Notes under the pieces: generated by a model
What the model was told of the DNA's origin: nothing
Database searches by the model: none
Seen by the model: only the letters and a program-made list of their open reading frames with translations
Shown: positions 1 through 64,000 of the stretch, one piece after another
How the letters are laid out: every line of letters begins with the position of its first letter
Position numbering within the stretch: the stretch's first letter is position 1
Assembly: GCA_934465535.1 (NCBI GenBank)
Contig: CAKSKV010000001.1
Location: 167,974 to 231,973, forward strand
Direction of reading: 5' to 3'
DNA: 64,000 nt
From: an uncultured Clostridia bacterium
GTDB taxonomy: Bacteria; Bacillota; Clostridia; Christensenellales; QALW01
Translations under genes and position numbers: made by a program

Positions 1-1
1 A

Positions 2-802
2 ATGAAACTTATAATGCTGGGTACCGGCAATGCAACGGCTACGGAATGCTATAATACCTGCTTTGTGCTTAAGGATGAGAAAAAATATTTTCTGGTGGAC
101 GGAGGCGGCGGAAGCCAACTGCTGCACCAGCTGAAATGCGCAGGCATTGCATGGTATGATATACGGGAGATTTTTGTAACGCATAAGCATATTGATCATC
201 TTTTGGGCATTGTGTGGATGGTAAGGATGATATTGCAGAATATGAGCCGCGGCACATATGCAGGGGAGGCCTTTATATACGGTCATGCCGAGGTCATAAC
301 GCTGCTTGAGAATATGGCGCGCGCTTTATTCAGCGAAAAGGAAACGGCCTTTATAGGTTCGCGCCTGCATCTTGTGCAGGTGAAGGACGGCCAAGAGAAG
401 ACAGTTATCGGACATGCCGTAACCTTTTTTGATATAGGCTCGGATAAAGCAAGGCAGTTCGGTTTTTCCATGCAGCTTTCAAAAGGCGAAAGGCTTGTTT
501 GCTGCGGCGATGAGCCGTACAGAGCCTGTGAAGAAAAATATGCAAAGGGCTGCAAATGGCTTATGCACGAGGCGTTTTGTCTGTATTCGCAGGCGGATGT
601 GTTTTTGCCGTATCAAAAAAAGCATTCCACAGTGGCCGATGCATGCAGAACCGCACAAAGCCTTCAGGTAAGCAATTTGGTGCTGTATCATACAGAGGAT
701 AAAAATATTGCTCAAAGGAAAACGCTGTATACCGCCGAAGGCAGAGAGTTTTACGGCGGACACCTTTATGTTCCCGACGATCTTGAAACGCTGGAGTTAT
801 AA
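2..802 (+). CDS. MBL-fold metallo-hydrolase (HxHxDH motif HKHIDH)
   Basis: 266-aa ORF; metallo-beta-lactamase fold motifs (TGNATATE..., HKHIDH). Confidence 0.7.
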   Translation: MKLIMLGTGNATATECYNTCFVLKDEKKYFLVDGGGGSQLLHQLKCAGIAWYDIREIFVTHKHIDHLLGIVWMVRMILQNMSRGTYAGEAFIYGHAEVITLLENMARALFSEKETAFIGSRLHLVQVKDGQEKTVIGHAVTFFDIGSDKARQFGFSMQLSKGERLVCCGDEPYRACEEKYAKGCKWLMHEAFCLYSQADVFLPYQKKHSTVADACRTAQSLQVSNLVLYHTEDKNIAQRKTLYTAEGREFYGGHLYVPDDLETLEL

Positions 803-991
803 ATGCGGTTTTAATTGAAACGGCGAAGTTTTAATATAAAAGTTCAATTTAAGTAAAAAATGATAAAACGGCAGTTGTCAAAAATCCGCCTCAATATGGT
901 GCGGAGGGACAGCTGCCGTTTTTTATTATGTGTCGGTTTTACAAAAACAGTGCGGCGTAAGGGTACATGCGCCCTTTTACGCATCATGGGA

Positions 992-1720
992 TCATCGCTT
1001 GATCTCGGCTGCACGCCGAAGCTCTGCAACCTCGCCGTTTTGAATTATGCCGGAATGGTTGAAGCTGAAGCAGTGCTCCGGCGATATTATTACATGGTCG
1101 TACACCCGCACATCTATGGTATTGAGCGCCTTTACGATATCGCGCGTCATTTCGACATCCTGACGGCTGGGTGTCGGGTCGCCGCTTGGATGGTTGTGCA
1201 TAAGTATAACACTGTGAGCCTGTGCGCTCAGACATTTTTCCACAACAAGCCGCGGATAAACGGTTACGGAATCGATGGTTCCCTTGGCAAGCTCCACCGT
1301 GCGCAGCAGCTTGCATTTGCTGTCAAGGCAAAGCAGATACATGCATTCATATTTTATGCCCTGATACAGTGACTGACCGTATTTGAATACGGCGCCGGTG
1401 CTGTTAAGAAACTGCTTTTCCCGTATTCTGTCCAGCTCATACCGCTTTGACAGGCGCGATATAAGGGAGAGCAGCACGGCGCTGTTCTGACTTATTCCCT
1501 TTATCATACAAAGCTCATCCACGGTTGCATCGGCTACCGCGCTGAAGGAACCGAAGGTATCCAATACGCGGTGCGCAAGTTCGTTGACATCACGGCGCGG
1601 AATGCTGTAAGTAAGCAGAAGTTCTATAACCTCATGGTCTGCAAAGGCGTCCAATGAGGCATCTATATATCGCTGTCTCAGTCTTTCTCTGTGCCCTTCG
1701 TGAGAACATTTTTCACTCAT
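992..1720 (-). CDS. radC: RadC-family JAB/MPN domain protein
   Basis: HNHPSGDPTPSRQD JAB motif; N-terminal HhH region; start taken at MSEK (ORF extends to 1759). Confidence 0.75.
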   Translation of the reverse strand: MSEKCSHEGHRERLRQRYIDASLDAFADHEVIELLLTYSIPRRDVNELAHRVLDTFGSFSAVADATVDELCMIKGISQNSAVLLSLISRLSKRYELDRIREKQFLNSTGAVFKYGQSLYQGIKYECMYLLCLDSKCKLLRTVELAKGTIDSVTVYPRLVVEKCLSAQAHSVILMHNHPSGDPTPSRQDVEMTRDIVKALNTIDVRVYDHVIISPEHCFSFNHSGIIQNGEVAELRRAAEIKR

Positions 1721-1949
1721 GCTGTTTGGCCTCCCCGTATTGCCTGAAAGTATTGCCATATGCCGTTATACACTTATGCTGAATATTTTACTACATTTCA
1801 AAAGCAATTTCAAGACTGAATTTACAAAACCGGTGCGGTTTCGTCAAAAGATTGCAAAGGGGATTTGCAGCACGAATAGAAATAATTATAACTGACGGAT
1901 AAATATGTAAGCATGGCCGCGGCAGCGGCTTAAGGATGGTGAAACTGTT

Positions 1950-2276
1950 TTGTACGGAACAATTGAAAGCAGAAACGATTTTGTCGTATATCTGGACGGA
2001 GAGCTTGATCATTGCCGCGCCGAGGCGCTTAGGGATCAAGTGGACAAGACGCTGGAAAATGTCAGCTGCAAAAGGGTCATATTTGATATGTCACAGGTGA
2101 CATTTATGGACAGCTCGGGAGTGGGCTTTCTGATAGGCCGATATAAAAAGCTCATACCCAAGGGGTGCATAGTTGCGCTTCGCGGAGCAACGGACGCAGT
2201 GGACAGAATACTGGATATTTCGGGGATATATAAGATCATCCGTTTGTGCAATGAACAGGAAAGCAAGGTCGGATAA
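1950..2276 (+). CDS. spoIIAA: anti-sigma-F factor antagonist SpoIIAA (STAS domain)
   Basis: STAS motif FMDSSGVGFL; first gene of spoIIA operon; TTG start per ORF track. Confidence 0.85.
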   Translation: MYGTIESRNDFVVYLDGELDHCRAEALRDQVDKTLENVSCKRVIFDMSQVTFMDSSGVGFLIGRYKKLIPKGCIVALRGATDAVDRILDISGIYKIIRLCNEQESKVG

Positions 2277-2356
2277 AATATTATGCGTTCCCTAAAATAG
2301 GCTATCACAGGAAAAAATCTGATCCCACAGCAATGCGGGACAGGCGGAGGGATAAA

Positions 2357-2806
2357 ATGAAAAACGGAAAAAATTCAATGAAGCTGGAGTTTTATGCAAG
2401 CCCGGAAAACGAGACATTGGCAAGAGTGTGCATAGCGGCATTTGCATCGAGGCTTAACCCGCCGGTTGAAAAAATAATTGAAATTAAAACGGCGGTCAGC
2501 GAGGCGGTTACAAACGCTGTTGTGCACGGGTACGGCTCCGATGGAGGCGCGGTCACATTGTCGGCATACATAAGGGGGAATACGCTGCATATATCCGTAA
2601 GCGACAGAGGAAGGGGCATTGAGGATGTTGAAAAAGCCATGCAGCCCTTTTATACCACCGCGCCGGAGTATGAACGCTCCGGCATGGGCTTTTCCGTTAT
2701 GGAAAGCTTTATGGACAGCGTAAGGGTAAAATCCGTTCCCGGCAAGGGAACCACCGTTAAAATGAGTAAGGTAATCAACGAGGTCTCTGATGACACAAAA
2801 GCTTGA
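2357..2806 (+). CDS. spoIIAB: anti-sigma-F factor / serine kinase SpoIIAB
   Basis: HATPase motifs (EAVTNAVVHGY, DRGRGI); N-terminus MKNGKNSMKLEF matches B. subtilis SpoIIAB start; overlaps sigF. Confidence 0.85.
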   Translation: MKNGKNSMKLEFYASPENETLARVCIAAFASRLNPPVEKIIEIKTAVSEAVTNAVVHGYGSDGGAVTLSAYIRGNTLHISVSDRGRGIEDVEKAMQPFYTTAPEYERSGMGFSVMESFMDSVRVKSVPGKGTTVKMSKVINEVSDDTKA

Positions 2807-3524
2807 TTATGGCAGCGAGAATTCCCGGGAATTGCTCGCTGCGGCCAAAAACGGCGATAAACAGGCGGCGGATAAGCTGGTAGAGCTTAATACGCCTCTT
2901 GTAAAATCAATGGTGCGGCGGTTTTCGTGCTGCAGCCAGGCCGATCGCGACGATCTTATGCAGATAGGCTTTGTGGGACTTATAAAGGCCATAAAGGGCT
3001 TTGATCCCACATACGGAGTAAGGTTTTCCACCTATGCCGTTCCGATGATAATCGGGGAAATAAAGCGTTACCTGCGGGACGGCGGAGCAGTGCGTATAGC
3101 GCGCTCGATCAAGGAGCTTAGGCAGCGCATAAAGGCCTTTACGGCGGAGTATGCATCAAAAAACGGAACCGAGGCCACGCTGGATGAGGTGTGCGGCGCT
3201 TTGGGGTGCAGCCGGGAAGCCGCGTTGGAGGCATTGGAATCGGGCAATGCCGCCGTTTCTCTGGAGCAGCCCATATTCGGCGACGGAACTCAGGACTGCC
3301 TTATGGACAGACTGGAAAGCAGAAGCGGCCCGGATGCGCTGGATATAATCCAGCTTCGTCAGTGTCTGAATGAGCTTACAAAAGAGGAAAAGCAAATAAT
3401 TGCAATGCGCTATTTTGAGGACAGGACGCAATCTGCCATAGCTGCGGTGCTGGGGACTTCGCAGGTGCAGGTGTCAAGAATGGAAAGCCGGATAATAAAA
3501 AAACTGAGGGCAAGAATGAAATAG
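2790..3524 (+). CDS. sigF: sporulation sigma factor SigF
   Basis: sigma-70 regions 2-4; third gene of spoIIA operon. Confidence 0.9.
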   Translation: MTQKLDYGSENSRELLAAAKNGDKQAADKLVELNTPLVKSMVRRFSCCSQADRDDLMQIGFVGLIKAIKGFDPTYGVRFSTYAVPMIIGEIKRYLRDGGAVRIARSIKELRQRIKAFTAEYASKNGTEATLDEVCGALGCSREAALEALESGNAAVSLEQPIFGDGTQDCLMDRLESRSGPDALDIIQLRQCLNELTKEEKQIIAMRYFEDRTQSAIAAVLGTSQVQVSRMESRIIKKLRARMK

Positions 3525-3842
3525 AATCATAGTGTTTCCGGCTTTTTGAAAGCATCGGCGCACTGCCGTACTGACGGCGCTGAGAAGCAAAAGCACATGT
3601 TTTGATTAAACGGTGCAAAAATGAGTATAATAACCGCACGGAGGCTTTCGCGCGGTTTTTATTTTATGCGCGAAGGCCGGTGCAAAAAATCTTGAAACCA
3701 CGCCGAAGAAAGGAAATAAGCACGGCAATGAACAAAAATGCAAGGCAAAGCAGCGCCTGTATAATTGAAGCGGCTCAGGGGCTGTGGAACGGGCTGAATC
3801 ATGAGGATAAGGATATATATATGCAGGGACAAAGCTATAAAC

Positions 3843-4307
3843 ATGAAAGGAACCGGTAAAATGAAAAGCGGCAAAAACAATAACAGCTATGCCGAATATG
3901 TTGAAAGGATATCGCCTCCGAGCCATGTACTGCGGGATTGTTTGCGTGCCTTTTGGGTGGGAGGCGTCATATGCTGCATAGGTCAGAGCATTACATTGCT
4001 GCTCTCTGCGGTGCTGCCGGAAAAGGAGGCTGTGTGCTGGAGCTCGATACTGCTTGTGTTTTTGGGAGCATTGCTTACGGGCATCGGGCTGTATGCCAAA
4101 ATCGGCAAATATGCAGGCGCGGGCAGCATAGTGCCTATAACTGGCTTTTCCAACAGTATTGTGGCTTCCGCCATTGAATTCAAGCAGGAGGGGCTGGTTA
4201 TGGGGGTGGGCAGCAAGCTGTTTACGGTGGCGGGGCCGGTGCTGGTTTACGGTATATCCGCCTCCGTTATTGCCGGAGTTATATATTATATTTTCGGATT
4301 GTACTGA
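3843..4307 (+). CDS. spoVAC: stage V sporulation protein AC
   Basis: 4-TM protein with SIVPITGFSNSIVASAIEFKQEG motif typical of SpoVAC; start uncertain (ORF from 3801). Confidence 0.8.
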   Translation: MKGTGKMKSGKNNNSYAEYVERISPPSHVLRDCLRAFWVGGVICCIGQSITLLLSAVLPEKEAVCWSSILLVFLGALLTGIGLYAKIGKYAGAGSIVPITGFSNSIVASAIEFKQEGLVMGVGSKLFTVAGPVLVYGISASVIAGVIYYIFGLY

Positions 4308-4409
4308 TATATCAATTAAAGCGTGCCGTATTGCGGTATGAGAAGACCGAAAAAACACCTAAAAAGGCAGCGCTTTTACAGCAATGCAAAAGGACGGAAT
4401 AAAAGAAAA

Positions 4410-5417
4410 ATGACCGGAAAGCAAACCGTTATTATAAAAAACGGGGTATATATTACCTGCGGCTTTACCTGCGTGGGGCAAAAGGAAAGTCAGGGGCCGT
4501 TAGGCGAATATTTTGATGTGTGCCTTAAGGACGATAAATGGGGGGAGCGTTCCTTTGAAAAGGCGGAGAGAAAAATGTTCAAGGCGGTGCTGCACGGATG
4601 CATGAAAAGAGCCGGTACATCGGCACCGGAGGTGGACGCGGTTTTTGCGGGAGATCTGTTAAACCAGACAATAAGCGCGTCTTTTTCGGCGTTGGATTTT
4701 GACGGGTCGTATATAGGCCTGTACGGTGCGTGCTCAACCATGGCGCTTAGCATGGGGCTTGCCGCCTGCATGATAGACGGAGGCAGCATAGACAGCGCGG
4801 TGTGCGTTACCGGCTCGCATTTCTGCACTGCGGAAAGGCAGTACCGTATGCCGCTGTATATGGGAACGCAGCGCACGCCGACGGCGCAATGGACCGTTAC
4901 GGGAACGGGCGGAGCATATCTTAGCCGAAAAAACACCGGAGCCTGCATAAAAGCGGTAACATACGGCAGGGTTATGGATGAGGGAATCAGCGATGCAAAC
5001 AATATGGGGGCGGCTATGGCGCCGGCTGCGGCGGATACGATAAAGCGGCATTTTGCGGCAACAGCGACAGCGGCGGAGGATTATGATGCCGTTGTTACCG
5101 GGGATCTTGGCAAGCTGGGCAGAAGAATATGCGCAGAGCTGCTGCAAAGAGATAAAATAGTGCTTGGAGAAAAGCTGATTGACTGCGGGTGCATGATATA
5201 TTCGGAAAAGCAGGATATGCATATGGGGGGCAGCGGGTGCGGCTGCTCGGCGGCGGTGATGAATGCCTGCATTATACCCAAAATACGCACAGGTGCGCTT
5301 AAAAGGGTGCTTTTTGCGGGTACAGGCGCGCTTATGAGTCTGACCAGCTCCATGCAGGGGGAAAATATCCCTGCGGTAGCGCATGCCGTGCAGATAGAGC
5401 ACTGCGCCGTGCAGTGA
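4410..5417 (+). CDS. spoVAD: stage V sporulation protein AD
   Basis: thiolase-like SpoVAD family; follows spoVAC; start at MTGKQ. Confidence 0.8.
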   Translation: MTGKQTVIIKNGVYITCGFTCVGQKESQGPLGEYFDVCLKDDKWGERSFEKAERKMFKAVLHGCMKRAGTSAPEVDAVFAGDLLNQTISASFSALDFDGSYIGLYGACSTMALSMGLAACMIDGGSIDSAVCVTGSHFCTAERQYRMPLYMGTQRTPTAQWTVTGTGGAYLSRKNTGACIKAVTYGRVMDEGISDANNMGAAMAPAAADTIKRHFAATATAAEDYDAVVTGDLGKLGRRICAELLQRDKIVLGEKLIDCGCMIYSEKQDMHMGGSGCGCSAAVMNACIIPKIRTGALKRVLFAGTGALMSLTSSMQGENIPAVAHAVQIEHCAVQ

Positions 5418-5495
5418 AGGGCAGGATAAAAAGCATTAAAAATGCAAAAAAACACGCAGAAAAACCGCTAAAAACAGTAAAAAACAGGTGGAAAA

Positions 5496-5864
5496 ATGGA
5501 TATTTTTTTAACTTATCTTAAGGTGTTCGCGGTGGGCGGAGCAATATGCGCAGTGTGCCAGATGATAATTGACAAAACAAAGCTTACCTCTTCGCGGATA
5601 CTTGTGGGACTGGTGACCATGGGAGTGCTGCTCAGCGCACTTGGCATTTACGGTCCGTTTGCGGAGTTTGCAAAGGCGGGGGCCACCGTGCCGCTGCTGG
5701 GCTTCGGACACTCGCTTTTTCAGGGGGTGCTGGAGGGAATAAGGGAAAGAGGCTTGCTGGGAGTGCTGACCGGGGGAGTTACCGCTACGGCGGGAGGAAT
5801 TGCGGCAGCGGTGTTTTTCGGCTATGTCAATGCTCTCATATTTGATTCCGGCACCAAAAAATAA
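5496..5864 (+). CDS. spoVAE: stage V sporulation protein AE (AEB-type)
   Basis: small membrane protein homologous to SpoVAEB; third gene of spoVA cluster. Confidence 0.8.
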   Translation: MDIFLTYLKVFAVGGAICAVCQMIIDKTKLTSSRILVGLVTMGVLLSALGIYGPFAEFAKAGATVPLLGFGHSLFQGVLEGIRERGLLGVLTGGVTATAGGIAAAVFFGYVNALIFDSGTKK

Positions 5865-6150
5865 CGCTTGATTTGCGCCGTTATAAATTGCACAGTTATA
5901 AAAAGAATCGGGCAGCAGTTGCTGCGCCGTAAGTACAAAATTGCATCACCCCGTGTCGGCTTTGACGCGACGGGGTGTTTTTTTATGCCGATAACAGCGA
6001 ATATTCGACCGAAAATGGTTTTTTGCTTGTTTGCCCGCGGGCGATTCGCTCGCAATTTAGCCGGAATTATGATAAAATATTTATAATACGGTTGGCTTTG
6101 GATATAACGGTTTTGCGGGCTGCTGAAGCCGCAAAAATAAGGAGAGCGCG

Positions 6151-6996
6151 ATGCGTTTTATGATACCCGACAGGGAGATATGCGTTGAAAAAATCAGAAT
6201 TCCTTCAAAGGGGCGTAAAATGCCGGCGCTGGTGCTGTATCCAAAGCAAAGGCCCGAACCGGCAACGGGGGTGTTGTGGATCCACGGCGGAGGTTACATA
6301 ACCGGGATGAAGGAAATGGTGCATATGTCAAGAGCTGTCGACCTTGTTAAACGCTTCGGCGCGGCGGTGATATCGCCGGGGTACCGCTTGGCGCCGTTTT
6401 CGCCCTATCCGGCGGCTGCGGAGGATTGCTATGCGGCGCTGTTGTACCTTAAGGAGCATGCTGCGGAAATAGGCGTGCGCGAGAATCAGATAATGGTTGG
6501 CGGAGAAAGCGCGGGCGGCGGGCTGTGCGCTGCGGTATGCATAATGGCGCGGGACAGGGGAGAGGTAAATGTGGCGTTTCAGATGCCGCTGTACCCCATG
6601 CTGGATGACAGGGATACGGAAAGCTCAAGAGATAATCACGGCAAGGTGTGGAACACACGAAAAAACCATATGGCATGGCGCTGCTATCTGCGCGGACAGG
6701 ATAGGGAGAATTTATCCCCTTATGCAGCGCCGGCGCGCCTTGAGGATTTTTCCGGTCTGCCGCCTGCATACACCTTTGTGTGCGACGGCGAGCCGTTTTA
6801 TGCAGAGACGATGGGTTATGTACAAAAGCTCAGGGTCTGCGGCATTCCGGCGGAGGCGGATGTATATCATTCCGATATGCACGCCTTTGACATGCTGCGG
6901 CCCGGACTTGAGATAAGCCGTGAGGCGGTAAGGCGGTTTGGCGAACGGTTTGCTTATGCGCAGGCGCATTATTTTGCGCCGCAAAAGAAAAGGTAA
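6151..6996 (+). CDS. alpha/beta hydrolase (HSL-type esterase/lipase)
   Basis: HGGGY oxyanion motif and GESAGG nucleophile elbow. Confidence 0.7.
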   Translation: MRFMIPDREICVEKIRIPSKGRKMPALVLYPKQRPEPATGVLWIHGGGYITGMKEMVHMSRAVDLVKRFGAAVISPGYRLAPFSPYPAAAEDCYAALLYLKEHAAEIGVRENQIMVGGESAGGGLCAAVCIMARDRGEVNVAFQMPLYPMLDDRDTESSRDNHGKVWNTRKNHMAWRCYLRGQDRENLSPYAAPARLEDFSGLPPAYTFVCDGEPFYAETMGYVQKLRVCGIPAEADVYHSDMHAFDMLRPGLEISREAVRRFGERFAYAQAHYFAPQKKR

Positions 6997-7099
6997 ACGG
7001 GGATGCTTGCGCGGCAAGCGCAAAGAAGGGGCTTATAGCTTATCAAATATATAAAATCAAAAGCGGTCGGATAAAACGCAAATTAAGGAGACGGCGTAT

Positions 7100-7537
7100 A
7101 TGAACGATAATGAAATAGGACGGCAGATGTATGAAAGAGCGGCGGAATTTGTAAACCGAAGATTTCCTTCCGGATGGGGCGGCTGCGCGGTAGCCTATAC
7201 ACAGGAGGGACAGTATCTGATATCAGTAGCGTTGGAGTGCTTCAACAGCGGTGCGGGGTTATGCATGGAAACCGGCGCGATGTGCCAGGCGCAGAAGCTG
7301 GATCTGCGCATAACACATTCATTATGCATTTCAAGAGAAGACACGGGCGAAGAATTCAAAATACTGACTGCGTGCGGCATATGTCAGGAAAGGCTCAGGT
7401 ATTGGGGAGAAAATGTAAAAGTAGCAGTAACTAACCCGGAGAATAAAATTATATTCAAAACATTGGCGGAGCTGTCGCCATGTTATTGGGGAGAGGCGTT
7501 TCCGAAGGAGGAACGGGAGGAATATGATAATCGGTGA
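7100..7537 (+). CDS. cytidine/deoxycytidylate deaminase-like zinc-binding protein
   Basis: CME...ACGICQE motifs resembling CAE/PCxxC deaminase zinc ligands. Confidence 0.5.
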   Translation: MNDNEIGRQMYERAAEFVNRRFPSGWGGCAVAYTQEGQYLISVALECFNSGAGLCMETGAMCQAQKLDLRITHSLCISREDTGEEFKILTACGICQERLRYWGENVKVAVTNPENKIIFKTLAELSPCYWGEAFPKEEREEYDNR

Positions 7538-7625
7538 GGCGGCGTATTTGTAAAAGAAGCTGCGTTTTACAAGATAAAAAGCAATTCTCGGCTTTGTTAT
7601 AAGCCGACAGCATATAAGGAGAAAA

Positions 7626-8102
7626 ATGTTCAGAGAGATAAGAAACAGAAAAAAGGAAACGGATATTAAGACGGCGGAGGCGCTGCTGATAAACAGCCGC
7701 ATTGGTGTTTTGGCCGTAAACGGCGACAACGGCTACCCGTATGCGATACCGATCAATTATATCTATGATAAGGATGCCCGGAAAATATATTTTCACGGGG
7801 CAAAGGCAGGGCATAAGGCAGACGCTTTGCGTGCTTGTGATAAGGTGTGCTTTACCGTTTACGGAAAGGAAACCGTAAAAGAAGAGGCATGGGCACCGTT
7901 TGTGCAAAGCACGGTGGTGTTCGGCAGGTGTCGGTTTATAAAGGAAGGATCTGAGGCGGAGGCACTGCTTGGCCGTTTGGCAATGAAGTATTACCCGGAT
8001 GAGCAGACGGTACGGGAGGAAATTGCCCGCGCGGGCAAGGCGGTACAGATGTTTGAAATAGAGGTAGAGCATATCAGCGGCAAGGAGATACAGGAGCGCT
8101 GA
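7626..8102 (+). CDS. pyridoxamine 5'-phosphate oxidase-like FMN-binding protein (NimA-like)
   Basis: PNPOx split-barrel family sequence features. Confidence 0.7.
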   Translation: MFREIRNRKKETDIKTAEALLINSRIGVLAVNGDNGYPYAIPINYIYDKDARKIYFHGAKAGHKADALRACDKVCFTVYGKETVKEEAWAPFVQSTVVFGRCRFIKEGSEAEALLGRLAMKYYPDEQTVREEIARAGKAVQMFEIEVEHISGKEIQER

Positions 8103-8216
8103 GCCGCCGGCGGGCGGGGCTGCATTGTGCCGATGTGATGAAGCAAGGGCGGAGATTGCCGATGCGCCGGCAAAGGCACGCAGCTGCACGGAACAAAGGA
8201 AACGGAAGGCAGCGTT

Positions 8217-8963
8217 TTACCGCGCGAGATATTCGTCAAATTCCTCGCGGCTGCCGTTAAAGACATTCATATTCATATCGATAAAGCGTTCCCTGCCGTT
8301 ATAGCCCTTGAGGCGGGCGCGGTCGTTATATTGCCAAAAGCGCCAGCTTTCCTTTGGGCTTACCGGCAGGTATACGCTGCGGATCCAAAGGTCGCAATCG
8401 TCAAAATCAGAGCCGAGAATGCTGTTTTTTGCCGCCTGCGTGGTGTAGATGACGGGGGTTTTATTATAAATACGGCGCAGACCGTCCACAAAGCCGCGCA
8501 GCTCGCGCTTTACGGCGGCTGCATCAATGTCGCGGGCAGAGCGGAAGCTGCCGTAAAATTCAACATCCACAACGGGAGGAAGCATGCCGGAAAGGTCACC
8601 CGTTACGGCGTGAAAATGCTCAAGCTGCGTGGAGAACGGGGATTCAAAGCTGAAAAAATGGTATGCGCCCGCCGCGAGTCCCGCGTCTAAAGCGCCTTTA
8701 ATGTTTGCGGCATATTGAGGATCGGTGTACGATGAGCCCTCGGTGGCCTTTATAAAGGCAAAGGAAATGCCCTGAGAAGCAAGCAGCGGCCAGTCGGCCT
8801 GCCCTTGGTGGGCGGAAATATCCACGCCCTTTACGGGATATTTACTGCCCGGCTCGTTGAAACGGAGAATGCCCTGGAAAAAGAGCACAAGGATAAGCAG
8901 GATGACTGCAATGACGGTGCACGATGAAATAAGCAGCCAAAGCCGCGTTTTACGCTTTAACAT
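8217..8963 (-). CDS. GH25 family lysozyme (muramidase), membrane-anchored
   Basis: GVDISAHQG...FAFIKATEG GH25 motifs; N-terminal TM helix; strong RBS AAGGAGA before ATG at 8963. Confidence 0.8.
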   Translation of the reverse strand: MLKRKTRLWLLISSCTVIAVILLILVLFFQGILRFNEPGSKYPVKGVDISAHQGQADWPLLASQGISFAFIKATEGSSYTDPQYAANIKGALDAGLAAGAYHFFSFESPFSTQLEHFHAVTGDLSGMLPPVVDVEFYGSFRSARDIDAAAVKRELRGFVDGLRRIYNKTPVIYTTQAAKNSILGSDFDDCDLWIRSVYLPVSPKESWRFWQYNDRARLKGYNGRERFIDMNMNVFNGSREEFDEYLAR

Positions 8964-9238
8964 ACAGGTCTCCTTGGAATTGCGGCAAAAGCCGATTTGC
9001 ATAAGTATAGCATATAACGCTTATAAAAACAATACCGCGGCACAAAGACCGTAAAAAGCGAAAAAGGGCATTTGCCGATTTGCGCCGCCTGAGGTACAGC
9101 AAAGAGAGGAAAAGAGTTGAAAATTGCCCGGCATTGTGGTATTATATTAACCTGATAATGCTGCGCAAAATTGCATGTCGGCAAAGTTTTTTGCCGCCGG
9201 AGCAAAGAAAAGCGCATATAACGGAAAAGAGGCTTTTT

Positions 9239-9991
9239 ATGAAGGACAATATACCCGCCGGGAGCGAGGATGTTAAAGAGCGGGAAAAACTGAAGGAGAC
9301 GGCTTGCACGGCAGGGGAGGCTGCATCGGATGCACGGGCCTGCACGGAGGAAAACGCCTTAGTAAACGAAAACGAAACGGAACTGTACGGCGACGAAACG
9401 AAGCCTTCGGAAGGCAATGCGGCATCAGGGGGCAGCGGCACTTTTTCCGAGGAGATAACGGGAATTGATACCTCCTTTGAGCAGAGCGTACGCAAGCCGG
9501 ATTACACGCAGGACAAAAAGCGGTATCGGCTTTACAACATAATGATGTATGTAAGCATTGCGGCGGCGGGCATGGGAGTTGTTTTCCTGCTGCTGGGCGC
9601 ATATGTTTTCGGAGCGGCGGATATTGTGTTCTGGGCGGGGCTTACGGTGCTGTTTTATCATCTTAAGGACGGCGCCGTGATTGAATACGATTATGAATTT
9701 TCCGACGGCGCACTGCGTATTGCGCGCATAAGCAACGGTGAAAAGCGCAAGGAGCTGCTTTGCGCGGAGTGCGGAAAAATTGAGAGCATTGCGCCGCTTA
9801 ATACGGAAGATATCAAACGCATGGCAGAGACGGGAGAACGCAAAATAAAGGATTATTCCCTTAATGAAGACAGCAGGAAATACTGTGTGCTGTGCAGCGT
9901 TAAAAATGAAAAGCTGGCTGTGATATGGGAACCGAAGCAGTCGCTTCTGCGCCTTATACGCCGCGAGATGCCAAGGTCGGTGACGCTATGA
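9239..9991 (+). CDS. hypothetical membrane protein (acidic N-terminus, 2 TM, Cys-containing C-terminal domain)
   Basis: ORF with TM hairpin; start at MKDN; no recognised family. Confidence 0.5.
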   Translation: MKDNIPAGSEDVKEREKLKETACTAGEAASDARACTEENALVNENETELYGDETKPSEGNAASGGSGTFSEEITGIDTSFEQSVRKPDYTQDKKRYRLYNIMMYVSIAAAGMGVVFLLLGAYVFGAADIVFWAGLTVLFYHLKDGAVIEYDYEFSDGALRIARISNGEKRKELLCAECGKIESIAPLNTEDIKRMAETGERKIKDYSLNEDSRKYCVLCSVKNEKLAVIWEPKQSLLRLIRREMPRSVTL

Positions 9992-11112
9992 TGTATTTTG
10001 ACAACTGCGCAACGACGCAGGTTTTTGATGCGGCTGCGGATACGGCGCTGAGATTTATGAAAAGGGATTATTTCAACAGCTCCGCACCGTATACGGCGGC
10101 GCTTTTTAATGAAAAGGAGCTGCAGCGCGCACGCAGCGCGGCGGCGGCCACCATCGGAGCCGGCGAAAAGGAGCTGTTCTTTACATCGGGGGGGACGGAG
10201 AGCGACAACACTGTGCTTTTCGGTGCGATTTCAAGGCAGCGGGATCGCATTTTGATATCTGCAACCGAACATCCGGCGGTATATGAGGCCGCAATGAGGA
10301 TGAAAACGCGCGCTGCAAGGATAACGGTGCTGCCGGTTGACGGAAACGGCGTTGTAAGCGCACAGGCACTGGAAAATGAATTGGATGATAAATGCGCGCT
10401 TGTAAGCATAATGCATGTAAACAACGAAACGGGGGTTATAAACCCCATAAAGGAGCTGGCGGAGCTGACGCACAGGCTGTCTCCGGGATGCATATTCCAC
10501 AGCGACGGGGTACAGGCGCATATGCGCATAAAGGTAAATGTAAAAGAGCTGGGCGTGGATGCATATTCCGTGAGTGCGCACAAGGTGCATGCCCCAAAGG
10601 GGGTGGGCGCACTGTATGTGGCGCGGGGAACGCGCATTGAACGGCTTTTTGAAGGCGGCGGGCAGCAGGACGGCTTCAGGTCCGGCACGGTGAATCTGCC
10701 GGGGATAGCGGCGTACGCAGCGGCGCTTAAGGAATTTGAGGATGTCCGCGCCGTTGACAGAATAAAAGAAATAAAGAATATATTCCTTACGGAGCTTAAG
10801 GGCTGTGTTATAAATTCAGCGGGGGCGCAGACGGCGCCGCACATTGTAAGCGCGGCATTTCCGGGGCTTCAGGCTTCCACGCTGCAGAATGCGCTGGAGG
10901 AAGCGGGAGTGATCGTGGGAAAGGGCAGCGCATGCTCCTCGCGCAGCAGCCGTATTTCAAGAACGATGGAAAGCATGGGGCTTGATAGAAGTATTGCACA
11001 GGGAACGGTGCGCATAGGAATAGGCGCGCTTAACACAAAGGATGAGGCGGCGCAGGCGTGCCGGATTATAAACGAAATTTCCGCAGGATTGTTGAGGTTC
11101 AAAAGAAGATGA
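9988..11112 (+). CDS. cysteine desulfurase (NifS/IscS family, class V aminotransferase)
   Basis: PLP-dependent desulfurase motifs (SAHK, GSACSS); ATGA overlap with thiI. Confidence 0.85.
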   Translation: MMYFDNCATTQVFDAAADTALRFMKRDYFNSSAPYTAALFNEKELQRARSAAAATIGAGEKELFFTSGGTESDNTVLFGAISRQRDRILISATEHPAVYEAAMRMKTRAARITVLPVDGNGVVSAQALENELDDKCALVSIMHVNNETGVINPIKELAELTHRLSPGCIFHSDGVQAHMRIKVNVKELGVDAYSVSAHKVHAPKGVGALYVARGTRIERLFEGGGQQDGFRSGTVNLPGIAAYAAALKEFEDVRAVDRIKEIKNIFLTELKGCVINSAGAQTAPHIVSAAFPGLQASTLQNALEEAGVIVGKGSACSSRSSRISRTMESMGLDRSIAQGTVRIGIGALNTKDEAAQACRIINEISAGLLRFKRR

Positions 11113-12281
11113 GCAGCTGTATATTGGTAAAGGTGGGAGAGGTGCACTTAAAGGGACTTAACCGCCCGTATTTTGAAAAAAAGCTTGCAGAGCACATCAG
11201 GGCGGCGGTGCGCCCCTTCGGCGGCAAGGTGAACAGCGCACAGAGCAGAATATATGTGCATAATATAAGCGATGAGAATATGGAGGCGGCAACGGAGCGC
11301 CTGCGCAGGGTGTTCGGAATTCATGCGCTTTCGGTGGCAACCGAGGCGGAAAAGGATATTGACGCGCTATGCAAAGCCGTGATTGAGGTGATGGCGCAGC
11401 AGGGAATAACCAAGGGCAGCTTCAAGATAAAGGCGCGCAGAAGCGATAAGCGCTTCCCCATGGAATCGCCGGAGATATGCGCGCATATCGGCGGGGCTGT
11501 ATTGGAGGCGTATCCCGAGATGAAGGTGGATGTGCATGATCCGCAGCACACGATAGAGGTGGAGATACGGGAAAAGGCGTACATATATGCCTCCAGTATT
11601 CCCGCCGTGGGCGGCATGCCGGTGGGCACAAACGGAAAGGCGATGCTGCTGCTTTCCGGAGGCATTGACAGCCCGGTAGCGGGATATATGATAGCCAAAC
11701 GCGGCGTGGTGCTTGAGGCGGTGCATTTTCACAGCTTCCCGCACACATCGGAGCGGGCAAAGCAGAAGGTTATTGATTTGGCAAGGGAGCTTTCGGCTTA
11801 CTGCGGCCCGATAAGGCTGCATATTGTAAGCTTTACAAAGCTTCAGGAGGCGATATACAATAACTGCCCGGATAAGACCATTACGGTGGTAATGCGGCGG
11901 TACATGATGCGTATAGCACAGCAGATAGCAAAGCAGAACGGCGCGGCCGCGCTTATTACGGGGGAGAGCATAGGCCAGGTGGCAAGCCAGACCATGGAGA
12001 GCCTGTGCTGCACTGATGCGGTAACGGATATTCCGGTGTTCCGTCCGCTTATAGGCATGGACAAGCTGGAAATTATGAACAGAGCCGAGGAAATAGGTAC
12101 ATATAAAACCTCCATTTTGCCCTATGAGGATTGCTGTACGGTGTTTACGCCCAGGCATCCGGTTACACATCCCACATTAGAGCTTATGGAGGAGGCGGAG
12201 AAATGCTTTGACGGGCAGGAAATGCTTAAAGAGGCGATAGAAACCGCAGAGCTTATGGAGATACGCCCGGAGCAGGCCTGA
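11109..12281 (+). CDS. thiI: tRNA 4-thiouridine synthase ThiI
   Basis: THUMP + PP-loop (SGGIDSPVA) ; canonical nifS-thiI pairing. Confidence 0.85.
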   Translation: MSSCILVKVGEVHLKGLNRPYFEKKLAEHIRAAVRPFGGKVNSAQSRIYVHNISDENMEAATERLRRVFGIHALSVATEAEKDIDALCKAVIEVMAQQGITKGSFKIKARRSDKRFPMESPEICAHIGGAVLEAYPEMKVDVHDPQHTIEVEIREKAYIYASSIPAVGGMPVGTNGKAMLLLSGGIDSPVAGYMIAKRGVVLEAVHFHSFPHTSERAKQKVIDLARELSAYCGPIRLHIVSFTKLQEAIYNNCPDKTITVVMRRYMMRIAQQIAKQNGAAALITGESIGQVASQTMESLCCTDAVTDIPVFRPLIGMDKLEIMNRAEEIGTYKTSILPYEDCCTVFTPRHPVTHPTLELMEEAEKCFDGQEMLKEAIETAELMEIRPEQA

Positions 12282-12562
12282 TACGGTGCTTTTCGGCAAA
12301 AATGAAGGCGCGTAAGGGGCTGCTGATTGTGCAAAACGGAAGCCTCTGCCGGGTGCCTTTTAATAGAGAAATAAATCATGGTGTTATTGATATGCGCTTT
12401 GAAAGCATTCGGCTTTCGGGCGCATATTCTTTTACGCAGCGGCGGTGTGTTTTGCACAACAGCGTTTTTCGGGATATTACAAGCTATACAATAATCGGGC
12501 GCGGGCAAGGCGGAAGAATGCTCGTGCTGAGGAGGTGCCAAGCGGCGCAAAGGCCGCGAGGA

Positions 12563-14908
12563 TTATCCGGCGCGCACAAGTCTGCTGGCCTTGCCCAAAA
12601 GCGGTGAGCCGTCGGCGGCGGTGATCTCCGCATGCTCGGAAACGGCATAATAGCGGGCAGAAGCATCGGCGGTATCCAAAAGAGAAAGCGTTTCGCCGCT
12701 TTTGCCGCGCAGCACGCCTATAAGCCTGTGATTGCCGTTTTCCGTTCTGTATATGCGGTAGAGAGTGTAGGAATTGCGCGCGGTTATGGTTACGGTATTG
12801 CCGTTTTCGCCGTGCAGGGCAAAGATATCGCAGGCCTCCGGGGCGCGGTAATAGGAGGAGTAGTTCTGCGGCCGGGTGTCGTTTGTGAAAAGCTCCGTTA
12901 TTCTGTTTTCCTTGGGTGTAAGATCGGTTGCCAGCTCAAGAGAGCCTCGCAAGAGCGCTCGTGCATCAAGCGTGGCGCGGACTATGCCGTCGGGGACGCG
13001 GTCCGGCTCGGGGGCGCAGCGGCTGCGCGAAAAGGCGAACAGCCGCGCTGCCATTTCGGACGGATATTTGCTGCCGGTTGCGCTGTCGGGCAGGCAGTGA
13101 GCATCATCCGTGGTGTCAAAGCCCTGCCATATGGCAACTGTCAGCCGGCTGTCATATGCTGCCACCCATATATCCGAGTTTGTATCTGCGCTGCGGGATG
13201 CGGTGCCGGTTTTGGCGCTGACCCCGTTTAGGGCAGAAAGGGGGCTTCCCGGCTTTTTTGCGGCGTCTTTTAATATATCGCTGATGATATATGCCGTTTG
13301 CGGTGAAAACACACGCTTTTGCTCGCCTGCGGCGCGCTTATAGAGCACCGTGCCGTCTGCCGAGGTTACCTTGCGGACAAAATATGGGGAGGCACGCAGT
13401 CCGCCTGCTGCAAGGCATTGATAGGCGGAGGCAGCCTCCATGGGGCTTATGCCGTAGGTAAAGCCGCCCAGCGCCAGTGCAAGCCCGTTATCGGCAGGGT
13501 CGAAGGTTATGCCCAGAAGGCGGGCATAACTTTTTGCGACATCGATTCCGCAGGAGGAGAGTATTTCCACGGCGGGAACATTCAGGGATTTTACAAGGGC
13601 AGTGCGTGCGGTTACCGCGCCGTAGTATTTATCGTGAAAATTATTCGGGCTGTAACCGTCAAAATCTTTTTTTTCATCAACAAAAACCGTAGCGGCGGTG
13701 ATTTTTCCGGTTTCCAGCGCGGGGGCATATACAAGCAGCGGCTTTATCACGGAGCCTGGACGGCGGCGGGCGGAAACGGCGCGGTTAAAGCACAATCGCG
13801 CGCAATAGCTGCGTCCTCCCTCCAATGCAAGCACGGCGCCGGTTTTTGAATCAAGACACACGGCGGCGCATTCCGTCTGCGCGGAAGGAAAGAGAGAATC
13901 CTCCTTAAGCAGACCGCTGAGGGTGTCGGCAAGCCCGGAGTCAAGAGTGGTGTATATGGAATAGCCGCCGGAGAGCAGCTCGTCTGCGGAAAGCGAGGTG
14001 AGGACAGCGGCACTTTGCAGTGCACAATCGGCATAGTAGCCGTAGTTGTAGTCAAAATATGAGCATGGAACGGTTTCAAGCGGTGTTTTAAGCGCAAAAT
14101 TAAGAGCGGCAAGGTCGATCAGACCGTTTTTGTACATAAGCTGAAGCACGGTGTTGCGGCGGCTTGTGCAGGCGCTTGGGTGCGCGGGGGAATAAAGCGA
14201 CGGGGCCTTAACCGTGGCTGCAAGGGCGGCGGATTCGGGAAGGGTAAGTTCGGAGGCACTTTTGTTAAAGTATGTCCGCGCGGCGGCTTCTATGCCGTAA
14301 GCGCCGTTTCCGAAATACACATAATTGAGGTACATCTGCATTATTTCCTCTTTTGAAAAGCGGGCTTCCAACTGACAGGCAAGCAACGCCTCCTGTATTT
14401 TTCTCGAAAGCTTTTTTGTGCCGGAAAGATGACTGTTTTTTATCAGCTGCTGCGTGATGGTGCTGCCGCCCTGTTTGTAGCTGCCGGATTTTATATCCGT
14501 TAAGGCCGCTGCGAATATGCGGCGCAGGTCTATGCCGTTATGGCTGTAAAAGCGGGCATCCTCCGCTGCGACAAAGGCATTTTTTACATCTGGGGGAAGC
14601 TCGGAGAGTTCGATGAATATCCGGCGCTGACTGCCGCTTGCGGTAAGGGCCAGTTCGTCGTCGGAGTCGTAAATGCGCAGGCTTTCCGGAATATCGGTTA
14701 TTGCCTGAGGTGAGAGATCCACCATGGGAAAATTTTTGAAAAACAAAAGCAGCGCAAGGAGAACAAACGCTGTTATGCACAGATAGACAAGCAGCAGCTT
14801 TATAAAAAATGCTGCGCCGATATCGCCGTACAGGACGCAGGAGCAGTCCGTTTGAGTATTTGCGCCGTTTGCGCGGGATAAATATGTTTTTTTGCGAGGC
14901 TGTTTCAT
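12563..14908 (-). CDS. class A penicillin-binding protein (transglycosylase + transpeptidase)
   Basis: GT51 motifs (EDARFYSHNGID, GGSTITQQ), SxxK (SVIKP), KTGT; N-terminal TM anchor. Confidence 0.85.
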   Translation of the reverse strand: MKQPRKKTYLSRANGANTQTDCSCVLYGDIGAAFFIKLLLVYLCITAFVLLALLLFFKNFPMVDLSPQAITDIPESLRIYDSDDELALTASGSQRRIFIELSELPPDVKNAFVAAEDARFYSHNGIDLRRIFAAALTDIKSGSYKQGGSTITQQLIKNSHLSGTKKLSRKIQEALLACQLEARFSKEEIMQMYLNYVYFGNGAYGIEAAARTYFNKSASELTLPESAALAATVKAPSLYSPAHPSACTSRRNTVLQLMYKNGLIDLAALNFALKTPLETVPCSYFDYNYGYYADCALQSAAVLTSLSADELLSGGYSIYTTLDSGLADTLSGLLKEDSLFPSAQTECAAVCLDSKTGAVLALEGGRSYCARLCFNRAVSARRRPGSVIKPLLVYAPALETGKITAATVFVDEKKDFDGYSPNNFHDKYYGAVTARTALVKSLNVPAVEILSSCGIDVAKSYARLLGITFDPADNGLALALGGFTYGISPMEAASAYQCLAAGGLRASPYFVRKVTSADGTVLYKRAAGEQKRVFSPQTAYIISDILKDAAKKPGSPLSALNGVSAKTGTASRSADTNSDIWVAAYDSRLTVAIWQGFDTTDDAHCLPDSATGSKYPSEMAARLFAFSRSRCAPEPDRVPDGIVRATLDARALLRGSLELATDLTPKENRITELFTNDTRPQNYSSYYRAPEACDIFALHGENGNTVTITARNSYTLYRIYRTENGNHRLIGVLRGKSGETLSLLDTADASARYYAVSEHAEITAADGSPLLGKASRLVRAG

Positions 14909-15070
14909 CTTCCACCGTCCGTACAGAATTTTTCCGTATTATTATGCCCGTATAGCGGATTTTTTTGCACAGGAATGTATTATGATGTGCTTTTGCGCCG
15001 AATATTGCTTCGGAAAAGGCGGGCGCGGCGGAATTTAAGCGATGCAGGCGGCTGTTTTGACGGTTTGCAC

Positions 15071-15099
15071 TTTACCTTGACGGAATTTTTTGCTATAAT
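15071..15099 (+). promoter_or_regulatory. candidate sigma-A promoter for rlmD-like gene (TTTACC-17-TGcTATAAT)
   Basis: sequence match only. Confidence 0.4.
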
Positions 15100-15177
15100 T
15101 TAAGCTGTATATACATACACGGAGTAAGGGTACCGTATGTTTTGCGGATGTATCCGCGCTGAAAGGTTTGGGACTAT

Positions 15178-16542
15178 ATGAAAAAGAATGAAGAAGTGCT
15201 TCTTACGGTGGACAGCATGGCAAATACGGGGGCAGGGGTTGCCCGCAATGATTCCATGGTGGTTTTTGTGCCCGGCGCGCTGCCGGGCGAAACGGTAAGG
15301 GCGCGGATAATAAAGGTAAATAAGAACTATTGCATAGGGCGGCTTGAGCAAATAATTACGCCTTCGCCCCACAGACGGGAGCCTGCATGCAAATATTTCG
15401 GGCGCTGCGGAGGGTGCGTTATGCAGCATCTGGAATACAAGGCGCAGCTGGAGTCCAAGAAAAAGGAAACGGAGCAGGTGCTCAGGCGCATATCCGGGCT
15501 GCCCTTTGAGGTGAGCGATATAATGGGGATGTACGATCCGTATCACTACCGCAACAAGGCGATACTGCCTATCGGCAGGGATGAAAACGGCAATATAGCA
15601 ATAGGCTTTTATGCTTCAAGAAGCCACAAGATAATTGATATGGACAGCTGCGCCATTCAGAGCATGGATATAAAGCCATTTGTTCAGGCGGTAAAGAGGC
15701 TTGCGGAAAGCACGGGAACCACCGTTTATGACGAGGTGAAGCATTGCGGCTCGCTGCGGCAGCTTATGCTTAGACGAAGCATTATAAAGGGCGATATCAT
15801 GGCGGTGCTGGTGGTAAATGAGGAGCTTAAGCAGCCGGAAATGTGGGCAAAGGGTCTGCTTGAGGCAGGAGCGTGCAGTGTTTGGAAGGATATAAACACG
15901 GAAAAAGGCAATATCGTGCTTTCGTCCAAATGCGAATTCATGGCGGGCAGAGAGGATTTTGAGGATGATATCGCCGGGGTTCACTTCAATCTTTCGCCGC
16001 TGTCCTTTCTTCAGGTAAATCACCTTCAGGCGGCGGTGCTTTACGGAATTGCAACCCTTTACGGAGGGCGGCGGGACGATTCCGTACTGGTGGATGCCTA
16101 TTGCGGTACCGGAATACTTACGCAGATAATGGCAAGGTTCTGCGGCCGTGCGGTGGGGGTGGAGATAGTGCCGGATGCCGTGGAGGATGCCCGAAGAAAT
16201 GCGCTTAAAAACGGAGTGAAAAATGTTGAATTCATTCAAGGGGACTGCGCAAAGGAGCTGCCCTCCCTTATAAAGCGGCTGGGCGATGTAAAGGTGCTTA
16301 TTCTGGATCCTCCGAGGGCGGGCTGCGACAGTGCGATACTGGAGGCGCTTACGGAAAACCCGATAGAGCGCGTGATATACATATCCTGCGACCCGGCAAC
16401 GCTTGCGCGGGATGCCGCAGTGCTGGCGCGGGGCGGATACAGCCTGGGGCAGACCAAATGTGTGGATATGTTCCCCCAAACGGCGCACATAGAAACCATC
16501 TGTTATTTTGATTATAAAAAAGAGCGGGACTGGGCTGTGTGA
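15178..16542 (+). CDS. 23S rRNA (uracil-C5)-methyltransferase RlmD/RumA family
   Basis: TRAM domain, 4Fe-4S Cys cluster (CKYFGRCGGC), SAM MTase fold. Confidence 0.8.
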   Translation: MKKNEEVLLTVDSMANTGAGVARNDSMVVFVPGALPGETVRARIIKVNKNYCIGRLEQIITPSPHRREPACKYFGRCGGCVMQHLEYKAQLESKKKETEQVLRRISGLPFEVSDIMGMYDPYHYRNKAILPIGRDENGNIAIGFYASRSHKIIDMDSCAIQSMDIKPFVQAVKRLAESTGTTVYDEVKHCGSLRQLMLRRSIIKGDIMAVLVVNEELKQPEMWAKGLLEAGACSVWKDINTEKGNIVLSSKCEFMAGREDFEDDIAGVHFNLSPLSFLQVNHLQAAVLYGIATLYGGRRDDSVLVDAYCGTGILTQIMARFCGRAVGVEIVPDAVEDARRNALKNGVKNVEFIQGDCAKELPSLIKRLGDVKVLILDPPRAGCDSAILEALTENPIERVIYISCDPATLARDAAVLARGGYSLGQTKCVDMFPQTAHIETICYFDYKKERDWAV

Positions 16543-16638
16543 TGCGCGCAGAAGGGGAAGAATGCGTATTTTGGGCGCACTGAGCGCGGTACGGGTATAA
16601 GGGCAGCAAACGGCAAAGAACTTAAGGGGGAAAAACAA

Positions 16639-17799
16639 ATGGCGGGAATGTCGTGGGAGCAATATTACGAAGGCTTTTATGAGTGGAGTTTCGGCACGCA
16701 GCGGCGCTATCTTGCGCGTCTTGAAAGCTACGGCAGCGGCGCGCAGACTGCGGAAATAGCCGCAGAGCTGGCAGATGCCGGCGACGGGGGACCGGCAGCG
16801 GCGAAACGGCTTATCACGCGCGCGGCGGAAAACGGAGTGTGCTTTACGGCAGAGGATATTATTGAAATGGCTGAGGTCAATATAGAGGAGGATACATTAA
16901 AGTATGCTCTTGCGACAGTGCGCGAGCCGTTTACAGGTGGCCAAATAGTTACTCTTTCAGATTATTTTGATGAAGATGTGCTGGAAAAGCTTATTAAGGA
17001 CAAGCGGGGCGGTTTGACGCCGGAAGAGATGAGCAGTATAGATGACAGAGATATGGCGGACGGAAAGCTGGCAAGAGCCATGGCGGCGGCGGAGCCGCGG
17101 CTTTCACCGGTACAGATTTCGGCGTTAATGTATGCGCTGGATGAAGAAACTCTCTCGCGGGCGGTGACGGAGTCAAAGGAGCCGTTTACGCCGGAGCAGA
17201 TCACGGAGCTTACGGATTATGTGAGCCAAGAAGCACTGAGCGAAGCGGTTATGAGGGCAAAAGAGGCGTTTACGCCCGAGCAGGTGACGAATCTGTTATA
17301 TTATGTGGACGAGGAGGCGCTGTCAAAGGCGGTAAGAAGCACAAAAGCGCCGTTTACGCCCAAGCAGGTTATGGAGCTTGTTGACAATGTGGATGAGGAT
17401 GCGCTTTCAAAGGCCGTAAGAAGCGCAAAAGAGCCGTTCATGCCCAAGCAGGTTATGGAGCTTATTGACAATGTGGACGACGGTGCGCTTTCAAAGGCCG
17501 TAAAAAACACAAATGGAAAATTCACCAAAGCGCAGCGGGAAGAGCTGGAGGACAGCGGCGTCTGCTTTTCAAACGGTATTTTTGAGGACACGGACAGCGG
17601 CAAAGAAGGCGGAGAGCCGGTTCATGAGTTCGGAGGGGGATGTCTGCTTGGCTTGCTGGGTATTTTTCTGAGTTCGTCAAAGAAGGAGGATAGACCATCA
17701 TGCCATGACAGCGCTCCGCACTATGGATACCGCTACGGAAGATGGTATTACGGAAACGATCACAGCTATGGCTGTGAAAAGGAAAAGAAGAAAAAGTAA
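16639..17799 (+). CDS. hypothetical protein with ~8 tandem 28-aa repeats and C-terminal TM/Tyr-Gly-rich tail
   Basis: repeat unit xALSKAVxxxKEPFTPEQVxELxDYVDEE encoded by 84-bp DNA repeats. Confidence 0.55.
   Translation: MAGMSWEQYYEGFYEWSFGTQRRYLARLESYGSGAQTAEIAAELADAGDGGPAAAKRLITRAAENGVCFTAEDIIEMAEVNIEEDTLKYALATVREPFTGGQIVTLSDYFDEDVLEKLIKDKRGGLTPEEMSSIDDRDMADGKLARAMAAAEPRLSPVQISALMYALDEETLSRAVTESKEPFTPEQITELTDYVSQEALSEAVMRAKEAFTPEQVTNLLYYVDEEALSKAVRSTKAPFTPKQVMELVDNVDEDALSKAVRSAKEPFMPKQVMELIDNVDDGALSKAVKNTNGKFTKAQREELEDSGVCFSNGIFEDTDSGKEGGEPVHEFGGGCLLGLLGIFLSSSKKEDRPSCHDSAPHYGYRYGRWYYGNDHSYGCEKEKKKK
16890..17570. repeat. about eight tandem 84-bp repeats inside CDS 16639..17799
   Basis: units starting 17149, 17233, 17317, 17401, 17485; last units ~90% identical. 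Confidence 0.6.
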
Positions 17800-17830
17800 A
17801 CCGGCTTTTGTGAAGCAAAGGAGATAACAT

Positions 17831-18685
17831 ATGCTTTTATCGGTGGAAAACTGGCATACAAGGCGTGCCTTCGGCGATGAGGGAGCGGTGGAGACGATAG
17901 CCCGCGCCGGGTTTGACGGCATTGACTATTCCTTTAACGATATGTTTGACTGGGATGAGGCAATTTTGGCTCCGGGAGCGGCAGGCAGGGCGGAAAAGCT
18001 GCGGCTGTGCGCGGAGAAAAACGGGGTGCGCTTTATTCAGGCGCATGCGCCCTTTCATTTTCTCTACGGAATGGAAATGTCGGAAAGCGAGCGGGAGTTT
18101 TACAGCATAGTGCGCGCGATGGAGCATGCATCGTGGCTGGGCGTGCCGGTAATCGTGGTGCACGGCATAGATGTGCCGGGCTATGTTGATGTGTTTGATT
18201 ATAACGCGCGTTTTTACAATGCGCTTGAACCTTACTGCAGAAGGTTCGGCATAAAGGCGGCGGTGGAAAACCTGTTTGAGTATTATGCCGACGGCACGGT
18301 AACCGGGGTGAAATTCGGCACTGCGCAATCCTATTGCAAAATGATAGATATGCTGGACCCGGAGTGCTTTACGGGATGCGTGGATGTGGGGCATGCATGC
18401 CTTACCGGCAACCGCCCCGGAGACTTTATAAGAAGCGCCGGCAGGCGGGTGGGCTGCTTGCATATGCACTGTAATGACGGTAAGCGGGATATGCATATGC
18501 TGCCCCGTCTGGTGCCGTTTGAATGGGAGGATATTATGAGTGCGCTTGATGAAACGGGATACAGCGGCGCATTTAATTTTGAGCTGATAGGGTATTTGGG
18601 CAGGTTTGAAAAGGAGCTGCTGCCTCAGGCGCTGCAATTTGCCTCTGCGGTGGGGCGCAGGCTTATTGAAATGCGCAGGCAATAG
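17831..18685 (+). CDS. sugar phosphate isomerase/epimerase (xylose isomerase-like TIM barrel)
   Basis: AP endonuclease 2 / TIM-barrel family features. Confidence 0.65.
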   Translation: MLLSVENWHTRRAFGDEGAVETIARAGFDGIDYSFNDMFDWDEAILAPGAAGRAEKLRLCAEKNGVRFIQAHAPFHFLYGMEMSESEREFYSIVRAMEHASWLGVPVIVVHGIDVPGYVDVFDYNARFYNALEPYCRRFGIKAAVENLFEYYADGTVTGVKFGTAQSYCKMIDMLDPECFTGCVDVGHACLTGNRPGDFIRSAGRRVGCLHMHCNDGKRDMHMLPRLVPFEWEDIMSALDETGYSGAFNFELIGYLGRFEKELLPQALQFASAVGRRLIEMRRQ

Positions 18686-18871
18686 CGTAAAGCCGGACAT
18701 ATGATGCGGGGAATATCAGAAATATCCGGCTGCTGATGTTTCGGAGCGTCAACTTAGCTCTTGAAGTATATCCGTATTCATGGTATAATTTATGCCGTAT
18801 TTATATTCGGCATGTGATTTTATGTGTTCCGCCGTGCCGATTACGGGTGCGCGGTCTGAGAAAGGATAAAA

Positions 18872-21019
18872 ATGTACGGTAGCTTTTGGGGAACGCTGCT
18901 TGCGGCGCTGTATATTGCCGCTTTTGCTGCGGGAGGAATATTTATAGCCGGGCGGGTGTTTTACAGGGAAACGGCACCCTTTAGGCTTATGATGGGAGGC
19001 GCGGCGGGGCTTATTCTGCTGCAATGGCTTCCTGCACTGTTTTCGTTTTTTATGGGCTTCGGGCTGTGGTCGCACTTTGCGGCGTTTTTGCTTTTGGCGC
19101 TGCTGACGGCCGGTGCGGGGCTGCTTTTGCATAACCGTCCGGTTTTCCGCATAAAACGCCTGCTTAAAGGCGATGTTTTGATGCTGGTGTTGGCAGTCGG
19201 CGTTTTCGCGGTGTTCACGGCGGCGCTGATGAGCCATACCGTGCCGCTTTTCGGGGACGGCTCCATGCATACCGGGCAATGCACATACGGCGATATGAAT
19301 ATGCATTTGGGCTTTATTACAAGCATTGCGCGTCAGGGCGTTTTTCCTCCGGAATATTCCATACTGCCCGGAACAAAACTGTGCTATCCGTTTTTGTGCG
19401 ACAGCATTTCCTCCAGCCTGTATATATTCGGCTGCTCGCTGCGTTTTGCTTATATTGCGCCCATGCTGCTTGCCATGGCAACAGTTATGGCCGGCGTTTA
19501 TTATTTTGCTTTCAGCTGGCTTAAGGACAAATCCAAGGCGACTCTTGCATGGACACTGTTCTTCTTATGCGGCGGTTTCGGATTTATCTATTTTATGGAC
19601 AGATGGCGCACCGAGCCGCAGAATTTCCTTCGTATATTCAGTGAGTTTTATCAAACACCCACAAATCTTACCACAGAGGGAAACATACGATGGGTGAATG
19701 TAATAGCCGATATGCTGCTGCCGCAAAGGGCGACGCTTTTCGGCTGGGCGCTGCTGTTTCCCACTCTTACGGTGCTTTATAAGGCAGTGTTTGAAAACAG
19801 AAGGGAATACTTTATTCCCGCCGGAGTATTGGCGGGGGGAATGCCGATGGTGCATACCCATTCCTTTTTGGCTGCTGCGCTTATAAGCGCCTGCTGGCTG
19901 CTTGCGGAGCTTACAAAAAGAGCAATGCAGATGCCAAACGGCGTAAAAACGGTAAAAACGGCCTATGCGATGGCGGCAGCGGGAACGGTTGCAGGCTTTG
20001 TTCCACTGATAATCTGCGCCTTCAGGGGAGCGGTGCCCGATTCCGCAGCTATCGCCTTTCCGGCTCTCGGGCTTGTGGCAGGGCTGTTTGCAGCGGGCGT
20101 TGTCCTGCTTGTACGGTGTCTTGCGGGCGGATACTTTAAGGAATTTGCCCGTACATGGCTTATATATCTTGCCATTGTGCTGGCATTTTCGCTTCCGCAG
20201 CTTATAACATGGACCTTTGCGCAGGTAGGCAGGGGCACCATGCTCAGAGGGCATTTCAATTGGGGAAATATCAACGACAGCTATGTGTGGTTTTATATAA
20301 AAAATATCGGCGTTGCGGCGCTGCTTGCAATACCGGCTTTTCTGCATTACAAAAAGGAATTTCCGGTGGCGGCGCCGTCGCTGCTGATATTGTTTATATG
20401 CGAGTTTGTGGTGTTTCAGCCCAATGTATACGACAACAACAAGCTGCTGTATGTTGCTTATGCCATAGCGGCCTGTCTGGTTGCGGGATACATGGTGGAT
20501 ATATACCGCCTGCTGCGGGAAAAGAATATCGGCGGGCGCAGAGTGATTGCGGCGGTGACGGTGTTCCTGTGCGTGTTTTCCGCGGTACTCACTTTGGGGC
20601 GCGAGGTAGTGTCGGATTATCAGCTGTATGCAAAGGAACAGGTGCAGGCGGCGGAGTTTATTGAAAAGAACACCCCTGCAGATTCCGTGATTCTTACCGG
20701 AACGCAGCACAACAATGCGGTTTCTTCGCTTACGGGAAGAAACATAGTATGCGGGGCGGGGACATTTCTTTACTATCACGGTGTGGATTATCAGGGCAGG
20801 GAAGCGGATGTAAAAACGATGTATTCCGACCTTGAAAATGCGGAAGAAATGCTGCAAAGGTACAATGTGGATTATGTGTATATAAGTCCGCAGGAGGTGT
20901 CGACATACAGAGCGGATGCAGCTTGCCTTAAGGATAAATATCCGCTTGTTTACAGTAAGGACGGCGTTTATATTTATGCCGTAAGCCGGCGTGCGCAAGA
21001 GGCGTGTGCGGGAGAATAA
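18872..21019 (+). CDS. large polytopic membrane protein with C-terminal soluble domain; function unknown, my guess is a GT-C/YfhO-like glycosyltransferase
   Basis: 715 aa, ~14 predicted TM helices. Confidence 0.55.
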   Translation: MYGSFWGTLLAALYIAAFAAGGIFIAGRVFYRETAPFRLMMGGAAGLILLQWLPALFSFFMGFGLWSHFAAFLLLALLTAGAGLLLHNRPVFRIKRLLKGDVLMLVLAVGVFAVFTAALMSHTVPLFGDGSMHTGQCTYGDMNMHLGFITSIARQGVFPPEYSILPGTKLCYPFLCDSISSSLYIFGCSLRFAYIAPMLLAMATVMAGVYYFAFSWLKDKSKATLAWTLFFLCGGFGFIYFMDRWRTEPQNFLRIFSEFYQTPTNLTTEGNIRWVNVIADMLLPQRATLFGWALLFPTLTVLYKAVFENRREYFIPAGVLAGGMPMVHTHSFLAAALISACWLLAELTKRAMQMPNGVKTVKTAYAMAAAGTVAGFVPLIICAFRGAVPDSAAIAFPALGLVAGLFAAGVVLLVRCLAGGYFKEFARTWLIYLAIVLAFSLPQLITWTFAQVGRGTMLRGHFNWGNINDSYVWFYIKNIGVAALLAIPAFLHYKKEFPVAAPSLLILFICEFVVFQPNVYDNNKLLYVAYAIAACLVAGYMVDIYRLLREKNIGGRRVIAAVTVFLCVFSAVLTLGREVVSDYQLYAKEQVQAAEFIEKNTPADSVILTGTQHNNAVSSLTGRNIVCGAGTFLYYHGVDYQGREADVKTMYSDLENAEEMLQRYNVDYVYISPQEVSTYRADAACLKDKYPLVYSKDGVYIYAVSRRAQEACAGE

Positions 21020-21095
21020 AAAATATGCAGGGCTTTTGTGCAAATTTGCATCAAACGGTGCGCAAGGGCGGTGTTTATGATTTTCGGGGGCAAAA

Positions 21096-22112
21096 ATGAC
21101 GGTTAATAAGGACAGCAGAATTGTAAGCGACGGACGCGCAACGGTTATAGGCTCCGGAAGATGGGGCTCGTTTATAGCGTGGTATCTGCGCAGTATCGGG
21201 CGCGAGGTGATGATATACGGGCGCGGAGATTCCGAAAATTTTCAGCGGTTTTGCCGCGAACGCGGAAACAGTTATGTTCGGTTTGGTGATGGGGTAAGCT
21301 TTACTGCGGATCTGAAGCGGGCGCTGCGGTTTTCAAATGAAATTTTTATATCCATATCGGCGCAGCATCTGCGAAGCCTTATGAAAAACATAGCGGAGGC
21401 CGGTTTGCCTGAGGGCAGCGTATTGCTGCTTTGCATGAAGGGGCTGGAGGAAAGCACGGGGGAAAGGCTCAGCAGTATTGCATCAAAGGAATTGGGCTCA
21501 CGCAAGCAGGATATAGCCGTATGGGTGGGGCCGGGCCATGTGCAGGATTTTCTTGCGGGCAAGCCCAATTGCATGGTTATTGATTCGGCGGATTTTAACC
21601 TTACCTGCCGCATGACGGAGGAGCTCGGAAGCCGGCTTATACGCTTTTACCGGGGCGATGACCTTATCGGCAACGAGATCGGGGCTGCCGCAAAAAATGT
21701 TATAGGCATAGCGGCCGGAGTGCTTGACGGCATGGGAATGACGGCGCTGAAGGGGGCGCTTATGTCAAGGGGTGCGAGAGAGGTCGGAAGGCTTATTGCC
21801 GCTATGGGCGGAAGGGAGATAACCGCTTACGGGCTTGCACATTTGGGAGATTATGAGGCCACGCTGTTTTCGCCGTTCAGCCATAACCGCGCTTACGGCG
21901 AAAGCCTTGCCAAGGGCGAAAAATATGCGGCTTTGGCGGAGGGCGTGGCTACCTGCCGCGCAATAAAGGTGTTAAGTGATAAAACAGGGGTGGAAATGCC
22001 CATATGCTCGGCACTGTATGAGGTGCTGTTTGAGTCTGCAAACCTTGAACAGGCTATGGGGGCGCTGTTCTTGCGCGATGTGAAAAAGGAATTCTGGGAT
22101 GAAAAGGTATAA
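21096..22112 (+). CDS. NAD(P)H-dependent glycerol-3-phosphate dehydrogenase-like
   Basis: Rossmann GSGRWGS motif and GpsA-like C-terminal domain. Confidence 0.65.
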   Translation: MTVNKDSRIVSDGRATVIGSGRWGSFIAWYLRSIGREVMIYGRGDSENFQRFCRERGNSYVRFGDGVSFTADLKRALRFSNEIFISISAQHLRSLMKNIAEAGLPEGSVLLLCMKGLEESTGERLSSIASKELGSRKQDIAVWVGPGHVQDFLAGKPNCMVIDSADFNLTCRMTEELGSRLIRFYRGDDLIGNEIGAAAKNVIGIAAGVLDGMGMTALKGALMSRGAREVGRLIAAMGGREITAYGLAHLGDYEATLFSPFSHNRAYGESLAKGEKYAALAEGVATCRAIKVLSDKTGVEMPICSALYEVLFESANLEQAMGALFLRDVKKEFWDEKV

Positions 22113-22215
22113 AGCATATGACGGTATAAGCGCCGCAGAGGAAGAGCGCGATGGATGCGCAGGCGGCAGGGGCGGCGTCGGGGGTATCACGAAAGCGGAT
22201 GCGGACGGGCGGCAA

Positions 22216-22545
22216 ATGAATGCATTTGAAAGAATATACCGCGCCGTGGAGCTTATACCGGAGGGCTGTGTGGCCTCGTACGGTGTTATAGCGGCGCTTG
22301 CGGGAAATCCTCGCATGTCGCGTATTGTGGGATACGCCCTGCATGCAAATCCCGATCCCGAAAGAATAAAATGTCACAGAGTGGTGTTTGCGGACGGTTC
22401 ATTAAGCCGAGCCTTTGTGTTCGGCGGTGAAAATAAGCAGAGGGCTCTTCTTGAGGCGGAGGGTGTGGGCTTTTTGCCAAACGGAAAGGTGGATATGAAA
22501 AAATATGCGTTTTTTTCGCAGGAATATTCAAAAAAGAACAGATAA
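22216..22545 (+). CDS. MGMT-family (methylated-DNA-protein-cysteine methyltransferase DNA-binding domain) protein
   Basis: KCHRVV active-site-like motif; start at MNAFERIY (ORF extends to 22099). Confidence 0.6.
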   Translation: MNAFERIYRAVELIPEGCVASYGVIAALAGNPRMSRIVGYALHANPDPERIKCHRVVFADGSLSRAFVFGGENKQRALLEAEGVGFLPNGKVDMKKYAFFSQEYSKKNR

Positions 22546-23500
22546 AAGCGGAAAATTCTCAGCAGCGGTGCTGTTTATATGCTGTGTGCTGCTGTGCGCC
22601 TGCACTCCGGGAGGGGCAACAGAAAACATAACGCATGATGTAACCACTCCGTTTATTCAGCAGGGCACGGTTATCGACCCGGTGCGCGGACGCTTTATTC
22701 AGGTGGACGAAGTCATATATTTTGCGGCATCGGACAGCATACAGTTCTATAACACAAAAACAGGGGAGTACGGACTTGCGGCAATTGCGGATACACCGTG
22801 TGAACTGAGTTTTTACGGCGGGAAGATAATATACAGATGCGTTTCCGCACGGGAAAACTATGAGCCTTCGGAATACGCAGTGTGCTCGTTTGATATTTCA
22901 TCGGGACAAACAGCGGTGATTACTGCCGGGGAGATAAGCTTTGCTGCCTGCGGCGCCGAAGGGGTATTTTACATAAGCGGCAACCGGCTGTTGTGCATAA
23001 AGGACGGAGCAAGCAGCATGCTTTTTGAGGGCGAACTGGTTTCTCCGCAGTTTTGCGGCAGAAATGTTGTTCTGGGCATGGACGGCGATATATGTATTTT
23101 GGATACGGACAGCGGAAATGTGAAGATTATCGGCCCGAAGTGCTATCCGCAGGAGCTGGTGGGAGCGCAGGATTTTGTGCTGTATGCCGCGGCGGAGGAC
23201 AGCAGCGCTGTTAAATACCCAATACAGGGCGGGGAAAGCGAGCGTTTGCCCTTTGAGATATGGGGCATAAGCACATATAACGGCAGCTGTTACAGGCTTG
23301 TAAACGAAAACGGATTCCGGCTTGTGAATGCAGAGGACGGCAAGAGCATAGCGGAGCTTGGCGCGCTTCAAAGCTGCTCATATCCGTTTTACGGTGAGCA
23401 GTGGATATATTTTCTTGTAGGGTCCGATGATTATTTCGGGCTTATACGCATTTCGTGGGACGGAAAAACAACGGAGCAGCTGCTGCAATCGCAGGGGTAA
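22505..23500 (+). CDS. putative lipoprotein with beta-propeller-like repeats (DUF5050-like)
   Basis: signal peptide plus LLCAC lipobox; repeated YxxxDxxIYF motifs. Confidence 0.5.
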   Translation: MRFFRRNIQKRTDKSGKFSAAVLFICCVLLCACTPGGATENITHDVTTPFIQQGTVIDPVRGRFIQVDEVIYFAASDSIQFYNTKTGEYGLAAIADTPCELSFYGGKIIYRCVSARENYEPSEYAVCSFDISSGQTAVITAGEISFAACGAEGVFYISGNRLLCIKDGASSMLFEGELVSPQFCGRNVVLGMDGDICILDTDSGNVKIIGPKCYPQELVGAQDFVLYAAAEDSSAVKYPIQGGESERLPFEIWGISTYNGSCYRLVNENGFRLVNAEDGKSIAELGALQSCSYPFYGEQWIYFLVGSDDYFGLIRISWDGKTTEQLLQSQG

Positions 23501-23623
23501 GCTTTTCGGACGGGCAAATAAAGCGGAGTTCTTAAAATGCGGGCATTGCGCGTGCAGGGAAGTCCGTAAAAAAGCGGCGCTGCGGCTTGAAAATGCCGGG
23601 TGGGAGTATTGAATATAATAATA

Positions 23624-23660
23624 AAACCGACGGTGCCGGTATGCACTGTCGGTTTTATAT
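23624..23660. terminator. bidirectional terminator between lipoprotein gene (+) and pfkA (-)
   Basis: AAACCGACGGTG/CACTGTCGGTTTT stem with A-run and T-run on either side. Confidence 0.6.
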
Positions 23661-23695
23661 ATTGGATATGCGGTCTGAAGACGCATAATTAAAAA

Positions 23696-24661
23696 TTACA
23701 TGGAGAGCACATTTGCAAGATTGTAAAGATTGTAATTAGGCTCTTTTTCTATTTTAAGCGCGGCGTGAATATCCATGGAGAATATCTGATCGTCCTTAAT
23801 TCCCACAACCTGACCGCCGATGCCCTTATCAAGCAGATTTACGGCGTAGAAGCCGAACATACTGGCAAGCTGAGTGTCGCGCGCCGAAGGAGCGCCGCCG
23901 CGCTGGATATGGCCAAGCACGGTGGCACGCGCCTGCATGCCGGTGCGTGCTTCTATGGTTTTGCTCAGCTCATGACCGCTGCCGCAGCCCTCGGCAAGCA
24001 GCACGATGGAGGCCATTTTGCCGCGTTCCTTGCCGCGAAGCAGGGTGGCGCAGACATCGTCGATATTCCATTCCTTCTCCGGAATAAGAATGCACTCGGC
24101 GCCGCCCACAAGCCCGGAATACAGCGCAAGATCGCCGCATTTATTGCCCATAACTTCCACTACGCTTACGCGGTCGTGACTGGTCATTGTGTCGCGAATT
24201 TTGCGTATTGCTTCAAGAATGGTGTTAAGCGCGGTATCAAAGCCCAGAGTATAATCGGTATAAGCAAGGTCGTTATCTATGGTGCCTGGAATACCTATGG
24301 CCGGTATGCCGTAGTTTGTAAGCACCTGTGCGCCTTGGAAGGAGCCGTCGCCGCCAATAACAACAATGCCCTCTATGCCGTGCTTGCGGATGTTTTCAAG
24401 AGCGGTTGCCTGACCTTCCTTGGTTTTGAATTCAAGGCAGCGCGCGGTTTTAAGCATGGTGCCGCCGCGGTTTATAATGTCGCCCACGCTGCGCAGATCC
24501 ATATCAAACATCTGATCCTCGATTAGCCCCCAGTAGCCGCGTTCTATTCCTACCGGAGTCATGCCGTGATAAATAGCGGTACGCACAACGCTTCTTATGC
24601 AGGCGTTCATGCCCGGAGCGTCACCGCCGCTTGTGAGTACACCGATTTTCTTCATATTCAT
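23696..24661 (-). CDS. pfkA: ATP-dependent 6-phosphofructokinase
   Basis: MKKIGVLTSGGDAPGMNA N-terminus, PFK family throughout; start ambiguous among 3 ATGs (24655/24661/24667). Confidence 0.9.
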   Translation of the reverse strand: MNMKKIGVLTSGGDAPGMNACIRSVVRTAIYHGMTPVGIERGYWGLIEDQMFDMDLRSVGDIINRGGTMLKTARCLEFKTKEGQATALENIRKHGIEGIVVIGGDGSFQGAQVLTNYGIPAIGIPGTIDNDLAYTDYTLGFDTALNTILEAIRKIRDTMTSHDRVSVVEVMGNKCGDLALYSGLVGGAECILIPEKEWNIDDVCATLLRGKERGKMASIVLLAEGCGSGHELSKTIEARTGMQARATVLGHIQRGGAPSARDTQLASMFGFYAVNLLDKGIGGQVVGIKDDQIFSMDIHAALKIEKEPNYNLYNLANVLSM

Positions 24662-25260
24662 CACCATTCCTTAACGATAAAAGGCTGATCGAAAGCAGCG
24701 CTCATATCAGTATTTATGCCTCTTTTCGTAACAGTATATCAAATATAATGCGTTTTGCATAGTGATTTTGTATCGAAAAACAGTAATTTCCTTCATTTTC
24801 AGTACAGATTCATAACATGTATTGCATTTGGGATCGGTTCGTAAGCGGGCGGCAATGCAGCCTTGCGGTGGGGAGAAAGTGTCGCAGATTTGTTTAGGGG
24901 CATTGAGACAAAACGACTCACATTCAAATACAGTGGTGGCAAAAAATGTTTTTCATATGTGCTGGTGGTAAAATAATTACAAATTTATTATCAAAAGGAC
25001 GAAAAATTATTAAAAAAACTTAAAAAAGTGCTGTACAAATGGATTTATACATTGTATAATAAGAATGTGAAAGATGAGTTCCCCCTAAACTCGTTTTTTC
25101 ATGATACTCCTTTATATTATGTGCAAGGCATACGGTTCCCCCCATATGTCTTGCGCGCAAAATATGCGCGATGCGCTTGTTATAGCAGCCTTTGCTGCAA
25201 GAGCCGTACAGTCGGAACTGTGCGGCTTTTATTTTTTTATTCTTCTTAAGGCTTAGCTTG

Positions 25261-25311
25261 AAAAAATGCAAAGACGGAGGATTTACCCGTACGGTAAAAC
25301 CGCCGTCTTTG
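25261..25311 (-). terminator. terminator hairpin downstream of HTH-protein gene (minus strand)
   Basis: CAAAGACGG/CCGTCTTTG stem followed on minus strand by U-run (plus-strand AAAAAA 25261..25266). Confidence 0.5.
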
Positions 25312-25377
25312 TGCTGCCGTAAATTGCTTTTGTTGAATATCGGCATCATGCTTTGCTCAAATCGCGGGCTGCTTTTA

Positions 25378-27117
25378 TTATTCTTCCTTCATGGGCGGGA
25401 CAAAGTTTTCTATTGCGCTGCGCAGCTTGGGGTGACGGATAACAAAATGGATAGCCGGCGCATTGCCCTTGGAAACGATAACAAACTGCTTTTCGTGAAT
25501 GAAAATCTGAAGATTGCAAAATGCAAAGGCCGAATTTTCCTTGAGTATATAATTCGGGTGTGTGTCTGCAAAAAGTTCGGTTTGCTTGAGGTGGGCGGCG
25601 TACTCCTCAAAGCTGTATGCGATATTATTTTGCGCAAACATTCCGGACAGCTCAAGCACGGGCGGTTTTTTACTGAATTCATCTGCGGTAAGAGCGGGTA
25701 TTTCGTCCGTGACGGTGTTTTTTTCCAAAACGGATAAAATGCGCTGCCTGTAAGCGGCCGCATATTTGATTATTGCCTGCTGCTGCGCCGCATCGATGCC
25801 GCGGCGCGTGAGCATGTCGGCAAGCAGCTCCGGGCTTATTGTATACAGCGGCAGCGTGGAAAGAATGGCACGCCGTGCACCTGGCTTTTTAATATCGGAA
25901 AGCAGAAAGGTGTTGAATTCGTTTTCCCGCTCACTGCGGTAGATATCCATAAGCGGATATGCATCGGCAAGCATTTCCTGAGCGCGCCTGCGGTAATATT
26001 CCAGCTCGCGCTTTGATTTGGTAAGATAGTATCTGCCGTCGGAGTGATACCCGGCAATTGCCTCCCCGGTAAGTGCGGCGGCGCCCGAAACCTTCAGAAG
26101 GTGCAGGAAAATGCCGTTCTGCGCGTTTTTGAAATAGTATGGAGAGATTTGTCCGGTCATATACATCGGAATCCAGCTTTCAAGACCCAGCATCATTTCG
26201 TCAAAAGAGCGGTCGATATTGTGTATCTGGTACAGATGCAGCCCCTTTTTCAGCATCATGGCCATGCCGAACATCCATTTTTTTGCGAAATCCTCGTTCT
26301 TGGCCATCTCCCTCATGGGCATATCGCTGTACATTATTACAGCCTCGTCGGATTTGGAAAGCACGGTGGCCTTCAGAAAATCCAACTCGCTTTCCATCAT
26401 TTTCGATATGCCGTTGTAGGTTTTGCCGGACGGCAGCTGAAAGGGCGCGGAAGAAACTTTGAGCTCGTTGAAACGGATTATGTTTATATATTCATTAAGA
26501 TCAAATTCATCAAGGCGGTTAAGAAATTTTGATATGCTTCCGTCCGCGGTGTCATGCTCCGATTGACTGAGCAGCCAGCTTTTAATCAGGGTATACCGCG
26601 GCGAAATATCTCGGATGTCATCCGGATCACAGTCTATAAGCTCGGCCACGGCGGAAATTTCGGGCTGCGTCTGCATCTCTCTTGCAGTAAAGGCGGCAAT
26701 GGCGGAGGCGAACTGTTCGCAATCGCCGGGGTTTCTTGAGCCGCTGCGAATTCGGAAAATTGCGGAAGGGTCGTAGTTGGTATACTGACACAGGCGCGTA
26801 AGATTTATATTAAGCGCCGTAATGAGCATGTTGAAGTTTTTGCGCAAGCTCTCTCTGTCGGCGGAGATAAAATCCTCGCAGTCAATAAAGGCTTGCTTCA
26901 CGGAGGCTGCCGTTATGCCTTGTATTTCTTTTTTTGCCGCAATTTCGGCAATGGCGGAGCATAATTCCTCAAAGGCGCTGCTGTCCGATTCGGGAATACG
27001 CTCGCAGTTTCTGTATCGGCTGAGGGTGGCTTGGGAAATGCCGGAGAGCGTACATAATTCCTTGGCCGTGCAGGAGGTTTGAGAGATATATGCGTTTAGC
27101 TGCTCGTTGAATTTCAT
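25378..27117 (-). CDS. XRE-family HTH domain protein with large uncharacterised C-terminal region
   Basis: N-terminal HTH (ELCTLSGISQATLSRY); 579 aa. Confidence 0.6.
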   Translation of the reverse strand: MKFNEQLNAYISQTSCTAKELCTLSGISQATLSRYRNCERIPESDSSAFEELCSAIAEIAAKKEIQGITAASVKQAFIDCEDFISADRESLRKNFNMLITALNINLTRLCQYTNYDPSAIFRIRSGSRNPGDCEQFASAIAAFTAREMQTQPEISAVAELIDCDPDDIRDISPRYTLIKSWLLSQSEHDTADGSISKFLNRLDEFDLNEYINIIRFNELKVSSAPFQLPSGKTYNGISKMMESELDFLKATVLSKSDEAVIMYSDMPMREMAKNEDFAKKWMFGMAMMLKKGLHLYQIHNIDRSFDEMMLGLESWIPMYMTGQISPYYFKNAQNGIFLHLLKVSGAAALTGEAIAGYHSDGRYYLTKSKRELEYYRRRAQEMLADAYPLMDIYRSERENEFNTFLLSDIKKPGARRAILSTLPLYTISPELLADMLTRRGIDAAQQQAIIKYAAAYRQRILSVLEKNTVTDEIPALTADEFSKKPPVLELSGMFAQNNIAYSFEEYAAHLKQTELFADTHPNYILKENSAFAFCNLQIFIHEKQFVIVSKGNAPAIHFVIRHPKLRSAIENFVPPMKEE

Positions 27118-27162
27118 GGGCTACGCTCCGTTACGGTTAATATGTTTATAAAACCGACTTTA

Positions 27163-28032
27163 TTAGGTGTGCTGTTTGCCTTTTTCAAAGTACATGAACT
27201 CCGCAATGTGCGCAAAATTATCAAGGGAAAGCTTTTCGCCGCGCACGCTTAAATCAAGCCCGCACTGAGTGAGGATTTTTTCCGTATCCTCGCGCGAAAG
27301 GGAAAAGGCGTGCATCAGATTATTGGCATAGGTTTTTCTTCTCATGGCAAAGGCGGCATGCATAACATCGAAAAACAGCTTTTCATCATGTACGCTTACT
27401 GCCGGTGCGCTGCGGCGCGAAAGGGTTATTACCCTGCTTTCCACCTTTGGCGGCGGAAAAAAGCAGGCGGCAGGCAAGCGAGTGCGCAGCCGCGGTATGC
27501 AATAATACTGCACGGCGCAGCTGAGGCTGCCGTATTCCGCCGTGCCGGGCGCGGCGGCCATTCTGTTTGCCACCTCGCGCTGCACAAGAACGGTAAGGCT
27601 GTCGTAGGGCAGGCCGCTTTGCAGCAGGCGCATAATTATGGGAGTTGTTATGTAATATGGGAGGTTTGCCACCAGCTTGAAGCCGGGGGTGAGATGCTGA
27701 TGATACAGCTCCTCGAGATTGAGCTTGAGAAAATCGGCGTTTATTACCTCGGCGTTGAAGCCCTCCAGAGTTTCCGCAAGTACGGGCAGCAGGGTTTTGT
27801 CGATCTCCACCGCAGTAACGCGGGCGCCGCGTTTTGCCATAACACGGGTAAGAGTGCCGGCACCCGGCCCTATTTCCAGCACGGTGTCGCCCTTTTTTAT
27901 ATCGGCATCATCGGCAATTGCCGACAAAATGCGCTCATCACAGAGAAAATTTTGGCCAAGGCTTTTGGAAAAGCCGAATCCGTGCTTTTGCAGCAGGTCT
28001 TTTAAGGTAAGACCGTCAAGTTTTTCTATCAT
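27163..28032 (-). CDS. rsmA: 16S rRNA (adenine1518/1519-N6)-dimethyltransferase
   Basis: LGQNFL and EIGPGAGTLT motifs; RBS GAGGAG before ATG 28032. Confidence 0.9.
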   Translation of the reverse strand: MIEKLDGLTLKDLLQKHGFGFSKSLGQNFLCDERILSAIADDADIKKGDTVLEIGPGAGTLTRVMAKRGARVTAVEIDKTLLPVLAETLEGFNAEVINADFLKLNLEELYHQHLTPGFKLVANLPYYITTPIIMRLLQSGLPYDSLTVLVQREVANRMAAAPGTAEYGSLSCAVQYYCIPRLRTRLPAACFFPPPKVESRVITLSRRSAPAVSVHDEKLFFDVMHAAFAMRRKTYANNLMHAFSLSREDTEKILTQCGLDLSVRGEKLSLDNFAHIAEFMYFEKGKQHT

Positions 28033-28343
28033 TATACTCCTCACTGCCGTTTGATATATGCCTGAATGCAGTTAAAAATTATGGTTTCTGAAAGGTAAAA
28101 CGGTGTGTAATCGTCTGTTCGTGCCGCCGATGCTGCTTTTGCGCCGTGACCGTAAAAATGTGCAGAACATAAAGCGGCATGCAGATATAATCACATTATG
28201 AATTATACACTATTGCCGCCCATTGTGCAATAAGATATAAACGGCGTGTTTTTTGAGGTGCACCAAAGAAGGCGCACAAACGCACACTATGAGAATTAAG
28301 CTGTCATTAAAGCGGGAAGAAAAGGGTTTTATGAAAAAATATA

Positions 28344-28378
28344 TTGACAATGTAAAGCCGGAATGATAACATTGTCAA
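28344..28378. promoter_or_regulatory. palindromic operator candidate upstream of feoAB (TTGACAATGT-N15-ACATTGTCAA, centre contains AATGATAAC Fur-box-like core)
   Basis: 10-bp perfect inverted repeat overlapping a TTGACA -35-like hexamer. Confidence 0.4.
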
Positions 28379-28455
28379 ACAAAAGTTAGTACGGACTAAC
28401 AATACCGGAGCGCAAAAAATGCAATACGGATAAAACGGCAGGGGGAATAAAGCAC

Positions 28456-28692
28456 ATGACCTTAAATAAACTTGAAGTAGGAAAAACAGCGGTAATACGC
28501 AGTGTGGGCGGCAAGGGCGAGCTGCGCCTGCGTTTGCTTGATATGGGGCTTATACCGCGTACACGGGTGAAAATGCAGAAGATAGCGCCCATGGGCGATC
28601 CGCTTGAGATACAGGTGCGCGGGTATGAGCTTACGCTTCGGGCGGAGGATGCAGCGGGCATAGAGATAGAACCGGAGGAGGAAAAGGCATGA
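28456..28692 (+). CDS. feoA: ferrous iron transport protein A
   Basis: FeoA SH3-like domain; overlaps feoB start. Confidence 0.85.
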   Translation: MTLNKLEVGKTAVIRSVGGKGELRLRLLDMGLIPRTRVKMQKIAPMGDPLEIQVRGYELTLRAEDAAGIEIEPEEEKA

Positions 28693-30698
28693 TATTTGCG
28701 CTTGCGGGAAATCAGAATTGCGGCAAAACCACGCTTTTCAACGCACTTACCGGATCTAATCAGCATGTGGGGAACTTCCCCGGCGTTACCGTGGATCAGA
28801 AAAGCGGTACGATAAAGGGCGTAAAGGATTGCTCAGTTGTGGATCTGCCCGGTATATATTCTTTGCGCCCGTATACCCAGGAGGAGATTGTCACAAGGGA
28901 TTTTGTAATTGACGGAAAGCCCGACGGCATTATTAACATAGTTGACGCCACAAATATAGAGCGCAATATGTATCTTACTTTGCAGCTGCTGGAACTGCGT
29001 GTACCTATGGTGCTTGCACTTAACATGATGGATGAGGTACGCGCAAACGGCGGCACGGTGGATGTGCAGAAAATGAGTCAGGCGCTTGGGATTCCGGTGG
29101 TTCCGATAAGCGCAGCCAAGGGCGAGGGTATAAGCGAGCTTATTGATAAAGCCGTGCAGACTGCCAAAAGCCGAACGCTTCCTGCGGTGTCCGATTTCTG
29201 CGACGATGCTTCGCCGGTTCACAGATGTATTCATGCAGTAATTCATTTGATTCAGGATCATGCCGATAATGTCGGGATTCCGGCGCGCTTCTGTGCGGTT
29301 AAGCTCATAGAGGGCGATAAGGAAATGGAAAAGCGTTTGGAGCTTGATAAAAACGAAACCGAACTGCTGGAGCACTGCGTGGTGGAAATGGAGGACGCTA
29401 CGGGCTTTGACCGCAATGAGGCGCTGGCGGATATGCGTTATACCTTTATAGAAAAGGTAACACAGAGTGCGGTAGTTAAATGCCATGAGAGCAGGGAGCA
29501 CAGCCGCAGCGTTAAGATCGACCGTGTGCTTACCGGCAAATACACTGCATTGCCCGTGTTTTTTGCAGTGATGCTGTTAGTATTCTGGCTTACATTTGAT
29601 GTTATCGGACAACGGTTGTCTGATTTGCTTTCCCTCGGCATAGATGCTTTATCCGCAGCCGCAGACAAGGGGCTTACGGCATACGGCATAAATCCTGTGG
29701 TGCACAGCCTGATAATTGACGGCATTTTTACCGGAGTAGGCAGCGTGCTGAGCTTTTTGCCCATAATAGTTACTCTGTTTTTCTTTCTGTCCATTCTTGA
29801 AGACACGGGGTATATGGCACGCATTGCCTTTGTTATGGATAAGCTGCTGCGGCATATCGGCTTATCCGGGCGCAGCTTTGTGCCGATGCTTATAGGCTTT
29901 GGCTGTACCGTTCCCGCTATTATGGCTACAAGAACGGTATCCAGCGACCGCGACCGTAAAATGACCATTCTGCTTACCCCCTATATGAGCTGTTCGGCAA
30001 AGATACCGATTTATGCCGTTTTCAGTGCGGCCTTTTTCCCCAAGCACGCAGCGCTTGTTATGATAGGGCTGTATGTTACCGGCATTATATTGGGGATCAT
30101 TGTGGCGCTTATACTTAAAAACACCGCCTTTCGCGGCAATCCGGTGCCTTTTGTTATGGAATTGCCGAATTACCGCCTTCCTTCGTTTAAAAGCGTTATG
30201 CTGCTGCTTTGGGAAAAGGCAAGGGATTTTCTTGAGCGTGCCTTTACTGTGATTTTTGTTGCCTCCATAGTAATATGGTTTTTGCGCACATTTGATACAA
30301 AACTCAATGTCGTGGAGGATTCCTCGCAAAGCCTGCTTGCGCTTGTGGGGCGCTTTATTGCTCCGGCCTTTGCGCCGCTCGGCTTTGGCGATTGGCGTGC
30401 CGTTACTTCGCTCATTTCCGGCTTTACGGCCAAGGAAGCGGTTGTAAGCACTATGGCGGTGCTGATGGGCACAAGCGTAAATGAGCTGGGCGGAGCGCTT
30501 TCCGCACTGTTTACGCCGCTTTCGGCGCTGAGCTTTTTGGTGTTTACATTGCTTTATACGCCCTGTGTTGCGGCAATTGCCACCGTGCGGCGCGAGCTTC
30601 ATTCGCGCGGCGCAACCTTGGGAGTGGTGCTTATGCAGTGCGGGGTTGCATATCTTGCGGCGCTTGCCGTTTGGCAGATAGGAAGTCTTTTTGTATGA
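28689..30698 (+). CDS. feoB: ferrous iron transport protein B
   Basis: N-terminal G-domain (GNQNCGKTTLFN) and polytopic permease. Confidence 0.9.
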   Translation: MIFALAGNQNCGKTTLFNALTGSNQHVGNFPGVTVDQKSGTIKGVKDCSVVDLPGIYSLRPYTQEEIVTRDFVIDGKPDGIINIVDATNIERNMYLTLQLLELRVPMVLALNMMDEVRANGGTVDVQKMSQALGIPVVPISAAKGEGISELIDKAVQTAKSRTLPAVSDFCDDASPVHRCIHAVIHLIQDHADNVGIPARFCAVKLIEGDKEMEKRLELDKNETELLEHCVVEMEDATGFDRNEALADMRYTFIEKVTQSAVVKCHESREHSRSVKIDRVLTGKYTALPVFFAVMLLVFWLTFDVIGQRLSDLLSLGIDALSAAADKGLTAYGINPVVHSLIIDGIFTGVGSVLSFLPIIVTLFFFLSILEDTGYMARIAFVMDKLLRHIGLSGRSFVPMLIGFGCTVPAIMATRTVSSDRDRKMTILLTPYMSCSAKIPIYAVFSAAFFPKHAALVMIGLYVTGIILGIIVALILKNTAFRGNPVPFVMELPNYRLPSFKSVMLLLWEKARDFLERAFTVIFVASIVIWFLRTFDTKLNVVEDSSQSLLALVGRFIAPAFAPLGFGDWRAVTSLISGFTAKEAVVSTMAVLMGTSVNELGGALSALFTPLSALSFLVFTLLYTPCVAAIATVRRELHSRGATLGVVLMQCGVAYLAALAVWQIGSLFV

Positions 30699-30910
30699 TT
30701 ATGACTGCGGCGGATTACATTGTTCTTGCAGTAATATTTGCGCTGGCAGCAGCGGCACTGGTGCGCTGCCTTAGCAAAGGAGGATGCAGTTGCGGCTGCT
30801 CGGGGGGCTCGGGCTGTCCGGGGTGCGCCAATGGTCAAAGCAGACGCTGTGAAAGCTGTAAAAGCTGCAAAAATAAGAAATACGGCGAGGAGAACAAACA
30901 GAATAAATAG
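30695..30910 (+). CDS. FeoB-associated Cys-rich membrane protein
   Basis: TM helix followed by CSCGCSGGSGCPGC Cys cluster; ATGA overlap with feoB stop. Confidence 0.6.
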   Translation: MIMTAADYIVLAVIFALAAAALVRCLSKGGCSCGCSGGSGCPGCANGQSRRCESCKSCKNKKYGEENKQNK

Positions 30911-31163
30911 TTCTTGAAGGCCGTACGCATTATTGCTTATTCGGAAGTGTATGCTTTTGATGAGCATGGGCGTACGGTTTTCATATAATGCATATATGAT
31001 GACCGAAATGAAGCTTGCGCCTGCTTATGTGTCGGATGCAGCATAAAGTGCCGGCGGCGTGAAAACAGAGAATGTGCAGGCGTGTAAAAGAAAGAGACGG
31101 ACAAACTTAAGACCGTACTTTTCGGGTTTTAATGCCGAAATTCGGCAAAATTCGATTACATTC

Positions 31164-31192
31164 TTTACAACGGCACCGTTAGGTGGTATACT
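31164..31192 (+). promoter_or_regulatory. candidate sigma-A promoter for SPFH/Zn-ribbon/TPM cluster (TTTACA-17-TGgTATACT), ~125-nt leader
   Basis: sequence match only. Confidence 0.45.
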
Positions 31193-31319
31193 GAAACGGA
31201 TAACAATTCCGAAGCCTTACCCGATGGGCGCGGGCGAACATACCCGCTGCTGCAAGTCGTCATCCGGCAAAGGCGATATCGGAATTTATAAAATCAAATA
31301 TTTTTCGGAGGTTGCGGTT

Positions 31320-32681
31320 ATGGGTCTTATTAAAGCAGGCATAGGCGCCTTGGGCGGAACTCTTGCGGATCAGTGGAAGGAATTCTTCTATTGTGAGGCG
31401 CTTCCCAAAGAGGTGCTTGTTACCAAGGGACAGAAGGTTATAGGAAACCGTTCTTCAAACACCAAGGGCAGCGATAATATAATTACAAACGGTTCGGGAA
31501 TTGCGGTGGCGGACGGCCAGTGCATGATGATCGTGGAGCAGGGCAAGGTGGTAGAGGTATGCGCCGAGCCCGGTGAATTTACATACGATTCCTCCACGGA
31601 GCCCAGCATTTTTTCCGGCAGCCTCGGTCAAAGCATAAAGGAAACCTTCAAAACCATAGGCAAGCGTTTTACATACGGCGGGGACACGGGCAAGGATCAG
31701 CGGGTATACTACATAAACACCAAGGAGATAATGGAAAACCGTTTCGGAACGGCAAACCCCGTGCCTTTCAGGGTTGTTGATTCCAAAATCGGGCTGGACA
31801 TCGATGTGGCCATACGCTGTTCCGGCGTTTATTCCTACCGCATTGAGGACCCGATTCTGTTTTATACAAATGTATGCGGTAATGTAAGCAAGGAATTTAC
31901 AAGAGACGAGATAGACACTCAGCTCAAGCAGGAGTTTATAAGCGCGCTTCAGCCTGCCTTCGGTCAGCTTTCGCAGATGGAGCTGCGCCCCAACCAGATA
32001 GTGCTGCATAATACCGATCTGGAAAATGCCATGAATAAAACGCTGTCCGAAAAATGGGGAGAGCTGCGCGGATTAAAGGTGGTAAGCATTGCAATGGGTT
32101 CCGTAACGCTGCCCGAGGAGGATGCGGAGCTGATAAAGCAGGCGCAGAGGACCGCTATCATGCGCGATCCCAACATGGCGGCGGCCACCCTTGTGGGCGC
32201 GCAGGCCGATGCAATGAAGGCGGCGGCTTCAAACGAAAACGGCGCAATGACAGGCTTTATGGGAATGGGAATGGCGATGAACGCAGGCGGCGGCAACGCG
32301 CAGAATCTTTTTGCAATGGGACAGAGCCAAAATGCTGCGTCCGACAGCTGGAAATGCTCCTGCGGAAAAACCGTAAGCGGCAATTTTTGCCCCAACTGCG
32401 GTGCGAAGAAGCCGGAGGCGGTTAAAAAGGAAGGCTGGAAGTGCTCCTGCGGTGCCGAGGCTTACGGAAAATTCTGCCCCGAGTGCGGCGCGAAACGCCC
32501 GGAAAGCGGGACATGGACCTGCTCCTGCGGCGCGATAAATAAGGGAAAATTCTGTTCGGAATGCGGTGCTAAAAAGCCCGAAGCAGAAGCAAAACGCCGC
32601 TGCGGCAAATGCGGCTGGGAGCAGGAGGATATGACCAAAACTCCACGCTTCTGCCCTGAGTGCGGCGCACCCCTGGAGTAA
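31320..32681 (+). CDS. SPFH/band-7 family protein (YdjI-like) with four C-terminal zinc-ribbon repeats
   Basis: N-terminal MGLIKAGIGALGG band_7_1-like domain; C-terminal 4x W[KT]CSCG...FCxECGAK[KR]PE; ORF-track start 31059 rejected. Confidence 0.65.
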   Translation: MGLIKAGIGALGGTLADQWKEFFYCEALPKEVLVTKGQKVIGNRSSNTKGSDNIITNGSGIAVADGQCMMIVEQGKVVEVCAEPGEFTYDSSTEPSIFSGSLGQSIKETFKTIGKRFTYGGDTGKDQRVYYINTKEIMENRFGTANPVPFRVVDSKIGLDIDVAIRCSGVYSYRIEDPILFYTNVCGNVSKEFTRDEIDTQLKQEFISALQPAFGQLSQMELRPNQIVLHNTDLENAMNKTLSEKWGELRGLKVVSIAMGSVTLPEEDAELIKQAQRTAIMRDPNMAAATLVGAQADAMKAAASNENGAMTGFMGMGMAMNAGGGNAQNLFAMGQSQNAASDSWKCSCGKTVSGNFCPNCGAKKPEAVKKEGWKCSCGAEAYGKFCPECGAKRPESGTWTCSCGAINKGKFCSECGAKKPEAEAKRRCGKCGWEQEDMTKTPRFCPECGAPLE

Positions 32682-32757
32682 GCTTTTTTAGATGCATTTA
32701 TTATAAGCCCGGGTATCAGGCATGCCCGGGCGATCTGCTTGTTAAGGAGGATGAGCT

Positions 32758-33843
32758 TTGACTGTATTACAGGAATATAAATGCCCGTGCTGCGGCGGGG
32801 CGATAGAGTTTGACAGCTCTGTTCAGAAAATGAAGTGCCCGTATTGCGATACGGAATTTGAGATGGAAACCCTTAAAAGCTATGACGAGGAGCTTAAAAG
32901 CGAAAAGGGCGACGATATGCGCTGGGAGGCTCCGGGCAGCGGTCAGTGGAATATCGACGAGGAGACGGGACTGCGCTCATATGTATGCAAGTCCTGCGGA
33001 GGCGAGATAATCACCGACGCAAACACGGTGGCAACATCCTGCCCGTTTTGCGACAACCCCGTGGTGCTGATGCAGCAGGTGGCGGGTACGCTGCGCCCGG
33101 ATTATGTTATTCCCTTCAAGCTGGATAAAAAGGCAGCTAAAGAGGGGTTGGCGCGGCACCTTACCGGCAAGCGGCTGTTGCCGAAGGTGTTCAAGGATCA
33201 GAACCATATTGATGAGATAAAAGGCGTATATGTGCCGTTTTGGCTTTTTGATACAAATGCCGATGCCAATGTGCGCTACCGTGCAACAAAGGTGCGTTCA
33301 TGGAGCAGCTCAGATTACGATTATACCGAAACAAGCCATTTTATGGTGCTGCGGGGCGGCAATATAGCCTTTGAGCATGTGCCGGTGGACGGATCGGTAA
33401 AAATGCCGGACGATCTTATGGAATCCATAGAGCCGTATGATTTTTCGGAGGCGGTGGATTTCCAAACGGCATACCTTGCAGGATATCTTGCGGATAAATA
33501 TGATGTTTCTGCGCAGGACAGCGAGGAAAGAGCCAACAAACGCGTAAAAACCTCTACGGAGGAGGCGTTTGCAGGGACGGTCAACGGCTATACAACAGTG
33601 AATGTTGAGCAGAGCAATGTACATTTGAGCGACGGCAGCACCAAATATGCGCTGTATCCGGTGTGGCTGCTGAACACCACATGGAACGGACAAAAATATG
33701 TTTTTGCAATGAACGGTCAGACCGGGCGCTTTGTGGGCGATTTGCCGGTGGATAAAGCGGCAGCGCGAAAATGGACGCTTGGGCTTACTGCACTGTTCGG
33801 AGTTATCACATACGGGCTTGCATGGCTTATACATCTGCTGTAA
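32758..33843 (+). CDS. zinc-ribbon membrane protein (YdjG-like)
   Basis: two CxxC...CxxC zinc ribbons, C-terminal TM helix. Confidence 0.55.
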   Translation: MTVLQEYKCPCCGGAIEFDSSVQKMKCPYCDTEFEMETLKSYDEELKSEKGDDMRWEAPGSGQWNIDEETGLRSYVCKSCGGEIITDANTVATSCPFCDNPVVLMQQVAGTLRPDYVIPFKLDKKAAKEGLARHLTGKRLLPKVFKDQNHIDEIKGVYVPFWLFDTNADANVRYRATKVRSWSSSDYDYTETSHFMVLRGGNIAFEHVPVDGSVKMPDDLMESIEPYDFSEAVDFQTAYLAGYLADKYDVSAQDSEERANKRVKTSTEEAFAGTVNGYTTVNVEQSNVHLSDGSTKYALYPVWLLNTTWNGQKYVFAMNGQTGRFVGDLPVDKAAARKWTLGLTALFGVITYGLAWLIHLL

Positions 33844-33855
33844 GGGGGAAAGGGT

Positions 33856-34731
33856 ATGAAAAAAACATTTGCGGCCGTTTTGACGGCGGTGCTGCTTTGC
33901 CTTTCCTGCGTGCTTTGCTTTGCGGCAGAGGGGGAAAACGGCGGAAGTGAAAGCCTTACCCGTATAGCGGATCAAGCCGGTCTGCTTACGGAAACTCAGC
34001 GTGAGAAAATAGAGGATAAGCTTGCAGAGGTGCGGGAAAACCGCGATTTTGACATAGTGATAGTTACTGCGGAGTCCGCTCAGGGCAAATCCGAAATGGA
34101 TTATGCGGACGACTTCTTTGATTATAATGGCTACGGCTGCGGCACGGGCAGGGACGGCGTTCTGCTGCTTGTAAACATGGGCTCGCGCAAAACATGGATA
34201 TCCACGCGCGGCGAAGGCATACGGGTGTTCACCGATAAGGGCATAGAATGCATACTTTCCTCCGACGGAATAAGCAGCTATCTTTCGCGCGGGGATTATT
34301 ACGGCGCATTTGAGCACTTTATTGAGCTTTGCGACGATTTTATAGCCGCGAAAAGGTCCGGAAAGCCCTATGATATTGATAACATGCCGCCATGGAGCAC
34401 TCAGAGCGGCGACGGCATTTCGGACGGCGAATCAGAGGGGCTGTCACTTGTATGGATACCGCTTTCGTTAATTATCGGCTTTGTTATCGCCCTTTTGGTT
34501 GTGGGCGGCATGAAAAGCAAGCTCAAAAGCGTACATATGAAGGCGGCGGCCGATGATTATATCGTAAAGGACAGCATGAATATAACCCAGAGCAGCGATG
34601 TGTTCCTGTATAAAAATGTGGTTAAAAGAGCGCGCCCCAAAAACGATTCATCATCGTCCTCCCGCGGCGGAAGCAGCACCCATACCTCTTCATCTGGTTC
34701 TTCGCACGGCGGAGGCGGGGGCAGCTTCTGA
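33856..34731 (+). CDS. TPM-domain (TLP18.3/Psb32/MOLO-1 phosphatase-like) membrane protein, YdjH-like
   Basis: signal peptide, TPM domain, TM, Gly/Ser-rich tail. Confidence 0.65.
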   Translation: MKKTFAAVLTAVLLCLSCVLCFAAEGENGGSESLTRIADQAGLLTETQREKIEDKLAEVRENRDFDIVIVTAESAQGKSEMDYADDFFDYNGYGCGTGRDGVLLLVNMGSRKTWISTRGEGIRVFTDKGIECILSSDGISSYLSRGDYYGAFEHFIELCDDFIAAKRSGKPYDIDNMPPWSTQSGDGISDGESEGLSLVWIPLSLIIGFVIALLVVGGMKSKLKSVHMKAAADDYIVKDSMNITQSSDVFLYKNVVKRARPKNDSSSSSRGGSSTHTSSSGSSHGGGGGSF

Positions 34732-34782
34732 GAAAATCAACAGCCATAAAAGCGCGCAGCGCTCGCTTATGCTATATAAAGC

Positions 34783-34818
34783 AAGTACAGACGGCATTGC
34801 CGTCTGTACTTTTTTAAT
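34783..34818 (+). terminator. rho-independent terminator after TPM-domain gene
   Basis: AGTACAGACGGC/GCCGTCTGTACT stem plus TTTTTT. Confidence 0.65.
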
Positions 34819-34991
34819 ATCAACATCTAGACGCATAAACTAAACAAAATCGCGGCTTTGCCGTGCGCTTGCTTCGGATATCAAAGAAGTCGATTCAGTG
34901 CGGGAAAATAAGCAAAAGCCGGTGCTTTACGCACTTTTTATCGGGTGAGTGAAAATACATTAAAAGAATTTAATAAAAATCAAAAAAACGC

Positions 34992-35020
34992 TTTACTTTA
35001 GCGCGGTGATGTGCTACAAT
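34992..35020 (+). promoter_or_regulatory. candidate sigma-A promoter for amino-acid ABC operon (TTTACT-17-TGcTACAAT)
   Basis: sequence match only. Confidence 0.45.
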
Positions 35021-35083
35021 AGCAGCGTAATAAATCAAAGGCCGACGGAATTATCGCTTCGGCGGAAAATCAGGAGGATTAAA

Positions 35084-35869
35084 ATGAAAAAGAAACTGTT
35101 TATGCTTGTACTGCTTGCGGTAATGACACTGGGCCTTTTTGCCGGCTGCGCAAAGCAGGAGGAATTTGTTGTGGGCTTTGACGCCAGCTTCCCGCCGTAC
35201 GGATATGTTGAAAACGGCGAATATGTAGGCTTTGATATCGACCTTGCCAAAGAGGTTGCAAAGCGCAACGGCTGGAATATCAAGCTTCAGGCAATCGACT
35301 GGAACAGCAAGGATTTTGAGCTTAACTCCGGCACCATCAGCTGCATCTGGAACGGCTTTACCATGAACGGCCGCGAGGATAAATACACCTGGACCCGCGC
35401 TTATGTGGACAACAGCCAAGTGGTGGTGGTTAAGGCGGACAGCGGCATAAACGAGCTTTCCGACCTTGCGGGCAAAACGGTGGCGGTGCAGGACGATTCC
35501 TCCGCATTGGCGGTGCTGACAAATACCGAGGATAACGATGAAATGCTGGCCCTTGCCGCAACCTTTAACAAGCTTGACAAGGTGGGGGACTATGATACCG
35601 CCTTTATGAACCTTGCCTCCGGCGCGGTGGACGCCATAGCCATGGATATCGGCGTTGCCAAGTTTAAGGTTAAGGCGGGCGGCGACAAATACAAAATACT
35701 GGATAAGCAGCTTGCAAGCGAGCAGTACGGTGTTGGCTTCAAGAAAGGCAACACACAGCTGCGCGATAAGGTGCAGGCAACCCTTGACGAGATGATAAAG
35801 GACGGCACCTTTATGCAGATAGCTCAAAAGTGGGGGCTTGAGGACTGCGTTATAAACGAGGTAAAATAG
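35084..35869 (+). CDS. polar amino-acid ABC transporter substrate-binding lipoprotein
   Basis: lipobox LFAGC; SBP_bac_3 family; RBS AGGAGG. Confidence 0.85.
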   Translation: MKKKLFMLVLLAVMTLGLFAGCAKQEEFVVGFDASFPPYGYVENGEYVGFDIDLAKEVAKRNGWNIKLQAIDWNSKDFELNSGTISCIWNGFTMNGREDKYTWTRAYVDNSQVVVVKADSGINELSDLAGKTVAVQDDSSALAVLTNTEDNDEMLALAATFNKLDKVGDYDTAFMNLASGAVDAIAMDIGVAKFKVKAGGDKYKILDKQLASEQYGVGFKKGNTQLRDKVQATLDEMIKDGTFMQIAQKWGLEDCVINEVK

Positions 35870-35979
35870 CCACCGGGTGTAAGAGGGTGTCCGGGTGTCC
35901 CCGGACACCCTTGCCCGTGCTGCGGCAGGCGGCCGCATAAATTGATAATTCGGAAGGACAGCGGCGCGGCCGCACGGTT

Positions 35980-36642
35980 TTGCTTATGGATTTTTGGAAT
36001 ATATGTTTGCAGCTTGCGGAGGGAATGCTGACATCCCTTGCGATATTTGCCCTTACGCTGATATTCTCGCTGCCGCTTGGTCTGCTTGTGGCCTTTGCGC
36101 GCAAGTCAAAGCATGCATGGCTGCGCGTGCCCGTAAAGGTGTACATTTCCGTTATGCGCGGCACTCCGCTTATGCTGCAGCTGCTTATAGTGTATTTCGG
36201 GCCGTATCTTATATTCGGGGCAAAGCTCAGTGCGGATTACCGCTTTCCGGCTACTATTATCGCATTTGCCGTAAACTATGCGGCATATTTTGCGGAAATT
36301 TTCCGCTCCGGCATAGAATCCGTTCCGACGGGGCAGTATGAAGCGGCGCAGGTGCTGGGGCTCAGCCGCCGCCAGTGCTTTTTCCGAGTGATATTCCCTC
36401 AGGTAATAAAGCGTGTGCTGCCGCCCGTTACAAACGAGGTAATAACCCTTGTAAAGGATACCTCCTTGGCTTATGCCATTGCCGTTACCGAAATGTTCAC
36501 TCTCGCAAAGCAGATAGCGGCGGCGGAAAGCTCGCTGCTGCCCTATCTTGCCGCAGGGATATTCTATTATATCTTCAATTTCCTTGTGGCCTTTGCAATG
36601 GAGCGCGCGGAGCGCGCCTTTGACTACTATCAAACCAAGTGA
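35980..36642 (+). CDS. amino-acid ABC transporter permease
   Basis: His/Glu/Gln/Arg/opine permease family EAA loop. Confidence 0.85.
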   Translation: MLMDFWNICLQLAEGMLTSLAIFALTLIFSLPLGLLVAFARKSKHAWLRVPVKVYISVMRGTPLMLQLLIVYFGPYLIFGAKLSADYRFPATIIAFAVNYAAYFAEIFRSGIESVPTGQYEAAQVLGLSRRQCFFRVIFPQVIKRVLPPVTNEVITLVKDTSLAYAIAVTEMFTLAKQIAAAESSLLPYLAAGIFYYIFNFLVAFAMERAERAFDYYQTK

Positions 36643-36652
36643 GGTGACGGCA

Positions 36653-37408
36653 ATGATACTGGAAATAAAAAATATCGTAAAGCGCTTTGGCGAAAACGAA
36701 ATATTAAAGGGGGTTTCCCTCAGTGTTGATAAGGGGGAAACGGTGGCCGTCATCGGGCCGTCCGGCAGCGGAAAAAGCACCCTTCTGCGCTGCGCGACCG
36801 CTCTTGAAAGGGCCGACAGCGGCGAAATACTCTATAACGGCAAAGCGCTTATGACCATGAACGGCGGCGTTCCCGTTTTTGCCAAGGGGGAGGAGCTTGC
36901 CCGTATTCGCGCCAGCTTCGGGCTGGTGTTTCAGAACTTCAACCTTTTTCCGCATATGTCGGTAATGCAGAATATAACCCTTGCGCCCACCCTTACGCGC
37001 GGCGTGTCAAAGGAGGAGGCAAAGCAAAAAGCCCTGTCGCTTTTGGAGCGCATGGGGCTTGCGGATAAGGCGGCGGCCTACCCCTGCGAGCTTTCCGGCG
37101 GGCAGCAGCAGCGTGTTTCCATTGCGCGCGCTTTGGCCTTGAACCCGGATATCCTCTTTTTTGACGAGCCTACAAGCGCGCTGGACCCGGAGCTTACAGG
37201 GGAGATACTTGCCGTTATACGGGAGCTTGCGGCATCGGGCATGACCATGGTGGTGGTTACGCACGAGATGAGCTTTGCAAGGGAGGCAGCGGACCGCGTG
37301 GTGTTCCTGGACGGCGGCAGCATAGCGGCGCAGGGGCGGCCGGATGAGGTTATGGATAACCCGGCAAACGAGCGCCTTAAGGCCTTTCTTTCCCGTTTTG
37401 CCCGCTGA
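36653..37408 (+). CDS. amino-acid ABC transporter ATP-binding protein
   Basis: Walker A GPSGSGKST, signature LSGGQQQR, Walker B; start at MILEIK. Confidence 0.9.
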   Translation: MILEIKNIVKRFGENEILKGVSLSVDKGETVAVIGPSGSGKSTLLRCATALERADSGEILYNGKALMTMNGGVPVFAKGEELARIRASFGLVFQNFNLFPHMSVMQNITLAPTLTRGVSKEEAKQKALSLLERMGLADKAAAYPCELSGGQQQRVSIARALALNPDILFFDEPTSALDPELTGEILAVIRELAASGMTMVVVTHEMSFAREAADRVVFLDGGSIAAQGRPDEVMDNPANERLKAFLSRFAR

Positions 37409-37432
37409 AACGCCGGCAAAGAAATATAAAAA

Positions 37433-37476
37433 GCGTCGGGAGGGCAGCATAACCCCCTCCCGGCGCTTGTGTGTTT
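37433..37476. terminator. bidirectional terminator between ABC ATPase gene and end of TIR operon
   Basis: GCGTCGGGAGGG/CCCTCCCGGCGC stem flanked by A-run upstream and T-rich run downstream. Confidence 0.6.
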
Positions 37477-37522
37477 ACAGTCTTTTACGGCATTTCGGGC
37501 GGCATCGCGCCCGTGGTTGTTA

Positions 37523-38170
37523 TTATGCTGCTTTGCTTTTGTATGATTTATAAAACATCCTGTCATTAAATATCTTTTTGATTGGCTTTGGTAAACGCGG
37601 GCATTCCTCAATAGCTAATTCCAGCACTTTCCTTGGACTGATGCGCTTGCGGTTAGCTAATGCAACCGCGTCAATTGCAGATACTTCTGTTTTGCAAGCG
37701 TCAATAAGGCGTTCCATAAACCGCGGAAAACTGTCAATATACTCTTTTTTAATGCCGTAGTTGATATCTATGTAATTGTAATTTGAAAAATTTAAGTATT
37801 TTTTCGAACCGGATGTCGAATTATTCTGCAAAACAATTATTTCCGGCTCGCCGGAATATCTCCAGTTTGAAAGCCGTCCCCGCAATTCATCACAGGCTTC
37901 CGTAAAACACTTGTCGCTGTATTGCCATTTTTGATTATCTGTTCCGGGAATCTCCGTCACATCGGAATAATTACGGCCAAAATTCGGAGAATATCCAAGC
38001 CAATAAATTGAACAGTATTTTTTTGAACGATAGTGAAGATAATTGATTTTTTTGATATATTCTTCAGCACTCGAGTCGGAGGGCTTCACCAATAACAAAA
38101 CGATTACATGATTTCCTTCAAGTAATTTTTCTTGTTTTTCAATACCCGCTATGTTATTTATCGGATACAT
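37523..38170 (-). CDS. hypothetical protein, low-GC, last gene of the TIR operon
   Basis: ORF with RBS GGAGAA before ATG 38170; AT-rich codon usage unlike neighbours; no family recognised. Confidence 0.45.
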   Translation of the reverse strand: MYPINNIAGIEKQEKLLEGNHVIVLLLVKPSDSSAEEYIKKINYLHYRSKKYCSIYWLGYSPNFGRNYSDVTEIPGTDNQKWQYSDKCFTEACDELRGRLSNWRYSGEPEIIVLQNNSTSGSKKYLNFSNYNYIDINYGIKKEYIDSFPRFMERLIDACKTEVSAIDAVALANRKRISPRKVLELAIEECPRLPKPIKKIFNDRMFYKSYKSKAA

Positions 38171-38269
38171 CTGATTCTCCTTTTTTCCACACAAATTTAC
38201 TTAATACTTTTTGCAATTTATAGGTATGTCCAGATGACAAATAAGGGCAATAGCCTAAAAGTATTTGCT

Positions 38270-41074
38270 TTATTCATTTTTCATAGAGTCAAGATCAATC
38301 CATAAGGCGGGACGAACACCGCAACCGTCACTGGTGACAAATCCGTTACTTTTGTAACAGAGGCCACCGGAAGAGGACATGACAAAAGCAGCGTAGTAAG
38401 GGCCGGTGAGCGACCGCAGCCACCACGCATCAGCACCACTACCTGCTGCGTGTGCTTTTGCGTAAGCTGTAAAGGCGCATTTTCGTGCATGGTTATCACT
38501 GAAGTATTTTTCCACTTCGTTGTAACTGAGCAGGAATACTTTATCCGTTGTTGCATTGCCGGGATCTGTGTAGTAGTTCAGAATTTTATCGACAGATACG
38601 GTGCTGCTTTGAATCAGCGCCCTTTCTTCTTCGCTGAATGCCTCATTAAGAAAAGAGTCATTCAGCCATTTGCGAAGAGAGCATTGCTCCCATGTGATGG
38701 CTTTTCTTGTTTCGTAGTATGGCTTTTCGTTGTAGGGCTGGAAGTCAAGAACTTTATTGCTTATGACAAGTATTTTATTGCTTTCCTTTGCTAAAACAAG
38801 CCATTCAATATCTTCTGCGCCGTTAGAAGTGACATTATCCTGTTCATAGGTTCCGAAAGTAAATTTATCTCCAATAGCTAAAAGCTGTTTGCATTTTGTT
38901 TTTATGTATTCACATTTTTCTTTGCTGTCTTTATAGGAAATATCTTTCAGAAGTATATAGGCGGATTCATAATCGCCCGAATCTATACATTTAATGGCTC
39001 TGTCATATTTGCTTGCGAAGATGGTGTCGATGTCGTTGATTTCTCTAAGCAGGGTGTACGCAGAATCGAAATTGCCGGAATCGAGCAGCTTCATAGCTCT
39101 GCTCCGTTTGCTGGAAGCTATGGTTTCGCTGTCGCCGATTTCTTCAAGCAGGGTGTACGCAGAATCGAAATTGCCGGAATCGAGCAGCTTCATAGCTCTG
39201 CTCCGCTTGCTGGAGGCTATGGTTTCATTGTCATCGATTTCTTTAAGCAGGGCGTATGCGGAATCGTAGTCTTCCGATTCAAGCAGCTTCATTGCGCGGT
39301 TATACTTGCTAACTTTGATATCATCATCTTTGTTTATTTCTTCAAGCAAGGAATAGGCGGAATCGTAATCTCCCGATTCCAGCAAATTCATCGCTTTGTT
39401 ATACTTCAGCTGCGGAATAATGACCATGTTCAGCACGATTACAAAGGCTATGCAGACACATAAAACGGGAGTGGCAATGGCAGCAAACTTTTTGAGCCGT
39501 TTTGCCCTTTTTGCGGCGGCAATTCGCTTTTCTTCTATCCGTTTTTGGCAGGCGTATATTTGGCTGTCGGCATCCCGCCAGCCGGGAATGGTCTTAAATA
39601 TCGCTATTGCTTCCTCGTATGAAGCGGTGTTCCCGACGGCCCTCCTTGATATTGCAGTGGTGTACAATGCGTCCTTGCGGCAGCTTTCCGCTTTTTCAAG
39701 GCATTGCGCGGCAAGTGCGTCGGCATCGCGGAAGCCGGAAATGCTTTTGAACAGCTCGGCTCCTTTAAGAAAGGCATTTTGCGCCGCAGCGGACTTCATA
39801 ATGCCGCATGCATTGTTATAAATTGCGCTCTTACGGCGCGTTTCGTTGCGCTCGTTTATAATGTCTATATATCCGCGCAGCTCCGTATTCAGCGCTTCAT
39901 CGCCAAAGCGGAGAATTTTTAAGTAGTTTTCGTTTTTGTCAAACGGCTGCGCGCAGTCGCTCAGCTGCCCGCGCTTTGGAACCTGCAGCTCCGCCATCAG
40001 CTTGCCCAGATACGCCTGTGCATTTTTCGGGTCTATATCCAGCACCTTTTCGCAGTAGGTGTCGGCGTCGGACCATTTGCCGTCCTCAAGGAAAAGAAAC
40101 GTCCGTTCCAGAAGGGGCGCAGCGCCCGTGCTGCCCGCGGCTGCCGGCGCGGCAGGCTTTGCGGCGTTTTTTTGCCCGTCGGAGGATACTATCTTTTTTA
40201 TACCCCGTATAAGGTCCTGCATAAAGCCTAACTTGCCCATATCCTGCGCCTGAAGGTGGGAGAATTCCTCGGGCAGATCGTAGGGGTCCATGTCCTTATA
40301 GGCGGGAATAAGCATTTTTTTGGCGCCGTTTTTAATAAGCGCAAGGTAACGGCTCCACTCGTTTTTTACCCATACGGCGTTGAAATATTCCGGCCTTGTG
40401 CCCAAAACCACCATGACCTTTGCGCTGTTAAGGGCGGCGAATATGTACGGCTCGTAGGCGGAGCCCAGCTTGTCCTCCAGAGTAATACGGCTGAAGAACA
40501 CCTTGAAGCCCTCCTGCGTCAGCTGGTGGTAAAGGTCGTTTGCCAGCACGCTGTCGGGCGTTCTTGCACCGCGGCTGTCGGTTTCCTTATAGCAGATAAA
40601 TACATCAAAGGGCTCCTCCTTCTGTGAAATTGCAAGAATGCCCTTTTGAATTTCATTTATTGCCTTGGCCTCGGCTTCGTAAATTTCCTTTTGGGCGGCG
40701 TCGGCGCAGCGCAGAGCGGATTTGTAGTTATCATCGTCAAAGACGGAGGTAAACTGCGCCCTGTTCACCGTGGGAATGCGCTTGCCGGTGGCCGGGTCCT
40801 CCACATATTCAATACCGTAGCGGCAAAGCACAAGGGACCAATAAGCCTCGGCGTCGGTGCTGTCCTCGGCCAGAATCTGTTCGTATATGCTCATTGCCTT
40901 GTCGTATTCGTTATTGCGGCGGAAATGATTTGCCCGGTCATACAGGTTTGCCTTTTTATCGTCGTCAAGGCGGGGAAGGGTCTGCTTGGTGCCGCAGCTG
41001 TCGCACACGGCAACTGTGTCGCCGGGATTAAATTCCAGTGTCCCGCCGCACATTTTACATTTGAAGATTGCCAT
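38270..41074 (-). CDS. type II membrane protein: N-terminal Zn-ribbon + TIR domain + TPR-like region, single TM, 5 tandem 33-aa repeats, C-terminal DUF6273-like extracellular domain
   Basis: TIR motifs DVFICYKE, VMVVLGT, WVKNEW (putative catalytic Glu); TM AIATPVLCVCIAFVIVLNMVII preceded by KRAKRLKK; ATG 41074 overlaps upstream stop (TAATG) with RBS AGGAG. Confidence 0.8.
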   Translation of the reverse strand: MAIFKCKMCGGTLEFNPGDTVAVCDSCGTKQTLPRLDDDKKANLYDRANHFRRNNEYDKAMSIYEQILAEDSTDAEAYWSLVLCRYGIEYVEDPATGKRIPTVNRAQFTSVFDDDNYKSALRCADAAQKEIYEAEAKAINEIQKGILAISQKEEPFDVFICYKETDSRGARTPDSVLANDLYHQLTQEGFKVFFSRITLEDKLGSAYEPYIFAALNSAKVMVVLGTRPEYFNAVWVKNEWSRYLALIKNGAKKMLIPAYKDMDPYDLPEEFSHLQAQDMGKLGFMQDLIRGIKKIVSSDGQKNAAKPAAPAAAGSTGAAPLLERTFLFLEDGKWSDADTYCEKVLDIDPKNAQAYLGKLMAELQVPKRGQLSDCAQPFDKNENYLKILRFGDEALNTELRGYIDIINERNETRRKSAIYNNACGIMKSAAAQNAFLKGAELFKSISGFRDADALAAQCLEKAESCRKDALYTTAISRRAVGNTASYEEAIAIFKTIPGWRDADSQIYACQKRIEEKRIAAAKRAKRLKKFAAIATPVLCVCIAFVIVLNMVIIPQLKYNKAMNLLESGDYDSAYSLLEEINKDDDIKVSKYNRAMKLLESEDYDSAYALLKEIDDNETIASSKRSRAMKLLDSGNFDSAYTLLEEIGDSETIASSKRSRAMKLLDSGNFDSAYTLLREINDIDTIFASKYDRAIKCIDSGDYESAYILLKDISYKDSKEKCEYIKTKCKQLLAIGDKFTFGTYEQDNVTSNGAEDIEWLVLAKESNKILVISNKVLDFQPYNEKPYYETRKAITWEQCSLRKWLNDSFLNEAFSEEERALIQSSTVSVDKILNYYTDPGNATTDKVFLLSYNEVEKYFSDNHARKCAFTAYAKAHAAGSGADAWWLRSLTGPYYAAFVMSSSGGLCYKSNGFVTSDGCGVRPALWIDLDSMKNE
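38845..39335. repeat. five tandem 99-bp repeats inside the TIR-protein gene (encode 33-aa repeats SGxFDSAYxLLxEIxD...)
   Basis: period-99 recurrence of AAGCAGGGTGTACGCAGAATCGAAATTGCCGGAATCGAGCAGCTTCATAGCTCTGCTCCG at 39047, 39146, 39245; two units ~95% identical. Confidence 0.7.
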
Positions 41075-41523
41075 TATACTGACTCCTTTTTGATAATATT
41101 TATCCAAGATAGCAAAGTATCTTCATAGAGAATGATTCTTGCTTTTTCGTAGCCTTTATAGTTGGAAAAATAATAAATTCGCGTCTTTTTGTAACATCTT
41201 ACATTAAAACTGCCGTGCGCTAACGCGTTTCTAATAGCGGAAAATAGGGAGGAAACCACTCCGTTTTCATCATTTGCTAAAAATACGCAATACTCGTCCG
41301 GATATGTAATTGCTTCGCATTTTCTGAAATTTGAAGGTAACTCGCTTTTTTTGCTTGGCATATAGTTGCCCTTCAAGCTTGGGGTTGCGGCCTGTAAAAG
41401 ATTGTTCTTTAGTTTGGTAAAAGAAGGAGATCTGCTGTATCCAAGCTGTTTGAAAGTTTTTCCTCTGTGGCTCTTTCCTTCAACAGGACATTCAAATAAA
41501 TAAAACTGAATGATTTTTTGCAA
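41074..41523 (-). CDS. small HEPN-like protein (Rx4H motif IRNALAHG)
   Basis: Rx4H motif typical of HEPN RNases; AT-rich; start uncertain (TTG 41523 or ATG 41361). Confidence 0.4.
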   Translation of the reverse strand: MQKIIQFYLFECPVEGKSHRGKTFKQLGYSRSPSFTKLKNNLLQAATPSLKGNYMPSKKSELPSNFRKCEAITYPDEYCVFLANDENGVVSSLFSAIRNALAHGSFNVRCYKKTRIYYFSNYKGYEKARIILYEDTLLSWINIIKKESV

Positions 41524-41579
41524 GTTTTTATTTGATATGCTTGAAGGTTCTGTGAAATTTGTGCAATACTTAGCGTTTT

Positions 41580-42278
41580 TTACTTCATCGCCTTACACTT
41601 TCCGTTTCGCTCTGCCAGAGTATCCAGCAGGCTTTGCGCCGCCTCTGTCGCGCCCTGACCGGCGTTTACGGCATTTTCAAACGCCTTGAATTCCTTTTCA
41701 AGCTCCGCCTCAATCGCGCTTAATGCCTCGCTGCTTACGGGGTCGGAATATCGCAGCGCCTCATATACCTTTTTTGCCGCCGCTTTTTCGTCCGGGTTTT
41801 TGGCTTTGGCAAGCAGCGTTTCGGCGTTTACTGTTAAAAGCTTTATAAGCTGTGTCTGCGCTTTTACCTTTTCTTCAACGGCATCGGCAGCCTTTCCCGC
41901 CCAATCGGCACGGACAACGGCCGCTGCGGTAACGGCTGCGGCAATCAGGCACACAACGGCGGCAATCCATGCGGGGCAGCCCGGAATAAGCATAAGCGCT
42001 CCGCCCAGCACCAGCATAACAATCAACCCCGCGTAGCTGACGGTTATAAGCGGCAGATTGTAAAACAGCTTTTTAAGGTTCTGTGCCTTAAAGGCAAAAT
42101 ATGCGCAGACGAGATTTCCGATAAAAGCCGCGAGAATAAATCCCCACGCAATCCAGAAACGCGCATCGTAATTGACCACATATCCCGGAATTATGGGACA
42201 AACAAGAAACACGACAGCATTAAACACTACAAGCATGATTGCCCATATCAGCGCATACGATTTGAAATTCCTTTTCAT
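41580..42278 (-). CDS. membrane protein: 4 TM helices plus C-terminal coiled coil
   Basis: hydrophobic N-terminal half, Ala/Glu/Lys-rich helical C-terminal half. Confidence 0.55.
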   Translation of the reverse strand: MKRNFKSYALIWAIMLVVFNAVVFLVCPIIPGYVVNYDARFWIAWGFILAAFIGNLVCAYFAFKAQNLKKLFYNLPLITVSYAGLIVMLVLGGALMLIPGCPAWIAAVVCLIAAAVTAAAVVRADWAGKAADAVEEKVKAQTQLIKLLTVNAETLLAKAKNPDEKAAAKKVYEALRYSDPVSSEALSAIEAELEKEFKAFENAVNAGQGATEAAQSLLDTLAERNGKCKAMK

Positions 42279-42293
42279 TGTCCGTTCCTCCTG

Positions 42294-43436
42294 TTATAAA
42301 ATGCTTTTAAGCAGCTCTGCCTTCATGGCGGCGAATTCCTCATCGGTAATCAGCCCGGCGTTTTTCATCACCGTCAGCTTTTCCGCTTTTGCTTTGAATG
42401 TCGCCATATCATCGGCGGGTTGTGCTGCCTGCTGCGGCTGAGCCGGCTGCGCCGCTGCGCTTACGGCGTTATTTACTGCGCCGCCCACCATGCCGCTTAC
42501 TGCGCCGCCGACACCCGCCATTGTGCCAAAGCCTATTCCCATATTGGTAAACTGACCAACCGCCTCGTTCTGCGCCGCCGTCTGCGCCACATCAAAGCTG
42601 CGCTCCTGCGCGTATGTATAGCCCTCCTGCGCCCGCTTTGTGGCCTGCGCCTGAGAATCTATCACTATTTTCTGCGCCTCTGTCTGGGCGTTTATGATAT
42701 CGGTCTGCTGCTTAAGCTTGGCTTCGGCAATATCCGCATACTGGCGGAAATGCAGCTCCTTGAATTTTTCATACTGCTTCTCGCCGTCCGGCTTTACTAT
42801 GGTGGTTACAAAAAATCTTTCCAGCGCAATGCCGTAATCGGCAAAGTCCGGAATAAGAAGCTTATGCAGATTCTCGGAAAAGGCCGTCAGGTTTTCGTCA
42901 ATTTCAAAAATATTTATGGAATTTGCCCGTATGACCTGAGCGATATATGTTTTTACCCTTGTCATAAGAAAAGCACGGAAAAAACCGGTCAGCTGCTGCT
43001 GCCCCAAAAAGCTTTCCGTTCCCACAAGCTTTATAAGCAGCCTGCGGCTGTCCTGCACGCGCAGGCTCATTTCGCCCGATGCGCCTATCGAAATGGGGAA
43101 GCGGTATGTTGGGTCGATATACTGTATTTTGGAATCGGTTCCCCATTTGATAGCCATCTGCTCGGTTTTGTTTATAAAATAAACCTCGCAGTGGAATGGG
43201 GTCTTATCGCCGACGGTGCGGTTGAGCAGCTTTCCGATTTTTGGTATGTTCTGTGTTTCCAGCGTATACCTGCCCGGCCCGAACAGGTCAAGCGCCTGCC
43301 CGTTCATGAAAAATACGGCTTCCTGCGATTCATGCACGATAAGCTGTGTAAGAGTGTTGAAATCTTCGCATGGGTGCTTCCAGATGAAGGTGGAATTATC
43401 CCCCTCGTATTTGATTACATCTGCAATTTGTGCCAT
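42294..43436 (-). CDS. SPFH/band-7 (YdjI-like) protein with C-terminal SHOCT domain
   Basis: band_7_1-like core; C-terminal GLITDEEFAAMKAELL SHOCT motif; RBS GGGAGG before ATG 43436 (ORF-track extension to 43553 runs into the inverted repeat). Confidence 0.7.
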   Translation of the reverse strand: MAQIADVIKYEGDNSTFIWKHPCEDFNTLTQLIVHESQEAVFFMNGQALDLFGPGRYTLETQNIPKIGKLLNRTVGDKTPFHCEVYFINKTEQMAIKWGTDSKIQYIDPTYRFPISIGASGEMSLRVQDSRRLLIKLVGTESFLGQQQLTGFFRAFLMTRVKTYIAQVIRANSINIFEIDENLTAFSENLHKLLIPDFADYGIALERFFVTTIVKPDGEKQYEKFKELHFRQYADIAEAKLKQQTDIINAQTEAQKIVIDSQAQATKRAQEGYTYAQERSFDVAQTAAQNEAVGQFTNMGIGFGTMAGVGGAVSGMVGGAVNNAVSAAAQPAQPQQAAQPADDMATFKAKAEKLTVMKNAGLITDEEFAAMKAELLKSIL

Positions 43437-43452
43437 TAAAATACCTCCCTGT

Positions 43453-43483
43453 AACATAATCTGCATTATGTTGTAGTGCAAGT
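43453..43483. repeat. left arm of perfect 31-bp inverted repeat (AACATAATCTGCATTATGTTGTAGTGCAAGT)
   Basis: exact reverse complement of 43737..43767. Confidence 0.9.
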
Positions 43484-43670
43484 AAAAAAAGATCGCAGTG
43501 CCCGTAAAAAAATTTGTCACAAAAACCGTGCAAAATAAAAAAAGGCGCAGCAAAGCAGGCCTTTTCGAAAAAAGTTGAAAAAATAACGCGAAAAGGCTTT
43601 TTCGGCATGCCTGATTTTTGACGGCGGGGGCAGAAGCGACTGTTTTTTTTGGTCAAATATTTACAAACTA

Positions 43671-43699
43671 TTTACAAAGTGCCCCCATTATGCTATAAT
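43671..43699 (+). promoter_or_regulatory. near-consensus sigma-A promoter inside invertible segment (TTTACA-17 bp-TGcTATAAT), currently firing away from the SPFH/TIR operon
   Basis: -35 TTTACA 43671..43676, 17-bp spacer, extended -10 TGcTATAAT 43691..43699. Confidence 0.6.
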
Positions 43700-43736
43700 T
43701 AAGCATATAATGATGTTGTTTGTCATACTCGTGGGA

Positions 43737-43767
43737 ACTTGCACTACAACATAATGCAGATTATGTT
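43737..43767. repeat. right arm of perfect 31-bp inverted repeat
   Basis: exact reverse complement of 43453..43483. Confidence 0.9.
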
Positions 43768-43792
43768 GCTTCTGCTGCGCGGTATGGCTTTT

Positions 43793-44635
43793 TTATATTA
43801 TCAGATGCAGGTTCTCCATGCGGCGGCGGTGTTCTGCACCGGAGGATATAATATATATACGCGTGGTGTTTATGCTGCTGTGACCCAGAATATCGGCAAG
43901 CTTTGCAAGGTCTTTTTCGATCTCATAAAACAGCCGGGCAAACAAATGCCGCAGATTATGGGGAAACACCTTTTTCGGGCTGACATTTGCCCGCGTACAC
44001 AGCGCTTTCATCTCCCGCCAGATATTTGTTCGGTTAAGCGGCTTTCCCAAACGCGTTATAAATATCATACCCTCCTTTATTCCTTTTTTTGCAGCATACT
44101 TAAGCAGCTTTTGCCGCAGCTCCTTCACAAGGAAAACCGAGCGCGTTTTTCCCTTGCAGCTAACAAGCGCTTCGCCGCGTTTTGCCGCATCCACCGTTAT
44201 ATGCTGCAGCTCGCTTACCCGTATGCCCGTGCTGCACAGCGTTTGCAATACAAGGCAGAGCCGTTTGTTGCCGGAATGCCGCGCCGCTTCGCACAGCCGC
44301 GTGTATTCGGCCTTTGTAAGTTCCTTTTCCTCGGAACAGAACGCTTGCTGCTGAAGTGATACCGATTTTACCTTCAGGTCATGCCAGCCCATAAGGGAAA
44401 ACAGAACATTCAGGCTTGTGAGCATTGAATTAACACTGCGCACGGAATAGTTATCCCGCAGCCGCTTTTTGTACGCAATAACAGTTTCCTTGGTAACGGG
44501 GCCGCTTTGGGCATAGCGCGAAAACGCCGTTGCATCGCGGATATATTTTTCCACCGTTGCGCCGCTTCGCTCCTCAAAGATAAGATGCTTTTTGAATCCG
44601 GCAATGGCATTTGCCGTTATAAACCGCTCTTTCAT
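43793..44635 (-). CDS. tyrosine site-specific recombinase (phage integrase/XerD-like fold)
   Basis: HxxR (HNLRH) and C-terminal LGHSSINTTRIY catalytic Tyr motif. Confidence 0.85.
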   Translation of the reverse strand: MKERFITANAIAGFKKHLIFEERSGATVEKYIRDATAFSRYAQSGPVTKETVIAYKKRLRDNYSVRSVNSMLTSLNVLFSLMGWHDLKVKSVSLQQQAFCSEEKELTKAEYTRLCEAARHSGNKRLCLVLQTLCSTGIRVSELQHITVDAAKRGEALVSCKGKTRSVFLVKELRQKLLKYAAKKGIKEGMIFITRLGKPLNRTNIWREMKALCTRANVSPKKVFPHNLRHLFARLFYEIEKDLAKLADILGHSSINTTRIYIISSGAEHRRRMENLHLII

Positions 44636-44924
44636 TTCAGTTTACCTCCGGATATATTTAATTTTTATTTTATCAGAAAAAACTTAAGGCGAAAATATGC
44701 GCAGCAGGCCGCATTAAAAGCGCAAAAGCCTGCGCATAGTCCCACAAATGGACGCAGACTTGCCTTAACCTTTGAAATCAGCGGCGGAGGCAAAAGCGCG
44801 GGCGGGCAAAACAAGTCAGGATTCGTCCAAAGCCGCCAAAGGAAATTAAAGGGGAATGCGGAATTATTTATGGCAAACAAAGGAAGCGGAGCATATGCGC
44901 TCAGAGGAAAGGACGGACAGACAA

Positions 44925-45716
44925 ATGGGAAAGACGCTGGTAGTGACATCGGGCAAGGGCGGCGTGGGGAAAACTACGGTTACGGTAAATGTAGGGGCGG
45001 CCCTTGCAAAGGAGGGCATGAATGTGCTGCTTATAGATGCGGATCTTGGGCTGCGCAATCTTGACCTGATGATGGGGCTGGAAAACAGAATAGTGTATGA
45101 CATAGTGGATGTGCTGGAGGGCAGATGCCGGCTGCGGCAGGCGGTGGTGCGCAGCAGACAGGAGGAGCGGTTGGCCATGCTTCCCGCATCGCAGACGCGT
45201 AATAAAAATGCGCTGGAAAAGGGGCAGATGAGGGCGCTTATTGAGGAAATACAGGACAGCTATGACTATGTGCTTACAGATTGCCCCGCCGGCATAGAGC
45301 AGGGCTTCTGCAATGCCGTGGAGGGGGCGCAGGAGGCGCTGCTCGTATGCACTCCGGAGGTGGCTTCGGTACGGGATGCCGACAGAGTGGCGGGGCTGCT
45401 TGCCGTAAGCGAGACGGATAAGGTGCATCTTATAGTAAACAGGGTAAGGGCGGATATGGTGCGCAGGCATGAAATGATGAGCGTACAGGATGTGGAGGAG
45501 ATACTGGGTCTGCACGCGCTGGGTGCGGTGCCGGAGGACCCGCTTGTTGTGCGGGCGGCAAATTTAGGCGAGCCGCTGGCGTATGCCGTGCGTTCGGCAG
45601 CGGGAGAGGAATACCGAAAAATAGCACGCAGGCTCATGGGGCAGCGTGAGCCGGAATCGGGCGGCGGAATAGGCGCTTTTATGCAGCGCATATTCGGTAT
45701 AAAGGCTGCGGGCTGA
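44925..45716 (+). CDS. minD: septum site-determining ATPase MinD
   Basis: deviant Walker A SGKGGVGKTT; start at MGKTLVV (alternative ATG 44895). Confidence 0.85.
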   Translation: MGKTLVVTSGKGGVGKTTVTVNVGAALAKEGMNVLLIDADLGLRNLDLMMGLENRIVYDIVDVLEGRCRLRQAVVRSRQEERLAMLPASQTRNKNALEKGQMRALIEEIQDSYDYVLTDCPAGIEQGFCNAVEGAQEALLVCTPEVASVRDADRVAGLLAVSETDKVHLIVNRVRADMVRRHEMMSVQDVEEILGLHALGAVPEDPLVVRAANLGEPLAYAVRSAAGEEYRKIARRLMGQREPESGGGIGAFMQRIFGIKAAG

Positions 45717-45730
45717 AGCGGGGGGATAAT

Positions 45731-46036
45731 ATGAAATACATAAGAGCGTTTTTTGAAGGGCTGTTTGCGCGCGGCAGTGCAAAAAAAGCAAAGAAAAGGC
45801 TGGAAACGGCATTGGCAGGGGACAGGCTGGCATCGGCAAGTGCTGTGGACGGGCTGAAAAAAGCAATAGAGGGGGAGCTGGCGGCTCAGGGCTGCACAGG
45901 GGAAAAAGAATATGATATTTCAAGCATACGCAAGGGGGAAAGGGTGGAGCTTACAATAAAAGTAACCCTTGCGCCCGGTGAAAAGCCTTGCAATGAGGCT
46001 TTAGTGCAGGTACTTGCTGGCAGGGCGAAAAATTAA
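45731..46036 (+). CDS. minE: cell division topological specificity factor MinE
   Basis: small protein with MinE-like N-terminal amphipathic helix; follows minD. Confidence 0.65.
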   Translation: MKYIRAFFEGLFARGSAKKAKKRLETALAGDRLASASAVDGLKKAIEGELAAQGCTGEKEYDISSIRKGERVELTIKVTLAPGEKPCNEALVQVLAGRAKN

Positions 46037-46126
46037 CAAATTCGGGGTGGATTTTTGTCGCCGTTTATGATAGAATAAATTTGCATTATTGTTATTGTGC
46101 AAATGTATTTCAGACGGGATCAAAAA

Positions 46127-47278
46127 ATGCGCTTTGATAAAAAGAAATTACAAAACATTGAATATATACTGCCCCTTATTATGCTGGCTTTGTTTCTTAT
46201 AGGCATTGTGGCCATTACCATAGCCACGGCAAACCCCTTTACGGGGGAGGAGCTTACCTTCAGCGAGATAATGGCAAACCTTGATTTTTCCGTTGTGGGG
46301 CTTCAGGGTGCCTTTTTTGCCGTCGGGCTTGTTGTTATGGTGCTTATAATGCTGGTGGATTACCGGCTGTATGCAAAGATATGGTATGCGGTTCTGGCGG
46401 CGGGCGTGGGTTTGCTTCTGCTGGTGGTTTTTTTCGGTAAGACGCGCGGCGGCACGCAGGGTTGGATATATCTTAATGCCTCGGGCTCAATAACATTTCA
46501 GCCGTCAGAGCTTGTTAAGCTGGCAATGATACTTGTGTGCGCAAAGTTTCTGGCGGACAGACCAATGGAAAGGTTTGTTGACGTTTTGCCGGCTGCCGGA
46601 GTGTTTGTGCTGATAATAGCGGTGCTGCTTTATCAGATGGATATAGGCACTACGATAGTATATGTTGCGGCCTTTGTGGGTATGGCATTTATGGCGGGCG
46701 TGAAGCTGAGGTACATAGGTGCCTTCGGCCTTGCCGGAGCGGCGTTCGGCGTGTTTGCGTGGTTTGTGCTTATGGGGGACAGACAGCGCTCCAGAATAAT
46801 AAACTTTTTCTCCGGCGGAGACGGAGATGACTTTTTGCAGCTTAACAGGTCCATTGCTGTTATAGGCTCGGGCGGTTTTGCAGGAAAAGGGTTGTTCAGC
46901 GTGGGAGCGCTGAGTCAGCTTAACTATATCCCGGTTATAGAAACGGATTTCATATTTGTTGCCATTGCGGAATCCTTCGGCTTTTTGGGCTGCTTCTTTT
47001 TGCTTTTGGTGTATGCGGCATTTATATTCCGTATGTGGTATCTTGCACGGATCACAAAGGACAAGTTCGGAGCTCTGATTATTTACGGAATTATGTTTAT
47101 GTTTATGTTTCATATATTTGAAAATATAGGCATGACCATAGGCATAATGCCCATAACCGGAATACCGCTGCCCTTTATAAGCAAGGGGGGCACAAACCTT
47201 GTAACAAACATGGCGGCAGTGGGGCTGGTGCTGTCGGTAAGGTTCCACAGAGAACTGACGGAAAAGGAGCGCATATAG
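46127..47278 (+). CDS. rodA: SEDS family peptidoglycan glycosyltransferase RodA/FtsW
   Basis: 10-TM SEDS protein following minDE as in Clostridia. Confidence 0.8.
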   Translation: MRFDKKKLQNIEYILPLIMLALFLIGIVAITIATANPFTGEELTFSEIMANLDFSVVGLQGAFFAVGLVVMVLIMLVDYRLYAKIWYAVLAAGVGLLLLVVFFGKTRGGTQGWIYLNASGSITFQPSELVKLAMILVCAKFLADRPMERFVDVLPAAGVFVLIIAVLLYQMDIGTTIVYVAAFVGMAFMAGVKLRYIGAFGLAGAAFGVFAWFVLMGDRQRSRIINFFSGGDGDDFLQLNRSIAVIGSGGFAGKGLFSVGALSQLNYIPVIETDFIFVAIAESFGFLGCFFLLLVYAAFIFRMWYLARITKDKFGALIIYGIMFMFMFHIFENIGMTIGIMPITGIPLPFISKGGTNLVTNMAAVGLVLSVRFHRELTEKERI

Positions 47279-47450
47279 CGCTTTGCCCGGGCATACCGCA
47301 CTGTCGGCATAATAAAACAAAACAAATAAAATGAGATGCTCCGTGACGGAAAAAGAGCGTGCGGGGGCGGCGATGCGTTTTTTCGCATTGCCCCTTTTCA
47401 AAAAGCTTTTTTTCGGACGGAGTTTTTTTCGGTACACAGGGCGTTCAGGC

Positions 47451-47479
47451 TTGTTTTGCGTTGAAGGCTATGGTATAAT
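47451..47479 (+). promoter_or_regulatory. candidate sigma-A promoter for dxs (TTGTTT-17-TGgTATAAT)
   Basis: sequence match only. Confidence 0.35.
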
Positions 47480-47529
47480 AAATAAAATATCGGCGGTCAA
47501 TTAACGGGGCAATACGGGAGGGGCATGTA

Positions 47530-49362
47530 TTGTACAGTATTAAAGATATAAAATCAATGACGAACGCGCAGCTCGAAGAGGCGGCGGAAAATATACGCGG
47601 CCAAATCATAGCCGCTACTGCACATAACGGCGGGCATCCGGCATCAAATCTCGGTGCGGTGGAGTTGACTGTTGCGCTGCACTGCGTGTTTGATTCTCCG
47701 CGGGACAAGATCGTTTTTGATGTGGGACATCAGGCGTATACGCACAAGCTGCTTACCGGCAGAAGCCTTGAGCATCTGCGCACGGCTAACGGAACGGGAG
47801 GCTTTCCGGATCCGGAGGAGAGCGAGCACGATCAGTTTGCAGTGGGGCACAGCGCCACTGCCGTATCGACGGCGCTGGGTCTTGCGCGGGCAAGGGATAT
47901 ATTAAAGGAAGATTACAGCGTTATAGCGGTAGTGGGAGACGGCGCCTTCGGAGGGGGAATGAATCTTGAGGCGGTAAACGACCTCGGGTACAACAAAACG
48001 CGGCTGATAATCGTGCTTAATGATAACGGCATGTCAATTTCGCGCAATGTCGGGGCAATATCCGGACATTTGGTGCGTCTGCGCACGGCGAAGGGATATG
48101 TCGGACTTAAAAGAGGGCTGGAACGCTTTCTTAAGGCAATACCGTTTGTCGGCGGGTATATTTTCAAAGCGGCTCTGAAGATAAAGAACCTTTTCCGGTA
48201 TATTCTCATAGGCAATACCGTCTTTGATAATATGGGAATAAAATACATAGGCTCGGTGGACGGGCACAATATTGCGGAGCTTAAAAGCATTTTTAAGCGG
48301 GCAAGGGAGGAAACCGTGCCGGTAGTCATCCATGTGCGCACCGTAAAGGGTAGGGGAGATGCGCGGGCGGAGCACGATCCCACGGCATATCACGGGGTTT
48401 CGGCGGCCGGGCAGAGCAAAAAGGAAAACAGCTTTACCTCGTACTTTGCCGACTGGATTGTGCAGAAGGGAAAAAACGACGGGCGGGTCTGCGCCGTTAC
48501 CGCAGGCATGACGGACAGCACGGGACTGAGAGGATTCGCAAAGGAATTTCATGAACGCTTTTTTGATGTGGGAATAGCGGAACAGCATGCCCTGGGAATG
48601 TCGGCCGGCCTTGCAAAGGGAGGGATGCGCCCCTTTGCCGCCATATATTCGACCTTTCTGCAAAGAGCGGCGGATCAGATATTTCAGGAGCTTGAGCTTC
48701 AGAAGCTGCCGGTGGTGCTGTGTATAGACCGCGCCGGCTTTGTTGGGCAGGACGGCAGAACACATCAGGGGGCGTATGATATTGCCATTTTGCGCTCTCA
48801 TGCGCTGCCGATAATGGCGCCGGCAAACGGCAGGCAGCTTTGTCAGATGCTGGAGCTTGCTTCAAATACAAAGGGACCCTGCGCCGTGCGGTATCCAAAG
48901 GGGGATGCACAAGCGTGCAGCGTACCGGAAAAAACGGAATTCGGCAAGTGGCAGCTGCTGGAGGAGGGCGGAGACGCTGCAATAATTGCTTTCGGAGCGC
49001 TGCTGCCCCAGGCGCTGGAAGCGCGAAGAATTCTGCTTGAAAAGGGAATTGAGGCGGCCGTTATAAACGCCTGCTTCATTGAGCCTGTTGATACCGAAAT
49101 GCTGCGTGCGCTCAGACAGCGCATTGTATGCGTGGCGGAGGACAACGCGGCGCCGGGCGGCTTGGGAGAGGCCGCGGCGGAATATGTTAATTGCGAAAAA
49201 TATATAAGCCTTACCGGGGAAAAGGGGCTGCCGCTGCATGATTCCGTTGCGGCGCAGCAGCACCTGAGCGGTCTTGACGCCCAAGGGATTGCCGCAGCGG
49301 TGCTTAAGGAAGCCGAAGTACAAAGAAAATGCGGCAAGCAAGGCTTGGGCGCAAATGCATAA
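47530..49362 (+). CDS. dxs: 1-deoxy-D-xylulose-5-phosphate synthase
   Basis: TPP-binding motifs (GDGAxxGG), transketolase-like; TTG start with GGGAGG RBS. Confidence 0.9.
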   Translation: MYSIKDIKSMTNAQLEEAAENIRGQIIAATAHNGGHPASNLGAVELTVALHCVFDSPRDKIVFDVGHQAYTHKLLTGRSLEHLRTANGTGGFPDPEESEHDQFAVGHSATAVSTALGLARARDILKEDYSVIAVVGDGAFGGGMNLEAVNDLGYNKTRLIIVLNDNGMSISRNVGAISGHLVRLRTAKGYVGLKRGLERFLKAIPFVGGYIFKAALKIKNLFRYILIGNTVFDNMGIKYIGSVDGHNIAELKSIFKRAREETVPVVIHVRTVKGRGDARAEHDPTAYHGVSAAGQSKKENSFTSYFADWIVQKGKNDGRVCAVTAGMTDSTGLRGFAKEFHERFFDVGIAEQHALGMSAGLAKGGMRPFAAIYSTFLQRAADQIFQELELQKLPVVLCIDRAGFVGQDGRTHQGAYDIAILRSHALPIMAPANGRQLCQMLELASNTKGPCAVRYPKGDAQACSVPEKTEFGKWQLLEEGGDAAIIAFGALLPQALEARRILLEKGIEAAVINACFIEPVDTEMLRALRQRIVCVAEDNAAPGGLGEAAAEYVNCEKYISLTGEKGLPLHDSVAAQQHLSGLDAQGIAAAVLKEAEVQRKCGKQGLGANA

Positions 49363-49536
49363 TTGTGCAGAAACGGGCTTAGAAATGCCTGATGCATGCC
49401 GCAAACGGCTGATTATGCATATTGGTGTTGAATATTTATTCATTATGTAGTATAATATGCATCCGTAAAGGCGCTGCGGTGCCGTAAAACAGGGCAAGAC
49501 GCATAGCGCGAAAAGCAATACTTTGAAAATGTCGGG

Positions 49537-50382
49537 GTGATGCCGATGAACGGAGAAAACAAAAAAACGGTTGTCGTCGGTATTTATGTAAATACAGACA
49601 GAGCGGATATGTCATTGGCGGAAAGCGTAAAAGCGCAGCTGCTTGCACAGCAGCTTAAGGCGTCGGTATTCTGCGCTCCCGGGCTTTCGGAGCAGGAGAC
49701 TGCCGAGAATTTTATACAGGGCTGCGATGCAGTGCTTGTGCTGGGCGGCGACGGTACATTGCTTATGGTTTCAAAAATCTGCGCGCGCCTTGCGGTGCCT
49801 GTTATGGGCATAAACATGGGGCGTCTTGGCTTTCTTTCGGAGGCGGAGCTTTCGGAAACGGAAAAAGCGGCCAAGGCTTTGGCAAGCGGGAATTATCTTA
49901 TCGAAGACAGAATGATGCTTTGCTGCCGTGTGGACGGCAGAGAGCTTTATGCGCTTAATGAGGTGGTGCTGCACCGCAGTACGGATGAAAGAATGATAAG
50001 GCTCAGCGTCAGCGCGGACGGGCAGGCGGTGGATCGCTTTTATGCCGACGGAGTGCTGGCGGCGTCGCCTACCGGGTCAACGGCATACAATCTATCGGCC
50101 GGAGGACCTATCGCATCGCCGGGGGCGCAGGTGATGCTGCTCACTCCCATATGTGCACATACATTAAGAGCGCGGCCGTATGTTTTTGCAGCGGAGGAAC
50201 GGTTGGCTATAAGCTCCGAGGGGCAGACGGTCATAGCCATTGACGGAGCGGAGGTATGCCGCGGGCGCAATTGCAGTGTGCAGGTGTACAGGGCGCCGTT
50301 TAGGGCAAGGTTCATAAAAATATCGCACAGAAGCTTCTATCAAAGGCTTAACAGCAAGCTAAACGAATGGAGCACAGATTAG
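49537..50382 (+). CDS. nadK: NAD kinase
   Basis: GGDGTLL motif, PpnK family. Confidence 0.85.
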   Translation: MMPMNGENKKTVVVGIYVNTDRADMSLAESVKAQLLAQQLKASVFCAPGLSEQETAENFIQGCDAVLVLGGDGTLLMVSKICARLAVPVMGINMGRLGFLSEAELSETEKAAKALASGNYLIEDRMMLCCRVDGRELYALNEVVLHRSTDERMIRLSVSADGQAVDRFYADGVLAASPTGSTAYNLSAGGPIASPGAQVMLLTPICAHTLRARPYVFAAEERLAISSEGQTVIAIDGAEVCRGRNCSVQVYRAPFRARFIKISHRSFYQRLNSKLNEWSTD

Positions 50383-50437
50383 GAGCCCGGAATAAAAAGG
50401 AAGGGGGCTGCTTTGCGCGGCCGTACAGCGGAAGAAT

Positions 50438-50899
50438 ATGAAATCGGGAAGACAGGATAGAATACTGGAAATAATCCGGGATAATGAGGTGCGCACGCAG
50501 CAGGAGCTTGCGGCGCGGCTTCGGAGCGAGGGCTTCGATGTTACTCAGGCTACCGTTTCCAGAGATATAAAAGAGCTGAATCTTATAAAGACGGCCTGCG
50601 AGCAGGGCGGCTACCGTTACAGCGTTCAGAGCGGGGTCCGTCAGGAGGAGCAGGACAGGCTGCACAGGATATTTGCAAGCACAGTGCTCGAGGTGCGCAG
50701 CGCCAACAATCTTATCGTGCTTAAAACCATGGAGGGCAGCGCGAACACCGTAGCGGTAGTGATAGACGGGCTTAATAACGATGATATTCTCGGCTGCATC
50801 GCCGGGGATGATACGATACTTATCGTTGTAAGCGGAAACGATAAAACGGCGGAGATCATCGGGCTTATTGATGAGCTCAGGGGTCAGGCGGAGGTTTAG
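50438..50899 (+). CDS. argR: arginine repressor
   Basis: ArgR winged helix N-terminus and C-terminal oligomerisation domain. Confidence 0.85.
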   Translation: MKSGRQDRILEIIRDNEVRTQQELAARLRSEGFDVTQATVSRDIKELNLIKTACEQGGYRYSVQSGVRQEEQDRLHRIFASTVLEVRSANNLIVLKTMEGSANTVAVVIDGLNNDDILGCIAGDDTILIVVSGNDKTAEIIGLIDELRGQAEV

Positions 50900-50901
50900 G
50901 T

Positions 50902-52602
50902 ATGCTTCAAAGCCTTAGCGTAAAAAACATTGCGCTTATTGACGGGATCACCGTGGAACTCTCTGACGGCTTTAATGTGATCACGGGCGAGACCGGCGCA
51001 GGAAAATCAATTCTGGTGGATTCGCTGGAGCTGCTGCTTGGCGACAGGGCGGACAAGGCGCTGGTGCGTACGGGCGCGCAGTCCGCAGAGGTTGAGGGCG
51101 TGTTTTTTGTGCGCCCGGAGGTGCGCCAAAAGGTTTTCGGGCTTCTTGATGTGCCGCCGGAGGAGGAACTGGCGGTAAGAAGAACGCTTGCGGCGGACGG
51201 ACGCAGCACCGTGCGCGTAAACGGACATGCGGTTACGCTCTCCATGCTGCGTGCAGCCATGGAGTATGTGGCGGATATATACGGTCAGCACGAAAGCACG
51301 GCGCTGCTGCATAAGGAAAATCATCTTCGTTTACTTGATGCCTATGCGCATGAAAAGCTGAAGGAACAGCTGGCAGAGTGCGCAGAGCTGTATTCGGGGT
51401 ACAGCGAAATAAAGCGCCGGCTGAGCGCCGGGTACGGAAGCCCCGAGGAAAGAGCACGCAGAATGGATATGCTGCGCTTTCAGATAGAGGAAATAGAGAC
51501 AGCCGCCATAGAGGAGGATGAAGAAGCGCAGCTGTATAAAGACAGGGAACGCTTAAGAAATGCAGAAAGAATAGCCGAAGGCATAAATGCCGCGCACGAG
51601 GCACTTAACGGTGAGGAGGACGGTGCGTGTCAGGCGCTGAGCGTTGCGGTAAAAGCCTTGCGGGAAGTGGCCGGAATGGACGAGAGTATGGCAGAGTTTG
51701 CGCAGCGTTTGCAGGATGCGCTTTACGAAGCGGAGGATATATCGCAGGAGTTGGACAATATATCGCAGTATGAGCAGGGCGAACAGAGTCTGGAAGAGCT
51801 GGAGGAGCGCATAGAGGAGCTTAAGCAGCTTAAAAGAAAGTACGGAGCCAGCCTTGCGGAGGTGGCGGAGTATGCAAAAAATGCGCGTGCCGAGCTTGAG
51901 GAGCTGGAAAATGCGGAGGATACTGTACTCAGACTGGCGTCGGATATGGATAAAACACGCACCCGCCTTTACCAATGCAGTGTCAAGCTGGACGCTATGC
52001 GCCGCGAAGCGGCAAAAGAGTTTGAAGATGCACTGTCAAAGGAGCTTAAGCTGCTGGGCATGAAAAGCGCGGTCTTTTCGGTGGAATTTGCGCCCCTGCC
52101 GCAAAAGGAGCAGGCAGTGTTCACTCCGGAGGGGATAAGCGAAGCGGAGTTTCTGTTCTCGGCAAACCTTGGAGAACCGCTTAAACCCCTGTACAGAGTT
52201 ATTTCAGGCGGTGAAATGAGCAGGTTCATGTTGGCGTTAAAGAGCATAATGGCCGATTGCGATAATATAGACACTATGGTCTTTGACGAGATAGATACCG
52301 GCATAAGCGGCCGTATGGCGCAGGTAACGGCGGAAAAGATGGCGGGAATAGCACTGGGGCATCAGGTGCTGTGCGTTACGCATCTGCCGCAGATAGCCGC
52401 GATGGCTGACAAGCACTTTTTCATATCAAAAAGCGAGCGCAACGGAAAAACCGTAACCGAACTGGAAGACTTGGACAGCGACAGACGCTGCGTCGAGATA
52501 GCGCGGCTTGCCGGAGGCGAGCTGACAAAAATCGCGCTTGCCCACGCGCAGGAAATGCTTAAAGCGGCGCAGGAGTATAAAATGCGGGCAGCAAACGGGT
52601 AA
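50902..52602 (+). CDS. recN: DNA repair protein RecN
   Basis: SMC-like with Walker A GETGAGKS and long coiled coil. Confidence 0.9.
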   Translation: MLQSLSVKNIALIDGITVELSDGFNVITGETGAGKSILVDSLELLLGDRADKALVRTGAQSAEVEGVFFVRPEVRQKVFGLLDVPPEEELAVRRTLAADGRSTVRVNGHAVTLSMLRAAMEYVADIYGQHESTALLHKENHLRLLDAYAHEKLKEQLAECAELYSGYSEIKRRLSAGYGSPEERARRMDMLRFQIEEIETAAIEEDEEAQLYKDRERLRNAERIAEGINAAHEALNGEEDGACQALSVAVKALREVAGMDESMAEFAQRLQDALYEAEDISQELDNISQYEQGEQSLEELEERIEELKQLKRKYGASLAEVAEYAKNARAELEELENAEDTVLRLASDMDKTRTRLYQCSVKLDAMRREAAKEFEDALSKELKLLGMKSAVFSVEFAPLPQKEQAVFTPEGISEAEFLFSANLGEPLKPLYRVISGGEMSRFMLALKSIMADCDNIDTMVFDEIDTGISGRMAQVTAEKMAGIALGHQVLCVTHLPQIAAMADKHFFISKSERNGKTVTELEDLDSDRRCVEIARLAGGELTKIALAHAQEMLKAAQEYKMRAANG

Positions 52603-52618
52603 TATTTAAGATAATAAA

Positions 52619-55468
52619 TTATATCGCGGCCGGGGCATTGCCCCGGCCTTTTGTGCGCCGGCAAATGCCGTGTTGTTCCTGTATTTCGACTGTATTGTTC
52701 AGCTCGTGTATTGCCGCCTGATACGAGCGCAGGGATTTCGTCTCCTGCTCATTCTGCGCTATCTGCATGAAGAGGTTGGAAAGCTCCTTGCGCGGGTTGA
52801 ACTGGTTCTCATCGCTGCGCAGCTCAAGGTGAATGTCCGGCGAAGATGTCGGGGTTTTGTTATCAAAGCTCTTGAACTGATCGCTGCCGAAGGCCACATA
52901 CACATTGGCGTTGTCGTATTTGCCCTCTACAATGTAACCGTCATAGCCCAGCACCTTGCGCACGGCATCCATAACATTTCCGCTGCCTGCGCCCGCATTG
53001 GCTATCTCCGCCAATATCTCGCTGTCGCTTTCGCTGGTGCTCATAATCATGTTTACGGTATCGGAAAGCGCCCTGTTATACCACGCTTTGGAGGGGTAGC
53101 CCATACCGCCCTGCGAATCGTAATTCAGTATTACATCGTCGCCGGTGGGGTCTAATGCCTTAAGCAGCCGTTTTACCTCCGGCGCGGAAAGCGTTACCTC
53201 GCTGTCGCTCAGCGGATTTGTAATGTTCAGATAGCCTTCAAGCAGCTGTCCGCCCTTTTTCTGATAGCCCTCCGCCATGTCCTTGTAGTCCGTGAAATAA
53301 AAGCCCTGTCCCTCGGAGCTGCCGTGCTGGCTCATGAAGTCGGCGGAGAACACATTGAATACGGCAGAGCTGCCGTGGTATACGGTTTTCAGCCGTCCGT
53401 CCTTGTCCCGCACCTGACTGTCCTTGAATTTCTCCGCCTGCGCCTTCGTCAGCTCTCTGCCCTGATTGTCCCGCAGCTCGTACAGTATATCCCGGTTGCC
53501 TTTGTCGAATGTGCCTATGTTGTCCGTCGCGGACTTGAGCTGCGTGGGGTCAAAGGCTACCCATTCAATACCGTCATGTATGCCGTCATAGCCGAGGTGC
53601 TTAAGAATATCGCTTGTCTTGATTCCGTTGTCGGCGGCATATTCGGACAGGTAATCCATAACGCGCGTCGGGGTCATCAGCTTTTGCTGCGCATGCTTTC
53701 GGTATACGCCGTCGTATGCGTCAAGGTTATGCTTAGTGGCAGCGTAAGTATTCAGCACTTCATCGGCCTGCGCTTTGGTCAATTTCATTTCAAACGGGTG
53801 CTTTATGTCCGCATAGACATCCATTCTGTTCTTGCCGTAGTCCATAAAGGCGGTCTTGCTGGAGGATATGTATATACCGTCGCCGAGCCGCATTCCCTGA
53901 TTGCTTCCGCTGCGTGCGGGGTCAAAAACAGTAAAGGTGCTGTCGGTGTAGTGGTACATCACTCGCGGCGTACCGTCGGCGTTTACCACCTTGCTTGCAC
54001 GCTTGGGATTCTTCTGCCAGTCACCGAACCAGCGCTTGAATTGCTGCGTTTGCGTAACATTTTCAAATTTTGTGTTGACAAACGAACCGGCATCGCGTAT
54101 ACTGTGAATGTAGCCATCGGTTACTGTCTTTCCACCGGGGAATTGTACCCCGGATGCATTGAACAGAGCGGTGGCGCTTTTTTTATTCAAGTAGAACAGG
54201 CGAACAGCGGTGTCGGAATCGTTAGTTATCGCGTCTGCCAAGAGTTTTGCTGCATTGGCGCGCGTATGTATGGAGGTTATGGCGTTACTGTCTATGCGCT
54301 CTCCATTCATGATGCCGTAACCCTCAATTTCAACAGCAGCAAACATAGGCTTGTTTCCGAATGACAAGTCCAATATTGCCACAATGCTGGACTGCGGCTT
54401 GGTGTTTGAAGCAATTATTGCGACAGGATTTTTCATTGCTTCTGGGATACGCTTCAGATTTGCCTCGCCGAAGTTATGATCCACTTTATTCCCCTGCAGG
54501 ACATCTTTAAGGTGCCCGGTCGCATAAGTCATGGGCAGTGCGTTCAGCCCTATTTTTTGGAACACTTCCGGTGTTGCGCCGACAATGAGTGTGTCGTATT
54601 TAGGGAATTTTCCGGCCTTGTAGTCGTCTATCTGCTGTGCAAAGGTTTTGGAATAGTCGTAGGAACGGATTTCCGACATGGTATCTTTTCCCGCGCTCTT
54701 CCTGCCTTCGTTCTCCTTTATCGCCCCCTTAAGCGCATTGTCCCACAGCTTCTGCGTTTCCTTAAGGCTGGTTTCGCTTGCCGCTATGGCGCGGGCTTCG
54801 GGGCTGGTGGCGTCAAGGTTTTCAAAGGCGGCCTTTCTGTTGGCGGAAAGCTTTTTAATAAAGCCGTCAAGCCCCGCCTTTATGCGCTGCGCAAGAGACA
54901 GGTTCTGCCGCGCCAGTTTTTCAAACACTTCACTGTTTTTCAGCATCATTTCACAGGCGGCTGCCACCATTTCTTCCTTTGCCTGTTCGCGGGTAAGCTC
55001 CTTGCCCACCTGATCTTTGTACTGCTCCTGTATGTCCTCTATGCGGTTATCTACGCTCTTTTCGCCGTACTGCTCCGTAAACCGGGACAGAACATAATCC
55101 TCAAGCAGGGAATAGGTCTGCGTGCCGGAGGCGGCTATATAGTGCGTTATTTCATGCGACGCCGTTTTCAGTATTGCACTGCCGGTTATGTCGGTAATGC
55201 TCTGCATGCCGGCATTGACGGAAACATACAGGGTATTGGTTACACCGTCGTAATGCCCGTTTTCCACTGCAAACGCGCCTGTTACATCCACGCCCGACAT
55301 AAGGGTTATGTTTATGCCGGAAACCTCGCTGACGGCCTTCAGATAGCTTACCGCGGCGGTCTGCTTGGTGGTGAGTAGAACGGATCCGGCATTGTCAAAA
55401 GCATAAGCAAGACCGGAATATATTTGAAAAATGCGTGAAACGGCATCGGAAATTTCGGCATTAAACAA
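52619..55468 (-). CDS. large orphan protein: HExxH zincin-like region plus two tandem ADP-ribosyltransferase-like modules (resembles phage/ICE polyvalent proteins)
   Basis: SHEITHY; two repeats of YH[YG]xxxxFxVF...G[IF]Y[IF][ST] with H-G-S in the second. Confidence 0.5.
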   Translation of the reverse strand: MFNAEISDAVSRIFQIYSGLAYAFDNAGSVLLTTKQTAAVSYLKAVSEVSGINITLMSGVDVTGAFAVENGHYDGVTNTLYVSVNAGMQSITDITGSAILKTASHEITHYIAASGTQTYSLLEDYVLSRFTEQYGEKSVDNRIEDIQEQYKDQVGKELTREQAKEEMVAAACEMMLKNSEVFEKLARQNLSLAQRIKAGLDGFIKKLSANRKAAFENLDATSPEARAIAASETSLKETQKLWDNALKGAIKENEGRKSAGKDTMSEIRSYDYSKTFAQQIDDYKAGKFPKYDTLIVGATPEVFQKIGLNALPMTYATGHLKDVLQGNKVDHNFGEANLKRIPEAMKNPVAIIASNTKPQSSIVAILDLSFGNKPMFAAVEIEGYGIMNGERIDSNAITSIHTRANAAKLLADAITNDSDTAVRLFYLNKKSATALFNASGVQFPGGKTVTDGYIHSIRDAGSFVNTKFENVTQTQQFKRWFGDWQKNPKRASKVVNADGTPRVMYHYTDSTFTVFDPARSGSNQGMRLGDGIYISSSKTAFMDYGKNRMDVYADIKHPFEMKLTKAQADEVLNTYAATKHNLDAYDGVYRKHAQQKLMTPTRVMDYLSEYAADNGIKTSDILKHLGYDGIHDGIEWVAFDPTQLKSATDNIGTFDKGNRDILYELRDNQGRELTKAQAEKFKDSQVRDKDGRLKTVYHGSSAVFNVFSADFMSQHGSSEGQGFYFTDYKDMAEGYQKKGGQLLEGYLNITNPLSDSEVTLSAPEVKRLLKALDPTGDDVILNYDSQGGMGYPSKAWYNRALSDTVNMIMSTSESDSEILAEIANAGAGSGNVMDAVRKVLGYDGYIVEGKYDNANVYVAFGSDQFKSFDNKTPTSSPDIHLELRSDENQFNPRKELSNLFMQIAQNEQETKSLRSYQAAIHELNNTVEIQEQHGICRRTKGRGNAPAAI
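52628..52653 (+). terminator. rho-independent terminator after recN (GGCCGGGG-cattg-CCCCGGCC-TTTTG), possibly bidirectional
   Basis: 8-bp GC stem plus T-run. Confidence 0.7.
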
Positions 55469-55537
55469 GGTGTGTGCGATTCATCAAAAATCTTATAAAT
55501 ATTAATAAAATATTCATTAAAAATATTGGGAAAACTA

Positions 55538-55566
55538 TTGACAAAAACAATTAACGGATATATACT
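55538..55566 (+). promoter_or_regulatory. sigma-A promoter of hrcA operon (TTGACA-17-TATACT)
   Basis: consensus -35 and near-consensus -10 immediately upstream of CIRCE. Confidence 0.6.
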
Positions 55567-55575
55567 TTCCTCAAG

Positions 55576-55602
55576 TTAGCACTCAAGAGGTGCGAGTGCT
55601 AA
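55576..55602 (+). promoter_or_regulatory. CIRCE operator (TTAGCACTC-N9-GAGTGCTAA), HrcA binding site
   Basis: perfect match to CIRCE consensus. Confidence 0.9.
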
Positions 55603-55654
55603 CGAAGTTTGAATGTTACATACAAACAAAGGCGAAGAAGGGAGCGGCGCGAAT

Positions 55655-56731
55655 ATGGAACTTTCGGAGCGTAAAAAGAAAATCCTTAAGACCATAATCG
55701 ACGACTATATCTCTACGGCAATGCCGGTGGGTTCAAAGACAATAGCCGAGCATATGGGCATGAGCATAAGCTCTGCAACGGTGCGCAACGAGATGAACGA
55801 GCTGGAAAGCATGGGCTATCTTGATCAGCCGCATACTTCGGCGGGCAGGATACCTTCGGACAAGGCGTTCAGAATGTATGTGGACAGCCTGCTTGAAATG
55901 ACACAGCTTACCGCACCGGAGATAAGCTTTGCAAGTGATTATTATGACGAACGGATGGTGCAGACGGAAGCGGTGCTCAAGGCGGCGGCTTCGGCCATAA
56001 GCGAAGCTACGGATTATGTATCCGTGGTTATGGCGCCAAGGCTCAGTTCGGTTACAATAAGGCATTTGCAGCTGGTGCCGATAAGCGACAATTCGGCACT
56101 TGCGGTGCTGGTAACGGATGCCGGCGTAATCAGAGATACGCCCATCGCCTTCAACACCGCAGTTACGCCGGAACAGCTTGAAGATGTAAGCAAGGCGCTC
56201 AACAATATATTTGCAGGGCGCAGGCTGACATCGGAGGATCTGAACATTCATTCCGAGATAATGCAGGAGCTTCAGGGTCAGCGCGAGGTGTTCTCACAGG
56301 TAACGGATATACTCCGCAGCCATTTGCTCACCTCGGACACCGCTTTTACGGTGGGAGGCACGGCAAAGCTGCTGAGCCATCCCGAATACAGCGATGTTGA
56401 GCGTGCCCGGGATATGCTCCAGCTGCTGGACTCCGGCAGCGAGATAGGCTCTGTGCTGAAGGAATCCGACGGCGTGGAAATGAAGGTTTCCATAGGCAGT
56501 GAAAACCGCAGCAGCCGCCTTAAGGATTGCGCGGTAGTGACCGCGAGCTACAAGATAGGCGACAGAAACGCCGGAACAATCGGCGTTATAGGGCCGGTGC
56601 GCATGCAGTATGATAAGGTAATCAAGGTGCTCTCATATATGAAGCAGTCCCTTTCGGAGGTTCTGGGAAGCTCCGGAAAGCTTATTGAAGAGGGCGGTAA
56701 GGAGAAGGAAAATGAAGAAGGAAAAAACTGA
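55655..56731 (+). CDS. hrcA: heat-inducible transcription repressor HrcA
   Basis: HrcA family; start at MELSERKKKIL. Confidence 0.9.
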   Translation: MELSERKKKILKTIIDDYISTAMPVGSKTIAEHMGMSISSATVRNEMNELESMGYLDQPHTSAGRIPSDKAFRMYVDSLLEMTQLTAPEISFASDYYDERMVQTEAVLKAAASAISEATDYVSVVMAPRLSSVTIRHLQLVPISDNSALAVLVTDAGVIRDTPIAFNTAVTPEQLEDVSKALNNIFAGRRLTSEDLNIHSEIMQELQGQREVFSQVTDILRSHLLTSDTAFTVGGTAKLLSHPEYSDVERARDMLQLLDSGSEIGSVLKESDGVEMKVSIGSENRSSRLKDCAVVTASYKIGDRNAGTIGVIGPVRMQYDKVIKVLSYMKQSLSEVLGSSGKLIEEGGKEKENEEGKN

Positions 56732-57296
56732 GAAGCCGGAAAACGAGCAGCAGGAGACAAAAGAGTCTGTGAAGGAAAACAAAAACGATGCTGCTGATCA
56801 GTATATGGATCCTGCCGAGGCCAAGGAGTGCGCAGAGTGCAAAACACAGGCTGAGGATGAGAAGGTAAAGCTTCAGCAGAAGGTGGACTATTATATTGAT
56901 ATAGCGCGCAGAACGCAGGCCGATTTTGAAAACTACCGCAAAAGAAATCTTTCTGCAAGGGCGGAAGCGCTTGCGGAGGGTAAGACCGAAACCGTCAAGG
57001 CGTTTCTTCCCGTGATTGACGATATAGACAGGGCGTTAAGCCATGTAAAGGAGGAGGATGCAATCTCCGAGGGCTTAAGGTTAGTGCGACGGCAGATAGA
57101 CAAGGCGCTTGGAAGCCTTAAAGTGGAGGAGATAGGCAGCGTGGGCGAAAAGTTTGATCCCAACTTTCACGAGGCCGTTATGCAGGTTCCGCCTCAGGAG
57201 GGGCAGGAAAGCGGCATTATTGCCGAGGTATTCCGCAAGGGATACAAAATGGGTGACAAAGTATTGCGCTACACCATGGTAAAGGTCACGGAGTAG
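56712..57296 (+). CDS. grpE: nucleotide exchange factor GrpE
   Basis: GrpE family; overlaps hrcA 3' end. Confidence 0.9.
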   Translation: MKKEKTEKPENEQQETKESVKENKNDAADQYMDPAEAKECAECKTQAEDEKVKLQQKVDYYIDIARRTQADFENYRKRNLSARAEALAEGKTETVKAFLPVIDDIDRALSHVKEEDAISEGLRLVRRQIDKALGSLKVEEIGSVGEKFDPNFHEAVMQVPPQEGQESGIIAEVFRKGYKMGDKVLRYTMVKVTE

Positions 57297-57417
57297 AAAC
57301 AGTACACAAATATAATATCTATCGCCGTTAAAAGGGCGTTGATATAAATTTCGAACAGCGTGTTCGGAACCGAAAGACAGAAAAATTAAAATAAAAAATA
57401 TATCGGAGGCATTTATT

Positions 57418-59271
57418 ATGAGTAAGATTATTGGTATAGATTTAGGAACAACTAACTCCTGCGTTGCAGTTATGGAGGGCGGCGAGCCCGTTGTAATCCC
57501 AAATTCCGAGGGAAGCAGAACCACCCCTTCCGTGGTGGCGGTAAATAAAGACGGCGAGCGTCTGGTAGGTGCTATTGCAAAGCGTCAGGCGGTTGTCAAT
57601 GCCGACAGTACGGTTATATCAATAAAAAGAGAGATGGGTACAAATTTCAAGGCGAAAATGGGCGGCAAGGAATATACGCCTCAGGAAATATCGGCTATGA
57701 TCCTTCAGAAGCTTAAGGCCGATGCCGAGAGCTATTTGGGCGAGCCGGTTACTCAGGCCGTAATTACGGTTCCTGCATATTTTTCGGATTCTCAGCGTCA
57801 GTCTACAAAGGACGCCGGCAAAATCGCCGGTCTTGAAGTGCTGCGTATCATAAACGAGCCTACGGCGGCATCGCTTGCTTACGGTCTTGACAAAGAGGGC
57901 AATCACAAGATACTGGTTTATGACCTGGGCGGCGGTACCTTCGATGTATCCATACTGGAGATAGGCGACGGCGTGTTTGAAGTGCTTGCCACAAACGGAA
58001 ATACCCGTCTTGGCGGTGATGACTTTGATAACCGCATTATCAACTGGATGGTGGATGAGTTCAAAAAGAGCAACGGTGTAGACCTTTCTAAGGACAAAAA
58101 GGCGATGCAGAGGCTTAAGGAAGCTGCCGAGAAGGCTAAGATCGACCTTTCCGGTGTCATGAGCACCAGCATAAGCCTGCCGTATATTACGGTTTCCGAC
58201 GGCGAGCCGCTGCATCTTGATATGACTCTTACAAGAGCTAAATTCGACGAGATGACGCATGACCTGGTTCAGGCCACCATTGAGCCTGTGCGCAAGGCAC
58301 TCAAGGATTCCGGACTTACGCTGGATAAGATCGACAGAGTCATTCTGGTGGGCGGTTCCACAAGAATACCTGCCGTACAGGCAGCCGTGAAGGAAATCAC
58401 CGGCAAGGAGCCGTATAAGGGAATCAACCCCGACGAGTGCGTTGCCATCGGTGCTGCTATTCAGGCCGGCGTGCTTGCAGGCGAGGTGCACGATGTGCTG
58501 CTGCTGGATGTAACTCCGTTGTCCTTGGGCATTGAAACTCTCGGCGGCGTATGCACGAAGCTCATTGAGAGAAATACCACGATTCCGGCAAAGAAGAGTC
58601 AGATATTCTCTACTGCAACCGACGGACAGACCTCTGTTACCATACATGTTCTCCAGGGCGAGCGTGAAATGGCGGCGGACAACAAGACGCTGGGCAACTT
58701 CAATTTGGACGGCATCCCGGCCGCGCCCAGAGGAGTTCCGCAGATTGAGGTAACCTTTGACATCGATGCAAACGGCATTGTCCATGTTTCCGCAAAGGAT
58801 CTCGGAACGGGCAAGGAGCAGAAGATAACCATTACCGCAAGCACCAACCTCTCCGAGGCAGAGATAGACAAGGCCGTAAAGGATGCCGAGCAGTTTGCCG
58901 CCCAGGATAAGAAGAACAAGGAAGCCATCGAGGAGCGCAATAAGGCGGACAGCTTGGTGTATCAGACCGAGCGCACGGTAAAAGAAATGGGCGACAAGCT
59001 TTCTGCCGAGGATACCGCAAAGATAAATGCGGAGGTCGAGAACACCAAGAAGGCGCTTGAAGGAAACGATACCGAAGCCATCAAGGCTGCAAGCGAAAAG
59101 CTGACTAATGTTTCTTATGAGGTGTTCGGCAAGATTTATCAGCAGCAGGCAGCTGCACAGCAGGCGCAGGGCGCAGCCGGAAACGGTGCATCGGGCGCAG
59201 ATCAAAGCAGCAATGAAGGCGGAGAAAAAGTATACGATGCCGACTACGAGGTAGTGGACGACAATAAGTAA
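57418..59271 (+). CDS. dnaK: chaperone DnaK (Hsp70)
   Basis: [18 protein letters not shown] motifs. Confidence 0.95.
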
Positions 59272-59300
59272 AATTCACGCTTTTGTGTGAGTAAGCCTCT

Positions 59301-59336
59301 GCGAAGCCGCAAAAAGCGGCTTCGCTTTGGGGTTTG
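59301..59336 (+). terminator. hairpin between dnaK and dnaJ (GCGAAGCCGC-aaaaa-GCGGCTTCGC + TTTGGGGTTT), likely partial terminator
   Basis: 10-bp perfect stem plus U-rich tail. Confidence 0.6.
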
Positions 59337-59383
59337 CGGCGTAATTTCATAATCGATATTCAGCAAAGGCGGGAGAGGATTCC

Positions 59384-60520
59384 ATGGCGGAAAAACGGGA
59401 TTATTATGAGGTGCTGGGCGTAGCAAAAACGGCCAGCGAAGACGAGATTAAAAGTGCATACAGAAAGCTTGCCAAGAAATATCACCCGGATCTTAACCCG
59501 GGAAACGCTGAGGCAGAGGCCAAATTCAAAGAGGTCAATGAGGCCTACGGAGTACTGAGCGATGCCGATAAAAGGGCAAAATACGACCAATACGGCACTG
59601 CGGATCCGCAGGCGGGAGGTTTTGGCGGCGGTTTTTCCGGCGGCTTCGGCGGGTTCGGCGGCGGTGGCTTTTCCGGCGGGTTTGAGGATATATTCGAGAA
59701 CATATTCGGCGGCTTTTCCGGTTCAAGACGCAGCAATAACGCCCCGGAGCAGGGGCGCGACCTGCGCGTTGATATAGAGCTGACCTTTGAGGAAGCGGCT
59801 TTCGGAGCCAAAAAAGAGATAAACCTTACCCGCGAGGAAAGCTGTGACGAGTGCGGAGGCAGCGGGGCCGCAAAGGGAACCACCGCAGAGGTGTGTCAGG
59901 TCTGCCACGGCAGCGGTCAGGTGAGAACCACGCAGAACACTGTTTTCGGAAGCTTTTCTTCCACGCAGCAGTGTACGGCCTGCCACGGAACAGGCAGAAT
60001 AATACGCACTCCCTGTAAAAAATGCGGCGGCAAGGGCAGAATTCGCCGTGCGCGCAGAATCAGCATAAATGTTCCTGCGGGCATAGACAACGGGCAGGCC
60101 ATTACATTACGCGGAGAGGGTGAGCAGGGTAAACGCGGCGGCGCAGCCGGAGATCTTTATGTATATTTCTCCGTAAAGCCGCATAAGCTCTTTAAGCGCC
60201 GCGGCAACGATATCTATCTTGAGGTTGCGGTAAGCTTTGCAAACGCGGCTTTGGGTGCGGAGATTACCGTGCCTACGCTGGAGGACAGCATAAAGTATAA
60301 AATACCGGAAGGCACACAGCCGGGTACGGTGTTCAGAATACGCGGAAAAGGCATTAAAAGGCTGGGCGGCAACGACCGCGGCGATATGTATATAACGGTA
60401 GGTGTTGAGGTTCCGCGCAGGCTTTCGTCAAAGCAGAAGGAGCTGCTGCGTGCTTTTGATGACAGTGTAACCGGCAATGAGCCGCAGGAAAAGAAAAGAG
60501 GAATATTCGGCGGTAAGTAA
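59384..60520 (+). CDS. dnaJ: chaperone DnaJ
   Basis: J-domain HPD, G/F-rich region, four CxxCxGxG zinc motifs. Confidence 0.95.
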
Positions 60521-60535
60521 TTTATTTACCGTATC

Positions 60536-60575
60536 AGAGCGTACTGCGCTTGCGCGGTGCGCTCTTTTCTGTTAA
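60536..60575 (+). terminator. rho-independent terminator after dnaJ
   Basis: GAGCGTACTGCGC/GCGCGGTGCGCTC stem with G-U wobbles followed by TTTTCTGTT. Confidence 0.55.
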
Positions 60576-60692
60576 AATAAAATTTCAGAAAAATGCATTT
60601 TTCGGCTTTGCTTTTTTCAAATGTGCGGCCGGGATGAAGCGGTTTGCAAAATGTATTTAAGGGCTTAATGTTTTGATGGGGAGATTTATTGT

Positions 60693-61643
60693 ATGGATTG
60701 GATCGAGCTCGTTGTAAGCACTACTCATGAAGCGGCAGAGGCGGTGGGAGGCGCGCTGTATTCCTGCGGTATCAGCTGTTGGGCTACGGAGGATAAAGCG
60801 GACCTTGAGGAGTTTATGCATAATAATACGGAGCTTTGGGATTATGTTGACCAAGAGCTGCTAAACGGTGACGAAACAGTTAAGGTGAAGGTTTACCTTC
60901 CCGATGACAGACAGGGGCGAGATACGCTTATAATGGTCAAAAGCGCACTGGAACAGCTGGGTATCAACGAAAAAGAGCTTAACACCGGCAGCCTTGCCAT
61001 GAGTGTGAACAGTGTGAACCAGGAGGACTGGGCAAATGAATGGAAAAAGTATTTTCATCCCATAGAAATCGGGAAAAAGCTGACGGTTTGCCCTTCATGG
61101 GAGGAGTATGACAATAAAGACGGCAGAAGCGTGCTGTATATTGATCCGGGTTGTGCCTTCGGTACCGGCGGGCATGCCACAACAAAGCTTTGTCTTATGC
61201 TGCTGGAAAGCATGGATTGCAGGAATAAAAAAGTTTTGGATGTAGGCTGCGGAAGCGGAATACTTGCAGTAGCGGCGCTGCTGCTGGGGGCGGACAAAGC
61301 AGTCGGAGTTGATATTGATTCGGCCGCAGTCCCGGTTGCGGCAGCCACTGCAGAGCTTAACGGCGTGCAGGAAAAGGCGGAGTTCCGTCAGGCTGATCTT
61401 GTAAAAGGGATTGCGGGCAAATATGATATTATAACGGCCAACATAGTTGCTGATATTATTATCCGGCTTACTCCGCAGATACCGGAACTGCTTGCACCCG
61501 GCGGAAAATATATTGTGTCCGGCATAATCGATGAGCGAAAGACGGAAGTGATAAAATGCCTTGAAGATAACGGGTTTGTTGTGCTTGATGCGCCGGATGA
61601 GGCGGGGTGGACGGCAATATGCACCTGCGCAGCCGGACAATGA
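60693..61643 (+). CDS. prmA: ribosomal protein L11 methyltransferase
   Basis: PrmA family with DVGCGSGIL SAM motif; follows dnaJ. Confidence 0.85.
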   Translation: MDWIELVVSTTHEAAEAVGGALYSCGISCWATEDKADLEEFMHNNTELWDYVDQELLNGDETVKVKVYLPDDRQGRDTLIMVKSALEQLGINEKELNTGSLAMSVNSVNQEDWANEWKKYFHPIEIGKKLTVCPSWEEYDNKDGRSVLYIDPGCAFGTGGHATTKLCLMLLESMDCRNKKVLDVGCGSGILAVAALLLGADKAVGVDIDSAAVPVAAATAELNGVQEKAEFRQADLVKGIAGKYDIITANIVADIIIRLTPQIPELLAPGGKYIVSGIIDERKTEVIKCLEDNGFVVLDAPDEAGWTAICTCAAGQ

Positions 61644-61726
61644 ATCTGTATTTTGTGAAAATATCGGCGTTTATACATTAATTGCTTGCTGTTTCAAAGG
61701 TATATTACACAAAAGGAGATGCGCAA

Positions 61727-62689
61727 ATGGGAAAAATCTGCGGCGGCATATTGGACAGAGTGGGAAAAACACCGCTTGTACAATTGAACTCATATTGCCT
61801 GAATATGCATGTAAAGCCGAATGTATATGCAAAGCTGGAATGTGAAAATCCGGGCGGAAGTATGAAGATAAGGGCGGCGCTGTATATTATCGAAAAGGCG
61901 GAACGCCAGGGAAAGCTCGGCGGGCATAAGGCGCTTGTTATAGAAGCGGCAGTGTACAATACGGCGGTGGCATTGGCGGTCGTATGCGCCGCAAAGCAAT
62001 ACAAGCTTGTAATAGTTATGCCGGATATAAAGGAAAAGCGGGATTATTCCCTTTTAAGGGCATACGGAGCGCAGGTGGTGCTTACTCCCGGAGCTCAGGG
62101 AATGGCGGGAGCAGGCAGAATGGCGGACGAAATGTGCAGAAGAAATCCTCACGCATTTCGTCCGCGGATATATAACAATGCTGCCGCGCCGGCGGCATAC
62201 CGCTCAGTGGCATCGGAAATATGGCGCGATACAGAGGGACAGGTGGATATTTTGGTGTGCGGCGTGGGCAGCGGCGCGGCCATAACTGGAATAGGTGAGG
62301 CGCTTAAAAGAAAAAAACGCGCGCTGCAGGTTGTGGCAGTGGAGGCCGAGGAGACAAAGCAGGCTGCCGTTATGGGAAAAAATCGGGCGGATCACGGTAT
62401 ATTCGGTATAAATAACGGAGAAATGCCGCCGCTGCTGAATGCGGATATTGTTGATGAAATATATCCTGTCAGCAGTGCCGATGCCTATTCCGGCTGTGTT
62501 AGCATAGCGGCAAACGACGGTGTGCTTGCCGGCATTTCCTCCGGGGCTGCGGTATATGCCGCCGTACAGCTTGCGCGTATCCCGGAGAATGAAAACCGTA
62601 TGATAGTGGCGTTGCTGCCCGATACGGGAGAGCGGTATCTGTCAACGGGCTTGTTTGATTGTAATGATAATTACATAGTAATGCAATAA
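61727..62689 (+). CDS. PLP-dependent cysteine synthase/cystathionine beta-synthase family enzyme
   Basis: KLECENPGGSMKIR (PLP-lysine region) and GSGAAITG glycine loop; RBS AGGAG. Confidence 0.75.
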   Translation: MGKICGGILDRVGKTPLVQLNSYCLNMHVKPNVYAKLECENPGGSMKIRAALYIIEKAERQGKLGGHKALVIEAAVYNTAVALAVVCAAKQYKLVIVMPDIKEKRDYSLLRAYGAQVVLTPGAQGMAGAGRMADEMCRRNPHAFRPRIYNNAAAPAAYRSVASEIWRDTEGQVDILVCGVGSGAAITGIGEALKRKKRALQVVAVEAEETKQAAVMGKNRADHGIFGINNGEMPPLLNADIVDEIYPVSSADAYSGCVSIAANDGVLAGISSGAAVYAAVQLARIPENENRMIVALLPDTGERYLSTGLFDCNDNYIVMQ

Positions 62690-62920
62690 AAAATAAATAC
62701 GCTGTAAATTCTGCTGATTAAGTACGAAAAGGCAGAAGGAAAGCGTTGAACATTGCGATTGATATATAATGCGGCGCGTTTTGCAGATAAATGCATTTTG
62801 GGCCGCTTTTACAACTGAATAACTGAATACAATTACCGATCGGCAGCAGAATATCTTTGTTATGCATTGATTACGAACCTTCGGCATTGGCTGTGCATAT
62901 GCTGACATGGGAGGCGCACT

Positions 62921-63277
62921 ATGGGAAGAAAGATTATTTTGCTTGTGTTCGGAATTGCTGTTCTGCTGCTGATACTGTTTGTGTTTTGCGGTGAATTAAA
63001 GCCGCTGCCCGCTGTGTTGGGCGGCGGCTTGCTGCTGCTGTTTGATCCGCTTAATTCGCGGCTTAAAAATGCTTCGCTGTTTTTCAGGGCATTTGTGTGC
63101 GGCATTATGGCAACGGGCGTACATTGTCTGTTTGTGCTTTTTAACTGGCTTCCCGCAGACATGCTGTATTCCGATTGCCGCTTCGGCTGGCTGTTTGCTC
63201 TTGCCGTTTGGACGGCGGTGTGTATTCCGACGTTGCTGTATTTTGAGATGCTAAACGGCCTTAATAAAAGGGCGTAA
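62921..63277 (+). CDS. small hypothetical membrane protein
   Basis: 3-4 hydrophobic helices; no family recognised. Confidence 0.4.
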   Translation: MGRKIILLVFGIAVLLLILFVFCGELKPLPAVLGGGLLLLFDPLNSRLKNASLFFRAFVCGIMATGVHCLFVLFNWLPADMLYSDCRFGWLFALAVWTAVCIPTLLYFEMLNGLNKRA

Positions 63278-63435
63278 AACAGGGGATAAGTGCGAAATAA
63301 ATTATATTAAGGCTTGAAATTGCAGTGCGGATATAGTATAATCAAACCGGCAGCGTCGCGTAGCGCCTGCTGCCTTTTGATGCGTTCGGAACTGCGGTTT
63401 TGACGCATAACAGAATAATTGAGAGGATCAGGTGT

Positions 63436-64000
63436 ATGAAGTTTTACAGGAAAATGCTGGTGTGGATCACCGCGCTTGCACTTGCGGCGGGGTGTGCAGC
63501 CTGCAGTCCGGCGGAAAGCGGAACTGCAAAACCGGGAGAAACAAAAAACAGCGGAGAGACGGTAAATGCGCCTAAGGATGTATCCGAAACGGCGTACGGC
63601 GACGGATATAATGTAAATATGCTTGTGGGAGTGGACCAGTTCGGCCGCACATTTGACATCACCGGCGGGACAAAATCCGACAAGAAGGTGGGAATATTCT
63701 ATTGGCCGTGGATAGGTCAGCCTGCGGCAACGGATGTTTACGATGCCACAAAAATACTTAAAGAGTACGGAAAAGATGTACTGTTTCACGAAACTTCGGA
63801 TGTATCGCCGGACGGACAGGCGCATTTTTGGGGCGAGCCGCTTTGGGGCTATTATAACAGCGCGGATGATTATGTGATTCGCAAGCAGATGGAGCTGCTT
63901 ACATCCGCCGGGATAGATTTTATTGCATTTGACACTACAAATGCCATAACCTATCGAAATGTTTATATGAAAGTGGCGAAGATCATCTCAGAGCTTATCA
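63436..64000 (+). CDS. lipoprotein (partial, continues beyond window), possibly a glycoside hydrolase-like
   Basis: ATG 63436 after GAGAGGA; signal peptide with LAAGC lipobox; open reading frame runs to window end. Confidence 0.5.
   Translation, partial: MKFYRKMLVWITALALAAGCAACSPAESGTAKPGETKNSGETVNAPKDVSETAYGDGYNVNMLVGVDQFGRTFDITGGTKSDKKVGIFYWPWIGQPAATDVYDATKILKEYGKDVLFHETSDVSPDGQAHFWGEPLWGYYNSADDYVIRKQMELLTSAGIDFIAFDTTNAITYRNVYMKVAKIISELI

Follow-up and report, generated by a model that had tools for sequence, protein, structure and literature searches.

The classical SPFH operons couple the flotillins FloT/FloA to NfeD, an OB-fold partner, or HflK/C to FtsH, and Thoeris systems consist of a ThsB-type TIR protein and a ThsA effector (SIR2, or TM with SLOG/Macro). 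Proteins of the YdjG family have two N-terminal zinc ribbons, a central YpeB/NTF2-like domain and a C-terminal transmembrane segment (TM). In B. subtilis, pspA-ydjG-ydjH-ydjI is an operon of the sigma-W regulon (Scholz et al., 2021, PMC8581546; Ravi et al., 2024, PMC11237479). There YdjG and YdjH anchor YdjI to the membrane and are not its clients, and the two-hybrid contacts reported are YdjG-YdjH and YdjH-YdjI (PMC8581546). Since the contact reported for YdjI is with YdjH and not YdjG, a contact between the ribbon protein and the SPFH protein would be conjectural even in B. subtilis. Also compared were the DGR-diversified C-type-lectin “antigen sensor” conflict systems (PMC10907252) and the DUF6273 phage receptor-binding proteins (PMC10743442), DUF6273 being a known DGR target fold.

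The window analyzed here, a 64-kb stretch of DNA from an uncultured Clostridia bacterium, probably holds two separate SPFH modules, a ydj-like housekeeping operon (31164-34811) and a putatively phase-variable SPFH-TIR operon (37523-44635; Table 1). Their SPFH genes lie where an earlier note on this DNA had placed them and both encode Band_7_1 proteins, although the paralogy it proposed is only distant (23% identity over 130 aa, E 1e-3, in an SPFH-SPFH alignment).

The same note had described SPFH1 as followed by a zinc-ribbon membrane protein and a TPM protein in a ydjG/ydjH/ydjI-like set, and full-length homologs of all three non-PspA proteins of the B. subtilis operon are indeed present. In BLASTP comparisons with the pspA-ydjGHI locus of Bacillus stercoris (subtilis group), retrieved via a published ydjG primer, the YdjG-like protein showed 35% identity over 343 aa, its full length (E 1e-78), the YdjH-like protein 26% over its full length (E 2e-24) and SPFH1 23% over 340 aa, in an alignment with YdjI that reached the C-terminal ribbon (E 8e-16). 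The architectures agree as well: two N-terminal ribbons, a central domain and a C-terminal TM as in YdjG; an N-terminal signal/TM, TPM, a second TM and a low-complexity tail ending in GSF (GGSF here) as in YdjH; and, as in YdjI (COG4260-type), a PF13421 domain and C-terminal zinc ribbon without TM, hydropathy revealing no hydrophobic segment in SPFH1. The domain description of Ravi et al. (PMC11237479) fits these proteins. Unlike the pspA-ydjGHI unit, in which pspA lies immediately upstream of G-H-I, the locus has the order I-G-H and, as the note had also said, no pspA, none being found in the 64 kb by tblastn with Bacillus PspA (best E 1.5). The I-G-H order recurs in two related loci, L010 and L011, whose chromosomal surroundings are different, and the YdjG-like family has more than 8000 homologs, mostly in gut Clostridia. 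A consensus scan placed a sigma-70-like promoter pattern upstream of the three genes, which are thus bracketed by a promoter-like site and a terminator-like hairpin. Judged by its sequence, the locus is a pspA-less version of the Bacillus ydjG/ydjH/ydjI membrane-scaffold genes, of an ordinary, known kind. By analogy to B. subtilis, SPFH1 would be drawn to the membrane by its two partners, the YdjG-like protein tail-anchored with its two ribbons and the YdjH-like protein with its TPM domain outward and its Gly/Ser tail in the cytosol, and the three may build a scaffold beneath the membrane that serves in envelope maintenance or stress, the stress role being an extrapolation because the window has no pspA.

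SPFH1 differs from B. subtilis YdjI in an extra N-terminal segment of ~50 aa and in a tail of four ribbons rather than one. The four tandem ribbons described earlier are there, but only three are near-identical (aa 344-362, 373-391 and 399-417; W[KT]CSCG-x6-FCx[NE]CGA) and the fourth is divergent (aa 426-450, RRCGKCG..FCPECGA). Nor is the array the uncommon decoration it was thought to be, because the copy number varies between SPFH1 orthologs (four in L010, three in L011) and the W-x-C-x-C-G..FCxxCG unit ends many TIR-linked SPFH proteins (among them those of L022, L052, L057, L065 and L090), terminal arrays of this kind occurring in 21 of 50.

Table 1. Features of the two SPFH modules; positions are counted from the first nucleotide of the window.
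Feature	Position (nt)	Strand	Basis
Promoter-like site, TTTACA-17-TATACT with TG	31164..31192	+	consensus scan, 10/12 matches; pattern match only
SPFH1, YdjI-like soluble Band_7_1 SPFH protein, 453 aa, without TM	31320..32681	+	PF13421 E 6e-20
Zinc-ribbon array of SPFH1, three near-identical units and one divergent	32349..32669	+	regex
YdjG homolog, 361 aa, two ribbons, central domain, C-terminal TM	32758..33843	+	BLASTP, hydropathy
YdjG-like ribbon 1, aa 9-30	32782-32847	+	
YdjG-like ribbon 2, aa 77-98	32986-33051	+	
YdjG-like C-terminal TM, aa 343-361	33784-33840	+	hydropathy
YdjH homolog, 291 aa: signal/TM, TPM, second TM, Gly/Ser-rich tail	33856..34731	+	PF04536 E 9e-29
YdjH-homolog first TM, aa 2-26		+	hydropathy
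TPM domain of YdjH homolog	33967-34338	+	
YdjH-homolog second TM, aa 193-223	34432-34524	+	hydropathy
Terminator-like hairpin ending the three-gene operon, 13-bp stem, 7 GC pairs, then T-run	34783..34811	+	
p223, last gene of the TIR operon	37523..38194	-	
TIR receptor, 934 aa: ribbon, TPR, TIR_2, TPR, TM, 33-aa repeats, DUF6273	38270..41074	-	Pfam, hydropathy
TIR-receptor DUF6273	38294-38779	-	
TIR-receptor 5 x 33-aa tandem repeats	38940-39398	-	
TIR-receptor TM	39401-39496	-	
TIR-receptor TIR_2	40235-40603	-	
TIR-receptor ribbon	40994-41059	-	
p149, small variable gene, IRNALAHG (Rx4H, HEPN-like) motif	41074..41523	-	sequence
mem232, uncharacterized 4-TM protein, helical cytosolic tail with RYSDPxS motif	41580..42278	-	hydropathy
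SPFH2, 380 aa, Band_7_1, coiled-coil region, SHOCT tail; first gene of the TIR operon	42294..43436	-	PF13421 E 9e-39
SPFH2 SHOCT tail	42309-42380	-	Pfam
SPFH2 Band_7_1 domain	42783-43349	-	Pfam
Inverton, 253-nt segment between perfect 31-nt inverted repeats (43453-43483 and 43737-43767)	43453..43767	.	
Promoter inside the invertible segment, TTTACA-17-TATAAT (TG), 11/12 matches	43671-43699	+	
Tyrosine recombinase beside the invertible promoter	43793..44635	-	PF00589 E 7e-26; weaker matches to tyrosine-type DNA invertase models

The second module reads as a low-GC island with a phase-variable operon for SPFH2, the 4-TM protein, a HEPN-like protein and the TIR receptor, its promoter OFF in this sequence. 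The island looks inserted because its GC content is lower (0.44) and its skew different, and an amino-acid ABC-transporter operon lies between it and the ydj-like genes. As in the invertons of gut bacteria, perfect inverted repeats enclose a strong promoter and a site-specific recombinase is immediately adjacent (26 nt away), although the cargo here is an SPFH-TIR operon and not capsule, fimbrial or surface-protein genes; the promoter faces away from the minus-strand operon, hence the OFF state. The repeat core ACATAATnnnnATTATGTTG and the inverton architecture are kept in 9 related loci, the same invertible segment was found in only one other contig (L012), in the same orientation as here, and a recombinase homolog lies upstream of the SPFH gene in 13 of 80 related loci. 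SPFH2 has the domain typical of the YdjI family (31% identity to Bacillus YdjI over 144 aa, E 3e-14) with a SHOCT end instead of a ribbon. The stop codon of p149 overlaps the TIR start (TAATG); p149 has no Pfam match, but a 258-aa protein of L006 matches it (BLASTP E 2e-7) with the IRNALAHG motif conserved, and from this motif p149 may be HEPN-like. For p223 we found no match in Pfam, NCBIfam, PADLOC or PHROG, and its homologs lie downstream of the TIR gene in L012 and L064 only among the 80 related loci. The TIR receptor would place its ribbon, TPR, TIR and further TPR inside the cell and its variable domain outside, and Glu239 of its TIR domain aligns to the WCxxE glutamate of a TLR TIR domain (WxxxE, the catalytic position).

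A functional link between the TIR gene and the SPFH gene heading its own operon, as had been proposed, is strongly supported by the conserved gene order and the recombinase-flanked invertible promoter. An SPFH gene, then a 4-TM gene, then one or more TIR genes were found in 36 of 36 metagenomic loci that include 3.5 kb or more of sequence upstream (out of 80 TIR loci), although this count, like the enrichment statistics given below, overstates independence because most loci are closely related mobile elements from gut metagenomes. The arrangement also occurs in L005, L006 and three viral-collection contigs, a 4-TM homolog is present in 71 of the 80 loci, and in L092 SPFH and 4-TM genes are joined by a ribbon-TPR protein, with the TIR-like gene separate. 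Across loci, identity falls to 42% for SPFH and to 28% for the 4-TM protein, with the TIR module at 83-99%. The TIR receptor is thus one member of a very large family in gut bacteria (5026 cluster representatives) that is co-encoded with its own SPFH gene and a four-helix membrane protein.

How does this operon relate to systems already described? Like FloT/FloA-NfeD and HflK/C-FtsH, it co-encodes an SPFH-fold protein with a small multi-TM partner and, by analogy, the product may be a membrane-associated oligomer that organizes clients, but the SPFH proteins of the window are PF13421-type without a membrane anchor of their own, there is no protease, and the partner in the TIR operon is a 4-TM protein with a helical tail rather than an NfeD OB-fold. 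No neighbor gave a Pfam match to NfeD, and the operon is not of the SPFH-NfeD kind. With Thoeris and other TIR anti-phage systems it shares a bacterial TIR_2 domain, a conserved glutamate at the catalytic position and a variable island; it differs from Thoeris in having no ThsA-type (SIR2/SLOG) effector and in that the TIR domain is part of a receptor that crosses the membrane once, carries a variable domain outside the cell and is linked to SPFH and 4-TM proteins. PADLOC returned no defense-system match, Thoeris included, for any protein of the TIR operon, and an NCBIfam match to ThcB4 scored 29.6 bits against a cut-off of 220, so the operon does not qualify as Thoeris. The DUF6273 ectodomain recalls the DGR antigen-sensor systems, although those signal through a STAND NTPase and this receptor through a membrane-tethered TIR domain partnered by SPFH. 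A reverse transcriptase lies just downstream in three related loci (full length in L005, L027 and L053), with short remnants in L054 and L055; in the window we found neither a reverse transcriptase homolog nor a template repeat or long direct repeat of the DUF6273 region that would mark a DGR target. A phase-variable SPFH-TIR operon has apparently not been described so far.

From the ribbon at both N-termini (the peptides it quoted are exact), the earlier note took the TIR protein for a YdjG-type SPFH client that had acquired TIR and extracellular domains. The likeness does go beyond bare CxxC spacing: hhalign gave a probability of 97% and a score of 42.5, against 15.0 for a control ribbon class, which makes the pair as close as the two ribbons of YdjG are to each other, and BLASTP gave 33% identity over 42 aa (E 8e-4). 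It also exceeds chance within the window, because the best non-self match of each ribbon HMM among 812 six-frame ORFs was the other protein. However, we found no BLASTP homology between the two proteins beyond the ~30-aa ribbon (the 42-aa match only), and in the TIR protein a single ribbon is followed by TPR and TIR_2, with no second ribbon or central domain as in YdjG. Since homology stops at the ribbon, we rejected derivation from YdjG. The notion of a YdjG-type client is not supported either, given the anchoring role of YdjG and YdjH in B. subtilis and the absence of any YdjG, YdjH or TPM homolog within 10 kb in the 80 TIR loci. Against PF08271 (Zn_Ribbon_TF) the TIR ribbon scored 20.7 bits and YdjG-like ribbons 2 and 1 scored 20.2 and 17.0, below the gathering threshold of 29 but among the top matches, whereas ribbon 1 of Bacillus YdjG scored 41.2; both proteins' ribbons would thus belong to a broad, generic TFIIB-type class.

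Is the resemblance then incidental? There is a substantial chance, though short of even, that TFIIB-type ribbons simply cap the cytosolic domains of many Firmicute membrane proteins at the N-terminus. In that case the ribbon would serve the TIR/TPR module (for instance in oligomerization, or in nucleotide or nucleic-acid binding), and the targets of SPFH2 and the 4-TM protein would be the membrane or one another rather than the ribbon. The generic class scores fit this, as do the higher score of the TIR ribbon against Pfam than against YdjG ribbons (9-18 bits), the end of homology at the ribbon, the two-hybrid link of YdjI to YdjH and not YdjG, and the near-invariance of the ribbon-TPR-TIR block as a unit, invariant in many of its first 155 columns and so suggestive of a single module, folded or co-evolving. 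Less easily accommodated is that, besides all TIR paralogs, several non-TIR genes of these operons begin with such a ribbon. The frequency is 6/49 in the operon against 8/440 outside, and 3/~435 in flanking genes once directly adjacent ones are set aside. Likewise, one protein fuses the ribbon to the 4-TM tail domain, and ribbon subtype and SPFH C-terminal type go together (Fisher p 3.6e-5, a value that ignores shared ancestry). The ribbon is a candidate docking tag in the SPFH-TIR operon, although less likely than not to be one.

The SPFH and 4-TM genes are always adjacent and in that order, with downstream ribbon-led genes varying in number and type, which could also mean that the 4-TM protein is a killing effector, pore- or holin-like, caged or inhibited by SPFH2 as HflK/C cages FtsH, with the TIR protein as upstream sensor; a NAD-derived product or NAD depletion would then free the effector, and SPFH2 would be a safety device and not a TIR scaffold. 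In favor of such a scheme, the TIR domain keeps its catalytic-position glutamate and the 4-TM family has DUF4231/SLATT-like and holin-model matches, but these are weak and inconsistent (3 of 53 members each, E ~0.006-0.013, with no Pfam family consistent among the 53) and the 4-TM protein showed no nucleotide-sensor domain; we think this scheme rather unlikely. Might the ydj-like triad instead supply the TIR receptor with its scaffold in trans? That would explain why the loci lie ~3 kb apart (34731 to 37523), and Band_7_1, the unit of the ribbon arrays and the type of N-terminal ribbon are common to both. However, with neither a YdjG-like gene nor a TPM gene within 10 kb at any of the 80 TIR loci, no TIR operon near the triads of L010 and L011, the ABC-transporter operon in between and an island that looks inserted, direct cooperation is largely refuted and we give it very little credence.

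We return to two separate modules as the preferred reading. Common to both, as far as sequence can tell, is a design in which a TM-less Band_7_1 SPFH protein with ribbon arrays or a SHOCT end is encoded together with membrane proteins, a cytosolic TFIIB-type ribbon forming the N-terminus of at least one of them. In the SPFH-TIR operon, the SPFH/4-TM pair would assemble or restrain ribbon-led TIR receptors in the membrane, and binding of a ligand outside would lead to TIR clustering and NAD+ cleavage inside; a role in defense is suggested by the TIR domain, the island context and the putative phase variation. A bolder combined proposal, which we consider doubtful, is that the TFIIB-type ribbon is a portable address tag into TM-less Band_7_1 SPFH assemblies, carried by YdjG, ribbon-TPR-TIR receptors, and ribbon-TPR-RCC1 and ribbon-TPR-coiled-coil proteins, and that the SPFH/4-TM/TIR operon is an undescribed phase-variable immune receptor of gut Firmicutes. 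If this were true, surface ligands would be sensed, at some loci via DGR-diversified ectodomains, and an SPFH cage would control the clustering of a TIR NADase.

The three genes at 31320-34731 are a pspA-less, reordered ydj module, a kind of locus that is already known. Their coordinates, as called in the earlier note, were confirmed by an ORF listing and Pfam, and their likeness to ydjI-ydjG-ydjH of Bacillus was borne out by BLASTP. For this comparison, genomes were searched for exact copies of the ydjG forward primer given in PMC8581546; four genomes of the Bacillus subtilis group matched and yielded the pspA-ydjG-ydjH-ydjI locus, and the Bacillus stercoris locus (L002) provided the reference ORFs. 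The ribbon protein matched YdjG with 35% identity over 343 aa (E 1e-78), the TPM protein matched YdjH end to end with 26% identity (E 2e-24), and SPFH1 matched YdjI with 23% identity over 340 aa (E 8e-16) in an alignment that extends into the C-terminal zinc ribbon. The domains described for the Bacillus proteins (band-7 with a C-terminal ribbon; two ribbons, a YpeB/NTF2-like domain and a TM segment; TPM) fit those of the three proteins here (PMC11237479). Relative to the Bacillus locus the genes are reordered (I-G-H) and pspA is missing, a PspA query matching nothing in the 64-kb window, both as had been noted before. The same I-G-H order occurs, with other flanking genes, in the gut contigs L010 and L011.

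Features of the ydj-like set and of the TIR operon with its invertible segment (window positions)
Feature	Position	Strand	Description
Promoter-like site	31164-31192		upstream end of three-gene set
SPFH1	31320-32681	+	453 aa; PF13421 Band_7_1 SPFH; without hydrophobic segment
YdjG-like ribbon protein	32758-33843	+	361 aa; two CxxC-x14-CxxC ribbons, aa 9-30 and 77-98; C-terminal TM, aa 343-361
YdjH-like TPM protein	33856-34731	+	291 aa; signal/TM, TPM domain (E 9e-29), second TM, Gly/Ser-rich tail
Strong hairpin terminator	34783-34811		downstream end of three-gene set
TIR protein	38270-41074	-	ribbon-TPR-TIR receptor
Stalk repeats in TIR gene	38940-39398		five tandem 99-nt (33-aa) repeats, two 97% identical
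149-aa protein	41074-41523	-	between 4-TM and TIR genes
SPFH2	42294-43436	-	first gene of TIR operon
Inverted repeats	43453-43483, 43737-43767		perfect, 31 nt; enclose 253 nt, upstream of SPFH2
Promoter in invertible segment	43671-43699	+	TTTACA-17-TATAAT, near-consensus extended -10
Tyrosine recombinase	43793-44635		upstream of SPFH2

More than 8000 sequences, chiefly from gut Clostridia, are close homologues of the ribbon protein. Its two top-scoring matches, P0001 (531 aa) and P0002 (485 aa), are far above the family norm of 361-364 aa, possibly through fusion or a mis-called start. An exact-cluster look-up gave one named member, the TPM protein of an Oscillospiraceae MAG, in clusters mixed with unrelated sequences. 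Elsewhere (L008, 7160-9925; L009, 429-3194) the YdjG-like/TPM pair lacks an SPFH gene and is preceded instead by a gene for a 148-aa Cys-rich protein with several TM segments; the triad is therefore not obligatory. Rfam had no match anywhere in 28-46 kb, which leaves the 260-nt SPFH1 leader without a riboswitch. A Gly/Ser-rich tail with a terminal ..GSF is common to the YdjH-like protein and its Bacillus counterpart (window 34650-34731; L002 4440-4508), and Bacillus YdjG terminates in ..GGGF; these motifs could be a contact for YdjI.

The tail of SPFH1 had been described as four tandem ribbons, and four there are, of which three are near-identical (W[KT]CSCG-x6-FCx[NE]CGA; aa 344-362, 373-391 and 399-417) and the fourth (aa 426-450) is divergent. 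It had also been thought uncommon, a view refuted by its orthologues, with four such ribbons in L010 and three in L011, and by the TIR operons, whose 50 complete SPFH proteins terminate in arrays of 2-4 ribbons in 21 cases and in a SHOCT-like tail in 29. Bacillus YdjI has one such ribbon, and the W-x-C-x-C-G..FCxxCG unit of SPFH1 recurs in several TIR-operon arrays. The array of SPFH1 is thus a variable-copy form of a family feature. Among TIR-linked SPFH proteins the C-terminal module is swapped (L005 7513-8748; L022, L052, L057, L065, L090), and some have an N-terminal ribbon extension. The second SPFH protein of the window, SPFH2, also matches YdjI (31% identity over 144 aa, E 3e-14), and in that sense two YdjI-like genes are present as proposed; as paralogs of each other they are distant, the match between SPFH1 and SPFH2 being weak (E 1e-3, with 23% identity over 130 aa).

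Does the ribbon at the N-terminus of the TIR protein (MAIFKCKMCGGTLEFNPGDTVAVCDSCG) tie it to YdjG? It shares with the first YdjG ribbon a spacing of 14 residues between knuckles, and pairwise BLASTP aligned the YdjG-like and TIR proteins at 33% over 42 aa (E 8e-4), with no other match along either protein. An HMM of each ribbon family found the other protein as its best non-self match in the window, and in a wider comparison with some 7300 ORFs, taken from every locus retrieved, the cross-scores were 13-18 bits. In hhalign the TIR ribbon matched YdjG ribbons 1 and 2 at 97.1% (score 42.5) and 97.0% (42.3), much as these matched each other (96.9%, 41.5), whereas the control, the SPFH C-terminal ribbons against the TIR ribbon, gave 16.6% (15.0). 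The resemblance therefore exceeds CxxC spacing, as the earlier note had held. Nevertheless, all of these ribbons fall into the TFIIB-type class of PF08271 (bit scores of 41.2 for ribbon 1 of Bacillus YdjG, 20.7 for the TIR ribbon, and 17.0 and 20.2 for the window ribbons), so that the TIR ribbon is no closer to YdjG than to a generic model. No YdjG-specific signature, second ribbon or YdjG central domain was found in the TIR protein. Sequence comparison thus supports a predicted N-terminal ribbon of one class in both proteins; the idea that the TIR protein is a YdjG-type protein that acquired a TIR domain is unsupported, the similarity being confined to a 42-aa match within that generic class.

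If not with YdjG, with what is the TIR protein associated? Its first 151 residues retrieved 5026 cluster representatives at 50% identity, 2496 of them below E 1e-30. The ribbon is kept in 147 of the top 149 members, 112 of which have exactly one TM segment, and TIR_2 was found in 46 of 50 sampled members. Across the family (P0121-P0389) the ribbon-TPR-TIR portion, the first ~290 residues, is nearly invariant and includes the Glu of a WVKNEW motif that aligns with the WCxxE glutamate of the TLR TIR domain, in contrast to the hypervariable C-termini outside the cell (DUF6273 in 12 of the sample of 50, BspA-type LRR in eight, Listeria-Bacteroides repeats in five and RCC1 in some). Many database copies end at contig ends, which suggests that assemblies break within the TIR gene. 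In the genomic contexts L005 and L006 an SPFH gene and a 4-TM gene accompany one to three TIR paralogs. A metagenome scan of 80 loci found a 4-TM homolog in 71 and an SPFH homolog in 59; where at least 3.5 kb lay upstream of the first TIR module, both were present on the same strand in every case (36/36), with identities of 42%-97% for SPFH and 28%-94% for the 4-TM protein. The arrangement also occurs in three viral-collection contigs; two further matches there (L094, L095) were set aside as incomplete SPFH remnants within prophage tail regions. Another contig of the viral collection carries a variant of the operon (L092 1829-6275), in which SPFH with a ribbon array, a 4-TM homolog and a ribbon-TPR-coiled-coil protein without TIR are followed by a separate 280-aa protein that looks TIR-like (FLSHSHADE motif) and then by a small protein with three TM segments. 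None of the 80 TIR loci contained a YdjG-like or TPM gene; hence the closeness of the two modules in the window is coincidental, and cooperation between them in trans was rejected for want of co-occurrence.

The ribbon is not restricted to TIR proteins. Genes that follow the 4-TM gene and lack TIR also begin with this TFIIB-type ribbon, in proteins of three groups: ribbon-TPR-coiled-coil (L030, L056, L068, L092), ribbon-TPR-RCC1 (L057, L059, L064) and short ribbon-TM (L059, L061). By a crude gene call, and among loci that are not independent, an N-terminal ribbon was present in 6/49 non-core genes within operons and in 8/440 outside (Fisher p 0.0012), and five of those eight directly adjoin an operon. 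A 207-aa protein (L059 9659-10282) combines an N-terminal ribbon and a TM segment with a region homologous to the tail that the 4-TM protein has in the cytosol (RYADPVS motif; E 2e-8 at 38% identity over 66 aa), and thereby links two components of the operon by domain fusion. These features fit a candidate tag that would address proteins to the SPFH/4-TM assembly. The ribbon subtype (CDSCG/CEYCG) also tracks the SPFH tail type (SHOCT/ribbon array) at 29:3 versus 7:14 (p 3.6e-5, uncorrected for shared ancestry), a correlation that mobile-element linkage alone could explain. Two-hybrid contacts in B. subtilis comprise YdjG-YdjH, YdjH-YdjI, YdjH-PspA and YdjI-PspA, a direct YdjG-YdjI contact not being reported (PMC8581546).

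The operon of the window runs SPFH2, 232-aa 4-TM protein, 149-aa protein, TIR receptor and 223-aa protein. An IRNALAHG motif (Rx4H, HEPN-like) occurs in the 149-aa protein and also in a 258-aa L006 protein, and the stop of the 149-aa gene overlaps the TIR start as TAATG; other loci have other small genes in this position. The TIR protein probably varies in length at the repeats of its extracellular juxtamembrane stalk. Assignment of the 4-TM protein to SLATT/DUF4231 effectors was rejected (3/53 members match, E about 0.006), and a PDB sequence search with SPFH2 found no match. The invertible promoter faces the recombinase and is directed away from the minus-strand operon, so that the sequence captures the switch in its OFF state. 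The core of the inverted repeats (ACATAATnnnnATTATGTTG) is kept in nine related loci with a recombinase, with 209-269 nt between the arms, and a search of metagenome contigs for the opposite orientation found one matching contig, oriented as in the window. The region 37500-44700 has a GC of 0.44-0.49 against about 0.51 around it and a flattened GC skew, which is consistent with a putative inserted island; it is flanked by an amino-acid ABC-transporter operon on one side and minD/minE/rodA on the other.

How does this operon relate to known systems? It shares a TIR domain with TIR immune systems and an invertible promoter with gut invertons, but it is not a Thoeris system, having no ThsA and, across nine proteins, only spurious repeat-region matches in PADLOC, and it does not belong with the SPFH-NfeD operons. 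With lectin sensors diversified by DGRs the family shares DUF6273, a known DGR target, and in three loci TIR/DUF6273 genes are closely followed by a gene for a reverse transcriptase (L005 13227-14267; L027 13379-14419; L053 13389-14417), so some members are probably DGR-diversified. A DGR in the window itself was ruled out: there is no reverse transcriptase and no template repeat, nor any long direct repeat other than the five 99-nt units in the TIR gene. Full-text searches (SPFH with TIR, Band-7 with TIR conflict systems, invertible promoter with TIR) found nothing that describes this operon, and literature searches found no paper on an SPFH-TIR signaling link.

By itself, the ydj-like locus extends a known membrane-stress module of Bacillus to gut Clostridia and shows that it can occur without an adjacent pspA. 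Of wider significance is the strict genomic coupling of a Band_7_1 SPFH scaffold gene with transmembrane TIR proteins whose family is both very large and hypervariable. In animals, Toll-like receptors are organized by lipid rafts and flotillins. Control of TIR clustering by the SPFH assembly would, if real, be a bacterial parallel to that organization and provide bacterial SPFH proteins with a concrete client.

Follow-up and report, generated by a model that had tools for sequence, protein, structure and literature searches.

A predicted single-pass TIR receptor of gut Clostridia whose outer lectin-fold domain is a retroelement target in orthologous loci

Results

Organisation of the locus

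The window, a stretch of 64,000 nucleotides from an uncultured Clostridia bacterium (contig CAKSKV010000001.1), carries an operon whose core encodes an SPFH protein, a membrane protein with four transmembrane (TM) helices (4-TM protein) and, as the last gene, a 934-aa TIR receptor. The receptor ORF of the initial annotation is real, as judged from the ORF call and its translation, but its strand needed correcting to minus (41074→38270): it starts with an ATG at 41074 and ends with a stop codon at 38270-38272. The locus is surrounded by housekeeping genes and lies in neither a defence island nor a mobile element. A second cluster, with SPFH, zinc-ribbon and TPM genes, lies 7 kb from the receptor operon. 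The features are listed below in window coordinates.

37523..38170 (-), 215-aa orphan ORF with a strong RBS, downstream of the reverse transcriptase (RT) remnant
38169..38273 (-), 3' remnant of the RT of a diversity-generating retroelement (DGR), about 36 codons with an internal stop, directly after the receptor stop codon
38270..41074 (-), gene for the 934-aa receptor (ORF and translation, Pfam domains)
38294..38779 (-), DUF6273, a C-type-lectin fold domain targeted by DGRs (Pfam E=3e-28)
38297..38434 (-), former DGR variable region (VR), residues 881-926, with the scaffold WWLRS..AA..G..VRPALWI and hypervariable positions
38912..39406 (-), predicted extracellular stalk of five 33-aa helical (TPR_19-like) repeats, residues 557-721
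39416..39487 (-), single TM helix FAAIATPVLCVCIAFVIVLNMVII, residues 530-553 (Kyte-Doolittle 2.8)
39488..40174 (-), predicted cytoplasmic Ala/Pro linker and TPR-like helical region, with KRAKRLKK at its end
40235..40603 (-), TIR_2 domain, residues 158-280 (Pfam E=1.9e-11, above the gathering score)
40355-40372 (-), WVKNEW, residues 235-240, with the E239 codon at 40358-40360
40994..41059 (-), zinc ribbon C6/C9/C24/C27 (CKMCGG...CDSC), four Cys invariant among 54 family representatives
41074..41583 (-), HEPN-like gene of pEK499_p136 type, in a variable slot (93 homologues of 163-185 aa)
41580..42278 (-), 232-aa membrane protein with four TM helices and a cytoplasmic helical bundle
42294..43436 (-), 380-aa SPFH protein, Band_7_1 and SHOCT, first operon gene (Pfam E=1.1e-38)
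43453..43767 (no strand), predicted invertible segment, perfect 31-nt IRs at 43453-83 and 43737-67 around 253 bp
43793..44635 (-), tyrosine recombinase (XerC/D-like, invertase-like), candidate switch enzyme (Pfam Phage_integrase E=6.7e-26, NCBIfam matches)

A conserved head with a TIR domain

From N to C terminus, the receptor consists of a zinc ribbon, TPR-like helices, a TIR_2 domain, a linker, a TM helix, five 33-aa repeats and DUF6273. Pfam and profile matches bear out this order, which had already been read in the initial annotation, and more than 8,000 homologues share the architecture. The spacing of the zinc ribbon is CxxC-14-CxxC, given by C6, C9, C24 and C27, and not CxxC-17-CxxC as first proposed. 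TPR profiles match residues 44-79 and 560-740 (Pfam). The gene start was described correctly: the ATG overlaps the stop codon of the upstream ORF (TAATG), and an RBS, AAGGAG, is located 8 nt 5' of the ATG. The head is under strong purifying selection: in comparisons with eight homologues, 36-48% of its codons differ synonymously only and 11-20% non-synonymously. Its mean entropy is 0.08-0.12 bits and it is 97-98% identical in close relatives, while conservation of the linker and TPR-like region is below that of the head.

The profile search suggested along with the initial annotation supports the TIR assignment. The receptor matches TIR_2 (PF13676) with 44.9 bits, against a cut-off of 28, as do all of the 54 family representatives tested. 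It carries a βA DVFICY motif and an αC W-x3-E motif (WVKNEW), whose glutamate, E239, falls in the alignment column that holds the conserved or catalytic Glu of TLR15/2, of an AbTir-type bacterial TIR (7uxr) and of flax L6-type plant TIRs. This residue is invariant among 18 diverse homologues and also among 54 homologues, in agreement with the conserved putative catalytic Glu noted earlier. PDB sequence matches of the domain comprise TLR15/2 and plant TIRs, the best being a vertebrate TLR TIR.

Predicted topology and the wider family

The receptor is predicted to be a type-II single-pass membrane protein, with the TIR domain inside and the lectin domain outside. The N-in/C-out topology, also favoured in the initial annotation, is supported by the profile matches and the positive-inside rule, by a long N-terminal part without a signal peptide, and by relatives in which classical Gram-positive ectodomains (BspA-LRR, PASTA, Fn3-like and Flg_new) follow the TM helix. 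Of the 15 residues on either side of the single helix, seven are K/R on the N-terminal side and two on the C-terminal side. In the stalk, whose repeat copy number differs among homologues, all five repeat units claimed earlier are found; TRF picks up the three most similar ones (99-nt period, 2.7 copies, 86% identical).

Clustering at 50% identity gives 4,066 protein clusters that carry the zinc-ribbon–TPR–TIR head (E<=1e-30), and the family occurs across gut Clostridia, in 575 species genomes or more. The head was not found in phage and plasmid collections and is nearly absent from IMG/VR. A TM-like segment follows residue 300 in 133 of the 150 top family representatives. DUF6273 is the ectodomain in 34 of 150 representatives and BspA LRR_5 in 10 of 54, with LRR_8, RCC1, PASTA, Fn3-like, Flg_new and RHS also represented. 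Judging from these sequences, the outer domains of the family are swappable and most members carry a TM helix. TM-less paralogues with RCC1, encoded beside SIR2, also exist.

Retroelement targeting of the outer domain

A search for DUF6273, likewise suggested with the initial annotation, matched residues 766-927 over the full profile length. [quoted passage not shown] Across 120 homologues, the VR has an entropy of 1.73 bits over residues 881-920, compared with a mean of 0.08 bits for the TIR domain. Its invariant scaffold comprises W884, W885, L886, R887, S888, G903, R921, P922, W925 and I926.

In orthologous loci (numbered L below), Avd, a template repeat (TR) and an RT come after the receptor gene; L019, for example, has both a bAvd and an RVT_1 ORF. 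In five loci the distance from the VR to the downstream TR is about 700 nt, and mismatches between the two fall at TR adenines in 18 of 21 cases (L005), 16 of 17 (L017), 18 of 20 (L019), 21 of 21 (L025) and 24 of 26 (L036). In orthologues, a DGR adjoining the receptor gene thus actively targets the VR, made up of the final ~45 codons of the lectin domain. Avd and/or RT were found downstream in 9 of the 48 loci with enough downstream DNA, and the receptor is retained, with a stable VR, in many lineages that lack a DGR.

The window belongs to a lineage from which the avd-TR-RT cassette has been deleted, the RT remnant being its scar. The remnant is 58% identical to residues 315-350 of the L019 RT (tblastn, E=3.6e-6) and, by blastn, 77-82% identical to the RT 3' ends of L017, L019 and L025 and 74% identical to that of L051. 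Apart from this 3' remnant, no intact RT or Avd gene was found in the window, and the 64 kb contain no second VR copy that could be a TR. The VR itself has residues and indels that fit none of the relatives' TRs. Given the deletion, the lectin binding site would be frozen in this lineage. The 215-aa orphan ORF had no family match and no homologue in 83 loci, and it is doubtful that it is part of the system.

A predicted invertible promoter

The operon is probably transcribed from a promoter on the predicted invertible segment. This σ70-like promoter, TTTACA-17-TATAAT (11/12, extended -10), lies on the plus strand at 43671-43699, inside the IR-flanked segment, and in this assembly it points away from the operon (OFF). 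The recombinase gene is 26 nt from the segment, and an IR core, ACATAAT-n4-ATTATGT, is kept in nine loci with the recombinase. Across species, the promoter-like signal of L019 faces the operon, and those of the window and L004 face away from it. A metagenome scan for the flank joined to the IR found no contigs. As far as these sequence elements go, the invertible-promoter architecture behind the phase-variable control proposed earlier is present, in its OFF orientation here.

Conserved partners and a variable slot

The truly conserved partners of the receptor, missed by the initial annotation, are the SPFH protein and the 4-TM protein. The SPFH gene, with a GGGAGG RBS at its start, was found in 58 of 83 loci; the 4-TM gene, present in 60 of 83, lies directly 5' of the receptor gene or of the slot. 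Both genes, like the 934-aa ORF, are intact in the window. The 4-TM protein (AF2 pLDDT 79) has no PDB fold match, and none of 120 homologues has a Pfam domain. SLATT/DUF4231 was considered for it and rejected, the DUF4231 match (E=0.006) being below the cut-off and the four TM helices differing from the 2-TM architecture.

Between the 4-TM gene and the receptor gene lies an optional slot whose content differs by genome, the window and its closest relative (L004) included. Slot genes across loci encode TIR_2/ThsB-like (PDC-S66, 1e-40), HEPN pEK499_p136, HEPN RiboL-PSP, SIR2_2/ThsA-like, DUF2971 (PDC-S31) and DUF4365 (pAgo-associated, REase-like) proteins. The slot is empty in about 60% of the loci, so effector coupling is not obligatory.

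In the window, the slot holds a HEPN-like ORF with an R-x4-H motif (RNALAH) at 41215-41232. It matches pEK499_p136 (PF18736) weakly (E=0.047, 13.9 bits against a cut-off of 26.6), while the profile is matched by distant homologues (P0511 and P0513) and by the slot genes of L005 and L054. This gene is present in 2 of 83 loci and is not a conserved partner, although the wider HEPN theme recurs, and a HEPN and receptor pair is tandemly duplicated in L087 and L088. Its co-translation with the receptor, as first proposed, is unlikely because the ancestral GTG start, compared with L084 and L085, is GTA in the window, with the next in-frame start a TTG at 41523, and because the ORF is absent from the ENA gene calls.

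Discussion

Comparison with known systems

DGR-diversified C-type-lectin 'antigen sensors' have been described in conflict systems (Kaur et al. 2020, eLife, PMC7159879; Doré et al. 2024, PNAS, PMC10907252). The receptor orthologues resemble them in having a C-terminal C-lectin VR that is rewritten by adjacent Avd, TR and RT, and in the fusion or linkage of the C-lectin to effector-type domains, TIR included; the antigen sensors are read as hypervariable invader sensors. Those systems have STAND or MoxR-vWA NTPases as their basis and are found mainly in multicellular cyanobacteria and proteobacteria, with sensors that are mostly cytoplasmic or periplasmic. The receptor, by contrast, has no NTPase or vWA, is predicted to be single-pass and phase-variable, has SPFH and 4-TM partners and belongs to gut Clostridia; no STAND/MoxR NTPase or vWA was found among the operon genes of the window, L019 and L002. 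Unlike active DGR antigen sensors, the window has lost its DGR. The DUF6273 targets of phages (tentaclins and Mtd-like proteins of gut and Faecalibacterium phages) share the Pfam domain, the C-terminal VR and the C-type-lectin fold, and the receptor is weakly similar in sequence to gut phage proteins. However, the phage targets are receptor-binding proteins of virions, whereas the receptor is predicted to be a cellular membrane protein with a cytoplasmic TIR domain, and phage genomes lack the receptor head.

Thoeris combines a TIR sensor, ThsB, with a SIR2 or Macro effector, ThsA. A TIR domain with a catalytic-type Glu is common to both, and ThsB-like TIR or ThsA/SIR2-like genes lie beside the receptor in some related loci. 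Profile similarity is weak (ThcB4 29.6 bits against a cut-off of 220; PADLOC ThsB E=3e-4 only), and the receptor differs in that its TIR is part of a 934-aa membrane protein whose sensing would be extracellular. We therefore rejected an assignment to Thoeris, as scores are far under the family cut-offs and the window contains no ThsA-like gene. Toll-like receptors have an N-terminal LRR ectodomain, a TM helix and a C-terminal TIR (type I). The receptor shares with animal Toll-like/IL-1 receptors the predicted single pass, a variable ligand-binding ectodomain and a cytoplasmic TIR; its TIR sequence is detectably similar to those of TLR15/TLR2, and some family members have LRR ectodomains. Its order is nevertheless reversed, with an N-terminal TIR, type-II topology and a lectin ectodomain, and the TIR is probably an enzyme, as opposed to the adaptor scaffold of Toll-like/IL-1 receptors. 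We found no evidence for common descent of the whole architecture, and membership was rejected on account of the reversed order and lectin ectodomain, leaving an analogy. As in the 'invertons' of gut bacteria, IRs surround a promoter, adjoin a tyrosine recombinase gene and lie upstream of surface-related genes; unlike in other invertons, the cargo is a TIR receptor operon, and the switch is known here from its sequence elements.

A candidate conflict receptor and the alternatives

With moderate confidence, we read the locus as encoding a phase-variable, surface-sensing conflict receptor that would signal through its TIR domain. The earlier suggestion of a role in defence or signalling fits with the effector-type genes that swap through the neighbouring slot. 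In the scheme that we infer, from ligand through activation by clustering and NADase or signal chemistry to a defence outcome, the lectin tips would bind a ligand outside the cell, most plausibly a phage particle or other foreign surface, and this binding would cluster the receptors, possibly in a membrane patch organised by the SPFH protein. Clustering would unite the cytoplasmic TIR domains into a composite active site around E239, and NAD+ would be cleaved, causing its depletion or generating an ADPR-derived signal. Either could engage the slot effectors or the 4-TM protein, leading to cell arrest or death. The DGR-diversified C-lectin sensors tied to TIR and other effectors offer a precedent (PMC7159879, PMC10907252). 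Counting against a conflict receptor, none of the PADLOC and NCBIfam defence models was significant for the core genes, and fast-evolving defence proteins are not typically conserved to the extreme degree seen in the head. The housekeeping neighbourhood also counts against it.

Such a lectin tip could instead belong to an adhesin or colonisation factor binding host or dietary glycans or other microbes. The DGR and phase variation would then tune attachment or immune evasion, and the TIR, SPFH and 4-TM proteins would just anchor and organise the protein in a membrane microdomain, with neither NAD chemistry nor immunity. Adhesins are the usual interpretation of DGR-diversified surface proteins of gut bacteria, and most cellular DGR targets are membrane-anchored binders read as adhesion proteins. 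Surface structures of gut bacteria are commonly under the control of invertible promoters, SPFH proteins act as membrane scaffolds and the chromosomal context is one of housekeeping genes, all of which would suit an adhesin. We nonetheless consider this rather unlikely: the catalytic-type W-x3-E is invariant, the head is under very strong purifying selection, and TM-less RCC1 paralogues stand beside SIR2. Moreover, HEPN, ThsB-like TIR, SIR2/ThsA-like, DUF2971 and REase-like slot genes would make no sense for an adhesin. A sensor of envelope integrity or membrane stress, whose ectodomain watches the state of the cell wall or surface while the TIR relays a stress signal and not an anti-invader response, would account for the Band_7_1 SPFH partner, for the SPFH/zinc-ribbon/TPM cluster 7 kb away and for the PASTA domains of some family members; the SPFH and 4-TM partners would then resemble the Psp-linked SPFH module of Bacillus. 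Psp genes are, however, absent from the locus. Hypermutation by a DGR points to a ligand that is variable and non-self, not to a constant envelope cue, and the effector slot likewise speaks against such a cue, making a stress sensor improbable.

Whatever the role of the family, the copy in this genome might be a decaying relic, silent or non-functional. It looks partly decayed: the promoter faces away from the operon, the HEPN-like gene has GTA in place of its GTG start, the deletion of Avd, TR and RT has left a 36-codon scar, and the VR residues and indels misfit the relatives' TRs. Yet the 934-aa ORF and the SPFH and 4-TM genes are intact, the head is almost identical to that of close relatives, OFF is by design a reversible state, and many DGR-less lineages retain the receptor with a stable VR, so that we regard a relic as a minority possibility, though a serious one. 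Very improbable is a host-directed effector of the TcpB, TcpC or TirS type, which would mimic or subvert eukaryotic TLR signalling. The best PDB sequence match, a vertebrate TLR TIR, would favour it, but the predicted single-pass topology keeps the TIR in the cytoplasm, the protein has no signal peptide or secretion signal, the domain is embedded in a conserved bacterial operon and the organism is a commensal member of the gut Clostridia.

Extending the conflict-receptor reading from the locus to the family, we tentatively propose, as an idea that could well prove wrong, that gut Clostridia possess a large family of outside-in immune receptors with a near-invariant TIR head, one TM helix and interchangeable ectodomains; in one branch, the lectin ectodomain would be somatically hypermutated by a retroelement and expression would vary clonally through an invertible promoter. 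Such receptors would sense phages or foreign surfaces before genome entry and trigger an NAD+-based arrest via SPFH-organised clusters.

Implications

To our knowledge, known bacterial TIR systems sense infection within the cell, and the DGR-diversified sensors described so far are based on cytoplasmic NTPase machinery in multicellular bacteria. The family described here unites four features: a predicted TLR-like transmembrane layout, an outer site that is DGR-hypermutated in orthologues, putative phase variation and a swappable effector slot. By analogy, with its outer domain hypermutated in relatives, the family resembles Toll-like or antigen receptors and could be seen as their bacterial counterpart. 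The window documents how such loci may decay, through DGR deletion and loss of the effector start codon. If the protein is an adhesin, a highly conserved TIR would have an unexpected non-immune role. If it is an immune receptor, bacteria would couple surveillance of the cell exterior to TIR signalling, and the family would provide a tractable system for studying how a TIR domain is switched on by a ligand bound on the other side of a membrane.

Domain architecture of the receptor

The receptor gene lies on the minus strand at 38270-41074 (ATG at 41074, stop codon at 38270-38272) and encodes a 934-aa product with the following features, given by residue:

C6/C9/C24/C27: zinc-ribbon cysteines
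44-79: match to TPR-type profiles (Pfam)
158-280: TIR_2 domain (Pfam, E=1.9e-11, 44.9 bits against a cut-off of 28)
235-240: WVKNEW motif
530-553: the sole strongly hydrophobic stretch, with seven K/R in the 15 residues before it and two in the 15 after it
557-721: five 33-aa repeats, the three most alike of which were found by TRF (99-nt period)
560-740: repeat region, also matched by TPR-type profiles (Pfam)
766-927: DUF6273 domain (Pfam, E=3e-28)

The initial annotation had described an ORF of this position and length, TIR and DUF6273 domains, and one transmembrane (TM) helix between a positive-inside flank and five 33-aa repeats. All were recovered, the two domains by Pfam profile search, although the gene is on the minus strand. 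The conserved glutamate that it had pointed out in WVKNEW, E239, falls in the conserved/catalytic Glu column of solved TIRs in phmmer alignments (TLR15/2, E=8.4e-5; the bacterial TIR 7uxr; flax L6-type) and is invariant among diverse receptor homologues.

PADLOC and NCBIfam searches over all operon genes retrieved no known defence system, and their CARF/HEPN matches on receptor residues 546-664 were rejected as repeat artefacts, no single stretch being significant. We also discarded a cluster look-up by exact sequence that grouped the 934-aa protein with 40-aa Methylomonas lipoprotein-like peptides, which is obviously wrong and apparently a clustering artefact of the database.

A clostridial family with exchangeable ectodomains

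By genome scan, at least 575 species genomes have a receptor relative. All are Clostridia, from the Oscillospiraceae, Lachnospiraceae, Ruminococcaceae, Christensenellaceae, Acutalibacteraceae and Anaerovoracaceae; the nearest genome with a relative is an Oscillospiraceae MAG (CP091722.1). The 300-residue head (zinc ribbon, TPR and TIR) matched 4066 cluster representatives (50% identity) at E<=1e-30. It was N-terminal in all 150 representatives listed, whose lengths range from 467 to 3073 aa. Among the best 150 of the 4066, 133 carry a TM-like segment past the head, and between one and four DUF6273-like domains occur in 34. We scanned the ectodomains of 54 TM-bearing members lacking DUF6273. 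TIR_2 was present in 54 out of 54, and their C-terminal domains included BspA-type LRR_5 (10 proteins; best E=3e-105), LRR_8 (4), RCC1 (5), PASTA, Fn3-like, Flg_new and RHS, several of which are classical Gram-positive extracellular domains.

An N-in/C-out orientation is supported by the positive-inside rule, by the lack of a signal peptide, by the 530-residue N-terminal part with its zinc ribbon and by the extracellular-type domains of the relatives. This agrees with the earlier proposal of a cytoplasmic TIR domain with the repeats and C-terminal domain outside. The architecture is that of a single-pass receptor, one of a large clostridial family whose ectodomains are exchanged between members.

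When the receptor gene was compared with eight homologues, 36-48% of head codons showed synonymous-only differences and 11-20% non-synonymous ones; among linker codons, non-synonymous differences reached 37-55%. Searches with the head gave no match in phage or plasmid collections and just 2 real matches in 2.9 million IMG/VR contigs. By these comparisons, the head is under very strong purifying selection and not recently transferred.

Paralogues without a TM helix exist too. In the related locus L002, positions 1900-5445 encode an 861-aa protein with a zinc ribbon, TPR, TIR, RCC1 repeats and a C-terminal zinc ribbon. It is followed by a 315-aa SIR2_2/AbiH-like gene, a pairing reminiscent of Thoeris that lies shortly before the SPFH, 4-TM and receptor genes.

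Conserved operon core and variable slot

Operon conservation was assessed by tblastn of the window proteins against 83 related loci. Directly upstream of the receptor gene are genes for an SPFH protein (Band_7_1 + SHOCT) and a 232-aa protein, found in 58 and 60 out of 83 loci, respectively. Together with the receptor, they form the conserved core. The recombinase was present in 9 out of 83 loci and the HEPN-like ORF in 2, while a 215-aa downstream ORF was restricted to the window. In the 232-aa protein, four TM helices precede a confidently predicted helical bundle (AF2 pLDDT 79). No Pfam domain was found in the protein or its homologues and a PDB fold search gave no match; its assignment as a SLATT/DUF4231 pore protein on a weak hit (E=0.006) was rejected on these grounds and on its four TM helices.

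A second SPFH cluster, which is next to the TIR operon in locus L004 as well, lies 7 kb from the operon and resembles ydjG-ydjH-ydjI of B. subtilis:

31059-34731 (+): Band_7_1 + double zinc ribbon protein (540 aa), zinc-ribbon protein (361 aa) and TPM-domain protein (291 aa)

In 24 out of 59 loci, the 4-TM gene and the receptor are separated by an additional gene. The genes in this slot are mutually unrelated and represent families characteristic of conflict systems:

Genes found in the slot
Small ThsB-like TIR (TIR_2, 3e-20; PADLOC PDC-S66, 1e-40)
HEPN, pEK499_p136
HEPN, RiboL-PSP (3e-14)
SIR2_2 / ThsA-like
DUF2971 (PDC-S31, 6e-27)
DUF4365 (pAgo-associated, REase-like)

The slot is populated by defence-type effector domains. 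L004 is the closest relative of the window, with SPFH and 4-TM proteins 97% and 93% identical, yet its slot is filled by a small ThsB-like TIR (9552-9977; PDC-S66, 1e-40), where the window has an HEPN-like gene (41074-41583, minus strand). In the homologous protein P0152, the 4-TM protein is joined by read-through to an L004-type small TIR.

The slot gene of the window is one of a family of 93 (163-185 aa), distant members of which match PF18736, and carries an RNALAH motif; it is not called in the ENA annotation. In L084 and L085, its ancestral GTG start overlaps the TGA stop of the 4-TM gene. In the window this stop has turned into TAA, so the start reads GTA, and the first in-frame start after it is a TTG without an RBS. 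AAGGAG is found 8 nt upstream of the receptor ATG, which overlaps the preceding ORF (TAATG), but with the start codon of the HEPN-like gene lost, the co-translation suggested in the initial annotation is unlikely. The HEPN-plus-receptor pair (HEPN-like, 163 aa; TIR–DUF6273 receptor) occurs as a tandem duplicate in L087 (8001-13936) and L088 (1935-7870), behind one recombinase–SPFH–4TM set, which suggests that the two genes form a cassette.

Elsewhere in the window, a gene between recN and hrcA-dnaK-dnaJ (52619-55468, minus strand) encodes 949 aa in which MuF_C and ART-PolyVal domains were recognised; ART-PolyVal is a polyvalent-protein ADP-ribosyltransferase of the type usual in phages and conjugative elements. 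Two long ORFs, of 715 aa (18872-21019, plus strand) and 579 aa (25378-27117, minus strand), had no Pfam match at E<=1e-5.

A putative invertible promoter segment

Perfect 31-nt inverted repeats (43453-43483 and 43737-43767) enclose 253 bp adjoining a tyrosine recombinase gene. The segment contains the best σ70-like site of 7.5 kb (43671-43699, TTTACA-17-TATAAT, 11/12, extended -10). This promoter is on the plus strand and faces away from the minus-strand operon, so the switch is OFF. The repeat core ACATAAT-n4-ATTATGT recurs with the recombinase in 9 loci, and in L019 a promoter-like signal is directed at the operon. An exact scan of JGI metagenomes for flank plus repeat returned no matching contigs, and actual inversion was, thus, not observed. 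Of the phase-variable control proposed initially, the elements are in place, but the promoter is in the OFF orientation and the metagenome scan was without matches.

Retroelement targeting of the lectin domain

DUF6273 is a C-type-lectin-fold domain targeted by diversity-generating retroelements (DGRs), with the variable region (VR) at its C-terminus (PMC10743442; PMC11792537; bioRxiv 10.1101/2024.10.15.618418). An alignment of 17 receptor homologues showed nearly invariant N-terminal 300 residues, and C-terminal ~45 residues in which a fixed scaffold (WWLRS..AA..G..VRPALWI) is interleaved with highly variable positions. Over 120 homologues, mean column entropy was 0.08 bits for the TIR versus 1.73 bits for residues 881-920.

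In five loci, a ~125-nt copy of the receptor gene 3' end is located ~700 nt downstream. Mismatches between the VR and this template repeat (TR) fall at TR adenines in 18 out of 21 cases (L005), 16 out of 17 (L017), 18 out of 20 (L019), 21 out of 21 (L025) and 24 out of 26 (L036). Such near confinement to TR adenines is the hallmark by which DGRs are defined, and these receptor orthologues are, on this sequence evidence, bona fide DGR targets. ORFs between and beyond the two copies in L019 encode the accessory protein bAvd (E=4e-9) and a reverse transcriptase of the RVT_1 type (RT; E=2.8e-20). Avd and/or RT sequence was present downstream of the receptor in 9 of the 48 loci whose sequence extends at least 1.5 kb past it, and several further loci retain fragments alone.

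Incomplete cassettes follow the receptor genes of L005, L022, L041, L051 and L053: some have Avd and TR (truncated in L022) with no detectable RT, L051 keeps just an RT 3' fragment and L053 just an Avd fragment. Their repeated occurrence indicates that DGR cassette decay is recurrent.

In the 64-kb window, blastn with the VR found no second copy, and tblastn with RT and Avd found a single RT remnant and no intact DGR. This remnant (38169-38273) fills the ~100 nt from the receptor stop to the next gene and corresponds to the degenerate last ~36 residues of a DGR RT (58% identity, E=3.6e-6, internal stop); by blastn, it shares 77-82% identity with the RT 3' ends of L017, L019 and L025 and 74% with that of L051. 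The receptor tail '...DLDS-MKNE' begins at the point where relatives stop ('...NLDS*'), placing the deletion junction at the VR end, and its presence in both P0001 and P0005 points to a DGR loss ancestral to that small clade. A DGR once stood beside the window's receptor and has since been deleted. The 215-aa orphan ORF (37523-38170, minus strand) begins directly after the remnant with a strong RBS; Pfam, NCBIfam and PADLOC assign it to no family, and none of the 83 loci has a homologue.

In the related P0019 lineage, which has no DGR, the VR is identical in 13 sequence variants. This speaks against ongoing VR diversification in that lineage and is consistent with frozen binding sites. The L019/L025 pair is no clean test of VR diversification, since its differences run through the whole ectodomain.

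Proposed function and relation to known systems

The observation made in the initial annotation was confirmed and its overall interpretation is supported in part. The TIRs of SARM1, of plants and of other bacterial proteins are known to self-associate and to cleave NAD+. In the proposed mechanism, extracellular ligand binding would bring the receptors into clusters, perhaps in SPFH-organised patches, where TIR domains may associate with each other and cleave NAD+, so that growth stops or effectors are activated. The chief alternative is that the protein is an adhesin with a non-enzymatic TIR, as the customary interpretation of DGR surface targets, the housekeeping gene context and the atypically slow evolution of the head would favour; the invariant W-x3-E motif, however, speaks against this reading, as does the effector slot. 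The window's own receptor gene, for its part, may be silent or in decay.

Among described systems, the DGR-diversified C-lectin sensors found in STAND and MoxR-vWA conflict systems, some with TIR (PMC7159879; PMC10907252), come closest. The present family differs from them in lacking NTPase or vWA domains, in being transmembrane and in occurring in unicellular gut anaerobes. Phage DUF6273 proteins have only the lectin domain in common with the receptor (PMC10743442; PMC11792537; bioRxiv 10.1101/2024.10.15.618418). Thoeris resembles it in predicted TIR chemistry and occasional neighbours, but not in architecture; the likeness to TLRs, whose domain order is reversed, is an analogy only. Literature combining DGR with TIR, SPFH or Clostridia yielded only the STAND/VMAP work, and the literature searched, whose coverage was incomplete, held no description of the receptor family. 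What is new is an unusual, TLR-like membrane topology together with putative phase variation in a DGR-linked TIR protein that probably acts as a sensor.

Follow-up and report, generated by a model that had tools for sequence, protein, structure and literature searches.

Recombinase-controlled invertible promoters occur in Clostridia, for example in C. difficile (RecV; the cwpV switch), where the cwpV product confers phase-variable phage resistance. In B. subtilis, YdjI is soluble and requires YdjG/YdjH for its membrane localisation (PMC8581546). Band7-like scaffolds have already been noted in conflict systems (PMC7159879), and DUF6273 has been reported as a DGR target resembling C-type lectins (PMC10743442; bioRxiv 10.1101/2024.10.15.618418). 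The region analysed here forms the first half of a chromosomal operon found widely among gut and rumen Clostridia, and it lies in a 64,000-nt stretch of DNA from an uncultured Clostridia bacterium, the whole of which is referred to as the window. PADLOC called no system and matched none of the core proteins, and literature searches gave no named system or description corresponding to the SPFH/4-TM/TIR operon, in keeping with the original prediction that the combination is not a recognised one. We regard the operon as a candidate for a surface-sensing TIR immune module, a function that we infer, and a phase-variable SPFH/membrane-TIR receptor operon with a proposed surface-sensing mechanism is on balance the probable and best explanation overall.

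Anatomy and conservation of the operon core

The anatomy was observed directly. All four ORFs were found on the minus strand in the order SPFH, 4-TM, small ORF and TIR; the gene order claimed beforehand (SPFH-SHOCT, 4-TM, small RNxxxH ORF, TIR) is present as stated, and the genes, co-directional and tightly packed, form the single operon-like unit that had been proposed. The first two genes have the following features:

42294..43436, minus strand: soluble SPFH/Band_7_1 protein with C-terminal SHOCT, 380 aa (Pfam)
42783-43349, minus strand: Band_7_1 domain (Pfam E=9.2e-39)
42309-42380, minus strand: SHOCT (Pfam, below cut-off)
41580..42278, minus strand: 4-TM protein with cytoplasmic helical bundle, 232 aa (hydropathy scan and AlphaFold)

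The SPFH gene has an AGGGAGG ribosome-binding site upstream of its ATG, and its product, in which no TM segment was predicted, ends in ...GLITDEEFAAMKAELLKSIL. The SPFH half of the SPFH-SHOCT assignment stands well above threshold, Band_7_1 scoring 133.7 bits against a curated cut-off of 24; the SHOCT half falls just short at 26.1 bits against 27, and homologues have precomputed weak SHOCT matches. The 4-TM gene starts 15 nt past the SPFH stop. Three TM segments (residues 9-27, 41-59 and 104-122) were found by hydropathy scan and a fourth helix (77-97) by the AlphaFold model only, together giving the four helices expected of the 232-aa protein. In the model TM4 continues as a long helix followed by a confident C-terminal helical bundle, and a RYSDP motif is conserved. 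The protein matched the SLATT/DUF4231 profile PF14015 weakly (E=0.0062, 17.4 bits, cut-off 24.7), as did 6 of 22 homologues, and no TPM domain was found in profile searches. By analogy, it is the probable membrane anchor of the SPFH protein.

The TIR gene and the gene that follows it have these features:

38270..41074, minus strand: type-II membrane TIR protein, 934 aa (Pfam, TM prediction)
40967-41065, minus strand: Zn ribbon of the TIR protein
40838-40945, minus strand: TPR of the TIR protein
40235-40603, minus strand: TIR_2 domain (Pfam E=2e-11)
40355-40372, minus strand: WVKNE(E239)W within TIR_2
39431-39487, minus strand: TM helix of the TIR protein, with KRAKRLKK just before it
38940-39406, minus strand: five 33-aa (99-nt) repeats (repeat search, direct family D1)
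38294-38779, minus strand: DUF6273/C-type-lectin-like domain (Pfam E=3e-28)
37523..38170, minus strand: 215-aa protein, recurrent accessory gene of SPFH-TIR clusters

The small gene is coupled to the TIR gene, as had been claimed, by a TAATG at 41076-41072 in which its TAA stop overlaps the TIR ATG, and this overlap sets the TIR start at 41074 and the length at 934 aa. TIR_2 scored 44.9 bits against a cut-off of 28. In alignments E239 falls on the WxxxE glutamate both of a bacterial TIR (WTEYE in 7uxr) and of a plant TIR (WCLME in 7vu8), and the surrounding AVWVxNEWSR motif shows at least 90% conservation across 76 homologues. Judged from its sequence, the domain has both the fold and the catalytic glutamate that NADase competence requires. 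With KRAKRLKK on the N-terminal side of its single TM helix, the protein is predicted to sit in the membrane in type-II topology and to expose a C-type-lectin-like ectodomain, the Zn ribbon, TPR and TIR domain lying inside the cell and the TPR-like repeats and DUF6273 outside. A plain cytoplasmic Abi effector was rejected.

Conservation was followed in a census of 80 species-level genomes. The SPFH gene stands beside the 4-TM gene in all of the 70 assessable loci, and a TIR-domain protein (Zn-ribbon-TPR-TIR-TM-DUF6273) is present in 66/73. Co-conservation is thus strong for SPFH, 4-TM and TIR; the HEPN-like gene, missing from most loci, is not a fixed member as had been assumed. Across gut Clostridia the conserved part consists of an SPFH scaffold, its four-helix membrane partner and a TIR 'receptor' that spans the membrane and turns a lectin domain outward. 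The same parts occur rearranged as TIR-TIR-HEPN-SPFH-4TM in L105 and L139-L147, and another variant combines a Band_7_1 protein bearing Zn ribbons with four tandem TIR genes. The cluster is nearly absent from viral contigs, which speaks neither for nor against defence.

The 215-aa protein had no match in Pfam, NCBIfam or PADLOC and has 73 homologues. Its gene follows the TIR gene in L172, lies inside the Band_7_1 and four-TIR cluster in L174/L175 and occurs also in L091. This fifth gene, the recombinase with its invertible promoter and the DGR link, both described below, are features that the original prediction did not contain.

The cassette slot and its HEPN-like gene

Variability of the slot between the 4-TM and TIR genes was observed directly in the 63 loci in which a TIR gene follows the 4-TM gene. 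The slot is empty (gap of at most 120 nt) in 27, holds a short gap without sizeable ORF in 4 and an insert of at least 400 nt in 32. The inserts cluster into short TIR genes (PADLOC PDC-S66, E=1e-40), DUF2971/PDC-S31, DUF4365, a group with a weak SIR2 match, three HEPN-like subfamilies and unknown families. The HEPN-like gene is therefore one of many swappable inserts. In the window it is represented by:

41074..41583, minus strand: pEK499_p136-like HEPN-type small gene (homologues, motif, weak profile matches)
41215-41232, minus strand: RNALAH motif of the small gene

The small ORF ends at 41074 and contains SAIRNALAHGSF. In its IRNALAHG stretch R118 and H123 are invariant and N119 is at least 90% conserved among 33 homologues with identities down to 32%; this invariance shows that the RNxxxH motif is not due to chance and bears out the claim of a conserved small ORF carrying it. 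The protein has the conserved Rx4-6H pattern, in which the residue after Arg is typically polar. The 56-nt gap that had been reported in front of the ORF proved to be an artefact, since the homologues are longer (163-185 aa) and the window encodes in frame, upstream of the TTG, 20 residues that match them. At this junction relatives L091-L096 read AAG-TGA-AAA, so that a GTG start overlaps the 4-TM stop (GTGA). In the window the same junction is AAG-TAA-AAA (GTAA); the change of TGA to TAA has turned the start codon of the small gene, at 41583-41581, into GTA. The native GTG start is thus lost in the window strain, and the gene would be either silent or expressed as a shorter product from the TTG at 41523, the first usable start. 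The gene caller did not predict the small gene in L088, where the DNA is identical.

To call the gene a textbook HEPN was too strong. The match to Pfam pEK499_p136 reached 13.9 bits against a gathering cut-off of 26.6; similarly weak matches were found in 20 of the 33 relatives (best E=0.0047), and the related slot genes of L031 and L064 scored 20.0 and 21.4 bits. The AlphaFold model is confident (pLDDT 88.8) and of mixed alpha/beta fold. The HEPN-like assignment is based on the motif and on these sub-threshold matches. Of the family members fetched, most come from places other than SPFH/TIR clusters: type I/IIG R-M loci, prophages and sites beside MNT genes. The small gene, an optional cassette, is of the R-M-associated pEK499_p136 type and probably encodes an auxiliary effector of RNase type or else acts as an independent defence gene.

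This wider distribution is also what would be seen if the HEPN-like and other slot genes were autonomous defence or addiction cassettes in a permissive hotspot, functionally unlinked to SPFH, 4-TM and TIR, a reading that we hold to be possible and less probable than not. It agrees with the matches of slot genes to the PADLOC single-gene candidates PDC-S31 and PDC-S66, with the 27/63 loci that have no insert, with the low GC of the window cassette (0.39 at 41000-41499 against about 0.50 on both flanks) and with a small gene that has lost its start codon in an otherwise intact operon. The manner of insertion points the other way, for every insert reads in the same direction as the operon, lacks a visible promoter and overlaps the stop and start codons of both neighbours. 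Further, pEK499-like genes have entered the operon on at least three independent occasions and are present in the rearranged version too. L001 duplicates small gene and TIR gene as a pair, giving two tandem TIR genes, each with its own preceding small gene, the second of which is a weak pEK499_p136 match. The cassettes are single-gene defence candidates themselves and may simply occupy a hotspot and not work with the TIR protein.

The promoter segment and diversification of the ectodomain

Upstream of the SPFH gene the following features were found:

43793..44635, minus strand: tyrosine recombinase, 280 aa, candidate invertase (Pfam Phage_integrase E=6.7e-26)
43453..43767, no strand: putative invertible promoter segment, 315 bp (perfect 31-nt inverted repeats)
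43671..43699, plus strand: sigma-70-like promoter in the segment, TTTACA-17-TGnTATAAT, 11/12 matches

The inverted repeats at 43453-43483 and 43737-43767 (repeat I1) are 100% complementary and enclose 253 bp. Their core, ACATAAT-N4-ATTATGT, occurs at only these two sites in 64 kb, for a chance expectation of 0. The promoter, a strong one, is directed away from the operon, corresponding to the OFF orientation in this assembly, and the mirrored geometry, aimed into SPFH, is present in L049, L062 and L067. The recombinase gave Xer-like NCBIfam matches, all below their cut-offs, and in 15 of the 80 genome loci a close homologue precedes SPFH. An inverted-repeat pair was found in 13 of the 14 assessable loci bearing the recombinase and in few of those without it, and the same layout of repeats and segment is retained in relatives of diverged sequence. 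The window locus has all parts of an inverton, i.e. repeats, promoter and adjacent site-specific recombinase, and the operon is probably phase-variable in this lineage. Both promoter orientations occur, but across different species. They were not found together in one strain: every close relative is OFF, with L088, L090, L091 and L009 oriented like the window and L096 and L097 likewise sharing one orientation, a weak test as these are consensus assemblies. The predicted exact ON junction was absent from the metagenome contig collection, which holds consensus assemblies and not reads.

The 3′ end of the TIR gene carries variable-/template-repeat pairs in L073, L034 and L048, with adenine-specific mismatches of 16/17, 21/21 and 18/21, respectively. 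The pair in L034 has a bAvd gene and an RVT_1 reverse transcriptase beside it. DGR cassettes hypermutate the lectin domain in these three relatives, the only such loci among those fetched. In the window DUF6273 is present, but no DGR template repeat was found within the 64 kb.

Proposed function and comparison with known systems

On the minus strand the unit reads as recombinase, 315-bp promoter segment, SPFH-SHOCT, 4-TM, cassette slot, TIR protein and 215-aa protein. The lectin ectodomain would bind a cell-surface ligand, most plausibly a phage component, upon which the cytoplasmic TIR domains would cluster and either cleave NAD+ or produce a nucleotide signal. An SPFH oligomer, tethered to the membrane through the 4-TM protein (cf. 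YdjH/YdjI of B. subtilis), may corral or restrain the receptors, and the HEPN-like cassette would ride on transcription and translation of the operon. Clustering of TIR proteins by SPFH and the contact between SPFH and the 4-TM protein are purely conjectural. The functional reading first given to the four-gene combination is supported in part, and the underlying gene observation is confirmed.

The core could instead be an envelope-stress or membrane-organisation module akin to B. subtilis YdjGHI, in which TIR and lectin serve cell-wall or surface sensing and not immunity. Like the PspA-YdjG/YdjH/YdjI system (PMC8581546; PMC11237479), it has a soluble Band_7_1-type SPFH protein beside would-be anchoring membrane proteins, and a third protein with N-terminal Zn ribbon and TM helix, so that the set parallels YdjI/YdjH/YdjG. 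We consider this reading unlikely. No PspA gene was found among the annotated neighbours (L001, L088 and L172), the membrane partner is of a 4-TM/helical-bundle type and not a TPM-domain protein, the SPFH end is a SHOCT here and a Zn ribbon there, and the Zn-ribbon protein here bears a TIR domain, repeats and an ectodomain of lectin type. The tandem TIR paralogues, the DGR hypermutation, the embedded defence-type cassettes, the phase variation and the changing chromosomal position all speak for a conflict system. Least probable is that the operon provides a surface lectin or adhesin, phase-variable and serving colonisation or immune evasion, with switch and DGR reflecting host/IgA pressure and not phage. 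This reading fits the exposed C-type-lectin-like ectodomain diversified by DGR in relatives, the invertible promoter architecture and the gut origin of the hosts, but leaves the highly conserved cytoplasmic TIR domain with its intact catalytic glutamate, the obligate SPFH/4-TM pair and the defence-type cassettes unexplained.

The favoured reading, a phase-variable membrane-TIR receptor operon, shares with TIR anti-phage systems (Thoeris ThsB, PADLOC PDC-S66) a TIR_2 domain with conserved WxxxE glutamate, and short ThsB-like TIR genes fill the slot in some relatives. It differs from them in that the TIR domain belongs to a 934-aa membrane protein that has an extracellular domain, and in that SPFH and the 4-TM protein are the fixed partners. 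No ThsA-like (SIR2/SLOG or TM-Macro) match was found in PADLOC/Pfam for any cluster gene, and Thoeris was rejected; the NCBIfam ThcB4 match was 29.6 bits against a cut-off of 220. The DGR C-type-lectin 'antigen sensors' of multicellular bacteria (PMC10907252; PMC7159879) also link a hypermutated lectin to effectors such as TIR, and Band7-like scaffolding domains are noted there. Those systems use STAND NTPases or MoxR-vWA ternary systems, whereas no NTPase is present here, and most described targets are predicted to be cytoplasmic, whereas the sensor here spans the membrane. The hosts here are unicellular gut Clostridia, with DGR in only three fetched loci.

The small-gene family resembles PF18736 (HEPN pEK499 p136) in having RNxxxH in the same profile region, in its weak but repeated matches and in its ties to R-M loci and mobile elements. 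It differs in that every score is below the gathering cut-off and in that the fold predicted for the small protein is mixed alpha/beta. Compared with C. difficile RecV/cwpV, the recombinase lineage, the repeat sequence and the cargo are all distinct. Common to both are a tyrosine recombinase and short inverted repeats that bracket about 200-300 bp ahead of a surface-protein operon, an architecture for ON/OFF expression that is predicted here from sequence.

Gene row and conserved core

The operon is part of a row of six genes, from a recombinase to a 215-aa ORF, that lie closely packed on one strand and are flanked by the gene of an amino-acid ABC transporter ATPase and, at the opposite end, by minD/minE/rodA/dxs.

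Table. Genes of the row, in window positions
44635-43793, minus strand, tyrosine recombinase
43436-42294, minus strand, SPFH protein; Pfam Band_7_1 (E=9e-39) and borderline SHOCT (26.1 bits against a cut-off of 27)
42278-41580, minus strand, 4-TM membrane protein of 232 aa; no Pfam match above threshold
ending at 41074, minus strand, small HEPN-like ORF; weak Pfam match to HEPN pEK499_p136 (E=0.047)
41074-38270, minus strand, TIR protein of 934 aa; Pfam TIR_2, TPRs and DUF6273
38170-37523, minus strand, 215-aa ORF

Four TM helices in the 4-TM protein are supported by hydropathy taken together with its AlphaFold model (pLDDT 72.5), and the fourth extends as a long helix that is followed by a C-terminal bundle of high confidence. 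The stop codon (TAA) of the small ORF overlaps the ATG of the TIR gene. The gene row, the domain matches, the TM prediction and this overlap together establish that the gene content and order described in the original prediction were correctly observed. No system-level match for the six proteins was obtained in PADLOC, NCBIfam or Pfam, and the SPFH protein gave zero matches to PDB sequences. A DUF4231/SLATT identity considered for the 4-TM protein was dropped since the match was too weak.

The conservation of the row was assessed in a census seeded with the 4-TM family, for which one genome per species was scanned and the six-frame ORFs of the 80 returned loci were searched with the window proteins. 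Nearly all loci were labelled Clostridia (Oscillospiraceae, Lachnospiraceae, Acutalibacteraceae and Ruminococcus), the closest being from a complete Oscillospiraceae chromosome (L009, 93% identity). In all 70 loci that could be assessed, the SPFH gene immediately precedes the 4-TM gene, and a homologous Zn-ribbon-TPR-TIR protein, frequently as two to three tandem paralogues, is encoded in 66 of 73. The seven loci without a TIR domain comprise three that lack any related protein and four with a related TIR-less protein, three of the latter four having the Zn-ribbon N-terminal region and DUF6273. Co-conservation was seen for the SPFH, 4-TM and TIR genes but not for the HEPN-like gene, the family of which was found in only a handful of the 80 loci.

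The 215-aa protein (37523-38170) has no recognised domain and 73 homologues, and recurs in further SPFH-TIR clusters, one of which (L174/L175) has four TIR genes in tandem as well as a Zn-ribbon-bearing Band_7_1 protein. GC content is 0.38-0.41 at 37500-39000 and 41000-41500, where the HEPN-like cassette, the 215-aa gene and the stretch of the TIR gene that encodes the ectodomain are located, against 0.50-0.54 in the TIR domain, in the 4-TM gene and along most of SPFH; this mosaic suggests module exchange.

The variable slot ahead of the TIR gene and its HEPN-like occupant

The position between the 4-TM and TIR genes could be assessed in 63 loci, with a gap of at most 120 nt in 27, a short gap without a sizeable ORF in four and an insert of at least 400 nt in 32. 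The inserts belong to several mutually unrelated families.

Table. Inserts found in the slot
Short TIR, 4 loci; PADLOC PDC-S66 (E=1e-40)
DUF2971 / PDC-S31-like, 6 loci; Pfam DUF2971 and PADLOC PDC-S31
Unknown family of 230-250 aa, 5 loci; no supporting match
DUF4365, 2 loci; Pfam DUF4365 (E=5e-13)
Unknown family of 140 aa, 2 loci; no supporting match
398-aa protein, 1 locus; weak PADLOC SIR2
HEPN-like, two further subfamilies (RNxFAH and RNGIAH), 2 + 2 loci; PF18736 at 20.0 and 21.4 bits

On a 4.6-kb contig (homologue entry P0095) the 4-TM protein is fused in frame with a short TIR cassette to give 378 aa, which could reflect either a genuine fusion or a misread stop codon.

Conserved homologues of the small ORF, the lack of which would have spoken against the original prediction, number 93, with lengths of 163-185 aa and an essentially invariant IRNALAHG. 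Twenty N-terminal residues that are absent from the small ORF are encoded in frame in the window without a start codon. Relatives read AAG TGA AAA at this junction, giving a GTG start that overlaps the 4-TM stop, and the window reads AAG TAA AAA, the ancestral GTG (41583-41581) now being GTA, so that a single G-to-A change has kept the 4-TM stop and destroyed the start of the small gene. On identical DNA in one fetched locus (L088) the small gene was left uncalled. The description of the motif as textbook HEPN goes too far: PF18736 matched only weakly in 20 of 33 family members and reached its cut-off in none, and the confident AlphaFold model (pLDDT 88.8, pTM 0.86) has a mixed alpha/beta fold. 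Because of these sub-threshold scores and the mixed fold the gene is named here only by its sequence features, as 'pEK499_p136-like, HEPN-type motif', and is at most a candidate HEPN.

Members of the small-gene family recovered in a seeded search fell into three groups.

Table. Groups of small-gene family loci
Group 1, same operon: L091-L098
Group 2, rearranged TIR-TIR-HEPN-SPFH-4TM operon: L105 and L139-L147
Group 3, loci without SPFH or TIR: the majority of loci fetched

Neighbours in group 3 include the R-M genes N6_Mtase, Methylase_S and Eco57I, together with phage terminase, HNH and tail genes, MNT nucleotidyltransferases and integrases. A homologue with 56% identity (8001-8537 in L004-L006) is bordered by hsdS genes on one side and an integrase on the other; the locus is of type I R-M, with multiple hsdS genes, and resembles a shufflon. 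In L001 (8001-13936) a small gene followed by a TIR gene occurs twice in succession, the second small gene being a weak pEK499_p136 match, and the pair therefore seems to have been duplicated as a unit. A phage origin was searched for by tblastn against 50,697 phage records, with zero matches for the small HEPN-like protein, and a homologue of the 4-TM protein was found on one viral contig only. With so varied a set of slot occupants, and so many family loci outside the operon, the small gene is a defence-island-type mobile cassette that has entered the operon repeatedly and does not define it. Its proposed place as a defining member of the cluster is consequently given up, and in annotation it is better handled as an accessory cassette.

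The TIR protein and the upstream promoter segment

A single TM helix with a basic flank on its N-terminal side was predicted in the TIR protein. On this topology the Zn ribbon, TPR and TIR would lie in the cell interior and five 33-aa repeats and DUF6273 outside; the protein is thus predicted to be membrane receptor-like. The repeats (five tandem 99-nt units, 38940-39406, with TPR_19 and FimV C-terminal-like matches) form the predicted extracellular stalk. DUF6273 is reported to be a C-type-lectin-like domain and a DGR target (PMC10743442; bioRxiv 10.1101/2024.10.15.618418). In three relatives a repeat further downstream forms a pair with the 3' (DUF6273) end of the TIR gene, with mismatches almost only at template adenines.

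Table. Variable-repeat/template-repeat pairs
L034, 13623-15662
L048, 13695-14523
L073, 14011-14830

In L034 bAvd and a reverse transcriptase lie beside the downstream repeat. The adenine-specific pairs at the DUF6273 end therefore identify the TIR receptors as DGR targets in some genomes; no DGR template repeat was found in the window. The TIR domain is the best-conserved part of the protein and looks catalytically competent, the glutamate of WVKNE aligning with the WxxxE glutamate of one bacterial and one plant TIR.

Upstream of the operon two arms of 31 nt (43453-43483 and 43737-43767) form a perfect inverted repeat around 253 bp, and the whole segment (43453-43767) lies precisely in the interval between the stop of the recombinase gene and the start of the SPFH gene. 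The repeat core, ACATAAT-N4-ATTATGT, has no other occurrence in the window. A near-consensus extended -10 promoter inside the segment is directed away from the operon in this assembly (OFF) and runs in antisense into the recombinase gene at its 3' end. An equivalent architecture, its repeats diverged, was found in 13 of the 14 genome loci that encode a homologous recombinase and could be assessed, and also in L039 and L049, in which no recombinase was detected, the L049 contig ending at the expected recombinase position. The best promoter is oriented towards SPFH in L049, L062 and L067 and away from it in eight other loci, with mirrored geometry. The promoter segment and recombinase are accordingly regarded as a putative ON/OFF switch for the operon. 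The ON orientation would be marked by CGCAGCAGAAGC + repeat + AAAAAAAGATCGCAG. The exact 58-mer of the ON junction was absent from the metagenome contigs searched; inversion within a strain was not found, close relatives all being in one orientation. A Logan contig ending exactly at the end of a repeat arm (L089) was dropped as inversion evidence, since an assembly graph built with k=31 is interrupted by an inverted repeat of 31 nt regardless of inversion. No terminator was found by scan in the OFF-oriented segment, the fold of which was no better than that of shuffled sequence (z=-0.99).

Proposed working and relation to known systems

TIR NADases work via oligomerisation. In B. subtilis the Band_7_1 protein YdjI is soluble and requires the membrane proteins YdjG/YdjH to arrive at the membrane (PMC8581546), a role in attaching proteins to the inner leaflet has been predicted for SHOCT-like domains, and Band7-like domains have been proposed to act as scaffolds in conflict systems (PMC7159879). 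An SPFH assembly anchored by the 4-TM protein would organise or restrain the TIR receptors, and a ligand on the lectin ectodomain would trigger TIR assembly and then NAD+ cleavage or signalling. The cassettes could contribute effector functions or merely share expression, and the recombinase would render the whole operon phase-variable. The analysis itself shows how the locus is built, which genes are linked, where it varies and that the catalytic residue is conserved. The composite of scaffold, ligand-triggered TIR, cassettes and switch is given slightly better than even chances, and the architecture is held with much higher confidence than the mechanism.

A bolder proposal, which we consider possible yet rather unlikely, is that the operon family is an outside-in innate immune receptor system of bacteria, topologically resembling Toll-like receptors. 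The receptors would be type-II membrane proteins joining a lectin ectodomain, which is variable and in some genomes hypermutated by a DGR, to a cytoplasmic TIR of NADase type. An SPFH cage anchored by its 4-TM partner would organise them, a dedicated recombinase would turn expression ON and OFF, and interchangeable effector cassettes (HEPN-like, TIR, DUF2971, DUF4365, SIR2-like) would sit between scaffold and receptor. In abundant gut Clostridia the operon also combines three layers of diversification at a single locus, namely the putative promoter switch, the defence-type cassette slot and DGR mutagenesis of the ectodomain. The pairing with SPFH would also give Band_7_1 SPFH proteins, which are poorly understood, a role that can be put to the test.

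That the cluster is not a recognised system was borne out, as PADLOC-DB 2.0 holds no model for the operon core and full-text literature searches found no description of such an operon. The cluster has some elements in common with YdjGHI, with TIR defences, with DGR-diversified lectin sensors and with clostridial invertible promoters, but falls outside each of them by the features that define membership. The strongest open reading, a tentative one, is of a TLR-like receptor system, built on bacterial TIR proteins, that senses at the cell surface. To our knowledge, infection is sensed intracellularly by the known bacterial TIR defences; the conserved operon described here, coupling a surface-exposed lectin that is hypervariable in some relatives to a cytoplasmic TIR and SPFH, would differ from these as a candidate cell-surface sensor.
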